Assembly (NCBI RefSeq): GCF_964355755.1
Contig: NC_092679.1
Coordinates: 8,400,201-8,464,200 of the forward strand
Length of the DNA: 64,000 bases
Direction: 5' to 3'
Origin: Antedon mediterranea
Taxonomy: Eukaryota; Animalia; Echinodermata
The notes below the pieces were generated by a model that did no database searches, had not been told where the DNA came from, and saw nothing but the letters and a program-made list of their open reading frames with translations. The translations under genes and the position numbers were made by a program. Positions 1 through 64,000 of the stretch are shown in pieces; the stretch's first letter is position 1, and every line of letters starts with the position of its first letter.

Positions 1-52
1 CCGAACTCGTCAAAGTGACGAGTTCAAGTCTAGTTCTTCATCTTCTTTGTTA

Positions 53-1646
53 TTAGTTATCCGCTTAGTAGCGGATAACTCCTTGTAATCGTCCTGTTTC
101 ATCATATTTTTTTTTTTTTTTTTCCTGTATTATACTTCTTTCCTTCTGTCATTTTTGTGCGTCGCGTTTCTCTAAAACGTGTAAACAGAACATATCGTAA
201 CTTTGTCAACATATCAACATTTACGTGAACTTGTGCACCTCCTATTTTTGAATGAAGTCAGAGTTGCGCAACGTGACTTACGCGCGATTTTATGAATTTC
301 AATGATTGATCATAGACTAAAAACGAAACATAATTTTGTTTTGACACTTTGTGAAAATTTAAGTCACATCAAGCGCAAACTTCCTATGGATTAAAAATAG
401 CATGTTTCACAAAAAGTTACGCGCGCACGCGCGTTTAAAATTTTAGAGTGCGAAAAATCAACTTCTAATCAACTTTCTATGCGTTTCATGTCATTTTAAG
501 CATGTCAAAAATTCCCACGCGCGCGAAATTTTTTACGCACGCGGTGCACACTTAGAGTTAAAAACATATTTTTTTCGCGTGATTCATGTTTTTTCAGCCT
601 TTTATAGTAATGTTACCAACTTTTAAACAATTTCGACTTAAAATTACGTCATACGAGCACGTCGAATTAAATAATTTGCACGCGTTTCTGGTGAAAAAGT
701 TCAAAAATTCGTCAAAATTATGCCTATTTTTAAACAGTCATAGATTCTAAACTACATGGAGAACTTTTTTTTAATTACATATTCTGGAAGTTGATGAGTT
801 GTAGATATCGAATCATGCATTAATATGGCTAACCGGACATTGTGACGTCATCGTATGGCCACGCGAATATAAAATATAGGATTTTTGTCTCTTTCGTCAT
901 AGCTCATCACATTTAATAGAGCGCATCTCCACTTATTCGTAGTCGATTTTCACCCCGATTTTACTATATTCTAGGTCAATCAACTATCGTTTGCATGAAT
1001 TAAAAATTTTTTAATTTTTTCAACGTCATCATGCCTAAAAATTTAAATTACGTTGGTCATTAATTTCATCTTTACAGTAAATTTTAATCTGTTATAGCTC
1101 GTAAGAATAAAATGTGATAATCACGATTAAAACGTTTTCAGGAAGCTATTGTATTGTAGATACAAAATCATGTGAAAATTGTGCCAATCGAATGTTGTAA
1201 CGTCATCATATGGCCAGTTAAATACAAAAAGTCGTATTTTCATCTTTTGCGTTATATTTCATTACATTTAAAAGAGCGCGCATCAATATTTCACGTATTC
1301 AAATTTCTTCTACACGTTAATATGTTGTTGCTGAGATAATTTAATTCTGAAATTTCTACTTTTGCATTTCATTTTGAAACCGTCAAGATGTTAAAAATTA
1401 CAATAAAATACGGGTCCCGTAATTTCACCTATTTTACACTATTTGTGATATGTATACAGATTGTACTGTGTATACTATGTATATGACACAAAATAACAGA
1501 ATTCAGAAATAACAACATATCATATTCTTCAGTTCAGGTCATAATGCCTTAATATTTTTCTGTGTGCAATATTCTAACGTATGACGTGCACGTGGCGTTT
1601 GTCGAGCGGATAACTAACTCGTCAAAGTGACGAGTTTCATGTCTAG
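53..1646 (+). mobile_element. Complete long-type HINE-like copy inserted into the leader of another copy
   Basis: Runs from head TTAGTTATCCGC-ttagta-GCGGATAACT to tail CTAG. Its flanks rejoin to catcttctttgtta|ttcttctttctttcccgg, which is seen uninterrupted at 40409-40440. Confidence 0.8.
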
Positions 1647-4600
1647 TTCTTCTTTCTTTCCCGGATTTTTGTGACCAGCATATCTCTATTGCTTGTGAAC
1701 ATAACTTTGTATAACTTGGTAAAAAGATTGACATTGAAGTGTAGATGTGCAGCCAACCTTTTGGACGATGTCAGATCCGCGTTGCGTAAGTTACGCGCGA
1801 TTTTATGAATTTCGCGTATTTAACATAGACTAAAAACCAAAAGTCATTTTGTAATAACACTTGGAGAAAATTTAAGTCATATCAAGGGCAAACTTTCTAT
1901 GGATTAAAAATGGAATGTTTCAAAGAAAGTTACGCGCGCACGCGCGTTTAAAATTTCAAAATGCGAAAAATCAACTTCTAATCAACTTTCTACGCGTTTC
2001 ATGTCATTTTGAGCATTTCAAAATTTCCCACGCGTGCGCAATTTTTTTACGCGCACGTGCGCACGTAGCGCAAAAACATCATTTTTTTGCTTGATTTTTG
2101 TTTTTCTTGTCTTTTTTAGAAAATTTACCAACTTTCAAACAATTTCGATATAAAATCACGTCATACGAGCACGTAGAATTAAACAATTTACGCGCATTTT
2201 TGATGAAAAAGTTCAAAAATTTGTCAAAATTATGCCTTTTTTTAAACAGTCATAGATTCTAAACTACGTGGTGAACTTTTTTATAATTACATATTCTGGT
2301 AGTAGATGAGTTGCAGATATCAAATCATGCATCAATATGGCTAACCGGACATTGTGACGGCCACTCGAATATAAAATATAGGATTTTTGTCTCTTTCCTC
2401 GTAGCTCGTCACATTTAATATAGCGCATCTCCACTTATTTGTATTCCATTTCTCCCCATTTTTTTATGTTGTCTAGGTCTATCAATTATCTTTCGCACGA
2501 TTCACCATTTTCAAAATTGTGATGACGTCATCATGTTCAAAAGCGTCAATAACTTTGGTCACTTATTTTCCCCTATTCTGCACTGTATGTAGTACGTATA
2601 CAGTATATAGTGTATACCGTATATACTCAGACGTGACGAAAAATAGAGAGCACACTGAAATTGTTTCAATGACTTAATCGTTTTTCTGCGCGCAATATTC
2701 TAACGTATAACGTGCACGTGGCCTTTGCGCTGCGGATAACCTAACTCGTCCGTAGTGACGAGTTCAAATCTAGTTTTCTGTATTATTAGTTATCCGCATT
2801 CAGCGGATAACTCCTTGTAACTGTCCTGTTACTTTTTGGTTATCCGCAACTTAGTTGCAGGATAACCCATGTGATTGTAAATATCTTTTTTTTCATCTTC
2901 TTTGTTATTAGTTATCCGCATTCAGCGGATAACTCCTTGTAACTGTCCTGTTACTTTTTTTTAGTTATCCGCATTCAGCGGATAACTCCTTGTAATCGTC
3001 CTGTTACTTTTTTTTCTTCTTCTTTCTTTCTCCCTCATTTTTGTGTCTCACGTATCTCAAAAACTTGTAAACATAACATTTCATAACTTTGTCAACATAT
3101 GTGCATATACGTGAAGTTGTGCACCTCCTATTTTTGAATGACGTCAGAGTTGCGCAACGTGACTTACGCGCGATTTTATGATTTTTTATGATTGACCATA
3201 GATTAAAAACCAAGCGTAATTTTGTTTTGACACTTTGTGAAAATTTAAGTCTTATCAAGTGCAAATATTCTATGGATTAAAAATGGCATTTTTTACAAGA
3301 AGTTACGCGCGCACGCGCATTTAAAATTTCAAAATGCGCAAAATTAATTTCTAATCAACTTTCTACGCTGATCATGACATTTTGAGCATGTCAAAAATTC
3401 CCACGCGCGCGAAAAAATTTACGCGTAAGGGGCGCACGGAGTATGAAAACCATGTTTTTTTTCTTGAATTTTGAGTGTCCAGCCTTTCGTAGTCATTTTA
3501 AACAAGATTGACATCATTTCAAGTTAAAATGACGTCATACGTACACGTTGATTTAGACCATTTGCATGCGTTTTAGTTGCAAAAGTGAAAAAATATTGTC
3601 AAAATTATGCCTATTTTGAATCTATTATAGCTCGTCAGGATCAAAGGTGACCCCAATTTGTTTTAACTTATTATGCAAGAAGATAAATTGTAGATATAAA
3701 TTCATGCAGAATTTTTACCTCTCGGAAGTTATGACGTCATCGTATGGCCACACGAATGTAAAATATAGGATTTTTGTCTCTTTCGTTATTGCTCATCACT
3801 TTCAATAGAGCGCATCTCGGTTATCCGTATTCCATTTCCTCCGATATTTAATATTATCTAGGTCAATCAATTATCTTTCCATGAGTAAAAAATATTTTAA
3901 TTTTTATGACGTCATTATGTCTAAAAATGTAAAGCATATTATCACGTATTTTCATCTTTACAGTAAGTTTCAATCTGTTATAGCTCGTCAGAATAATAAG
4001 TGATAATCATGATTAAAACGTTTTCTGGAAGCTATTGGACTGTATATACGAATTCATATAAACAGTTTGCCAATCAGGTGTTGTGCCGTCATCATATGGC
4101 CAGTTGAATAAAAAAAGACGTATTTTCATATTTTGCGTAATAGTTCATCACATTTAAAAGGGTGCGCATCTATATTTTATGTATTCAATTTTCTTCTACA
4201 CCTTAATATGTTGTTCCTGAGATTATTTCCTTCTGAAATTGTTATCTAAGTGTTTCGTTTTGATACCGTCGTCATGTTAAAAATTGGAATAAATGGCGGG
4301 TCCCGTAATTTCACCTATTCTACACTGTATGTAATATGTATACAGATTATACTGTTTGCATGTACCGTATATACTATATGACACAAAATTGACAGAATTC
4401 AGCACTAACAGCATATCATATTCTTCAGTTCTTGTCATAATTCCATAATCTTTATCTGTGTGCAATATTCCAACTTATGACGTGCACGTGGCGTTTGTCG
4501 TGGTGCGGATAACTAACTCGTCAATGTGACGAGTTTCATGTCTAGTTTTCTTCTTTCTTTCTCCTCTATTTTTGTGTCTCGCGTATCTCAAAAACGTGTA

Positions 4601-7600
4601 AACATAACATGTTATAACTTTGTCAGCATGAGGGCATTCAGGTGAAGTTGTGCACCTCCTATTTTTGAATGACGTCAGAGTTGCGCAACATGACTTACGC
4701 GCGTTTTTACGAATTTCGCATTTTTAACATAGATTGAAAACCATATAGCAATTTAAATTGAAACTTAACGAAAGTTTAATTGATATCTTGCGCTAACAGA
4801 ATGTGAAAAAAAAATGGCATGTTTCACAGGAAGTTACGCGCGCACGCGCGTTTTAAATTTCAAAATGCGAAAAATCAATTTCTAATCAACTTTCTACGCG
4901 TTTCATGTCATTTTGAGCATGTAAAAAATTCCCACGTACGCGCATTTTTTTACGCGTGCGGTGCGCACGTAGCGTTGAAAACCATTTTTTTCACGTGATT
5001 TATGTTTTTCCAGCCTTTTCTAGTAATTTTACCAACTTTTGAACAATTTCGACTTAAAATTACGTCATACGGGCACGTCGAATTGGATAATTTACGTGCA
5101 TTTTTGATGAAAAAGTTCAAAAAGTCGTCAAAATTTGTCAAAATTATGCCCTTTTTTAAACAGTTATAGTTCCTAAACTAAACGGTGAAAGTTATTTTTA
5201 TTGCATATTCTGAAAGTTGATGAGTTGTAGATTTTGAATCATGCATTAATATGGCTAACCGGACATTGTGACGTCACCGTATGCCCACGCAAATATAAAA
5301 TATAGGATTTTTGTATCTTTCATCATAGCGCATGACATTTAATAGAGCGCATCTCCAATTATCTGTTTTCCATTTTTGCCCCGATTTTTATATTATCTAG
5401 GTCAATCAACTATCTTTCGTATGAGTTAAAAATATTTTAATATTTATGACGTCATCATGTCTAAAAATGTAAATAACGTGGGTCACTTATTTTTGTCCTT
5501 ACAGTAAATTTCAATCTGTTATAGCTCGTCAGAATAAAACGTGATAATCATGATTAAAACGTTTTCTGGAAGCTATTGGATTGTAGATACGAATTTATGT
5601 AAACATTTTCCCAATCAGATCTTGTGACGTCATCATATGGCCAGTTGAATAAAAAAAGTCGTATTTTCATATTTTTCGTCATAGTTCATTATATTTAAAA
5701 GAGCGCGCATCAATATTAAACGTATTCAAATTTCTTCTACACGTTAATATGTTGTTGCTGAGATAATTTCCTTCCGAAATTGCTATCTTAGTGTTTCATC
5801 TTGATACCGTCGCCATGTTACAAATTTGAATAAATGGCGGGTCCCGTAATTTCACCTCTTCTACACTGTATGTAACATGTATACAGATTATACTGTTTTC
5901 ATGTATATACTATATGACACAAAATTGACAGAATTCAGCACTAACAACATATCATATTCTTCAGATCAGGTCATAATGCCATAATTTTCTTCTGTGTGCA
6001 ATATTCTAACGTATGACGTGCACGTGGCGTTTGTCGTGCGGATAACTAACTCGTCAAAGTGACGAGTTACATGTCTAGTACTTCTTTCTTTCTGTCATTT
6101 TTGGGCGTCGCGTTTCTCTAAAACGTGTAAACAGAACATATCGTAACTTTGTCAACATATCGACATTTACGTGAACTTGTGCACCTCCTATTTTTGAATG
6201 ACGTCAGAGTTGCGCAACGTGACTTGCGTGCGATTTTATGAATTTCAATGATTGATCATAGACTAAAAACCAAACATAATTTTGTTTTGAAACTTTGTGA
6301 AAATTTAAGTCATATCAAGCGCAAACTTTCTATGGATTAAAAATAGCATGCTTCACAAAAAGTTACGCGCGAACGCGCGTTTAAAGTTTTAACGTGCGAA
6401 ATATCAACTTCTAATCAACTTTCTATGCGTTTCATGTCATTTTGAGCATGTCAAAAATTCCCACGCGCGCGAACATTTTTACGCACGCGGTGCACACTTA
6501 GCGTTAAAAACATATTTTTTTCGCGTGATTTATGTTTTTTCAGCCTTTTCTAGTAATGTTACCAAATTTTAAACAATTTCGACTTAAAATTACGTCATAC
6601 GAGCACGTCGAATTAGATAATTTTCACGCGTATTTGGTGAAAAAGTTCAAAAATGCGTCAAAATTATGCCTATTTTTAAACAGTCATAGATTCTAAACTA
6701 CATGGAGAACTTTTTTTTAATTACATATTCTGGAAGTTGATGAGTTGTAGATATCGGATCATGCATTAATATGGCTAACCGGACATTGTGACGTCATCGT
6801 ATGGCCACGCGAATATAAAATATAGGATTTTTGTCTATTTCGTCATAGCTCATCACATTTAATAGAGCGCATCTCCACTTATTCGTTGTCCATTTTCATT
6901 CCGATTTTAATATATTCTAGATCTATCAACTATCTTTTGCATGAATTAAAAATTTTTTAATTTTTTTAACGTCATCATGCCTAAAAATTTAAATTACGTT
7001 GGTCATTAATTTCATCTTTACAGTAAATTTTAATCTGTTATGCCTCGTAAGAATAAAATGTGATAATCACAATTAAAACGTTTTCAGGAAGCTATTGTAT
7101 TGTAGATACAAAATCATGTGTAAATTGTGCCAATCGAATGTTGTGACGTCATCATATGGCCAGTTAAATAAAAAAAGTCGTATTTTCATCTTTTGCATTA
7201 TATTTCATTACATTTACAAGAGCGTGCATCAATATTTCACGTATTCAAATTTCTTCTACACGTTAATACGTTGTTGCTGAGATAATTTCATTCAGAAATT
7301 TCTACTTTTACATTTCATTTTGAAACCGTCAAGATGTTAAAAATTACAATAAAATACGGGTCCCGTAATTTCACCTATTTTACACTGTTTGTGATGATTG
7401 TACTGTGTATACTATATGACACAAAATAACAGAATTCAGAAATAACAACATATCATATTCTTCAGTTCAGGTCATAATGCCTTAATATTTTTCTGTGTGC
7501 AATATTCTAACGTATGACGTGCACGTGGCGTTTGTCGAGCGGATAACTAACTCGTCAAAGTGACGAGTTTCATGTCTAGTTCTTCTTTCTTTCCCGGATT

Positions 7601-10600
7601 TTTGTGACCAGCATATCTCTATTGCTTGTGAACATAACTTTGTATAACTTGGTAAAAAGATTGACATTGAAGTGTAGATGTGCAGCCAACCTTTTGGACG
7701 ATGTCAGATCCGCGTTGCGTAAGTTACGCGCGATTTTATGAATTTCGCGTATTTAACATAGACTAAAAACCAAAAGTCATTTTGTAATAACACTTGGAGA
7801 AAATTTAAGTCATATCAAGGGCAAACTTTCTATGGATTAAAAATGGAATGTTTCAAAGAAAGTTACGCGCGCACGCGCGTTTAAAATTTCAAAATGCGAA
7901 AAATCAACTTCTAATCAACTTTCTACGCGTTTCATGTCATTTTGAGCATTTCAAAATTTCCCACGCGTGCGCAATTTTTTTACGCGCACGTGCGCACGTA
8001 GCGCAAAAACATCATTTTTTTGCTTGATTTTTGTTTTTCTTGTCTTTTTTAGAAAATTTACCAACTTTCAAACAATTTCGATATAAAATCACGTCATACG
8101 AGCACGTAGAATTAAACAATTTACGCGCATTTTTGATGAAAAAGTTCAAAAATTTGTCAAAATTATGCCTTTTTTTAAACAGTCATAGATTCTAAACTAC
8201 GTGGTGAACTTTTTTATAATTACATATTCTGGTAGTAGATGAGTTGCAGATATCAAATCATGCATCAATATGGCTAACCGGACATTGTGACGGCCACTCG
8301 AATATAAAATATAGGATTTTTGTCTCTTTCCTCGTAGCTCGTCACATTTAATATAGCGCATCTCCACTTATTTGTATTCCATTTCTCCCCATTTTTTTAT
8401 GTTGTCTAGGTCTATCAATTATCTTTCGCACGATTCACCATTTTCAAAATTGTGATGACGTCATCATGTTCAAAAGCGTCAATAACTTTGGTCACTTATT
8501 TTCCCCTATTCTGCACTGTATGTAGTACGTATACAGTATATAGTGTATACCGTATATACTCAGACGTGACGAAAAATAGAGAGCACACTGAAATTGTTTC
8601 AATGACTTAATCGTTTTTCTGCGCGCAATATTCTAACGTATAACGTGCACGTGGCCTTTGCGCTGCGGATAACCTAACTCGTCCGTAGTGACGAGTTCAA
8701 ATCTAGTTTTCTGTATTATTAGTTATCCGCATTCAGCGGATAACTCCTTGTAACTGTCCTGTTACTTTTTGGTTATCCGCAACTTAGTTGCAGGATAACC
8801 CATGTGATTGTAAATATCTTTTTTTTCATCTTCTTTGTTATTAGTTATCCGCATTCAGCGGATAACTCCTTGTAACTGTCCTGTTACTTTTTTTTAGTTA
8901 TCCGCATTCAGCGGATAACTCCTTGTAATCGTCCTGTTACTTTTTTTTCTTCTTCTTTCTTTCTCCCTCATTTTTGTGTCTCACGTATCTCAAAAACTTG
9001 TAAACATAACATTTCATAACTTTGTCAACATATGTGCATATACGTGAAGTTGTGCACCTCCTATTTTTGAATGACGTCAGAGTTGCGCAACGTGACTTAC
9101 GCGCGATTTTATGATTTTTTATGATTGACCATAGATTAAAAACCAAGCGTAATTTTGTTTTGACACTTTGTGAAAATTTAAGTCTTATCAAGTGCAAATA
9201 TTCTATGGATTAAAAATGGCATTTTTTACAAGAAGTTACGCGCGCACGCGCATTTAAAATTTCAAAATGCGCAAAATTAATTTCTAATCAACTTTCTACG
9301 CTGATCATGACATTTTGAGCATGTCAAAAATTCCCACGCGCGCGAAAAAATTTACGCGTAAGGGGCGCACGGAGTATGAAAACCATGTTTTTTTTCTTGA
9401 ATTTTGAGTGTCCAGCCTTTCGTAGTCATTTTAAACAAGATTGACATCATTTCAAGTTAAAATGACGTCATACGTACACGTTGATTTAGACCATTTGCAT
9501 GCGTTTTAGTTGCAAAAGTGAAAAAATATTGTCAAAATTATGCCTATTTTGAATCTATTATAGCTCGTCAGGATCAAAGGTGACCCCAATTTGTTTTAAC
9601 TTATTATGCAAGAAGATAAATTGTAGATATAAATTCATGCAGAATTTTTACCTCTCGGAAGTTATGACGTCATCGTATGGCCACACGAATGTAAAATATA
9701 GGATTTTTGTCTCTTTCGTTATTGCTCATCACTTTCAATAGAGCGCATCTCGGTTATCCGTATTCCATTTCCTCCGATATTTAATATTATCTAGGTCAAT
9801 CAATTATCTTTCCATGAGTAAAAAATATTTTAATTTTTATGACGTCATTATGTCTAAAAATGTAAAGCATATTATCACGTATTTTCATCTTTACAGTAAG
9901 TTTCAATCTGTTATAGCTCGTCAGAATAATAAGTGATAATCATGATTAAAACGTTTTCTGGAAGCTATTGGACTGTATATACGAATTCATATAAACAGTT
10001 TGCCAATCAGGTGTTGTGCCGTCATCATATGGCCAGTTGAATAAAAAAAGACGTATTTTCATATTTTGCGTAATAGTTCATCACATTTAAAAGGGTGCGC
10101 ATCTATATTTTATGTATTCAATTTTCTTCTACACCTTAATATGTTGTTCCTGAGATTATTTCCTTCTGAAATTGTTATCTAAGTGTTTCGTTTTGATACC
10201 GTCGTCATGTTAAAAATTGGAATAAATGGCGGGTCCCGTAATTTCACCTATTCTACACTGTATGTAATATGTATACAGATTATACTGTTTGCATGTACCG
10301 TATATACTATATGACACAAAATTGACAGAATTCAGCACTAACAGCATATCATATTCTTCAGTTCTTGTCATAATTCCATAATCTTTATCTGTGTGCAATA
10401 TTCCAACTTATGACGTGCACGTGGCGTTTGTCGTGGTGCGGATAACTAACTCGTCAATGTGACGAGTTTCATGTCTAGTTTTCTTCTTTCTTTCTCCTCT
10501 ATTTTTGTGTCTCGCGTATCTCAAAAACGTGTAAACATAACATGTTATAACTTTGTCAGCATGAGGGCATTCAGGTGAAGTTGTGCACCTCCTATTTTTG

Positions 10601-13538
10601 AATGACGTCAGAGTTGCGCAACATGACTTACGCGCGTTTTTACGAATTTCGCATTTTTAACATAGATTGAAAACCATATAGCAATTTAAATTGAAACTTA
10701 ACGAAAGTTTAATTGATATCTTGCGCTAACAGAATGTGAAAAAAAAATGGCATGTTTCACAGGAAGTTACGCGCGCACGCGCGTTTTAAATTTCAAAATG
10801 CGAAAAATCAATTTCTAATCAACTTTCTACGCGTTTCATGTCATTTTGAGCATGTAAAAAATTCCCACGTACGCGCATTTTTTTACGCGTGCGGTGCGCA
10901 CGTAGCGTTGAAAACCATTTTTTTCACGTGATTTATGTTTTTCCAGCCTTTTCTAGTAATTTTACCAACTTTTGAACAATTTCGACTTAAAATTACGTCA
11001 TACGGGCACGTCGAATTGGATAATTTACGTGCATTTTTGATGAAAAAGTTCAAAAAGTCGTCAAAATTTGTCAAAATTATGCCCTTTTTTAAACAGTTAT
11101 AGTTCCTAAACTAAACGGTGAAAGTTATTTTTATTGCATATTCTGAAAGTTGATGAGTTGTAGATTTTGAATCATGCATTAATATGGCTAACCGGACATT
11201 GTGACGTCACCGTATGCCCACGCAAATATAAAATATAGGATTTTTGTATCTTTCATCATAGCGCATGACATTTAATAGAGCGCATCTCCAATTATCTGTT
11301 TTCCATTTTTGCCCCGATTTTTATATTATCTAGGTCAATCAACTATCTTTCGTATGAGTTAAAAATATTTTAATATTTATGACGTCATCATGTCTAAAAA
11401 TGTAAATAACGTGGGTCACTTATTTTTGTCCTTACAGTAAATTTCAATCTGTTATAGCTCGTCAGAATAAAACGTGATAATCATGATTAAAACGTTTTCT
11501 GGAAGCTATTGGATTGTAGATACGAATTTATGTAAACATTTTCCCAATCAGATCTTGTGACGTCATCATATGGCCAGTTGAATAAAAAAAGTCGTATTTT
11601 CATATTTTTCGTCATAGTTCATTATATTTAAAAGAGCGCGCATCAATATTAAACGTATTCAAATTTCTTCTACACGTTAATATGTTGTTGCTGAGATAAT
11701 TTCCTTCCGAAATTGCTATCTTAGTGTTTCATCTTGATACCGTCGCCATGTTACAAATTTGAATAAATGGCGGGTCCCGTAATTTCACCTCTTCTACACT
11801 GTATGTAACATGTATACAGATTATACTGTTTTCATGTATATACTATATGACACAAAATTGACAGAATTCAGCACTAACAACATATCATATTCTTCAGATC
11901 AGGTCATAATGCCATAATTTTCTTCTGTGTGCAATATTCTAACGTATGACGTGCACGTGGCGTTTGTCGTGCGGATAACTAACTCGTCAAAGTGACGAGT
12001 TACATGTCTAGTACTTCTTTCTTTCTGTCATTTTTGGGCGTCGCGTTTCTCTAAAACGTGTAAACAGAACATATCGTAACTTTGTCAACATATCGACATT
12101 TACGTGAACTTGTGCACCTCCTATTTTTGAATGACGTCAGAGTTGCGCAACGTGACTTACGTGCGATTTTATGAATTTCAATGATTGATCATAGACTAAA
12201 AACCAAACATAATTTTGTTTTGAAACTTTGTGAAAATTTAAGTCATATCAAGCGCAAACTTTCTATGGATTAAAAATAGCATGCTTCACAAAAAGTTACG
12301 CGCGAACGCGCGTTTAAAGTTTTAACGTGCGAAATATCAACTTCTAATCAACTTTCTATGCGTTTCATGTCATTTTGAGCATGTCAAAAATTCCCACGCG
12401 CGCGAACATTTTTACGCACGCGGTGCACACTTAGCGTTAAAAACATATTTTTTTCGCGTGATTTATGTTTTTTCAGCCTTTTCTAGTAATGTTACCAAAT
12501 TTTAAACAATTTCGACTTAAAATTACGTCATACGAGCACGTCGAATTAGATAATTTTCACGCGTATTTGGTGAAAAAGTTCAAAAATGCGTCAAAATTAT
12601 GCCTATTTTTAAACAGTCATAGATTCTAAACTACATGGAGAACTTTTTTTTAATTACATATTCTGGAAGTTGATGAGTTGTAGATATCGGATCATGCATT
12701 AATATGGCTAACCGGACATTGTGACGTCATCGTATGGCCACGCGAATATAAAATATAGGATTTTTGTCTATTTCGTCATAGCTCATCACATTTAATAGAG
12801 CGCATCTCCACTTATTCGTTGTCCATTTTCATTCCGATTTTAATATATTCTAGATCTATCAACTATCTTTTGCATGAATTAAAAATTTTTTAATTTTTTT
12901 AACGTCATCATGCCTAAAAATTTAAATTACGTTGGTCATTAATTTCATCTTTACAGTAAATTTTAATCTGTTATGCCTCGTAAGAATAAAATGTGATAAT
13001 CACAATTAAAACGTTTTCAGGAAGCTATTGTATTGTAGATACAAAATCATGTGTAAATTGTGCCAATCGAATGTTGTGACGTCATCATATGGCCAGTTAA
13101 ATAAAAAAAGTCGTATTTTCATCTTTTGCATTATATTTCATTACATTTACAAGAGCGTGCATCAATATTTCACGTATTCAAATTTCTTCTACACGTTAAT
13201 ACGTTGTTGCTGAGATAATTTCATTCAGAAATTTCTACTTTTACATTTCATTTTGAAACCGTCAAGATGTTAAAAATTACAATAAAATACGGGTCCCGTA
13301 ATTTCACCTATTTTACACTGTTTGTGATGATTGTACTGTGTATACTATATGACACAAAATAACAGAATTCAGAAATAACAACATATCATATTCTTCAGTT
13401 CAGGTCATAATACCTTAATATTTTTCTGTGTGCAATATTCTAACGTATGACGTGCACGTGGCGTTTGTCGAGCGGATAACTAACTCGTCAAAGTGACGAG
13501 TTTCATGTCTAGTTCTTCTTTCTTTCCCGGATTTTTGT
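1481..13538 (+). repeat. Higher-order tandem duplication, period 5933 bp (4 heads + 4 bodies per unit)
   Basis: Identical ORF-track peptides and CTAG tails recur at exactly +5933. I spotted only two substitutions (6226 G/12159 A; 7479 G/13412 A). Confidence 0.95.
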
Positions 13539-16500
13539 GTGTCGCATATCCCCTATTGCTTGTGAACGTAACTTTGTATAACTTTGTCAAAAGATTGACC
13601 TGTAGCTGTAGATGTGCAAGAAACTTCGTTATATGACGTTAGAGCCGCGCAGCGTAAGTTACGCGCGATTTTATGAATTTCTATGATTGATCATAGATTA
13701 TAAACCAAAAGTCATTTTTTATTGACACTTGGTGAAAATTTAAGTCATATCAAGGGCGAAATTTCTATGGATTAAAAATGGCATGTTTCACAAGAAGTTA
13801 CGCACGCACGCGCATTTAAAATTTCAAAATGCGCAAAATTAATTTCTAATCAACTTTCTACGCTGATCATGACATTTTGAGCATGTCAAAAATTCCCACA
13901 CGCGCGGAAAAAATTACGCGTAAGGTGCGCACGGAGCATGAAAATCATGTTTTTCTCTTGAATTATAATTTTACAGTCTTTCCTAGTCATTTTAAAAAAG
14001 ATTGACATCATTTCAAATTAAAATGACGTCATACGAACACGTTGATTTAGACCATTTGCGCGCATTTTAGTTGCAAAAGTGACAAAATATTGTCAAAATT
14101 ATGCCTATTTTTAATCTATTATAGCTCTTCAGGATCAAAGGTGACCCCCAATTTTTTTTACTTATTATGTAAGAAGATAAATTGTAGATATGAATTCATG
14201 CAGAATTTTTACCTCTTGGATGTTATGACGTCATCGTATGGCCACACGAATGTAAAATATAGGATTTTTGTCTCTTTCGTTATTGCTCATCACATTCAAC
14301 AGAGCGCATCTCGCTTATACGTATTCAATTTCCTCCGAGATTTTATTATTGTCTCTGTCAATAAACTATCTTTCGCATGAGTTAAAAATATTTAAATTTT
14401 TATGACGTCATCATGTCTAAAAATGTAAATAACGTGGATCACTTCTTTTCATCTTTACAGTAAACTTCAATCTGTTATAACTCGTCAGAATAAAAAGTGA
14501 CGCGCATGATTAAAACTTATTATAGAATTTGTTGAATTGTAGATATGAATTCATATACAAATGTTGTCTATCTCATGTCATGATGTTATCATATGGCCAG
14601 TTGAATTCAAAAAGTCATATTTTCATTTCTTGCGTAAAAGTTCATTGCGTTTAAACTAAAGCGCATGTCACTTTTACGTGCCCAAAATTCTTCAAATTTG
14701 TATTAATGTAATTATTTAGATAATTAGCTTCTAAAATAGTTATGTTTATATCCAATTTGATGACGTCATCGTGTTAATAATTTGATTTAAAAGATGGGTC
14801 TCGTAATTTCGTCTATGCTACACTGTATATAACATATACACTGTATATAACATATACAGTGTATTCTGTAAATACTGTAATATGTTGTATGCTACAAAAT
14901 AGGACAATTCAGCACTGTAAACGTATTTAAATCATGTAATAGGAAGGCATAATAATTGTCGGCGTTCATATATTATAAACGTATGTGCATGTTGCGTTTG
15001 CGCGGATAACCCGAACTCGTCAAAGTGACGAGTTCAAATCTAGTTTTTTTTTTCTTTCTTTCTCCTCTATTTTTGTGTCTCGCGTATCTCAAAAACGTGT
15101 AAACATAACATGTTATAAATTTGTCAGCATGAGGGCATTCACGTGAAGTTGTGCACCTCCTATTTTTGAATGACGTCAGAGTTGCGCAACATGACTTACG
15201 CGCGTTTTTACGAATTTCGCCTATTTAACATAGATTGAAAACCATATAGCAATTTAAATTGAAACTTAACAAAAGTTTAATTGATATCTTGCGCTAACTG
15301 AATGTGAACAAAAAATGGCATGTTTCACACGAAGTTACGCGCGCATGCGCGTTTTAAATTTCAAAATGCGAAAAATTTATTTCTAATCAACTTTCTACGC
15401 GTTTCATGTCATTTTGAGCATGTAAAAAATTCCCACGTGCGCGCATTTTTTTACGCGCGTGGTGCGCCCGTAGCGTTGAAAACAATTTTTTCCGCGTGAT
15501 TTAAGTTTTTCCAGCCTTTTCTAGTAATTTTACCAACTTTTGAACAATTTCGACTTAAAATTACGTCATACGGGCACGTCGAATTGGATAATTTACGTGC
15601 ATTTTTTATGAAAAAGTTTAAAAAATCGTCAAAATTTGTCAAAATTATGCCCTTTTTTAAACAGTCGTAGTTCCTAAACTAAACGGTGAAAGTTATTTTT
15701 ATTGCATATTCTGAAAGTTGATGAGTTGTAGATTTTGGATCATGCATTAATATGGCTAACCGGACATAGTGACGTCATCGTATGGCCACGCGAATATAAA
15801 ATATAGGATTTTTGTATCTTTCATCATAGTGCATGACATTTAATAGAGCGCATCTCCAATTATCTGTTTTCCATTTTTACCCCGATTTTTATATTATCTA
15901 GGTCAATCAACTATCTTTCGGATGAGTTAAAAATAATTTAATTTTTATGACGTCATCATGTCTAAAAATGTAAATAACGTGGGTCACTTATTTTCGTCTT
16001 TACAGTAAATTTCAATCTGTTATAGCTCGTCAGAATAAAACGTGATAATCATGATTAAAACGTTTTCTGGAAGCTATTGGATTGTAGATACAAATTCATG
16101 TAAACATTTTGCCAATCGGATGTTGTGACGTCATCATATGGCCAGTTGAATAAAAAAAGTCATATTTTCATATTTTGCGTAATTGTTCATCACATTTAAA
16201 AGGGCGCGCATCTATATTTTACGTATTCAAATTTCTTCTACACGTTAATATGTGGTTGCTGAGATAATTTCCTTCTGAAATTGCTATCTTAGTGTTTCAT
16301 TTTGATACCGTCGCTATGTTAAAAATAGGAATAAACGGGGGGTCCCGTATTTTCACCTATTCTACACTGTATGTAACATGTATACAGATTATACCGTTTG
16401 CACTGTATATACTATATGACACAAAATTGACAGAATTCAGCACTAACATCATATGATATTCTTCAGTTCAGGTCATAATGCCATAATATTTTTCCGTGTG

Positions 16501-18112
16501 CAAAATTCCAATGTATGACGTGCGCGTGGCGTTTGTCGTGGTGCGGATAACTAACTCGTCAAAGTGATGAGTTTCATGTCTAGTTCTTCTTTCCTTCCTT
16601 CCTTTTTGTGAGTCGCGTTTCTCTAAAATGTGTAAACATAACATTTCATAACTTTGACAACATATGGGCATTTACGTGAAGTTGTGCACCTCCTATTTTT
16701 GAATGACGTCATAGTTGCGCAACGTGACTTACGCGCAATTTTATGAATTTCAATGATTGATCATAGATTAAAAACCAAAAGTCATTTAGTATTGACACTT
16801 TGACAAAATTTAAGTCATATCAGGGGCAAACTTTCTACGGATTAAAAATGGCATGTTTCACAAGAAGTTACGCGCGCACGCGCATTTAAAATTTCAAAAT
16901 GCGCAAAATTAATTTCTAATCAACTTTTTACGCGTTTCATGTCATTTTGAGCATGTCAAAAATTCCCACTGGCGCGCAATTTTTTACGCACGCGGTGCGC
17001 ACGTAGCGATAAAAACATATTTTTTTCTCTTGAATTATATTTTTCAAGCCTTTCCTAGTAATTTTGAAAACAATTTAGACCTTTTCCAGTTTAAATAACG
17101 CCATACGAACACGTTGAATTAGACAATTTGTGCGCGTTTTTTATGAAAAAGCTTAAAAAATCATCAAAATAATGTCTTTTTTTAAACAGTCATAGTTTCT
17201 AAAGTAAACCGTGAACCGTTTATTTTTATTACAAAATCTAGAAGTTGATGAGTTGCAGATATCGGATCATGCATCGATAAGGCTAAAAAAACATTGTGAC
17301 GTAATCGTATGGCCACACGAATGTAAAATATAGGATTTTTGTCTGTTTCGTTATTGCTCATCACATTCAATGGAGCGCATCACGCTTATCTGTATTCCTT
17401 TTTCTCCTATATTTATATATTGTCTAGGTCAATCAACTTTCTTTAGCATGAGATAAAAATATTTAAATTTTTATAACGTCATCATTCCTAAAAATTTTAA
17501 TTACTTGGGTCATTAATTTCATCTTTACAGTAAATTTTAATCTGTAATAGCTCGTAAGAATAAAATGTGATAATCACGATTAAAACGTTTTCTGGAAGCT
17601 ATAGGATTGTAGATACAATTCATGTAAACATTTTGCCAATCGGATGTTGTGACGTCATCATATTGCCAGTTGAATAAAAAAAGTCGTATTTTCATATTTT
17701 GCGTAATAGTTCATCACATTTAAATGTGCGCGCACCAACATTTTACGTATTCAAATTTCTTCTACACGTTAATATGTTGTTGCTAAGATAATTTTCTTCA
17801 GAAATTGCTATCGTTGTGTTGTTTTTTTTATGATGTCATCATGTTAAATATTTGAATTAAAGGCAGGTCCTATAATTCAGTTAATATGTCATATAATATA
17901 CAGTAGTACAATGTACACCAGCATAGTCTCTGATGTGAGCAAATTGTTGTTTGCCGCCCTCTGTATCATGTAGAATTAATGTCTCCTTTTATACACAGTG
18001 TACTGTATAATTATAATACAAGGCGAAAATACAGGACCACCTCTTATTATAGTGCACGTGGCATCTGTCGTGCGGATAACTAACTCGTCAAAGTGACGAG
18101 TTTCATGTCTAG

Positions 18113-19688
18113 TTCTCTTTTTACTTCTGCCGGAAGTTGCAACTCACTGATTTTTCTTGTTATTATGGTGAAGCGGCTGTTAATCTAATCTCATCTCAGA
18201 AGAATTCAATATTTTTTGTTGCATAATGTCAACTGTACATTATTGTTTTTCTCTTTTTATCATATTAACCATTATGATTACATTTAAGACAAGGTATGAC
18301 CTGGTTTAATGTTTTTAAAGTAATGTATAATAAAAATATATGCATTTTTTACAAAACATCAACAATTGCAGCATATTGTCTTTAATTATTGTAATTATTT
18401 TACTTACATGGCCAAAACCATAGATATACTTTATTTAAAAGCGGGAAAAGGATTTTCACACACCAAATTTCACAAAAATTTGAATGAATTGTCAATTTAT
18501 AAGAGACCTTAATTTATATTTTAAGACAATTTGTGTACATAATTAGTGGCTGCGAGTTCTCAAAAGTTATGGTACCTTAACAAAGTTTGTTGGCCCAAAA
18601 AACTGTTTTGGCAAAATATCAAGCTGGAACTAATTACCTGACATATCCGACTCACTTCATTAAATGTGGATTACAACCGTTGTACATAGTTATATTTTAT
18701 TTCATTCCATGTAATGATGAAATTTCAATAATGCTTAATATTTTGTTTAGGAAAGCCAAATTTCCCGAATTTAAGCTTGACATGGTAAAATACTGCCTAC
18801 TTATTGAGGGAGCGGTCAAAGAAAGTAAAATCGAAGGTAAGTGTTCTGGTATTCAATTGCACCTGCCAACCGTCCCGATTTCCAATGTTAACAAATTTAT
18901 ATTAATCGGACATTTGGTATTTAATGCAAATCGGAGCATTGATTCATGCTACCTCAGTGGTGGCTTGTTAACAAAAGTGGGGTACAAGTTGGCATGGGTA
19001 CTACTGGTTGGTTTGGATGTGAGATGACCAGCAGCTTTAGCCAGTGAAGCAGTAGCCTTCATCTGAAGTTTTCTCCTAATGGAAGGGCCGGGCTCTGAAT
19101 AAAGTTTTCCGTAAACCACAACATCGCCACACATACTTATATATGCACATACTGTGCATAGTACGACCTGAGTCAGGATTATTGATCCTTTTTCTCTTTT
19201 TACTTCTGCCGGAAGTTTCAACTCACTGATTTTTCTTGTTATTATGGTGAAGCGGCTGTTAATCTAATCTCATCTCAGAAGAATTCAATATTTTTTGTTG
19301 CATAATGTCAACTGTACATTATTGTTTTTCTCTTTTTATCATATTAACCATTATGATTACATTTAAGACAAGGTATGACCTGGTTTAATGTTTTTAAAGT
19401 AATGTATAATAAAAATATATGCATTTTTTACAAAACATCAACAATTGCAGCGTATTGTCTTTAATTATTGTAATTATTTTAAAATCGAAGGTAAGTGTTC
19501 TGGTATTCAATTGCACCTGCCAACCGTCCCGATTTCCAATGTTAACAAATTTATATTAATCGGACATTTGGTATTTAATGCAAATCGGAGCATTGATTCA
19601 TGCTACCTCAGTGGTGGCTTGTTAACAAAAGTGGGGTACAAGTTGGCATGGGTACTACTGGTTGGTTTGGATGTGAGATGACCAGCAG
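18113..19688 (+). repeat. Local duplication: 18113-19034 recopied at 19192-19688 with a 425-bp internal deletion
   Basis: 18113-18402 matches 19192-19481 (offset 1079), and 18827-19034 matches 19481-19688 (offset 654). The second copy keeps only the last 10 nt of the exon and its GTAAGT donor. Confidence 0.9.
18751..18836 (+). CDS. LRPPRC: LRPPRC exon (KAKFPEFKLDMVKYCLLIEGAVKESKIE)
   Basis: ttttgtttag acceptor and GTAAGT donor. The phase-1 end joins the 23661 exon. Resembles the LRPPRC segment [20 protein letters not shown] as recalled from the human protein. Confidence 0.75.
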
Positions 19689-19699
19689 GATGTTTCTGG

Positions 19700-20960
19700 A
19701 GGATTTCCCGATGTTACAGCAGGATTGTTAGCATATAATGATTTTGTATTGTGTGAACAAGGTGACTAGCGTATGTTTCAACTTCCTCGACTGTATGTCA
19801 GCCTCGTCTGAGACATTGACTGGTGCACGGGAAAGGTATGTCGGCAATTGTCTGTTTTTTTCCAGGTGCATGAGTCGCATCTGGGTTGAATCGCATCATT
19901 CTAAGGTGAAATCGTTGAATGCGGGATGGCATCTTAGCTAGTTCGGTTGTGTTCAAGAGTGGAACAAGGGGCTTGTGGTCGGTCTCGTGTGTAAACTGTA
20001 ATCTGTAAACTTTTCACAGGCCCACGTTGCTGCGAGTGCTTCTTTCTCACTCACTTTCTTCGTGCTCACTCATCTTGATGCATAACAAACAGGTTACCAT
20101 CATCTTGGATCTGTATGAGAATGGCACTTGTACCAAATAAAGATGCATCCACTGCAATGATAGTTGGACGTTGCGGGTCATAATGAGCTAAGTTTCTGGG
20201 TGATACTAAAAGCTTCTTCTTCTGGAAAGCTCTTTGTTGATGTGGTCCCCAATACCAGACATTATCTTTGCGTAGTAGTACTAAGATTTGTTCAGTATGC
20301 TCAGCAAGTCCAGGAATGAACTTCCCAAGTTGATTAACCATAACCATGAAGCGTTGTAGTTCTGTAAGAAGCAGGAGCTGGAAATTGTGCAATAGCAGTA
20401 ATGTCAGACCTGCTTCTTGGAGTGGTTATAGAACTGCTCTCACACATTTGTCATGTTCTTCCTGTGTAGCGTTGTGTATCAAAATGTCATCCATATGACT
20501 CCATCAAGGCCTTCCAGGATACTTGACATCATACGTTGAAAAATTTCAGGCGCTGAACTGATTCCAAATGGTAATCGATTAAAACAATAACGTCCGTGTA
20601 ATAAATGTTAACAAATTTGATTGCATGCAAGTTTGGTAAAAATCTTTCTTTTCGCCAAGTTTGCCTCACTTTCATCTACAGATGACATAGGATGAATCTC
20701 ATGTTGAACACTTTTGTTATATGCTGTCAAATCCAAACAGATTCGTACCTTTCCGTTGGGTACAGATGACAAAGGATGAATCTCATGTTGAACACTTTTG
20801 TTATATGCTGTCAAATCAAAACAGATTTGTACCTTTCTGTTGGGTTCACACAGGATACTTGAACACCACTCAGTAGGTGTCGTCACTGAAGAAATTACTC
20901 CTTGCTTGACCGTTCCCATTATCTCATCTTTTACCTTTGGTAGTAAAGGATGTGGTACCC
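19700..20960 (-). mobile_element. Degenerate Ty3/Gypsy pol fragment (RT, RNase H)
   Basis: Minus-strand motifs KVRICLDLT, PFGISSAPEIFQR, MDDILI, DASLFG, TDHKPLVP and SRIQRF. Contains frameshifts and an internal ~78-bp duplication near 20680-20850. Confidence 0.85.
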
Positions 20961-20984
20961 AGCCTACGATATTCAAACTATTTT

Positions 20985-21173
20985 TTATTGAAAACCTGAT
21001 TGATAGTTATAAATTAAATCGTTTTCATAAACTTGGTCACTGCTCTTTTCTAATACTTTAGATAAAAGAGATACTGGGCTATATTTGCTAGGTTTAGTCC
21101 TGTCACCATTCTTAGATATGGGACAAACTCTAGCACTTTTCCACTTGAATGACACGGACACTACAGAACACAA
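20985..21173 (-). mobile_element. CR1/L2-type LINE RT fragment
   Basis: WKSARVCPISKNGDRTKPSKYSPVSLLSKVLEK...QSGF matches the WK.A.V.PI.K.G...NYRPISLL...QxGF start of non-LTR RTs. Confidence 0.75.
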
Positions 21174-21214
21174 TAATATTAGTAAACGTATTTTATTACC
21201 TTAATTTGTATATA

Positions 21215-21470
21215 CATAATAGTAATATGCCTACAGTACCACATTATCACCCTCGACAATACATGTCATCGAGAAACGTGCACATTCTCTCAGCTGTATA
21301 TATATAATAGTAATATGCCTACAGTACCACATTATCACCCTCGACAATACATGTCATCGAGAAACGTGCACATTCTCTCAGCTGTATATATATAATAGTA
21401 ATATGCCTACAGTAACACATTATCACCCTCGACAATACATGTCATCAAGGAACGTGCACATGCTCTCAGC
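21215..21470. repeat. Tandem repeat, 87-bp unit x3
   Basis: ataatagtaatatgcctacagta...ctctcagct is repeated three times. Confidence 0.95.
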
Positions 21471-22445
21471 TTACTTCTGGTTACACATTGCATCTAGCTT
21501 AGTCACTACTAAAAAGGCTATGCCATTTTCAAACACCATTAATTCGTCCAACCGTCTCTTCAAAACGCTGATAACACGCTCACTTTCCGATGTTTAATGT
21601 GGACAAATTTCCATCAATTTTGCTTGTTATTTCGCCCAATAGTTACTTACAGCAAAATAAAATTAATGTTTTAATAATAAATAGCAAAATAAAAATCTCT
21701 CGCGAGGCTGATTACCATGATCAATGATGATCGACTCTTGTGTGATTCTCACGCATGCACATAATAACTCTGTGTACACAGAAATAATAGGCATGTGGCT
21801 ATGAATTTCTTGAAAGATGGCCTTGAAAAACAAGATTAAAATCCTTTTTAAAAATAATATGGTTGATAATAGGAAATAATTGATTCAATTAAACCAACTT
21901 CCTCATCAAAGAATTAAATGTTAAGGGGATAATTAATTACTATAATAATTTTGTGTCAATCAATGATTTACTTCAAAATTCGTATCTCTAATACAAAAGT
22001 ATGTTTTTGTGACGTCACAAAAAGAATGTGGGCACGTATCGTTCGGAGGAGATATGTAAAATTATGCGACCAATTTAGTAGCATTAATATATAATTCTAT
22101 CGGTAGTAAACATTTTGTGTCAATATAGTCTGGCCTACTGTACAGAACAAAAATATAATCATAAATTAACTATAGTAATGTACATATTCCAGGGTAGGGG
22201 AATAACTCCCTAAGGTTGTAGTGACCTGTGGCCGTATTCACCAATCACACTTAAGTGAGATATTTCCCTTAAATCCTAAGGATTTCCCTTAAATCAAGAA
22301 AATATTAAGGGTTTCACTTAAGTGGTATTCACAAAGGGTTTAAGGTTAAGGGAAACCCTTAACTTGGTCTATTTTCCCCTTAACTTTTAAGGGACCTCAG
22401 AGGTCCCTTAAAAGTTCCCTTAACTATTCAGTACCTTGGTTGTGC

Positions 22446-22475
22446 CATAGAGATATTATAGATAATATCTCTATG
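22446..22475. mobile_element. 30-bp hairpin micro-insertion CATAG...CTATG with 7-bp TSD
   Basis: GTTGTGC-catagagatattat-ag-ataatatctctatg-GTTGTGC. Confidence 0.8.
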
Positions 22476-23023
22476 GTTGTGCTGACGATTCTGTATGTGC
22501 GAGTACTATGCCTACTTGTAGATGGCCCCAGTCTAGGCTAGGGTAGAGATGCTAGGGCAGCCTAGGATTCATGTTTGGTTTGAGTAGCATCTAGACCTTT
22601 TTTTGCTGATCCCCACCCATACAAATTAGTCTATGCCTATATATTGATTTATTTGTTTTGTTTTGACTGCCATTATCTTTGTGGAAGATGGCTTCCCATT
22701 TCGTTGTAATAGAAATTAGCCCCATTCTAGTAGGCTAGGTAGAGGTGCTAGGCCCCCTGTTGGTCTGCCCAGTAACCAGCCTAGGATGCATATGCCTCAA
22801 TACAGACAGGTTTAGGCCTACACAGAATGTTGGTTTGTTAGTAGCATCTAGGCTAGACCTATTTTTCTTGATCCTCATACAAATTAGTCTAGGTTTAATA
22901 TTCATTTGTTTTTGTTTTGACTGCCATCGTCTATACATTTTTCTCTTCATCCTCCCCGTCCCCCCAACCCCTTACTCTTTTTTAAAATATGCAAATTAGT
23001 TTTAGAGAGGAAAGTGATTGGAC

Positions 23024-23047
23024 CATAGGGGAATTAAATCCTCTGTG
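23024..23047. mobile_element. 24-bp degenerate hairpin micro-insertion with 7-bp TSD
   Basis: ATTGGAC-cataggggaattaaatcctctgtg-ATTGGAC. Confidence 0.65.
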
Positions 23048-23660
23048 ATTGGACAATGGGACAACTCATGAATATTTATGATTATTTTTACCCTTAAGTT
23101 TTACCCTTACATTAAGTGTTTTCCTTAGGTAAGTGAATCCCTTAGCTCATTTGTGAATACCCCTTAAGTGTTTTCCTTTGTTAAGGGAATTCTTAAATTT
23201 TAAGGGTAAGTATTTCCCTTAGCCTAAGTGAGATTGGTGAATACGGCCACTGGCCCACAAACTATACTAGGGATAATGATGCAAAATTAAAAGTTAATAT
23301 TTTTCAAACAAATTATACATCGCCTGTTAGTATGTTGTATCAATATTATAATAAAGAAAGAATTATGAAAATCTGACTTGTAGTTTTCGAAATATAGGGT
23401 CTGAAACGTTGCCGAAAATAATCGCTTTTAAGCCACGAATTAAGTAAATTGCACCCTCATTTTTCGATAAAATAATTACATAAAATTACGGTTTTCAGTA
23501 ATATATTTTGTATATCAACATTGTAAAATTCATCTGCTGCCTGTGTCTGTTTGCAGTCATAAATAGGTAGTTAAATTGTAGCCTTGTAGGTTTAGTCATG
23601 CTACCAAAGGACTTTTACGATTAATCTTCATTTTTACAGTTAGATCTGTTTCTCTTTCAG

Positions 23661-23865
23661 TTGCATTAGATCTGATTGACGATATCCGTGATTATGGCAC
23701 TTCTACTGACAATGTAGAAAGACGAGTATTCTTTCTCCTTCAAAATGTAGCCAAAGGTGGACATCTCGAAGAGGCCAAACAGCTGACACATAAATTTATT
23801 GACAACAACATTGTCAATTCAAGTAACAACGTTCTTAGACCAGTTGTAACTGCACTAATGAACAA
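23661..23865 (+). CDS. LRPPRC: LRPPRC exon (VALDLIDDIRDY...FFLLQNVAKGGHLEEAKQLTHKFIDNNIVNSSNNVLRPVVTALMNK); absent from the ORF track
   Basis: tctctttcag acceptor, GTAAGT donor and an open frame. Phases 1 and 2 fit both neighbouring exons. Collinear with the LRPPRC segment ending PLVTVHLEK. Confidence 0.85.
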
Positions 23866-24557
23866 GTAAGTATATCAAACCAAAACTACTGTACTAATTT
23901 AGTTTCTACATTATAATGTTTTTCTCGGTTATGAAAAGAAAATTATACATATTTTGTTGAGGAGAATAAATTTTCAGTCTTCGTTTTGTATGCACCCAAA
24001 TAATAAGTCTGGTCTGAACCACATATAACATTCTGAAAGCTACTACAACCTAGTGTTGACAGCATGCAGCAAGGGATATTCTGAGCAAAATTAAATATTA
24101 ATAACGAAGAGTCAAGTGTTTTTGTATTGAAAAGAAAAGCACAAACTAAGCTAAATTTATAGTATTGTCATCGTAGCTAGCCTTTTTGCTATTAACAATC
24201 AACCATGTGCTTTTTTCAATAACATGTGCAGGGTTCTCTCCGTGCACTCCAGCAGGGAAGAGAGGTTGTTTCTTGGGTATATCTAGTTAAGTAGATGCTA
24301 CTGTAGAAAGTTTAAGCATCAGATTACAAATAATATAAAGAGGAAACAACCCACAAGGGCCAAACACAAATAGCATGAAATGTAATAAAAATTGAGACAA
24401 GATGTGAGTGTCTTTCTATGTGTAAAGAGGCACATAAGAAGGCATAATGCGACTGGTAAATTAATAAGAAATTAACCTGGCATCTGTTTATATAAATTAT
24501 AAAGTGTCATTTAGAATACCAGCTTGGCTCAAATGTTTATCAAATTACTGGGACAGT

Positions 24558-24911
24558 GCACACGTTTTATACACAGACCTCCCAAGTCTACCGCTACTTG
24601 CGGTAGTCTACCGTTTTTAGTACCCATCTACCGCGCTACCGCTATCACTACGTTTTCTACCGCACACGTTTTATACACAAACCTCCCAAGTCTACCGCTA
24701 CTCGCGGTAGTCTACCGTTTTTAGTATCCATCTACCACGCTACCGCTATCACTAAGTTTTCTACCGCACACGTTTTATACACAGACCTCCTAAGTCTACC
24801 GCTACTTGCGGTAGTCCACCGTTTTTAGTACCCATCTACCGCTACTCGCGGTAGTCTACCGTTTTTAGTACCCTTCTACCGCGCTACCGCTATCACTACG
24901 TTTTCTACCGC
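24558..24911. repeat. Tandem repeat, 104-bp unit x3+, rich in CTACCG
   Basis: gcacacgttttatacacagacctcccaagtctaccgc... starts at 24558, 24662 and 24766. It may be an amplified DNA-transposon end. Confidence 0.9.
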
Positions 24912-25086
24912 GAGAACAAAAATCTCCTTTGCTTTAGCTTTTCATGAGGTAGGCCTTACACATTGTTGGAAAGGCTTGGCACCTTACAATATTATATGTT
25001 TTCATCTTTTCCATTGATTGTATTTTATTATTCAACTTCTGTTTCCAATAATAGTCAATATAAACAATTAATTTTTATTATTATCA

Positions 25087-27381
25087 TCTATATATAAATT
25101 ATTGTTAATTCTGACATAGGCGAGCACAATGCAAAAACTACGGTACAAATCTCTGCCTTGGATACCTACCTTATATATCTCAGATGTACCGCGAAACGTA
25201 GATTTGATAACATTAGTTTTCACATCGACGCTATTGTTCCATATTTCTATCTTAGGAAGATATTATAAAGGGTTTTATAAGAAATTTTCTGATTTCAATC
25301 GGTAAATTTTAACTCTACGCGCGGTAGAAGTAATTTCCGGGTTCACAGTAAGGTGTTCGTTTCATTTCAACCAGGGAGTTGTAAAACAACTACCTGTTTC
25401 AACTAAGTTGGCCGTTGGTGCTTGGTGGTGATAGCCATTTTGTTTTTTTGTTTATTTTCGGACCGCGCGTGTGAAGGTATAATAGTAGTACATAAACCCC
25501 GATAGCCGAGTTGTTGAGTAAGCTGCCAAGACTTTATGTATACTGTGCGCTATCTGTATCCCGTCAGGAGCCTGGGATACTTCTGCCCATGATGCAAGCC
25601 GTCTAAAACGTCTTCCTTCTCAGGCCACTGTGTCGCGTACCATCTAGGCCGTGCCCACAGATGGTTCTCGAATACACAGTAATTTCAGCGTAACAAAACT
25701 GGCAATTTCAAATGTACGTACCGCGGGACTATAATACATTGTCGTTTACAGAAACGAATAAATAGACACGATGATTTATGTAGTCAACTAAAATTAGCAC
25801 CCTGGGAATTACTTCCGATGGAGAAACTTATCACAAAATGAGTCCAAATTTTTGATTTGGACTCATTTAAAGAAACCCAATTTGTGTTTTGTATGTAACA
25901 TTAGGGTTGAGGGATGGGAAAGCGGATAGGTACAAAGAGGAACAATTTTTAAATATATTCTTTATCCACTCAGTAACGAAATATTTTGTTCATGTTTTAT
26001 AGGCCTATAAATAATATACCTAAATACAGTAAAACATTTGCGATGTAATACTTTGTTAAAACTGTCACTGTCATAATCGATTGAAATATTAAAGTACATG
26101 TCACGATACACCACTACGACGTTTATATTTTTGGTAATTATTAATTAATACAAACTGTGAGAAGGAACTGTCAGTATAAAGTTTATTTGTATAATAATGT
26201 GTTTATATATCTAACAGTAGAGCCTATCCACAATCTCAGTAATAAAGTTTATTTGTATATATTTTTATATTACATCTAACAGTACGAACATTCACAGTAA
26301 GAAATGCTTGATTCAAATGAGGGCCAAAAATAGTTAATAGGTATTTACAGTATTGCAAGTTTATTCTCAAAGGGCCCATATATTTACCTACCGTATGTGT
26401 TAAACCAAGGGATCATAAATTTACCTACTTGTGTTAAACCAAACTCTGGCAGACTGAGAGATTGGGATGTTCCATTCATCGCAAATCAATACATTTGTAT
26501 AATCGTATATTAAATCTATCAAAATAGTATTTTTTTAAGAAAATCGGCCTGTCTTCAACATTATGATGCTGTACTCTAGCTGTTCAACCGGTTTTCAGCT
26601 ATTAAAAACAATTATCGTAGGAGGAGATAGGAAAATGCGAAGCCTCCTCTCATTTTTGTAGCGGGTATTTTTCAAGATGGACATTCATTAGACAGTGTAT
26701 ACCACGATCGGAAAACACCCCTATTTGGGGCAAATCGTTGAACCTAAATTCGTTTTAATCGTCGATAACTAATTATCTAACTTAATTTAATTAGTAAACA
26801 GGGTTACATCAGGTGGTTAAAATCAGTACCGAAAGTATAAACCAACTTTATATACCATCGAGTAAAAATTCCAGAAGTAAGGCGCGATTTACCGAATTTT
26901 GCCATTATGTAAATTTATATATAGATTAGGATGGTATTTATTTCAATAAACGCCGGAACACCTCCCCAATAAAACATCAATTAAAATAATTATCTCGCTA
27001 CTCAACCCCCCCCCCCCACCCCAAATACATCTAATAAACGCCCATCCACATTTATAACCCAATATTGTATTATATTTATAACCCAATTATACTATTTTTA
27101 GTAGATTTCTTCGGACTGTTATCTACAATTTACCAAGCATTTGTTATTCTTTTTTACCACTTTTCATTTCTACAATTAACAATGCCTAAAACGCTATTAA
27201 TCATCTAAGACACTTAGGTTAGTGAGTACGTTTAGTTTTACGAATATCAAAAGCATTTAAATAATGGTAACCGACCAAAATTGTCCAGGCCAGAATGTCC
27301 TTCTGTTTACGTCCCGAGTCATTATCATTCCGAGAAAACACTTCCTAGAGGGGGAGCGAGTGAAGCGAGTTCACCCTCTAG
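25087..27381 (+). mobile_element. Non-autonomous classical Helitron
   Basis: A|TCTATATATAAA 5' end; GC-rich GAGCGAGTGAAGCGAGTTC motif followed by CTAG|T at the 3' end; A|T target and no TSD. Pairing of these two ends is inferred. Confidence 0.65.
25660..26924 (-). mobile_element. Non-autonomous Helitron, family copy 1 (nested inside 25087-27381)
   Basis: Highly similar to 51131-52406, and homology stops exactly at the termini. The minus strand starts TCTATATATAAAT and the target is A|T. The terminal CTAG is one base short here. Confidence 0.8.
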
Positions 27382-29774
27382 TTACTGTAAATAATCATTG
27401 TATATATTTCATAATTAGTTATCCGCATTGAGCAGATAACTCCTTGTAACTGTCCTGTTTCATCATCTTTTTTTTTTTTAGTTATCCGCTTAGTAGCGGA
27501 TAACTCCTTGTGATTGTAGTGGATCAATATTGTAAAAATCATTTTCATCTTTATTCTTCTTTCTTTCCCGGATTTTTGTGAGCAGCATATCCCCTATTGC
27601 TTGTGAATATATCTTTTGTATAACTTTGTCATTATATGGACATTTACCTGAAGTTGTGCACCTCCATATTTTGAATGACGTAGTTGCGATTTTATGAATT
27701 TCAATGATTGATCATAGAATAAAAAATAAGTCATTTTGTATTGACACTTGGTGAAAATTTAAGTCATATCAAGGGCAAACTTTCTATGGATTAAAAATGG
27801 CATGTTTTACAAGAAGTTACGCGCGCACACGCATTTAAAGTTTCAAAATGCGCAAAATTAATTTCTAATCAACTTTCTGCGCTGATCATGACATTTTGAG
27901 CATGTAAAAAATTACCGCGCGTGCAAAAAATTTTACGCGTAAGGTGCGCACGGAGCATGAAAAACAGGTTTTTTTTTTCTTGAATTGTGATTTTCCAGCC
28001 TTTCCTAGTCATTTAAAAAAGGATTGACATCATTGCAAATTAAAATGACATCATACGAACACGTTGATTTATACCAATTGCGCCCGTTTTAGTTGAAAAA
28101 GTTATAATAGTAGGGCGGCCAGTGTGAGCTTTTTCATCATGGGGAGCATTTTCTGTTAATAGCAGGCAACCATGTGGAATATATCCCTTATGGGATGACA
28201 AAAAAGATAGGGGTGGATGCCGCTCTCAAATTTCAGGTCAAAGGTCATTTTCAAGGTTATAAGGTCAAATATGGTAAAATAGAGGTTTAAGCTGTTTTCA
28301 ACAACATATAAGCTAATTAAAAGAAATGTAACCATTATTGGATCATTATTGACATATTGCTGCAGATGGTGAAGTTCATCAATTTTTCAACTTACAAGTT
28401 TAAAGGTCATTTTCAAGGTCATTAGGTCAAATAGAGCACAGACCTGTTAATTATCGGTAATAATTGAAATAAATATAATTTTCATGATACCCTTGGGCTG
28501 ATGGTTATAGTGTAGTGTCAAAAAGACCAGAATTGTACTGGGAAGATTTTAAACTTTTTGAGTCACTCCTGGAAGGTGTTAACGGTCACAGAGGGTTTGT
28601 GGGTTGGGAGTAATGGGCGGCATGGGCACATGCCAATATTCAAAATTTTTCTGGGATGGAAGGATGTGACGCTCTGAGGTGGGTATTTCTTCAAGCACTG
28701 ATATATAATGCCTACTGGCCATCTGGGTAACGGCAAACGATTGAATCACAACCCATATGCATGCTTTCTGTAACAACTTCATCTGGCTCTTTAGTTTACA
28801 TACACATGTAACAAGTTCCAAACTGACAACTGGGTTAGGGGCTTCCAAACGACCCGATTCATTTAGGCCACATACTGATCTCTGCCTGATAGTTGGCTCG
28901 TATGTTTAGGTTCTATGATGTCTGTATTCACCATAGGTGAGTTTTTTTAATTTTAAGTGTTTCCCGAAGTAGAAATACAGGTACTTAAATATTTATTGAG
29001 TGAAGTGAAATACTTAATATTTAAGGGAAATATATATCACTAGTGTTAATGGTATATGGTCACTGAGTCTAGATGGAGGTAGCACCAAAGAGTAGTCTGT
29101 TATTATACAGTTATCTGCTCAAGAGTACCACACTGTATATTTGGCAATATTAAACTTTAGTGTACACTGTACGTGGAAAGTCTTAATCAATTCCATTTAC
29201 AAGGAGTGGATGCGTTACAAATGATTTCCAGTATGACCTCTTCCCATAACCAGGAAATAATGACGTGCTGCAACCTGTAATGGCATGGAAGCTGGTTAGA
29301 TTATTCTTAATAGGTTTTCAACCACTTTATTGTTCACTATACCAGACATCGTCCATACTTTTGAAGGCTACTGTTACAAAGTGCATATAATTAATTAACA
29401 TCAACTTTCATGTATAATTGCAAGCACTTTGTTATTGACATAAAGAATGTCTAAAAACTGTGTGATATTTGTTCTCCTCCAAACCGATGAGTGTGGCCCA
29501 AAACACATGTGTACAGATTAGTACATTGGGACTATCCTTTCAATCGTGTCACTGCTTTTATCCACCCCTTTCCAATGTAATGATCAAATACAACAAAATG
29601 ACGAAATATCTAGGTAACTTGCATAAATACTTGCATAGTCACCAAATGTTTACAGCCATGTTTACTGCATCCTATAGTGCATGACCATCATGTTTTTACT
29701 GTAAGTTTTCTTCTGGAACATCTGTTGGTATTTCAACGTCATCCATCAAGATATGTGAAGTCATATTTGGTTAA

Positions 29775-30348
29775 AGATATTAAAATTGGGCTATGATCAT
29801 ACTCCAAGGCGATTTCACTGACAGGCTTAAGATACTAAATTTACCAGATATGGTTCAAAGAATGAAATTTCATAGTATAATTTTTGTAGTTAAGTGTTTG
29901 CATAATTTAATTGATTTTGATATATTTGAATACCTTACAATTAATTCTCGGTATCCAGAGTCCCTCACCTTTAAACACATGTATGCTAGAACTAATGCAT
30001 TTAAATACTCCCTGTTTGTTAATTTCCCTCGAATATGGGAATGTATCCCGCATGAAGTTCGTAACAAAGTCCTGTTTAACTTTGGGGGGTTTAGAAGGGA
30101 TCTGAAAAAATGTATTACTGATATCGAATTCATCTAGACTATCACTGTGTTTTTATGTCTATTGCGTTTTTCGTACTATTAGTTGGGAAAGCCACTCGAC
30201 AGTGCAGTTCTTTTGAACTGATCCACTTTTGGTTACCCGCAGGTGCTGATAGTACTTTTGTTCTGTTTTGTTGAATGATGCCGTACCTTGTTTATGATTT
30301 TTGTATGTTACCTGGAAATTGAATAAAATAAAATAAAAAATAAAAAAC
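29775..30348 (+). mobile_element. 5'-truncated CR1/L2-type LINE 3' end inside the Academ
   Basis: ORF 29793-30137 (RLKILNLP...ARTNAFKYSLF...RIW) resembles an ORF2 C-terminus and is followed by an (AAATA)n tail. Confidence 0.75.
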
Positions 30349-30859
30349 AATGGTTGATCAGCAGATTTTCTGTCAGTTTTTATATACTTTCTCGAAACAG
30401 TTGCCTTATAGAAATCCGCAAAGGTTTAGAGCGATGCTTTCTCAGTGGCTCATGAAGTTCTAAGTTCTACTGTTTTTTTTCTTTCAATAAGTTGTTACTT
30501 TAAATATAAGATCTTCCTTATCATCTGTCAGTTCGAAAGAATATTGTGTATTATGTGTGATTCGTGATCAGTCTGACCATGTCATGCAGAACCTATCAAT
30601 GAATTACAGCGTTTCTTGTTATACCAATGATTCTATTTTGAATTGATCAATCATCCACTCAGTGTTTAGAATATTGGTTCTGATAGTTTAGATAGGTAAA
30701 TTTGTTTACCCTTTTAACCTCATTTCTACAACGAATTCAATCGGTTTTTAAATGTGTTGGTGGTTTCAGAAATGACGACTTTGGTTGAAAAACTATTAAA
30801 ATATATAATTACTAATTGTGAAAAAGTGGATCTCTTATCAGTCCTTTGTGAAATTTAGG

Positions 30860-31130
30860 TTTAAAAAGTCTAAGCTGATGTCCTCGTGTATTTCTGCTTA
30901 GATTGCATCTTATTTGAAGGAAGTCTTCCTTGGCTACACCCTCGAAATCTTTTGAAAATTTTCAATCAAGTCACCATGAATTCATACAGGGTTGTTAGGC
31001 CAAGAAACTTTAAACGATCTCATATGAATAAGAATGGATAGCTGGAATTTGATTTGTCGCATGACGTTGTCCTCTTCAAGTGCGTTTACTTTTTGGGAGA
31101 AATGGATTTCATACCTGGACACAGTACGTA
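30860..31130 (-). mobile_element. CR1-type LINE ORF2 C-terminal fragment
   Basis: Minus-strand RLKFLGLTTL...GDLIE motif. Confidence 0.6.
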
Positions 31131-34100
31131 ACGTAATGTTTGTAAATAACGTTAAAACCGTCTTTATCCATGTGTATAAAGGACTTCTTAATTACTTAAG
31201 GAGTTTTATATTTGTTATCACCGTCAGCCATGATAGCATAGATGCGAAGGCCTCAAGAAGAAGTCCCCAATTACCACTCCTTCCAACCTTGGTAAAGTCC
31301 AATAGTTAGAGTTTTTGAAAACAAAGACTCGATACCCAGGTTTCTCTTTCGAGATTTCTTGAAACAACAAACTTCAATAAAAACTTGTATCATTGAAATA
31401 ATGAAAACAATGTTTAAATAATTACATTATAGGGGGTCTCTGACCCAAACAAAAACATCTCGACATTAGGTCATATAGGGGGTCTCTGTTTTCGAAATTT
31501 TTCGAAAAACAAATTTCTAAATATTATTACATTATTATAGGTAATATTAATAATTTTTCTAAAAACAAATTTCTAAATATTACTGTATTACATTATTATA
31601 GGTAATATTAATATTATACTGTAGTAAAAGACCAATCATTTGGCACATATGGCGTTTCATACATATAACACTTGACCTATTTTTTTCCGACAAAAATCAA
31701 AACGATGACTGGTGGACAACATGAAAAAGACAAATTTACAACAGACTGGGAAAAGCCTATTAAAAAACTGTGTGTACTTTACAGAAAATATGTGAAAACA
31801 ACATTTTGAGAAAATGACACTTTTATATTTAATTTCCTATGTTTTTATGTGTAAAATTAAATGTTTATCTCATAATTACTATAATATGAAGCATCAGTTG
31901 ATCTTCATATATACCTTTTTGGATAGATCTTATGATGTAGATGATTTTCCGTGAATACAAAAAAATCCTATATTTTGACCTTGTTTGACCTCTTGACCAC
32001 ATAAACTGACCTTAAAACCCAAAACTGAAGATGGCATCAACCCCTATCGTTTTTGTCACCCCACAAAGGATACATTCAACATGGTTGCCTGCTATTAACA
32101 AAAAATGCCCCCCAAACTTTTTATAGAGGACTTTTGTGTATTTGGCCTCTCTACTATAAAATATTGTCAAAATAATGCCTATTTTGAATCTATTATAGCT
32201 CTTCAGGATCAATGGTGACCCCCAATTGTTTTAACTTATTATGTAAGAAGATAAATTGTAGATATGAATTCATACAAAATGTTTACCTCTCGGATGTTAT
32301 GACGTCATTGTATGGCCACACGAATGTAAAATATAGGATTTTTGTCTTTTTCGTTATTGCTCATCACATACAACAGAGCGCATCTTGCTTATACGTATTC
32401 CATTTCCCCCGAGATTTTAATATTGTCTACGTCAATCAACTATCTTTCAAATGAGTTAAAAATATTTTAATTTTTATGACGTCATGTCTAAAAATGTAAA
32501 TAACGTGTCACTTATTTTCATCTTTACAGAAAATTTCAATCTGTTATAGCTCGTCAGAATAAAAAGTGATAATCATGATTAAACGTTTTCTGGAAGCTAT
32601 TGGATTGTAGATACGAATTCATGTGAATATTTTGCCAATCAGATGTTGTGATGTCATCATATGGCCAGTTGAATTCAAAAAGTCATATTTTCATCTCTTG
32701 CGTAAAAGTTCATTGCGTTTAAACGAGAGCGCATCTCACTTTTACGTGCCCAAAATTTTTCAAATTTGTATTGTGATTATTTAGATAATTATCTTCTAAA
32801 ATTGTTATCTTTATAGGTCAATTTGATGACGTCATCGCGTTAAAAATTGGATTTAAAAGATGGGTCTCGTAATTAAGTCTATGCTACACTGTATATAACA
32901 TACACAGTGTATTCTGTAGATACTGTAATATGATGTATGCTACAAAATAGGTACAATTCAGCACTGTAAACACATTTATTTCATGTCATAGGATGGCATA
33001 ATAATTGTCGAGGTTCATATAGTTTAAAGTATGTGCATGTTGCGTTTGCGCGGATAACCCGAACTCGTCAAAGTGACGAGTTCAAATCTAGTTGGTTATC
33101 CGCAACTTATAAAGTTGCATATAACCCTTGTGATTGTAAATATCTTTTTTTTTCTTCTTCTTTGTTATTAGTTATCCGCTTAGTAGCGGATAACTCCTTG
33201 TAATCGTCCTGTTTCATCATATTTTTTTTTTTTTTTTTTTCTTTATTATTAGTTATCCGCACTTGGCGGATAACTCCTTGTTTTTGTATGGGATCTTTTT
33301 CCTTTTCTGTATTATTAGTTATCCGCATTGAGCAGATAATTAGTTATCCGCATTGAGCAGATAACTCCTTGTAATCGTCCTGGATCTTTTTCTGCTTCTT
33401 TCTTTCTCCCCCATTTTTGTGCAGAACGTATCTCAAAAACTTGTAAACATAACATTTCATAACTTTATCAACATATGGGCATTTACGTGAAGTTGTGCAC
33501 CTCCTATTTTTGAATGACGTCAGAGTTGTGCAACATGACTTACGCGCGATTTTATGATTTTTTATGATTGATCATAGACTAAAAACCAAGCATAATTTTG
33601 TTTTGACACTTTGTGAAAATTTAAGAGCCATTGTCTGTAAGAATCAAAGAAATATCAAAAAAAGTGGCAGACTCAAAAAAATGGATTTCTTTCAAATTTT
33701 GCACATGGCTATATATGTGTTGAGAGAAATCAAATATGAAGTATTTTTTATTTCAAACGTATATTTCCATGGCAACGGCCAAATTTGTGTTTTTGACAAA
33801 TTTTGTCCTTTTTTAAGGTTTTTTAAAATGGATATTGGCACTACTTTGATGAGCGATATTTTTGTGTTGTTCATTTAATTATAAAAAATAATTAGTGTAT
33901 GCATAATAACAATGCATTGTGTACCTGTTTCAAATTTTTTTTTTTTTTTTTATTTCATACTTTGGGAGATACCATTTATTTAAAAAGGGGTGTTTTTCAC
34001 TTTTTTTAAATTGTTCAATGCAACTAAACTTTACTTCACCATAACGCCCAAAGTGGTGTATTTTTTTAGCTGATTTATTACAAATAGGTAGTTCTAATGT

Positions 34101-35049
34101 TTAATAATTGATTTCTAAAATATAATACTGGGGTAAATTTAAAATCTACAAGCAGTGTTGCGAGAAACATAGGCGTTTTTATATAAAAAAAAAACATGGT
34201 ATATTAGTAAAAACATTTTATTTTCTTTGATTATTTGATTTGAAACTCATTGGTCAGAAAAATTCTTAATGTTTTATATAGTTCTAGTTGTGTTGTGAGA
34301 AAAAAAAAATTAATTTTTAATTATAGATTCTGTAATTCCCAGTTTTAATGTCATTTTATAGGTTATATCCTCTGGAAATTTGAATAAATTATCAGATCGT
34401 TGTGAATTTTAATCTTTGCAACAGATTACTCCTCTCTTATTTTGAAGCTCCTCTTTCATTTGTTTACTTCTTTTATTTGCTAACCTAAGCAGATCCCATA
34501 TGCCCATCCACCACCACTTTCGACTACCACCCCTCCCCACCCCCACCCCGACTATAACCACAAAAAGATAAACTGCAACACTTTGGTCGATCATCCACTA
34601 TAGAGTGTCAAATGCATGCATTCAAGCACCACCCACACTGCCGCTACTATCGCCCCAATGAATAGACGGATTCAAACTCCTCCATCCAACCACCTCCCCC
34701 TTTTCTCCAAGCCCCCACCCACCCCAAGTTAAAAATTGCAATGCAAAAGATAGGACATAAAGTTAAGTTTTTAGACCCTCGCCTTCAACCACCTAACTAT
34801 TTAAAAGTCCTGGATCCACCACTTTCCCCTCCCCAAAATAGAACCAATCAAAAGTCAATGATATACTCAGGTATGTTAATGCTACATAACAAATATTGAA
34901 GCCCTGATTTGAAATTTCATTTCATTTAAGGTCAGCATGTAAAATATCACACTTTATTATTAAATATTGGTTTTAAATTCTATATTTTTTTTACTGTGAT
35001 GGTTGGATTCAGTAATAATTATTAATTAATAATTATCTGATAATTATTT

Positions 35050-36700
35050 AATTTCCCTTAGTTATGCATAGCAACAGTTACTATGGTAACTAAAAATGAG
35101 ATATTCTTTAGATTTTGCATATTTATCTCATACAAATTTAAATTTGTAGATTATTAGCAGGCATGCCTTATTTGCATTTTCAAATTACCGTTTCACAAGG
35201 TCATATTCGTAAGCACTTTCTTCTGTGATTATTTTTATTCATGAAAACCCCATATTTTATTTACAGCGGCCACCTCCCTTAACGGACGCACTTTGAAAAG
35301 CCTGTTTGTTCTTCCTATCTAATTAGTGCATTTGGTGCTTACCGTAAGCAGCTGCGAGCACCTTTTTATACTAAAAATGAGATTTTTTGTAAGCGGCCAA
35401 TCGAAAAATGTGATACTTATTGCATGGACCTATGAATTAGAGGTGCATGTTTATTGTATTTCTTTATATATTAGCTTTATTTTGAAGAGGTTTTAAAAAC
35501 ATTACTGTGAAGAGATGAGAAAACTACACAGATTTTGACCGACCATTTTTCATATGATAAAAGTTTTGAAAATTTGTCTGAAAATGCTAAAAAATACTAA
35601 ACCACCTGATTATAAATAATAATATGCCTACAATTAGCTGGAAAATTGAGAGGCTCGTTTCGTTAAGAATATCGTATATAGCCATAATAAGTGATTTTGG
35701 CCCTTTATCGGCAGAACCTCCCGTAAGGGGTCACCGCCCGTAAGCGGCCACTTTTCCAGGTCCCGAGGGTGGCCACTTACGGGAGGTTCAACTGTATTTA
35801 ACAAAACAATTATCCTTAGTTACGCATAGAAACAGGTTCTAAGATAACATAAATAATACATTTTGACATAACTTGACCCAAAAAATTTTTTTCACAAGGT
35901 CAGACATTTTCTGGGATTCAGTAGATAAGTAAATTTGGGAAAAGGTAGTAAAGCTATGTAATCAATTGTTTGTAGTCATGAAACCCCATATTAAAAATAT
36001 TGTACTTAGTTACGTATAGAAACAGTTGCTACAATACACTATAGGTAAAATGTTGATGTCATTTGACCTCAATATGTAAAATTTTTATTTTTTCATGAAA
36101 CTCCATATTTAATTTTTTTTTAAAATATCATTTGTTACGTAAACAGGTTTAAGATAACACTAAAGGTCATTTTTTTTTACCTTTATTCAGATTCGTCAAG
36201 ACTTTCTTTCTGAGATTATTAGGATTCAGTATTTAAAGTAAATTTGGCAAAAAGTAGAAATGTAAAACTATGTAGAAAAAATGTTTTTTATTTATGAAAA
36301 ACCCCTTATTTTTTTTAAATTTTCGCATAGAAACAGTTACTATGGTAAAATGTTGACCTCAAAATGAATGAATTTACAAGGTCAAGTTTGTCATTAATGG
36401 AATGCAGTAGAAGTAAAATTGAGAAACATGTACAAATGCAATCAATTCTTTGTATTTATAAAAACGCCATTTTTTACGTTTTTTAAAAATTACTTTCCTT
36501 AGTTACACATAGAAATGGTTGCTAAGGTAACACTATAGGTAAAATATGAAAATTGTTGAGAATTGTTATGAACTATCTTGTAAATTTTGATCAAACATTA
36601 ATAGTTGTAGTAAAGTGGGGACCTGTCCTGTTTTGCAATCTGACCCCTTTTGACCTCAAATGACCTATTTACAAGGTCAGATTTTTTGGGAGGTCTTTCT
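35050..36700. repeat. Degenerate internal tandem repeat (~130-190 bp, about 6 units) of the Sola3-like element
   Basis: Recurring ccttagttacgcatagaaacagtt...caaggtcaga...catgaaaccccata near 35055, 35814, 36005, 36132, 36323 and 36497. Confidence 0.7.
35264..35794. mobile_element. Tc1/mariner-pogo-like MITE with damaged left end
   Basis: TA|CAG...CTG|TA ends; right end GGTGGCCACTTACGGGAGGTTCAACTG; repeated CCCGTAAG/GCGGCCAC subterminal motifs. Confidence 0.6.
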
Positions 36701-39700
36701 GTATCTCTTTACACAAAATAGATTAAAAAATTTATAAAAACCATTGACTCAATTATTTCCAAGTTTAACATTATTTTCCATCAACTAAATATTTCAATGC
36801 AAAATACTGTTTTTCTGGCAATTAATTGAAATAAACCTGGCAACACATTCTCCTATTTTATCTAAACTATTCGTATGACTCTAGTAGCAATATGCCATAT
36901 ATACATTTTATTATTGGATTAGCCATATTTAAATTGTGTTTCATGTGTTTTGTTTGTTGATATTTTGTTATATTTTTTGCATTTTTCGTATTTCCCTGGC
37001 AACACAAAACCTATATACGAAATTTACCCCAGTGTTTTTTTCGTGATTATTGTTGAAAAACCTATTGACTATCAAATTAAAAAACCTCATTGATTTAAAA
37101 ACACCACTTTGGAAGTTATAGGTACGTTTATGAGGTATACTTTTATAAAAAAAATATTTTTTAAAAACACCCCTTTTTAAAATAATGGTATCAACCAAAC
37201 TCCATTTTGTAATTTATTTTTTTTCTACATTAAATGGAACTCAATACATGTTGTTTACACTGCTATAAACAAAAACTGTATAATGTAAGTATTTTTGGTT
37301 AAAATAAGTATACAAGTTTGTACTTTTTCACTATAGAAAATCTGTGAAAAATGGCAAAAACATCAAAATTTGGATAATTGACCGTTGTCATGGCAACGGA
37401 GGCTAAAAATTAAAATGAATGTTGTAGATATGCTTTTTATTGAAATGTCTATTCATGGTAAAAATTTGAGAGAAATCCATTTTTTTACATCTGCCACCAA
37501 ATCTTTGATTTTTACAGACAATGGCTCTTAAGTCATATCAGGGGCAAACTTTTTGTGGATTAAAAATGGCATGTTTTACAAGAAGTTACGCGCGCACGCG
37601 TATTTAAAATTTCAAATTGCGCAAAATTAATTTCTAATCAACTTTTTACGCGATTCATGACATTTTGCGATGTAAAAAATTCCCACGTGCGCGCCAATTT
37701 TACGCGCGCGGTGGCGATTGTAGCGCTAAAACATCTTTTTTTTGCGTGAATTATGTTTTATTAGCCTTTTATAGTAATTTGACCAATTTTTATACAATTT
37801 CTACTTAAAATTACGTCATACGAGCACGTCGAATTGTTCAATTTGCACGCCTTTTTAATGAATTTGAATTTGCCTTTTTTTAAACAGTCGTAGTTTCTAA
37901 ACTAAATGGTGAAAGTTATTTTTATTACATATTCTGGAAGTTGATGAGTTGTAGATATCAAATCATACATTAATATGGCTAACAGGACATTGTGACGTCA
38001 TCGTATGGCCACGCGAATATAAAATATAGGATTTTTGTCTCCGTTATTGCTCATCACATTCAATGGAGCGCATCACGCTTATCCGTATTCCATTTTCTCC
38101 GAGATTTTAATATTGTCTAGGTCAATCAACTATCTTTCGCATGAGTCAAAAATATTTTAATTTTTATGACGTCATCATGCCTAAAAATTTAAATTACGTG
38201 GGTCATTAATTTCATCTTTACAGTAAATTTTAATCTGTTATAGCTCGTACGAATGAAATGTGATAATCACGATTAAAACGTTTTCTGGAAGCTATTGAAT
38301 TGTAGATAAGAAATCATGTGAACATTTTGCCAATCGGATCTTGTGACGTCATCATATGGCCAGTTAAATAATATCGTATTTTCATCTTTTGCGTAATAGT
38401 TCATCACATTTAAAAGAGCGCGCATCAATATTTCACCTGTTCAAATTTCTTCTACACGTTAATATATTGTTGCTGAGATAATTTCCTTCCGAAATTGCTA
38501 CATTCGCGTTTCATTTTGAAACCGTCAATATGTTAAAAATTTGAATAAATAAGCGGGTCCCGTAATTTCACCTATTCTACACTGTATGTGATATGTATAC
38601 AGATTATACTGTGTATACTATATGACACAAAATAACAGAATTCAGCAATAACAACATATCATATTCTTCAGTTCAGGTCACAATGACATAATCTTTTTCC
38701 GTGTGCAATATTCCAACGTATGACGTACACGTGGCGTTTGTCGTGCGGATAACTAACTCGTCAAAGTGACGAGTTTCATGTCTAGTTCTTCTGTCTTTCT
38801 TCCTTTTTTTGTGAGCCCTGTTTCTCTAAAATGTGTAAACAGAACATATCGTAACTTTGTCAACATATAGACATTTACGTGAAGTTGTGCACCTCCTATT
38901 TTTGAAAAACGTCAGAGTTGCGCAACGTGACTTGTACGCAATTTTATGAATTTAGATGATTGATCATAGATTAAAAACCAAAAGTCATTTTGTATTGAGA
39001 CTTGGTGACAATTTAATTCATATCAAGAGTCAACTTTCTGTGGATTAAAAATGGCATGTTTCACACAAAGTTACGCGCGCACGCGCATTTCAAATTTTAA
39101 AATGCGAAAGATCAATTTCTAATCAACTTTCTACGCGTTTCATGTAATTTTAAGCATGTCAAAAATTCCAACGCGCGTGCAAATATTTACGCGGGCGGTG
39201 GGCACGTAGAGTTAAAAACATCATTTTTTCGAGTGATTTATGTTTTTCTAGACTTTTCTGGTAACTTTACCAACTTTTAAACAATTTCGACTTAAAGTTA
39301 CGTCATACGAGCACGTGGAATTGGACAATTTGCATGCGTTTTTTATGAAAAAGTTCCAAAATTTGTAAAAATTATGCATTTTTTTAAACAGTTGTAATTT
39401 CTAAACTACACCGTCAACTTTTTGTGGATTACATATTCTGGAAGTTGATGAGTTGTAGATATCGGATCATGTATTAATATAGCTAACCGGACATTGTGAC
39501 GTCATTATCGTATGGCCACGCGAATATAAAATTTAGGATTTTTGTATCTTTCGTCATTGCTCATTACATTTAATAGAGCGCATCTCCACTTATCCGTTTT
39601 CCATTTTCACCCGATTTTGATATTGTCTAGGTCAATCAACCATCTTTCGCATGAGTTAAAAATATTTTAATTTTTATGACGTCATCATGTCTAAAAATTT

Positions 39701-42004
39701 AAATTACGTGTGGCATTAATTTCATCTTTACAGTAAATTTTAATCTGTTATAGCTCGTAAGAATAAAATGTGATAATCACGATTAAAACGTTTTGTGGAA
39801 GCTATTGGATTGAAGATACAAAATCATGTGAAAATGTTGCCAATCGGATGTTGTGACATCATCATATGGCCAGTTAAATAAAAAATGTTGTATTTTCATC
39901 TTTTGCGTCATAATTCATTACATTTAAAAGAGCGCGAATCAATATTTCACGTATTCAAATTTCTTCTACACGTTAATATGTTGTTTCTGAGATAATTTCC
40001 TTCCGAAATTGCTACCTTCGCATTTCATTTTAAAACCCTCAACATGTTAAAAATTGCAATAAATGGCAGGTCCCATAATTTCACTCATTCTACACTGTAT
40101 GTAATATGTATACATATTATACTATATATACTATATGACACAAAATTCAGCACTAACAACATATCATATTCTTCAGTTCAGGTCATAATGCCATAATCTT
40201 TTTTCTGTGTGCAATATTCCAACGTATGACGTGCACGTGGCGTTGTCGTGCGGATAACTAACTCGTCAAAGTGATGAGTTACATATCTAGTTAGTTATCC
40301 GCACTTGGCGGATAACTCCTTGTGATTGTATGGGATCATCATTTTTTTTTTTGGTTATCCGCAACTTAGTTGCAGGATACCCATGTGATTGTAAATATCT
40401 TTTTTTTTCATCTTCTTTGTTATTCTTCTTTCTTTCCCGGATTTTTGTTACCAGCATATCTCTATTGCTTGTGAACATAACTTTGTATAACTTGGTAAAA
40501 AGATTGACATTGAAGTGTAGATGTGCAGCCAAGCTTTTGGACGATGTCAGATCCGCGTTGCGTAAGTTACGCGCGATTTTATGAATTTCTATAACTGATC
40601 ATAAATTTAGAACCAACAAATATTGTTTCATGAAACTTAATAAAATTATAATTCATATCATGGGTCAATTTTCTATGGATTAAAAATGGCCTGTTTTACA
40701 AGAAGTTACGTGTGCACGCGCATTTAAAATTTCAAAATGCGCAAAATTAATTTCTAATCAACTTTCTACGCTGATCATGACATTTTGAGCATGTCAACAA
40801 TTTAAGTCATATCATGCGCAAACTTTCTATGCGCAAACTTTCTATGGCATGTTTCAAAGAAAGTTACGCGCGCACGCGCGTTTACAATTTCATAATACGG
40901 AAAATCAATTTCTAATCAACTTTCTACGCGTTTCATGTCATTTTGAGCATTTCAACAATTTTTTTACGCGCGCTTGCGCATATAGCGCAAAAACATCATT
41001 TTTTTTCTTGATTTTTGTGTTTTTAGCCTTTTGTAGTAAATTTACCAATTTTCAATCAATTTCGACTTAAAATTACGTCATACGAGCACGTAGAATTGGA
41101 TAATTTGAGCACGTTTTTGATGAAAAACTTCAAAAATTCGTCAAAATTATGTATTTTTTTAAACAGTCATAAATTCTAAACTACGCGGTGAACTTTTTTT
41201 AAATTACATATTCTGGAAGTAGATGAGTTGTACTTCTCGAATCATGCATTGATATGGCTACTGGACATTGTGACATCATCGTATGGCCACCTGAATATAA
41301 AATATAGGATTTTTGTCTCTTTAGTCATAGCGCGTCACATTTAATAGAGCGCATCTCTACTTATCCGTATTCCATTTCCCTCCATTTTTTTATATTGTCT
41401 AGGTCAATCAATTACTTTTACATGATTTATCATTTTTAACATTGTGCTGACGTCATCATGTTGAAAAGCGTCAATAACTTTGGTCACTTATTTTCACCTA
41501 TTCTGCACTGTATGTTGTACGTATACAGTATATAGTGTATACTGTATATACTTAGACGTGACACAAAATAGAGAGCACACTGAAATTGTTTCAATGGCAT
41601 AATCGTTTTTCTGCGCGCAATATTCTAACGTATGACGTGCACGTGGCCTTTGCGGTGCGGATAACTTAACTCGTCCGTAGTGACTAGTTGGTTATCCGCC
41701 TTGGCGGATAACCCCTCGTTATTGTCAGGATCTTTTTTTTTTTTCTTTTTTTTTTGTGGTTATCCGCACTTGGCAATTTTTAATCAACTTTCTACGCGTT
41801 TCATGTCATTTTGAGCATTTCAAAAATGTCCACGCGTGCGCAATTTTTTACGCGCACGTAGCGCAAAAATATCTTCTTTTTTTCTAGATTTTTGTTCTTT
41901 CAACCTTTTCGAGGAATTTTACCAACTTTCAACTAATTTCGACTTAAAATCACGTCATACGAGCACGTAGAATTGAATAATTTGCGCGCGTTTTTGATGA
42001 AATA

Positions 42005-42716
42005 CCGTAGTTCCTCGGGTATAATCCCACCTCGGGTATAATCCCACCCCCGACTTTACGATTACCTTCACACGCAAGCATATCCCCGGGCAAAGTCCCA
42101 GTGTATAATTTTACATTAGGCCAGAGGTGGGCCTAGGCCTACTGTAGCTAGCTAGGCCGACGTCAATTTCTCACCAAAAAAATAGAGTGATTTCTCTGAA
42201 TTTGGCTGACTTAAAACTCATCAAACAATACAACCTTAAGGCCCCGATGGTCACGTTCTGTACATCCTTTCGCCGTCGTGTACATTCTTTCTTGTTGTTT
42301 ACACTACTACTGTGCATGCTTGATTACCGTAAAAAAAACACCGCCCTCTATACCGACCAGCTTGTGCACAGTAGAGTTTGTGTCACATGCAACAAAATGC
42401 GATTCGAGCGTGTGAGTGAACATGTATCGATCGAGTTCATGTCGATTTAGGAAGCTAGGCCTAGATCACATTTTAGGGTATTTTTTAAGTAGAAATCTCG
42501 GAGAAAACCAGTTAGGCCGCCTAGGCCTAGATGGCCTGGCCGTCTAATTGCTAGGCCTACATCGGAATATAGCTTTTAGATAGCCTAAATCGTAGCTAGA
42601 AGAAATATCGTCATTTTCAGTTCATGCAGCGGGAAATCCCCGGGTATAGTCCCACCTCCCAAATTCGGGCAAATTTCACGTACAAGGGGGGTGGGATTAT
42701 ACCCGGGGAACTACGG
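42005..42716. mobile_element. Tc1/mariner (pogo/Tc2-like) MITE
   Basis: TIR CCGTAGTTCC(T/C)CGGGTATAATCCCACC at both ends, TA TSD and internal copies of CGGGTATAATCCCACC. The HINE body resumes after it. Confidence 0.9.
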
Positions 42717-43446
42717 TAGTTCAAAAATTTTTGAAAATTATGCCTTTTTTAAAACAGTCATAGATTCTAAACTACGTGGTAAATTTTTTTTAAATTACAG
42801 ATTCTGGAAGTAGATGAGTTGTAATATCGAATCATGCATGAATATGGCTAACCGGACGTTGTGACGTCATCGTATGGCCACGATATTGGATTTTTGTATC
42901 TTTTGTCATAGCTCATCACATTAAATAGAGCGCATCTTCACTTATCCGTATCCCATTTCCCTCCATTTTTTTGTATTGTCTAGGTCAATCAATTATCTTT
43001 CGCATGATTCACCATTTTTAAAATTGTGATGACGTCATCATGTTCAAAAGCATCAATAACTTTTCACTTATTTTCAACTATTCTGCACTGTATGTAGTAC
43101 GTATACAGTATAGTGTATACCGTATATACTTAGACGTGAAATAGAGAGCGCACTATCATTTTTTAATGGCATAATCGTTATACTGCACGTGACGTGCATG
43201 TGGCGTTTGCGCTGCGGATAACCTAACGCCGCGGATAACCTAACTCGTCCGTGGTGACGAGTTCAAATCTAGTTTATGTTAAAACTCATTTCATAGCGAA
43301 ATACGTACATTTTATATGCCCCACTTAAAATGGATCTTTACCAAATTTAAACCACATAGATATGTGGTCAAGGGCAACTCCACTAAATTGTGGAGGCAAA
43401 CCAGGATCACAGTTTTGTACCACTTTTTATTATTTTACAATTTGGA

Positions 43447-43582
43447 TCTCTTTTCTCTCTCTCTCTCTCTGATTGATCTTGTTATTATTGTTACTATTAT
43501 TATTATTACTACTATTGCTACTATTATTACTATTACTGCTATTATTAATATTACTGCTATTATTAATATTAATTACTACTAT
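43447..43582. repeat. (CT)n plus compound (ATT/ACT/GCT)n microsatellite abutting a splice acceptor
   Basis: Read directly from the sequence. Confidence 0.95.
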
Positions 43583-43587
43583 CATAG

Positions 43588-43819
43588 GAGGGACATGGAG
43601 AATGCATTAACATGGATACAAGAGTGCCAAGCAAAGTATGGATTCATGCCAAGTTTCCATGACATATTAGTACATCTCATCAATGATGGTGACAAGGATA
43701 TGTTGCAGAAAGGAATGGAGTTCAGTAGTTCTCATCATGGGGATATTAATATGCTATATGATATGACATTTGCATTTTTGACAACTGGAAAATTTGAAGA
43801 AGCAAAAAAAATTATTGAT
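43588..43819 (+). CDS. LRPPRC: LRPPRC exon (RDMENALTWIQECQAKYGFMPSFHDIL...MLYDMTFAFLTTGKFEEAKKIID)
   Basis: Strong resemblance to LRPPRC ...[23 protein letters not shown]; AG and GTAAGT sites; phases 2 and 0 are consistent. Confidence 0.95.
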
Positions 43820-43904
43820 GTAAGTTTTAATATCATTACTGTACTCTAGATGAATAAGATATTTTACCTATTTTTTACCTAAAATTGTGCAGCATTAAAT
43901 TATC

Positions 43905-44616
43905 TTTTTTTAGTTCACTATGTCGGTCGGTCTGTCTGTCTGTCGGTCCGGTATCACTATGCGTGTTATCGCTTTCTGACCTTATCTTGATATCAGTTTA
44001 ATCTAGCTAAGTCAATTTTTCACAGTATATTCCTTATGGCCAGGAATCGATATGGTTATGTTTTCACGGTGTGCAATAAAAAATTACGCGGTCTACGCAC
44101 GATTTAACGAAATCACGTTTGTAATCATATCTTCACAACCATGAATCACAATTATATAAAATTTGGTACTCATAAATTTCAGGGCATAAATCATCATATG
44201 GCAATACAATTACGTGCGTAGCGCATGTAACGCATGCGTACGCGCGCTTAAAATTTTCTAAATTTATTTTCGATAAAATAAGAGTACGTTTCAGCCAATT
44301 TTAAGAGTTTACAAAATTGCCATGAGTGCGCAGATTTTTGCGCGCGCACTGCGCGTTAAATGTTATTGCTCACTCTTTTTGCCCGATTTCTGTTTTCTTG
44401 ACTTACTTTTCAACTAGAAATTACGTTATACGAGCACGTCAAAAGTGACAGGCTGCACGTGTAAATTAAAAAAATATAAATGTTTTTAAACATTTCAACA
44501 TTTTTAAACATGTTCAGTAATTTTGGTCAGTATAGTTCACTATGTCTGTCGGTCTGTCTGTCGGTCCGGTATCACTATGCATTGTAGCACGCGACTTAAT
44601 GGCTGTTGGCCTTGTT
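43905..44616 (+). mobile_element. Second Helentron/DINE-like non-autonomous element with (GTCY)n tracts, probably 5'-damaged
   Basis: T-run start; GTCG/GTCT microsatellite block repeated at 43911-43962 and 44533-44580; 3' end AGCACGCGACT...GGCTGTTGGCCTTGTT typical of HINE termini. The interior is similar to the main family body. Confidence 0.65.
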
Positions 44617-44879
44617 TTATATTAGGTCAAACAAAAATAGTTTTCTGTCAAAGTTCGAAATTGTTTGGGGAGGCGATTGTTTAACAAAATGCTCCCTGGT
44701 ATGGTCTGGTATATGGCTGATGTATGCTCATGTTGTCAGCCAGATGATTGAGAGCACAAATGATCATAATAAATAACAAATAATCTCTACCTAAATTTAA
44801 ATCAACCTCAGGGTGGTCACTTACGAGATTGCTTTACGATGGAGGTGGATAGACTGATAGCTAGGTAAAGATTGATTTT

Positions 44880-45665
44880 TTCTTTATTCTTTATTCTTTA
44901 TTTCAAGCCAACAGTGTAAAACACCAATAACAGGTTGAAAATAAAATAACTAAACTACAAAATATAAGCCAATATAAATATATACAAAAATGTAAATAAG
45001 ATTATTTAAATAATTTCATTAATAATACATTTAAATTGAGAGAAATTAAATCTAAAGAATTATTTTTTAAAAGACATGAATTGTACAAAGACAAGAGTCT
45101 ACAGAAAATACAATTTTTACAAACATTGACAAGAGAAAATTTAACATGAAGAAAGGGTTTACTACGAAGATTACGAACAGGAACATTAAAATAAAACAAC
45201 GAAACAAGATTACAATCAAACTTAGAAGTAAGACATTTATACAGGAATTGCAAATCCTGTCTTGCTCTCCTAGATGTCGGGGAAACAATAGGAGGCAGAA
45301 ATTGTTATGGGTCCGATCTATTCTGGAGGCTTGAGAAGCAGAGAGTGAGTTGTAAATAATTGAACAGAAATTGAAAGATGGTTGGATGAGGGAAAGATAA
45401 AGTGCACGTTTGGTGTATAGAGATAAATGTTTGCAATTGCGCCACATCAGCCCAAGCAGCCTATTGGCCTTTCTGACAACATGATCAACGTGTGAAATAA
45501 ATGTCATGTTTACGATGAAAATGCCGAGGTCCCGATAAGAGTTTACACTTTCAAGGACTTCTTCTTGAACAGAGTAAGCGAAAATAATAGGTTTTTTCTT
45601 AAGAGAGCATAGGTTTTTTCTTTTTGACATAAGTTTGTAAAATATATACATTTTCTACATTTGCT
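44880..45665 (-). mobile_element. 5'-truncated CR1/L2-type LINE
   Basis: Minus-strand LESVNSYRDLGI...HVDHVVRKANRLLGL...LYLSLIQPSFNFCSIIYN and a simple-repeat tail near 44880-44900. Confidence 0.85.
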
Positions 45666-45893
45666 GGCGATTGTAACTACATAGACCAGAAGCCCAGAAA
45701 GTTTATTCACGTGAAAAGCCACAAAATGATATGATTATGTAGATATATAGCCAAGATGCAATAATCAATATTGCTGTAAATTTACCTTGGGGACACCAAA
45801 TGAGAAGTGTTTAAAAATGGATTTAATCATGTGAAAAGCCACATAGATAAAAATTATTGGACATTGTTCTCATATGTGTATACAATGTTTTAA

Positions 45894-47124
45894 TTGGTTA
45901 TCCGCACTTGGCGGATAACCCCTTGTTATTGTCAGGATCTTTTTTTTTCTTTTTCTTTTTTTTTTTTTTCTATATTCTTCTTTCTTTCCACGAATTTTGT
46001 TCGCAGCGTATCTCTAATTCTGGCTAACAAATGATTGTATAACTTTGTCAAAAGATTGCCCTGTAGCTGTAGATGTGCAAGAAACTTTTTTTTTCAAATT
46101 TCGAGTTGCGCGGCGTAAGTTACGCGCAATTTTGTGAATTTCAATGATTGATCATAGAATAAAAACTAAAAGTCGTTTTGTATTGAAACTTGGTGAAAAT
46201 TTAAGTCTTATAATATGCAAACTTTGTATGGATTAAAAATGGCATGTTTCACAAAAAGTTACGCGCGCACGTGCATTTAAAATTTCAAAATGCGAAAAAT
46301 CAATTTCTAATCAACTTTCTACGCGTTTCATGTCATTTTGAGCATTTAAAAAATTCTCACGCGTGCGCAATTTTTTTACGCGCACGTAGCACAAAAACAA
46401 ACATCTTTTTTTTTATTGATTTTTGTTTTTTCTGTCTTTTATAATAAATTTACCAATTTTCAATCAATTTTGCCTTAAAATCTCGTCATACGAGCACGTA
46501 GAATTAAACAATTTGCGCGCAATTTTGATGAAAAAGTCCAAAAATTTGTCAAAATTATGCCTTTTTTTAAACGGTCATAGATTCTAAACTACTTGGTGAA
46601 CTTTTTTTAAATTACATATTCTGGTAGTAGATGAGTTGTAGATATCGAATCATGTATCAATATGGCTAACAGGACATTTTGACGTCATCGTTTGACGTTA
46701 CGTTATGGCCACTCGAATATAAAATATAGGATTTTTGTCTCTTTCCTCATAGCTCGTCACATTTAATAGAGCGCATCTCCACTTTTTTGTATTCCATTTC
46801 CTCCCATTTTTTTATATTGTTTAAGGTCAATCAATTATCTTTCGCATGATTCAACATTTTTTTAATTTTTATTACGTCATCATGTGCAAAAGCGTAAATA
46901 ACTTTGGTCACTTATTTTCACCTATTCTGCACTGTATGTAGTACGTATACAGTATATAGTGTATACCGTATATACTTAGACATGACACAAAATAGAGAGC
47001 GCACTAACATTTTTTTTAATGGCATAATCGTTTTGTCTGCGCGCAATATTCTAACGTATGACGTGCACGTGGCTTTTGCTCTGCGGATAACCTAACTCGT
47101 CCATAGTGACGAGTTCAAATCTAG
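45894..47124 (+). mobile_element. Solo complete short-type copy of the Helitron2/Helentron-like family (reference copy)
   Basis: A|TTGGTTATCCGC-acttg-GCGGATAACC head, T-rich leader, body, then GCGGATAACC-hairpin-CTAG|T. Flanks are unique and there is no TSD. Confidence 0.9.
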
Positions 47125-47160
47125 TTTAATATTTGTATTCTGTTTTTATTATTTAAATAG

Positions 47161-47320
47161 ACACCAGGGATGATTGCCAGACCAGGCAGACTACATTGGT
47201 ACTCAGAAAAATGTGTTGCAGAGCGAATGCAAGAACAGATGGAAAAATTAGTTGAGATCACCAAAGATTTGTACAATTGTAACAGAGATAACCTTTATTT
47301 TTGTCTTTTGCAACTTTACG
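47161..47320 (+). CDS. LRPPRC: LRPPRC exon (TPGMIARPGRLHWYSEKC...MEKLVEITKDLYNCNRDNLYFCLLQLY); absent from the ORF track
   Basis: Matches LRPPRC TPGIRARSARLQWFCDRC...[27 protein letters not shown]; AG and GTAAGT sites; phases 0 and 1. Confidence 0.95.
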
Positions 47321-48109
47321 GTAAGTAACTTTGCCCAGCATTTTCATCTCTTTGTTGTTTTTGTTTTTTTGTATATTTTTTTGATTTTATACTGCTCAAA
47401 ATAAATAAATAAATGAGGAAACGAAAGTTGTTATTTTATTATTATTCTCATCTGTCAGCACCAACACAGCACTAGAACCAACATCACTGGCATTGATGAT
47501 ATCATTCTTAATCATAATCATTTTGCAATATCTTCATGTTATCTATTATATGGATTTTGTTTTGTTTTATTGGTGAAATTCAGACATATAATCAAGTATG
47601 ATACAGACTCCTAAAATGTCCTATCAGTTTTTTCTAGACTTTTTAGAGATCCTTGGAGAGTTTAAAATGAATTCCCTTTCAAGTGCTTTTCCACAACACA
47701 CTTTAAACTGGAGTACAATTATTATTTCTTGCTGTGTATCAAAATTTCAATGTGGAGTCTCTAACATATAGTCAACTTCTCTAACTTTCTCTAATAATTT
47801 GTAAGGACCAACACATTTTGCAGATGATTGACTGGGAAGGGCAACATAAGCAACACTTCATCACCTGCTTTTCTATCAAACGTTCTCTTCATTTAACCCC
47901 AGGATTGCTCAAAGTCAATGTCAACCATGAGGAGCAAATGTCTTGGCCAATCCAATTTGATTTAGCCAATTTTAGCCCTGCATACATTTATAGGCTTACA
48001 TGGCCACATGTTTTCGTATTTGATTAGCATGGAAAATACCTAATTTTGAATGTTGTTTTGTACGACAAATCATTAGTTTTTTGTTTGTTTTTTTTCTTCT
48101 TATTTTCAG

Positions 48110-48272
48110 CAAAAAATGGAGATCCTGACAAGTGCTTTCAAATTTGGACTGACATGCAGGAAGAGGAAGTAATCCCTTCAGATCGTACTTTGCGATATCT
48201 TGCAAATGTTTTGAAATCACATGGTCGTCCAGTTCCTTATGAAGTACCAGCGATAATCGAATTTGCAAGTCA
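48110..48272 (+). CDS. LRPPRC: LRPPRC exon (AKNGDPDKCFQIWTDMQEEEVIPSDRTLRYLANVLKSHGRPVPYEVP...)
   Basis: PPR-like; matches LRPPRC ...[35 protein letters not shown]. It has a ttttcag acceptor; the donor GTAAGA at 48273 is less certain. Confidence 0.9.
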
Positions 48273-48759
48273 GTAAGACGTATAAATATCATAACATAAT
48301 TATATTTCTCCAATTATTATATTCATATTAATATTACACCCTCTTGGTTACCTACAATTAGGAAAATTACACTGTAAAAATTACTCTATTGTTGAGGTTG
48401 TTGTCTTTATTTTATTCTTTGCTTTGATCTTTCTTTTGTATGCTGAAAGAAAAATTTTGCTAATTTTTAACTGAACTGCCCAACCATTAACCTAAAAGCT
48501 TTGGTCAACAATGAACTGGGGAAGCTTTTAAGGATAAGATTTGGCAACATTATTAGTCTAGCTAGTTTTAAAATATGTATTAAGGAAACTGAAACTACAA
48601 AATCTGTCTTAAAAACTTCTTATAATAAAATCACACATGAGGAATATAATGATATTTGAGTGATTTGTTTTTTCGCAGTAATTTTTTGAAACATGCAAAT
48701 GGCCTAATTCATGCTCTAAATTGCACTCAGGTGCAGGATTGGTTAAAGCAAAAAATAGC

Positions 48760-49230
48760 ATAATATAGCAAATGATTAGCTATATTTGAAAATGCTTAAA
48801 TAGCATTAATAAAGCATCAAATAAGCAGACAATAGCATGTACACTTGCTCATGATTCAGCTACATGTGCTATTTCCGCTTAAGCATTTCATCAGCTATTG
48901 GCAAGAAGCACTTGTAAGCATATTATAGCAATTCTTAAGCAGTCAATAGCGTTCACTAAGCTTAAGCAAATAATAGCATAATGTAGCAAATGATTAGCTC
49001 TATTTGCTTGTAAGCATACTATAGCAATTCTTAAGCAGTCAATAGCATTCACTAAGCTTAAGCAAATAATAGCATAAATTAGCAAATGATTAGCTCTATT
49101 TGCTTGTAAGCATACTATAGCAATTCTTAAGCAGTCAATAGCATTCACTATGCTTAAGCAAATAATAGCATAAAATAGCAAATGATTAGCTCTATTTGCT
49201 TGTAAGCATACTATATTCCTAAGCAGTACA
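48760..49230. repeat. Tandem repeat, 96-bp unit (~3 good copies plus one degenerate)
   Basis: agcaaatgattagctctatttgcttgtaagc at 48985, 49081 and 49177. Confidence 0.9.
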
Positions 49231-49404
49231 GCTAGGTATCACATACATACTGCATTGCTGTGGTAACATAGAGCTAAACCATTCATGTGTGGAAATGAAA
49301 ACCAACCTGCTTATTCGGCTTATTCCGCTAAAACATCCTGCAGTACCGCATTAAATTGCAAACTACATACATACAGTTTGCTGTTGGTAAAAGTTGGCCA
49401 CCAA

Positions 49405-49582
49405 CAATGCAGTGTTTAAGCCATGGAATAATTTTGGAATAAACTTTTCAGCGATTTTACCCCAAATTTTAATGAAACCATTCAGTTACTAATACAATGC
49501 AGTGCTTAAGCCATGGAATAATTTTGGAATAAACCTTTCACCGATTTTACCCCAAATTTTAATGAAACCATTCAGTTATTTA
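49405..49582. repeat. Tandem duplication, 90-bp unit x2
   Basis: caatgcagtg...gaaaccattcagtta at 49405 and 49495. Confidence 0.9.
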
Positions 49583-49779
49583 GTTATTAACCATTGGATA
49601 TAATTCCAATTAATGCTCGAAATTGTATGACTATATTTTAAAAGTGGTACCCACAGCATTGTCATTTTTTCAGTAATTTGCCTTTGGATTTATATTTTAA
49701 AAGTGGTATACACGTCAGGCGTTTTACATAAGGCGTTTTAGATGGAAGGTGATTAAATCCTGGAGCGGGGTTGGTGAAA

Positions 49780-49972
49780 TCTGTCCATAATCGATTACTT
49801 TTCTGTCCATAATAGGTTACTTTCTGTCCATAATAGGGACTAGAGGGCACTGTTGTTTGTCCATAATAGGTAACTTTCATAATTGGCTGTCCAAAATAGG
49901 TGACTTTTTGTCCGAAATAGAGGATTTTATTGCTATAGTGCGCCATCCATTGTGTTGTCCATAATAGGTGAT
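49780..49972. repeat. Cluster of TGTCCATAATAGG motifs (likely subterminal repeats of a DNA transposon)
   Basis: About seven copies in 190 bp. Confidence 0.7.
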
Positions 49973-51130
49973 TTTTTTGGCGTACTCGTACGTACGTAGT
50001 TTATTTCGCGAGTAGAAGTAATACTCATTTGCTTTCTGTTCTGACTTCGAGGCTACCTAGGAGGCCTAATTAGTATAACTATAATTATCTAAGTCTCTCT
50101 AGCCTAGGCTAGTCCTGTTAGTTAGGCTACCTATATAGGCCTAGTACTACTAGCCTAGTATATTTGTTATTGTCCACTAATAATGAAATGTGAGATTTAT
50201 TCAACAACAAATAATTTAATTTGAACTTCATTTTAGGTTTTGAATGTTAGTACGGACAGACATTACGCAACTTACCATACTATTGCAAGTTTAAATAAAT
50301 CACCCAACCCACACGTTCTTTTACAAAAATAAAAAATACCCCATAATACTCTAATATTGAAGAAGTTTTATTTTTTTAAGATAATGAAAATGTAAACTGT
50401 TATTTTTAATGCATTGGTGTTTCAATGTAATTGTTGTATTTTTTTTTCTTTGGACTTTATTTTGTTTTGTTAATAATAAAAATCAACTTTATCAATTTAA
50501 TATTGAAAAAGACATCACAGTTCAGCACTTCATTTCGTCATTTTAGGTCCTCCCCTATTTCAAAATCCTGGATCCACATAGCTCAATGACAAATCATTCC
50601 AGTCTGAAGTGGATCAACAGCAGCACTTCTCATCCATTTATTATATTGTTGTTTAATTAAATGAATCAATTTTAATGTTTAATAATAAGAAATACGACAA
50701 TAAATCAAGTTTACATACACATAGTGTACAATCAACACCTTTGTTCTGTATTCAGAACAGTTTATTGAAAAGTGTAAAAACATGGTTAAACTACAATTTG
50801 AAAAATAGCAAAGATAAATAAAATACACCATAATTATTATGTTTATTACTATAATTATTGATCGATGATGTACTTTTTCATTTCAGCAGCATACTGTATA
50901 TGAGCAGAATATCAAACATCTGTATGCCTATAATTAAAAAAGGAAATATTTAAATACTACTATAATACTATAATAATGCTAATACTATATTATTGTATAA
51001 TGCAAATAACTTCAATCTTAGTAATGCTGAGACAAATGTTCATGTTGTATGGTGGGACACAGTTATGTTTAAATATTTATTGCATTTTTAAAAAAAGATA
51101 TGTAGGAATGTTTTACTAAATTTAAGTTTA

Positions 51131-52406
51131 CTAGATGGTTCTCGAATACACAGTAATTTCAGCGTAACAAAACGGGCGATTTCAAATGTACGTACCGCAG
51201 GACTATAATACATTGTCGTTTACAGAAACGAATAAATAGACACGATGATTTATGTAGTCAACTAAAATTAGCACCCTGGGAATTACTTCCGAAGGAGAAA
51301 CTCATCACAAAATGAGTCCAAATTTTTGATTTGGACTCATTTAAAGAAACCCAATTTGTTTTTTGTATGTAACATTAGGGTTGAGGGATGGGAAAGCGGA
51401 TAGGTACAAAGAAGAACAATTTTTAAATATATTCTTTATCCACTCAGTAACGAAATATTTCTTTCATGTTTTATAGGCCTATAAATAATATACCTCTAAA
51501 TACAGTAAAACATTTGCAATTTAATACTTTGTTAAAACTGTCACTGTCATAATCGATTGAAATATTAAAGTACACGATACACCACTACGACGTTTATATT
51601 TTTGGTAATTATTAATTAATACAAACGTTGAGAAGGAACTGTCAGTGTAAAGTTTATTTGTAAATAATAATGTGTTTATATATCTAACAGTAGAGCCTAT
51701 CCACAATCTCAGTAATAAAGTTTATTTGTATATATTTTTATATTACATCTAACAGTACGAACATTCACATTAAGAAATGTTCGATTCAAATGAGGACCAA
51801 CAATAGTTAATAGGTATTTACAGTATTGTCGAAGTGTTGCAAGTTTATTCTCAAAGGGCCCATATATTTACCTACCGTATGTGTTAACAAGGGCTCATAA
51901 ATTGACCTACTTGTGTTAAACCAAACTCTGGCAGACTGAGAGATTGGGATGTTCCATTCATCGCAAATCAATACATTTGTATAATTGTATATTAAATCTA
52001 CCAAAATAGTATTTTTTAAAGAAAATCGGCCTGTCTTCAACATTATGATGCTGTACTGTAGCGGTTCAACCGGTTTTCAGCTATTAAAAACAATTATCGT
52101 AGGAGGAGATAGGAAAATGCGAAGCCTCCTCGCATTTTTGTGGCAGGTATTTTTCAAGATGGACATCCATTAGACAGTGTATACCACGATCGGAAAACAC
52201 CCCTCTTTGGGGCAAATCGTTGAACCTAAATTCGTTTTAATCGTCAATAACTAATTCTCTAACTTAATTTAATTAGTAAATAGGGTTAAATCAGGTGGTT
52301 AAAATCAGTACCGAAAGTACGAACCAACTTTATATACCATCGAGTAAAAATTGTAAAAGTAAGGCGCGATTTACCGAATTTTGCCCTTACGTAAATTTAT
52401 ATATAG
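51131..52406 (-). mobile_element. Non-autonomous Helitron, family copy 2
   Basis: Minus strand 5' TCTATATATAAAT ... GAGAACCATCTAG 3', inserted at A|T with no TSD. Homologous to 25660-26924. Internal hairpin AAATGAGTCCAAAT...ATTTGGACTCATTT. Confidence 0.85.
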
Positions 52407-54072
52407 ATACCAGTTGTCAGAGTCAATTATTACCATACTCACTATAATATAAAACTGATATTAAATGTTTTCAAGATAAAGGCTTTATTGAATAAATGCT
52501 TTAATAATATAACATTTAATTAAATTTTGAAATATTTTCTGCATGAATTTGTTAGTGGATTTATCTATTCTTTGTAGGTTGGGCCTATCTGTTACTTACC
52601 CTAGTTAATAGAAATGTGCATGCTACTATGTACTAAAACATTGATCAGAAGATACACTGTACACAATCTGTAATACATGCAGAAAATATGGGAAAACAAT
52701 TGAGATTTAAATAGATGACATAATAACATACAGTAACTATAGCTCTGGTTCTACTATACTGCCAACCTACTAACTGTTCGAACTGTCTGGATAAGAAAGA
52801 CTCATTCATTCACAAAATAATAAAAAAACAAAAATTTTATAGGTCAATCTAGCAATCTAGATGTCTGTGAATTGAAGACAAACTACCAAGGCCATCAGCT
52901 GTAACTCAAAAAGTGGCTAGAAAATGACTTTCGTTCCAGTAACGGCGGCACTACTTTTTGAAAGCAAATACTGATAATTTAACCCTTTATACATGTTATG
53001 TTAAAGTTTCTTTAAAAAATATGCTGCTGTTTTTTGTCAGGAGTGATTTAAACTCGTGATGGTACCATAAAAATGGCCTATTTTGAGGTCTGAGCCCATG
53101 TTTGGGTAGCTGTAACTTTATTTATAAATACCTTTAGCATTTGGAATTTTTAACACGTATTCCAAACACAGTTTATATCACAAATCCAAAATTTTAAATT
53201 TCAAATGTAAAAATCCTTAAAATAACAGTAACTGAAAAAGTGCGAGTTGTTAGACCTTCTGCCGTGAATGTTTACATCGAGTAAATGGCGTCGCGAGGCA
53301 AATTGTATGATACGGTGCTGCCGCCGTTGGCTTATTACTAGAATACAGCAATATAAAAAACGAACGAATCGGTTAATTGTATATACAGTACATTATAAAC
53401 ATATTATTATGTACTAAATATAAACAGTTGGTTTGGTTTAAAAAAATGAAAAATAATAAGAAACAAAGAAAATTGTGATTTTTTTTTGGTCGGTTGCAGT
53501 GGCCTTCCATACATTTGATGACGCCCTCTATTGACATTTTCCTACAAAACTTTTAAGTTCTCATTATACAGTAATGTTATACAGTAACAGACGTTGAAAG
53601 TAGTTGTAATAAAAACATTTCCTATAAATACATAAAATGATTGATTTTGTTGTTGTTAAAACCATATTTGCATTCGTTGTTTTACATTTTAAAAAAGTAA
53701 TTTAAATATATAAAGTAAGCAAAATGGCAATATAAAGACGATAAAAATTGATTAAAAACGTACTTTTGACAGTTTTCATTATTCTATAAAGCTCGTTTTT
53801 TGTGTTCATGTTTGGGTAGAGAGGCTATAAACTCAGGGGAGGAATATAAAATACCCTCCCTTTTCACCAAGACAAAAATGAATGAGATGAGTAAGAAGAA
53901 TGCAAGAGTTTGAAAAATAAGATATTTAGAATGGGTAGCATGGAATGATCTATTTAATGAAAACCGTAAGGTTAGAGTCCATACACTGTGCAAGTCCAAG
54001 CTCCTTATATCTTGGCTCTGTGTGTATGTGAGACGCTTCATACCCGGATGTAAAACTTATAATATTTATAAA

Positions 54073-54149
54073 TGTTTGGTCTAGTGGTAAAGGCTTTAAC
54101 CTATTACGCTGAAGCCCTCGGTTCCAGGTCTTTCATGAACATTTTTTTT
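54073..54149 (+). other. Degenerate tRNA-derived (SINE-head-like) fragment
   Basis: A-box TGGTCTAGTGG at 54077, a weak anticodon-like stem, degenerate B-box GGTTCCAGGTC at 54120, then a T-run. Confidence 0.4.
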
Positions 54150-54401
54150 GATTATTGAATTGATTGTGAGTCCAGTTGTGAGCCCAGACAATAATGCCCT
54201 GCTAAAATTGATAATTTTACCTTCAATCTGGATAATTATAGTCATTTAAGTTCACCAATCAACTTTGTATACATTTTGGATTGTATAAACATGTTTTTAA
54301 TGTTCTGATATACCCACTTTTGCTGTATGACTTATTTATAAGTCATTTTCTAGGCTAACTATCCTCTGCTATTGTTCCAACAAGCATCACCCAAGCAGCC
54401 T

Positions 54402-54589
54402 TGTTACAACCGCTAATGTAGAAAACGCCAGCTAATGTCAAAACAACCGTTAATGTAGAACAATCCACCGCTTATGTAGTAAAACCTCCAGCTTATAAGC
54501 TGGAGGTTTTACTACATAAGCGGTGGATTGTTCTACATTAACGGTTGTTTCGACATTAGCTGGCGTTTTCTACATTAACGGTTGTAACA
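54402..54589. mobile_element. 188-bp spacerless foldback element, TGTTACA...TGTAACA, 5-bp TSD AGCCT (Ginger-like termini)
   Basis: Near-perfect palindrome centred on 54495/54496, with AGCCT at 54397-54401 and 54590-54594. Confidence 0.85.
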
Positions 54590-54647
54590 AGCCTGTTGAG
54601 TGAGCCCTTTGTTTCAAGTAAGTAAAATACCAGCTCTATTGTTTAAT

Positions 54648-56124
54648 ATGGATGACTTAGACCCAAGCCTAACATTTAGTAGCCACAGTGAAATTCAGCC
54701 ATCTTTTTATGGATTCTCTGATGAAGATATCCAATTACAGAAGGAAAGACTGTATGCCAGAGTTAAGCGGGTCTGCAGATTACTTGAAGCCTCAAAATCT
54801 TCAGAAGCCTCAAAATCTTCTTTTATCACATCCACACCTTTACCGTGGAATTACCCAGTTAAAGATTCAAAAACTTATGTGGACTCCACAACACAAACCA
54901 AGATTATAACGGTCAATGCCAGTGTTCAGACTCCTCGGGAGTGGGACCAGTCACCTACACTAAAAGATAAAGTGAAGAACCAAGACAACAAAATAAGTGA
55001 CCTGAGGAATTTAGTTACTGAACTAAAGAGTGTTCAGAACAACTTTGTACAACTCACATCGGCCTTCAATGAAATCTGTGAAAGGAATGCTTGTCTTGAA
55101 ACTAAAATCAAGAGGCTTCAGCAAGAGCAGTTGGATAAGGAGGAATTTGTCCAACCTCAACATACAATCAGAAGAAGTGTTGTTACAATGCCTCCTCATG
55201 TTGTCAAGCTCACAAACCCATTTAACATTTTAGATTATGATGAAACTGAAACCGAATGTGCTATTTCATCTGATATACAGAATGTAGAAATAAATCGTTG
55301 CACCGAAACTCATCGTCAAAGTCAACAAATCATCGGAAAACAATGCTAAATCAAGAAATAAATTTGATACTGCTCAATCGCAAAAATCAAGCACAAACAC
55401 AAAGATAACAGCTAATCATGAAATTAATCAAACTTCTGAAAACTTGACACCACCACTCAAGCAAAACCTTCTAATCGGCGATTCCATGTTGAAGCATGTG
55501 AAACACAGAGGTCTACTAAATACAAATGTAAAAACCCTGCCTGGAGCTACAATTGAACATGTTGCTTGTACCATTGAGAGTATGGACCTTAGGTCAGTCT
55601 CAAACGTTATTGTTCATGCTGGAACAAATGACTGTGGTAGTATGAATTTTAACATAGATAAACTTGAGCAGGACTACAGAAAGCTGGTCCATGATCTACA
55701 GAACAGAATATCTGGAAAAATCTATGTATCAGGAATTTGCCAACGTCTAGATGACCCACAACTCAATATCAAAGTACTCCAGGTGAACGAACGACTACAA
55801 TCAATTTTCCAAGGTAACTTTATAAATAATTTTAAAGCTTTTCTGTCAACGTGTGGTCTAGATGCCTCTAAATACACAAGACATGGATTACACCTAAACA
55901 AGTATGGAACATCTGCTTTACTTAGGAGCATTAACTCAACCATACAGATTTTGCCAAAGAAGAGATCCTGGAGATTGGGGACACCATCTACTTCCTGTCA
56001 TTTTTGTGGTGAAACAGGACATGTACAACGGGTTTGTCGACATGGTACACCTGTATTATGTTGGATTTGTCAACAGGAAGGCCATAAAGCAAAGTATTGT
56101 CCCAATCAGCATGATACTAGGTGA
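54648..56124 (+). pseudogene. LINE ORF1: coiled coil, SGNH esterase, two CCHC zinc knuckles (frameshifted near 55300-55440)
   Basis: LLIGDSM, HAGTND and GLHLN esterase blocks; CHFCGETGHVQRVC and CWICQQEGHKAKYC. Confidence 0.85.
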
Positions 56125-59100
56125 GCAGAAGGCAAGGAAGTCAATGCCGAAATTAATGAAACTTTTAGTCCTAAATTGTTATCTTCCACTAAAAACTATC
56201 TAGACAATGAAAACTCTCAAGACATTTCAACTACCGAAAGTATTAAACTCAATGAAGATCAAGCCGGGACAATACTGAATGATTACGATATCTTACCAGA
56301 AAATAATGATTTATGTATTATTACTAATAATAATGTTAATAACCTATGTAAAAGTGTACATTCTTTAAATATTAGGCTAACTTGTAATAATTGTTTTTTA
56401 AACTTTAATTTATCTTATATACAGTAGACAATAATCTATTTACTTATCCAGATAGTTGGTGGTGTAATGATTGCTTTAGAAAAATTGCCTTATCAGAACT
56501 TCCTTTTAATAATAATCCCTTAAGTTACTCAAGTTCTGATTATTCTGATATTATTTATAAAAAAGGTTTTGAAATTGCTCATTTAAATATCCAGTCACTT
56601 AGAAATAAGTTGGACAGTGTTAAAACACTCCTTAATGAACATAATTATGATATATTTTGTATAACTGAAACTTGGCTAAATAGCAGTATTGAAAATAATG
56701 AGATATGGATAAATGGATATGAAATATGTAGACTGGATAGACAACTTTCACAATCAGGTGGTGGAGTTTTATGCTATATAAAAAATGGTATCCGCTTTAA
56801 AGAGATCTACAATTTTAGGGTAGAAACTATTGAAGCTCTCTGGGTTGAATTTAACTTGCCATATTCTAAACCATTACTTTTAGGAAATATCTATAGACCA
56901 CCAAGTGCAAAGGCTGAATATTTAAATGAACTTGACACTATGTTTCAACAATGCACCTCTACATATAACGATGATTTTAATTTAGATATAAGTAACAAGA
57001 AAAATGCAGGTAAAATTAATAAATTGGCCAAAAATAGTAATCTAAACCAACTAATACACGATTTTACTAGGATAACTAATACAAGTAAAACTATAATTGA
57101 TTTAATATTTGTTACAAATTTGGATATTTCAACAGCAGGGGTGTCAAGTCTTGGTATAAGTGATCACTCTTTAACCTATTTAATAAGAAAAACCAAAAAA
57201 GTTAATATTCCTCCTAAATTTATTAAATCTCGTTCTTTTAAAAAATTTGATGAACATAAATTTATTGATGATCTTAAAAGTATTGACTGGGATCAGATTA
57301 AACTCTCAACAGATGTTAATTCAGCTTGGTTACTATGGAAAAGCTTATTCAGTAGCCTATGTAATCACTATGCCCCTCTTAAAACAAAGAGGGTCAAAGG
57401 CTCACTTCCTGAATGGATAACAAAAGATTACATAACATTAACTAAAGACAGGGATTATTATTATAAAAAGGCTCATAAAAATAATGATTCTAAAGATTGG
57501 GACACAGCTAAAGAAATAAGAAACAAAGTGAACAATCTCAACAGGAACCTAAAAAAGAAATATTGTACTAACACCATCAAAGAAAATACTAAAAACCCCA
57601 AAAAACTATGGAACACCATAAATAAACTAATTCCAAAACCAAAATCAACTGTAAATAGAGTTTATAAAAATGAAAATTATACAACTACGGATAAGGACAC
57701 AGCAAATGAATTAAATATTCATTTTACGTCAATAGGAAATTCTTTAGCAAGTAAATTTTTAAATACTAATATAAATAAGACAACAGATTACACTCTTGTA
57801 GATAAATTTAAATTTGATTATCTTACATCTGACTATATTTTTGATGAAATATGCAAATTTTCCAGTAATAAAGCCACCGGAATTGATAATATAAATTGTA
57901 AACTTTTAAAATTAGCAGCGCCAATAATATGTGATTCACTTTGCTACATTTGTAATCTATCATTGTTTACATCAATTTTTCCATATGAATGGAAACAAGC
58001 AAAAGTGACACCCATTATAAAGAAGGAGATAAATCAGATCCAAGTAATTATCGACCAATTTCTGTTTTACCTTTGGTCTAAAAAATAATAGAACGTGCTG
58101 TTCATGACCAATTATATCATTATTTAAGATCTCATGACCTTCTAAATCCTTCTCAATCAGGTTTCAGGAAAAATCACTCTACCCAAACCACTCTCTTAGA
58201 TGTTACAGACTATATTTTAAATAATTTTGATAAAGGTATTTCAACAGCTGCTATATTCCTGGACCTAAAAAAGGCCTTTGATACGGTAAATCATCAAATA
58301 TTGCTTAATAAATTAAGGGGTTTTGGTATAAATAGTACCGAGCTTAAATGGTTTAAATCATATCTTAGTCAAAGATCTCAAATTGTTAGTATTAATTCAT
58401 GTAAATCTGAATCACTGAATGTAAATATCGGAGTTCCTCAAGGTTCAATATTAGGACCATTGCTTTTTATTTTATATGTTAACTCACTTCCTAATTCTTT
58501 ATCATGTAAATGTGTCATGTATGCTGCTGATACCACACTTTTATGTAGTTCATCTGACCCACTTAGGCTTCAAAATGAAATAGATGTAAATTTTAATCAA
58601 GTTACTCAATGGCTTAATGATAACCAACTAACATTAAATATTAAAAAGACAAAGCTTATGGTTTTTAGTACTACTCACATGTATAGTAAGTTTAAAAATA
58701 TCTCTGTTTCTTTTAATAACCATATTATTGAGAGAGTAAATTCTTTTAAATATTTAGGTGTAACTTTTGACACTCAACTAACATGGGCTGATCATATTGA
58801 TAGCCTTTCATCAAAAGTTGCCAAACGCATTGGTGTTATACGTCATATAAAATATTTTATTCCATCAAACACTCTGAAAATGTTAGCCAATGCACTAGTT
58901 ATTCCTTTATTTGATTATTGTAGTTGTGTCTGGTCAAATTGTAAAGTAAACTTTTCAGATTCTCTTCAAATTTTATTAAATAGATTAGGTAGAATATTAT
59001 TATCTGTAGATATCAAAACTCATGTTAGTGATATCCTAAACTCACTTGGTTGGAGTACACTAAAGGACAAATGGAATGAACATATTCTAATATTACTTTT

Positions 59101-59350
59101 CAAGTGCCTAAATGGACATGCACCACCCTATTTATCAACTCAATTTATATTTACTGAAGATAGTCACAATAAAGGTACACGAAGTCAAAGTAACAACACT
59201 TTGATAATACCTAAATGGAATAATACTCAAGGTAAAAGAACTTTTAATTACAGATCTACAAAATTATGGAACTTTCTACCTAACAAAATAAAAAATGATC
59301 TTTATGATATGACAGTATCAACTTTCAAATCACAAATTTCAAAACTTTAA
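56111..59350 (+). pseudogene. LINE ORF2: APE endonuclease plus reverse transcriptase, disrupted
   Basis: ITETWL, GGGV, IYRPP and SDH; DLKKAFDTV, GVPQGSILGP and YLGV. The catalytic YADD reads YAAD (58520-58531), and there are frameshifts near 56430 and 58020. Confidence 0.92.
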
Positions 59351-62300
59351 TTTTAATTCAAAACTAAATCTAATTAATGCTCAATGATTAAAACTTCTTT
59401 TATCTTGTTTCAAAATCTCAATTATTTATGTTTTAACCTTTAAATGTGCTTACTTTAATTGTTTTAATTTGATTTTGATAATTTTAGGTTTAATTTTATA
59501 TTTTCTTTTGTCCATTTATATACTGTATTTTGTTTACATTTATGTAGTTAAGAACTGAACCACTTTGGAAATCAGTACATTGTATTGAAAGTGTATTTCA
59601 GAATAAAGAAAGATTAAATAAATTAAATAAAATGTAACAGTTTTTCTTCATAGATCATAATATTCTAGATCATCATCTGACTCGTTGTCACTAATATTAT
59701 AATCTTCATTATCATTCATTGAATCGGTAGGGGGTGTTTTTATATTTTGACGCCGTCGAAGCACTTCCTTTAGATTGCTCATATGGTTCTCAAAGGTTTT
59801 TCCGTAAACAATGTCGTCGTCTAGATACACTTCACAAATTCTATGATATGACACCTCTGATATGCAGCTGGGGCATTCTTCAATCCAAAAGGGACTCGCA
59901 CCCATTCATGTAAACCCCAGGGAGTGACAAAAGCAGTGAGTGGACGACTATCTGGGTGCATATATTCCTGGTGGTATGCCTTGCCTTGGTCCAATGTACT
60001 AAACCACATATTTCCCCCAAGACTGTCGAGCACATCTTGTATTCGGGGGATGGGTTGACAATCTGGTATGGTCTTCCGATTTAGGTCTCTATAGTCGATG
60101 CATAGCCGTAGTCCTCCATCTTTTTTTTAGCACACAAACTACTGGTGAAGCATATGGTGATTCGGATTTTACTATCCAGCCTTGGTCGATCAGTTCTCGA
60201 AGATATTCTTTTACTTCTTGAAAGAGAGGTCTGGGTATAGATTGATAGGTTTTCTGTACTGGTATGTTGTCGGTTAGGTTAATTTTCATTTCAAGACTCG
60301 GTATTGAACCCATTATCTCGGTCATGTTGACTGAAACTGTTAGACTCATCTTGCAACATCTATTCAACCAATGTTCGTTGGTTATCATTTAAATGGTTGA
60401 AGTTAATTTTAGATATCCAATCAGTACTTCCTGGGTTCATCTCTACACTAGTAGCAGCTGTCTGCACATTTCTCATGGGATTATCCTCGTTGACTTAATT
60501 ACTTTTAGTGTCCAATCTGCCATGATATACTGCTGTCACTAGTTGTAATTTTCCTAAATGAGTCTTCTTTGGGATAATCAGTGTTCTGTCAGTCTTGGAT
60601 ACTAATATGTGAACAGAATCCTTGTTTTAAGTCTACAATGGTTTCAGCTAATTCCAGTCCGTCAGGTAAAGAATGTTCTGGATGTGGTTCAAATAAAACC
60701 ATCATTTTCTTTTGTATCTTTCCTGTATTTGCTCTCACTTTAATGATGTTAGTTTGCTTGGCTGAAATTTTATGTAAAGTGTGTCCAGAATTTATTTCAC
60801 AAAAGTCTGTAGGGTCTGACGTTCCGATTTTGGATATTAATCTTTCTGCTGTAATGTGATGACATTTTGGGAAAGATGTACTTATGGCCTGCTTTAATTC
60901 TGGTCCCTCAGTATGCTGAATAATCTCTCTGATGACATTATACCCAATGATTGGATGTAGCAAATTATCTTCGGTTACCAAGACAGGTACTAAAGTGGAA
61001 AATGTTGATTGCTTTTCTGTTGGTAATAATTCAAACTTAAGTGCTAACCATCCTAGGTACGGAATTTCTGTTCCATTAGCTGCTTACAGTTTAAGATCTG
61101 ACTCCAACAGTTCTTTTAAATCCCGTAGTGGCAAATTAGGAAACTGGGTTAACCACCTTTTCTGTGACACTATAGAAACCTGTGACCCTGTGTCAAATAA
61201 AGCTTCTACCACACCGCCGTTTATTTTGCATTTGATGATACACTTGTTACCGATAAGCTTGACAATTTGTTGATGTTGTCTTGGTGTAAGATGGCTGACC
61301 TGACGACTATTACATTCCAAGAGCTTGTTACTTGTATTTTGTTTGGGTGACCTGTCTGTGCCTATGGTCTCTCCCCGTCCCGCTGGATTGACCTTGGTCC
61401 GTTTCCCTGGCTCCTACAGCTCCTGGCAAAATGGTTGGATCCACCGCACTTAAAACAATGTCTACACTCCGCCCCTTTCTTATTCTGTTTGCATACATCA
61501 CAACCCTTTTCTCTAGTCTTTCTTTTAGTTCTCTGCTGCACCAATGAAAGGAATGCAGTCTCAGTGTTCTGCCGTACCACTTGTTGAAGTGCCGACACAT
61601 TAGCCTGTAGTGTCTTCATTCCTTTTATCAACAGTTGTATCTCATCCTGCTGTCCATCTGCTGCAACAGAAGCAGCACTGATGCACGTTTTACTTTTCTG
61701 AGACCGTCTTTCTTCTAGATTCTCCACAATGGCTAGTCTTTCTAGAAGATCTTCATCGGTAATTTTCGGTGTAAGATACGGATTCATTTCACTCCTCTCC
61801 TCAGTCTCTCTGGCAAGCCAGTCTTCAATGTTTGGATGAAGGTATTTTGTACTAAATCCGCATCATATTTTAGGGTTGATTGATCTTCCTGGGATGCAAA
61901 AGTTACCCGTTGACGAAGGCTCATCGCACACATAACAAAATCCTGTGTTACTTCAGATTTTCGAAGCGATGCTGCTGCTAGTTCTTGATACAGGTCCATC
62001 GCATCTCGTTCCTTATAATGAGCCCTTAGAATTCTTCGCAACTGTGGCAATTTTACATCAATTCTCCCTTCCAGGTAACTTCGTAGCGGCAACTCTGGAC
62101 TTATTGCTTTCGTCACAGCAACCAAAATCTCTCTGGAGGTATACCCTTTTTGGACTGCATCTTCAATTTGCTTGGCGAGACTGTTAAAGGTCAGCTTTCC
62201 TGCCTGTCCGGGTGCCCCAATCTGTCCACTTAGCTTCAGATCACCTCTGCCCCATGGGAAAGCACCCAAGCCCATGTTCTCTGTCGCTGGTCTCTCACCC

Positions 62301-62618
62301 CCTGCCTCATTTACTGCCACTTCGATCTCCTCTCCTGGTGCCTCGAATCCACCAATTATTAGTTCATGCATGCCCGTCAACAGTGCTAGTCCTTTATCCT
62401 CCATTGCGTCTACCTCATCGCCATCTAAAAATGTATTGATTGCCTTTAAAACAATGCGTTTCGTTTTGTTATCCATTCCTTCTAGCTTAAGATACCGTGC
62501 CACTTCTTTTACTTGTTCTACAGTCAGAAGGTAAAGTGTACTACGTACCTCTCTCTCTCTCTAGAGTTTCTAATTCCATGTTCTTCGCTTTTCTTTTCTC
62601 ATTCACTTCCTAGAGATG

Positions 62619-62635
62619 TCCTGGCAGGATCGCCA
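62619..62635 (-). promoter_or_regulatory. Primer-binding site, complementary to tRNA-Arg(ACG)
   Basis: Minus strand TGGCGATCCTGCCAGGA, 2 nt from the LTR end. It matches the 3' end (TCCTGGCAGGATCGCCA) of invertebrate tRNA-Arg(ACG) as I recall it. Confidence 0.75.
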
Positions 62636-62637
62636 GA

Positions 62638-63048
62638 TTTTACACAGGTTTCCAGGACATCTCAACAATAGTTCAACGATATTTTTCCAAAGTGAATTTA
62701 GTATCCCCGTACACAGTATGAATCAACAAAAACAACGGATTAACAGTAAACACATCTGTTCTCTTTAATTGTAAACAATCTTATATTCTTTTAATCATCT
62801 ACAGGATAATCATCAGTTCCTTGTTAATGGTTAACCACGGTTTAATTCTAAATAACTGTTCTTTTTAATTTAACTTTAAACATCTTACGAAAACAACAAA
62901 ACCAAACAGCAATCCCTTAACAAAAAACAGGCCAGCAACCCAATAACACATGTCTCCCTGAACTCTCCCAATTGACCTCTCTCAATTTTTTGTTATAGAG
63001 GGCCTAATTTTCTAACTCTAGAGGGCCTGGTTTTCTTGCCATGTAACA
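62638..63048 (-). repeat. Putative 5' LTR (411 bp)
   Basis: Bounded by T(T)TTACA and TGTAACA inverted termini (one mismatch from TG...CA) and adjacent to the PBS. No second copy was found. Confidence 0.65.
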
Positions 63049-63812
63049 CTATTTTACTCGTAACTATACTGCCTAACTGCAGGTCAGGTCTGGCGGACTA
63101 GTTAGATTGTGGGCTACCGTAACCCCCCTCCCCACTGGGGATTTTATGACCCATACATTTTTGGAAACCTCACACATATAGGTTTTCAAATCAGGTTGTC
63201 TGCACATTGCGCAGTGGTGCGTAAACCGATGAGGGCGCTTTTTCCAAAATGGCCGCCAAATTTAATAAAATATTATATATATTGATAAAACAGTAATTTA
63301 TATGCTAAAATTAACTTGTTTTTTAATTGTTCTGTATTGAAATAATGTGTGGTCAGGTCATGGTATATGTTTGTATTCCGAAAAGTCAATATAGAGGGCG
63401 CATTTCAAAATGGCCGTCGAAAATTATAAAACTTAACAAAATTGAAGTAATTACTAGAAATGATTATATAAACAATCAGAAAAATGTCAGAATGTCATTT
63501 TACCATTCAATAATTTAACTGGTACTGACATTATTTGATTAAACTAATAAAATAATATTATTATTATTATTAACATAATACAAAAACTTCTATCAAACAA
63601 ATTAGTTGATGCATGACATTCAACTTTAAACCAATCAGAACACAGATAGCAGTGTAGTAGTCTAGTTGATCAGTTGTATGAAACCAGTCTAGTCTATATA
63701 ACATTGAGCTAAATTATCGAAGAAAATTGTGCTTTTTCAACAACAAAGTTAATTCATAGTAAGTATTACAAGCAATTTGCTCTCCTAGTACAGTACATGG
63801 TGCAAAATGTGG

Positions 63813-63887
63813 ACTAGCCTAGGCCTAGGGCTAGGCTGGGTACTAGCCTAGGCCTAGGCTGGGTACTAGCCTAGGCCTAGGCTGGGT
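63813..63887. repeat. 23-bp tandem repeat (ACTAGCCTAGGCCTAGGCTGGGT) x3
   Basis: Read directly; followed by hairpin GAGGAGAGCAA-TTAG-TTGCTCTCCTC. Confidence 0.85.
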
Positions 63888-64000
63888 CCAGGAGGAGAGC
63901 AATTAGTTGCTCTCCTCGAAGCAAGTTTAGGAGAGCGGAGGAGAGCTGACTGACAATCTTTATATTATTTTTTACTATAGGCCTATGATACTAATTTACT

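What the first reader, a model, noticed from the sequence alone, without database searches (positions are those of the whole stretch)
1..18112. Self-targeting rolling-circle element builds Russian-doll arrays (stacked heads, then headless bodies)
Seen: the solo copy at 45894-47124 shows the element is head + T-rich leader + body + CTAG tail. In the arrays most bodies start right after a CTAG with no head, while heads pile up in clusters. Removing 53-1646 restores gtta|ttcttctttctttcccgg, found intact at 40419-40440. The junction ctgtatta|tacttc, intact at 125-138, is split between 2778-2785 and 6079 onward. Known: Helitron2/Helentron elements have asymmetric subterminal inverted repeats, insert next to T without a TSD and can form tandem arrays. 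Inference: this family repeatedly targets its own leader 45-90 nt behind the 5' hairpin. A satellite-like array therefore grows by nested insertion rather than only by rolling-circle concatemers, and each copy acts as a landing pad for later ones. I know of no description of this architecture but cannot exclude one.
Basis: partly seen in the sequence, partly recalled or inferred. Interest (0 to 1): 0.88.

Follow-up and report, generated by a model that had tools for sequence, protein, structure and literature searches.

The report
Rolling-circle transposon nested inside itself
A non-coding transposon with Helitron2-type ends sits in arrays where copies likely inserted into the first 50-81 bases of one another, a behaviour already proposed for related fungal elements, and a third of the main array is simply a near-exact 5.9 kb duplication.

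Summary
The element and both quoted junctions are real. It is a 1.1-1.6 kb non-coding repeat with Helitron2/HLE2-type ends, very abundant in the genome. All 13 visible cuts made by one copy in another fall in the T-rich 5' leader; none falls in a body, although three unrelated elements did insert in bodies. Neighbouring bodies are only 72-87% alike, so these are not rolling-circle concatemers.

Three corrections. (1) 1480-7606 equals 7413-13539 (5,933 bp period, 2 mismatches), so 33% of 1-18112 is a tandem duplication or assembly repeat. (3) In the second array, 5 of 6 cut heads have no partner.

Stacked 5' ends of 31-85 nt by self-insertion are published for Fusarium Helitron2 elements, and two left ends for a Xenopus one. 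New here are the retained five-deep nest and the sharp position bias. Genome-wide rates and the autonomous partner could not be tested. New variant of a known kind.

The parts
1..33 (+). 3' end (hairpin + CTAG) of a copy that begins left of the window
34..52 (+). leader fragment f1 of an outer copy whose head is left of the window; continues at 1647
   Evidence: 42-nt exact match across the join to the copy at 40351
53..1646 (+). complete inner copy (head, intact leader, long body, tail)
1647..2773 (+). headless short-type body completing f1
   Evidence: 98.6% to the 40351 copy over the first 150 body columns
2774..2785 (+). leader fragment f2; partner most likely 16584, alternatively 6079
2786..2960 (+). 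three cut heads H1 (2786-2835), H2 (2836-2907), H3 (2908-2960)
2961..4545 (+). complete innermost copy (head H4 + intact leader + body + tail)
4546..6078 (+). headless body completing H3
6079..7579 (+). headless body, 96.5% like 53-1646; orphan in the last-in-first-out parse
7413..13539 (+). near-exact second copy of 1480-7606 (period 5,933; 2 mismatches); contains heads 8719-8894 and bodies 7580, 8894, 10479, 12012
13513..15043 (+). headless body completing H2
   Evidence: 48-nt exact match across the join; head/tail repeat variant agrees
15044..16583 (+). headless body completing H1; 95% like 4546-6078
16584..18112 (+). outermost visible headless body, likely completing f2; followed by non-family flank
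27415..43272 (+). second array: 11 heads, 5 tails, three direct CTAG|TT tail-to-head joins (33091, 40290, 41687), one matched nest (33249 head with 38786 body), five unclosed heads; three foreign inserts inside bodies
45894..47124 (+). solo short-type copy between T/A-rich flanks

Best explanation
This is a non-coding repeat family with Helitron2/HLE2-type ends whose copies lie in one orientation inside one another's T-rich 5' leaders, likely because new copies inserted there one after another, with the arrays likely reshaped later by one 5.9 kb tandem duplication and by loss of outer bodies or heads. SHOWN: termini, junctions, cut positions, pairing, divergence of neighbours, the duplication. 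INFERRED: (1) An unseen RepHel partner excises copies as circles and joins them to single-stranded T-rich DNA, as shown for Helraiser. (2) T-tracts next to a terminal hairpin (the leader, or the T flank after CTAG) are favoured targets, probably because they melt easily where transposase is already bound; each inserted copy brings a new leader, so depth grows. (3) Mobilisation from an outer head to an inner tail, or deletion, leaves multi-head composites, as in the second array. (4) The 5,933 bp repeat arose by unequal crossing-over in a 194-bp shared tail-plus-leader stretch. (5) Body 6079 lost its head by an ~80 bp deletion between repeated head junctions.
For: 13 leader cuts, 3 tail-adjacent joins, 3 non-family junctions and 0 cuts in bodies in the de-duplicated window. 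Three unrelated inserts do sit in bodies. Exact regeneration across joins: 42 nt (f1|1647), 48 nt (H2|13513), 18 nt (H1|15044), 14 nt (H3|4546). Near-identical heads H1 and H3 pair with 95%-identical bodies, and both joins give a 13-nt T spacer, against 10 and 16 if crossed. Head variant TTAG/TTGG agrees with the tail repeat variant in 4 of 4 de-duplicated nested pairs and 5 of 7 intact copies. Neighbouring bodies are 72-87% alike. Contigs of the source organism show tail-to-headless-body joins at other single-copy loci and tail-to-head joins at about 9-10 times single-copy depth. Published: self-insertion model and 31-85 nt extra heads in FoHeli1; circles, ssDNA cleavage and end bypass for Helraiser.
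Against: Only 6 of 11 cut leaders have a partner, and two of the six (f2|16584, 33249|38786) have no intact reference in the window. Class order alone is matched by 4 of 30 permutations, and I assigned the leader classes by eye. Two junction types recur in both arrays (53 and 33168; 2786 and 33315), so some may be inherited composites rather than new events. One contig shows a head in a body T-run (table 5c). The array runs off the left edge, so outer heads are unseen. No transposase was found among 22 ORFs scanned.
Confidence: 0.72

Rival explanations
1. Nesting is real but passive: the element only prefers long T/pyrimidine tracts, and its leader happens to be the best such tract nearby. No recognition of its own ends is involved.
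For: Leaders carry the longest pyrimidine tracts (16-34 nt against 9-13 nt in bodies; the leader end of one copy was mis-set there and corrected). HINEs prefer T-rich targets (PMC4067079).
Against: Two of three non-family sites (27414/43273 and the solo) are ordinary AT-rich DNA, not long pyrimidine tracts. Bodies have T-runs of 8-10 with no insertion. Even requiring T>=6, leaders hold only 22% of positions. Several cuts are at A|T after 'tta', outside the long T-run.
Confidence: 0.35
2. A few old self-insertions created composites that were then moved as units and shuffled by recombination. There is no recurring preference.
For: The same head-to-head junctions occur in both arrays (53 and 33168 are identical over 26 nt). 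Head 27478 aligns as a collapsed two-head stack. FoHeli multi-head copies transpose as units.
Against: At least seven different cut points or partner combinations among subfamilies 72-89% alike. The outer bodies are retained in reverse order in the first array, which unit mobilisation would drop.
Confidence: 0.2
3. The arrays are rolling-circle concatemers or runs of 5'-truncated one-ended insertions.
For: Three exact CTAG|TT joins resemble circle junctions. 5'-truncation is described for the Helitron2 elements CRe-1 to 3.
Against: Neighbours are different subfamilies (72-87%). All 7 distinct headless bodies start within the leader, at points that complete upstream cut heads, and none is truncated inside the body.
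Confidence: 0.06
4. One reading: 2774-2785 pairs with 6079, the block 2786-6078 arrived as a four-head, two-body composite, and bodies 13513, 15044 and 16584 belong to heads left of the window.
For: Exact 18-nt match across the f2|6079 join and top alignment score. It needs no lost head. Head-excess composites exist in the second array.
Against: It needs unseen heads in the same class order as the visible f2, H1, H2. It leaves the H1/15044 spacer complement and the 48-nt H2/13513 match to coincidence.
Confidence: 0.3
5. The 5,933 bp repeat is an assembly artefact rather than a real duplication (concerns that part only).
For: 2 mismatches in 6,127 bp.
Against: The breakpoints fall in a 194-bp homology of the kind that drives unequal crossing-over; this does not exclude an artefact.
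Confidence: 0.2

Closest known systems
FoHeli1 Helitron2 elements of Fusarium oxysporum (PMC5148889; PMC13342296)
   Same: Asymmetric terminal inverted repeats with hairpins at both ends; stacks of 5' termini 31-85 nt long, up to five per copy; explained by self-insertion followed by mobilisation from outer head to inner tail. A three-copy Metarhizium array was read as possible repeated insertion into a 5' end.
   Different: There the extra heads sit mostly on one body, and the ends are TCAG...ATTTT. Here the outer bodies survive in reverse order five deep, the family is non-coding and animal, it ends TT...CTAG, and several subfamilies interleave.
HINE/DINE-1 non-autonomous Helentrons (PMC4067079; oyster HINEs PMC7492417)
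   Same: Non-coding, subterminal inverted repeats, 5' inverted repeat, 3' hairpin, T-rich targets, no target modification.
   Different: No microsatellite or young central tandem array here (only a 67% 198-bp internal repeat in the long form). Nesting in the leader was not in the passages I retrieved.
HelenXT233 of Xenopus tropicalis (PMC11417382)
   Same: Animal HLE2 with two non-identical left ends in direct repeat, each marking a subfamily.
   Different: A single autonomous two-head element; no nested array is described in those passages.
proto-Helentron-Pi (PMC4067079)
   Same: 5'-TT and CTAG-3' ends, A|T insertion, one valid reading of the ends here.
   Different: An autonomous ~14 kb oomycete element with a different placement of repeats and stem-loop.
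Helibat tandem joins (PMC4778049)
   Same: [quoted passage not shown]
   Different: Helitron1 type; no leader nesting.
Zepp retrotransposon clusters (PMC3446292) and self-inserted MITE multimers (PMC5172404)
   Same: Arrays built by elements inserting into their own kind.
   Different: Different mechanisms (LINE; cut-and-paste), and no narrow 5'-leader window in the passages seen.

Membership tests
Helitron2 / HLE2 | 5' asymmetric inverted repeat 0-2 bp from the 5' end | tested here: met
   The 10-bp repeat starts at base 3 of every head (definition from PMC3627910)
Helitron2 / HLE2 | 5' hairpin that uses the inverted repeat | tested here: met
   15 of 16 distinct heads fold this way (-5.2 to -11.5 kcal/mol, no shuffle control); the exception 41756 is deleted
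Helitron2 / HLE2 | 3' inverted repeat just upstream of a 3' hairpin, about 20-30 bp from the end | tested here: met
   The repeat starts 41-42 nt and ends about 31 nt before the end; hairpin present in 14 of 15 distinct tails (41687 is truncated)
Helitron2 / HLE2 | Insertion between T and T, no target duplication | tested here: inconclusive
   The base after the tail is T in 15 of 15 and TT in 14 of 15. Excision restores leaders with nothing duplicated if the ends are read TT...CTAG, giving A|T or T|T; reading the TT as host is equivalent. No proven empty site for a non-family insertion.
Helitron2 / HLE2 | RepHel transposase in the HLE2 clade | not testable with these tools
   No genome held; no RepHel domain in 22 window ORFs scanned
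Helentron / HINE | Autonomous partner with endonuclease domain sharing the subterminal repeats | not testable with these tools
   Partner not in the window; pattern scans of metagenome and viral contigs gave 0 hits
Helentron / HINE | Non-coding, multi-copy, defined ends | tested here: met
   Two body frames scanned gave no Pfam hit. Summed contig depth rises roughly 2,000-20,000-fold over the unique flank, with sharp edges (not a copy number).
Helitron1 (canonical) | 5'-TC start without terminal inverted repeats | tested here: not met
   Heads start TT and carry the inverted repeat
Rolling-circle concatemer array | Adjacent units near-identical | tested here: not met
   72-87% between neighbours in 11 of 11 adjacent pairs

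The most novel reading that the evidence does not exclude
HLE2 transposases home on their own kind: a complex bound to a resident 5' repeat/hairpin melts the next 30-85 nt and receives the incoming circle there. The same window in Fusarium and in this animal would make it a conserved rule, giving same-strand, last-in-first-out arrays that record insertion order and seed multi-kilobase tandem repeats without rolling-circle amplification.
Probability: 0.3. Interest if true: 0.72.

Novelty: new variant of a known kind. Interest (0 to 1): 0.47.

Why it matters
Multiple 5' ends on Helitron2 elements have been explained by self-insertion, but in the passages I read the full nested intermediate was mostly inferred. 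This locus appears to keep it, five deep, with the cut sites confined to the same 30-85 nt window as in fungi. That makes target choice by rolling-circle transposases testable from genome sequence alone. It gives a relative chronology of subfamilies. It also warns that Helitron tandem arrays need not be concatemers, and that annotation tools pairing the nearest head and tail will mis-call such loci.

Tried and rejected
No whole genome is held, so the genome-wide parse, matched T-tract control and search for the autonomous partner were not done. The tail pattern found 0 loci in metagenome contigs and 0 in viral contigs. A homolog search with one exon found nothing within its length limits; I did not pursue the taxon. 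Earlier findings of the scan: nothing by sequence, place or words. The alignment-score pairing test did not single out the nested parse (rank 9 of 120), because poly-T joins score poorly. The two contig lay-ups skipped the T-run part of the leader and list only the best-supported rows, so they give no frequencies and cannot decide whether the 5.9 kb duplication is real. Rejected: concatemers (neighbour divergence); pure slippage as the source of stacks (adjacent heads are different subfamilies; only the 25-bp repeat at 33314-33364 is an exact local duplicate, and 2900-3015 at 93% is ambiguous). PMC13286980, PMC10288648 and PMC12001565 passages held nothing on leader nesting.
Full report
WHAT IS THERE. 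The window is animal-like DNA: exons at 43589-43819 and 48085-48255 match human LRPPRC (PDB 8ANY chain A5, E 2e-17 and 8e-10), and LINE-like and Gypsy-like frames lie further right. One repeat family fills about 26.5 kb of it. A copy has four parts. The head starts TT, with a 10-12 bp inverted repeat folded into a hairpin. A T/C-rich leader runs to about base 75-100. The body is about 1.1 or 1.5 kb. The tail has the complementary repeat, a second hairpin and CTAG. There are 21 heads and 19 tails, all on the + strand. A blast of three bodies against the window gave 142 hits, none a reverse-strand copy (the one minus hit is a local palindrome) and none outside the mapped arrays by more than 4 bases. 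Contigs of runs holding this window show the family at thousands of times the depth of the unique flank (summed depth, not a copy number). Related sequence is in the runs of two other coded organisms.

OBSERVATION CHECK. The solo copy and both quoted junctions are at the stated coordinates. The second head stack and four bodies are therefore copies, 33% of the interval. The breakpoints fall in a 194-bp stretch of tail plus leader shared by two junctions (1 mismatch), as expected for unequal crossing-over (inference). An assembly repeat is not excluded.

PARSE OF THE FIRST ARRAY. After removing one unit the order is: tail, fragment f1, complete copy 53, body 1647, fragment f2, heads H1 H2 H3, complete copy 2961, then bodies 4546, 6079, 13513, 15044, 16584. 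A stack parse with leader classes that I assigned by eye pairs f1-1647, H3-4546, H2-13513, H1-15044 and f2-16584. It leaves no head open and one body, 6079, orphan. Exact matches across the joins to intact leaders in the window are 42, 14, 48 and 18 nt for the first four; f2-16584 has no intact reference in the window. It gives the same join as 33249-38786 in the second array, and contigs show similar intact leaders (tables 5c and 7).

Two independent checks agree. H1 and H3 are the same head cut at 3 and 6 T; their partners are 95% alike, and each join gives a 13-nt spacer, whereas crossing them gives 10 and 16. The head variant matches the tail repeat variant in 4 of 4 nested pairs with a visible head (5 of 7 in intact copies).

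That join, however, encloses four heads and two tails and needs three unseen heads left of the window in the same class order as f2, H1, H2. Both are nested-insertion histories.

SECOND ARRAY. 27415-43272 has 11 heads (one a 25-bp slippage copy) and 5 tails. One cut head is closed by its body; five are never closed. Three times a tail is joined directly to a head of a different subfamily. This is the pattern expected if composites are mobilised from an outer head to an inner tail, or lose outer bodies. Overall 6 of 11 cut leaders in the de-duplicated window have a partner.

IS THE POSITION BIASED? De-duplicated, 13 junctions cut a leader (50-81 nt from the 5' end in the 9 measurable heads), 3 abut a tail, 3 border non-family DNA and none cuts a body. 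Bodies are not closed to insertion: three unrelated inserts lie in them. Leaders hold 6-22% of T positions in six intact copies, so 13 of 13 has p of at most 3e-9. Allowing for shared junctions and the one head seen in a body T-run in contigs, 7 of 8 has p of at most 2e-4. The window was chosen for its arrays, so the share of nested against solo copies means nothing; the position within the element is less affected by that choice. Elsewhere in the genome, contigs show tails joined to headless bodies at single-copy depth (2 distinct joins listed) and tail-T-head joins at about 9, 2 and 2 times single-copy depth. One contig of organism B has a direct tail-to-head join. These tables are cut to the best rows and skip the leader T-run, so they show presence only.

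MECHANISM. Neighbouring bodies are 72-87% alike in 11 of 11 adjacent pairs, and all 7 distinct headless bodies start inside the leader, so concatemers and random 5' truncation do not explain the arrays. For Helraiser it is shown that the transposase cuts only single-stranded DNA, makes circles and can bypass an end (PMC4778049 passages). By inference, an unseen HLE2 transposase delivers circles to T-rich DNA that melts beside a terminal hairpin, which also fixes orientation. Whether the resident end is recognised or the tract alone suffices is open. Leaders have the longest pyrimidine tracts, yet two of three non-family sites are plain AT-rich DNA.

COMPARISON WITH WHAT IS KNOWN. The ends meet the Helitron2 definition (PMC3627910 passages; PMC11417382 passages); the transposase criterion is untestable here. 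PMC5148889 (passages and sections 10 and 16) describes FoHeli copies with the first 31, 65, 73 or 85 nt repeated, proposes self-insertion then outer-head-to-inner-tail mobilisation, and mentions a three-copy array possibly made by repeated insertion into a 5' end. PMC13342296 (passages) reports up to five 5' termini. PMC11417382 reports two left ends in a Xenopus HLE2, and PMC4778049 section 12 reports abutting insertions. Nested Zepp clusters and self-inserted MITEs are precedents in other classes (passages). PMC4067079, PMC7492417, PMC12001565, PMC13085455, PMC13286980 and PMC10288648 were seen as passages only.

Eight searches returned no description of a multi-level nest with the outer bodies retained in reverse order. 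The library lacks most subscription papers and Repbase. The plant centromeric Helitron array paper and the Drosophila double-insertion paper I saw only as citations, and the Fusarium supplements (Table S6, Fig. S11), which may bear on novelty, were not read.

VERDICT. Real, partly as described. Leader-nested self-insertion is the best explanation (0.72), with a tandem duplication and composites on top. The idea and the stacked heads are in print; the preserved nest and the measured bias are the addition. New variant of a known kind, interest 0.47.

Noticed in passing
window 43589-43819 and 48085-48255 (+): Exons of an LRPPRC-like gene; the solo copy lies between them. Open frames at 23582-23866 and near 18750-18840 look like further exons but were not confirmed.
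   Followed up: partly
window about 28108-32157, 33628-37527, 42003-42717: Three foreign inserts inside family bodies, each bounded by terminal inverted repeats; the second has TTAA on both sides. Used only as a control that bodies accept insertions.
   Followed up: partly
window 18113-18402 / 19192-19481 and 18826-19034 / 19480-19688: The right flank of the first array is locally duplicated (99-100%). The second copy is preceded by a T-run, which may show the pre-insertion site and predicts the array's unseen left flank.
   Followed up: partly
window 27478-27576: This head aligns as the first half of the 40291-type leader fused to the second half of the 40351-type leader, as if a two-head stack collapsed. 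Its head variant also disagrees with its tail variant.
   Followed up: partly
window about 43912-44600: A second small element with the same GTCT-microsatellite block at about 43912 and 44534 and body motifs reminiscent of the main family; possibly another HINE/pearl-like family (label recalled, not tested) with a doubled end.
   Followed up: no
window 33314-33364, 43210-43244, 41657-41687: Terminal damage: a 25-bp head duplication, a 17-bp duplication of the tail repeat, and a tail ending in CTAG inside its hairpin.
   Followed up: no
window 54600-59347 (+) and about 59650-62560 (-): A LINE-like element (endonuclease and reverse transcriptase frames) and a Gypsy-like element (zinc knuckle, reverse transcriptase).
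   Followed up: no
window 25659-26926 / 51133-52408: A 1.3 kb repeat present twice at 95%, unrelated to the main family.
   Followed up: no
run X4, contig record 9: In another coded organism a family tail is joined directly to a head of the 2836/40351 type, like the join at 33091.
   Followed up: no
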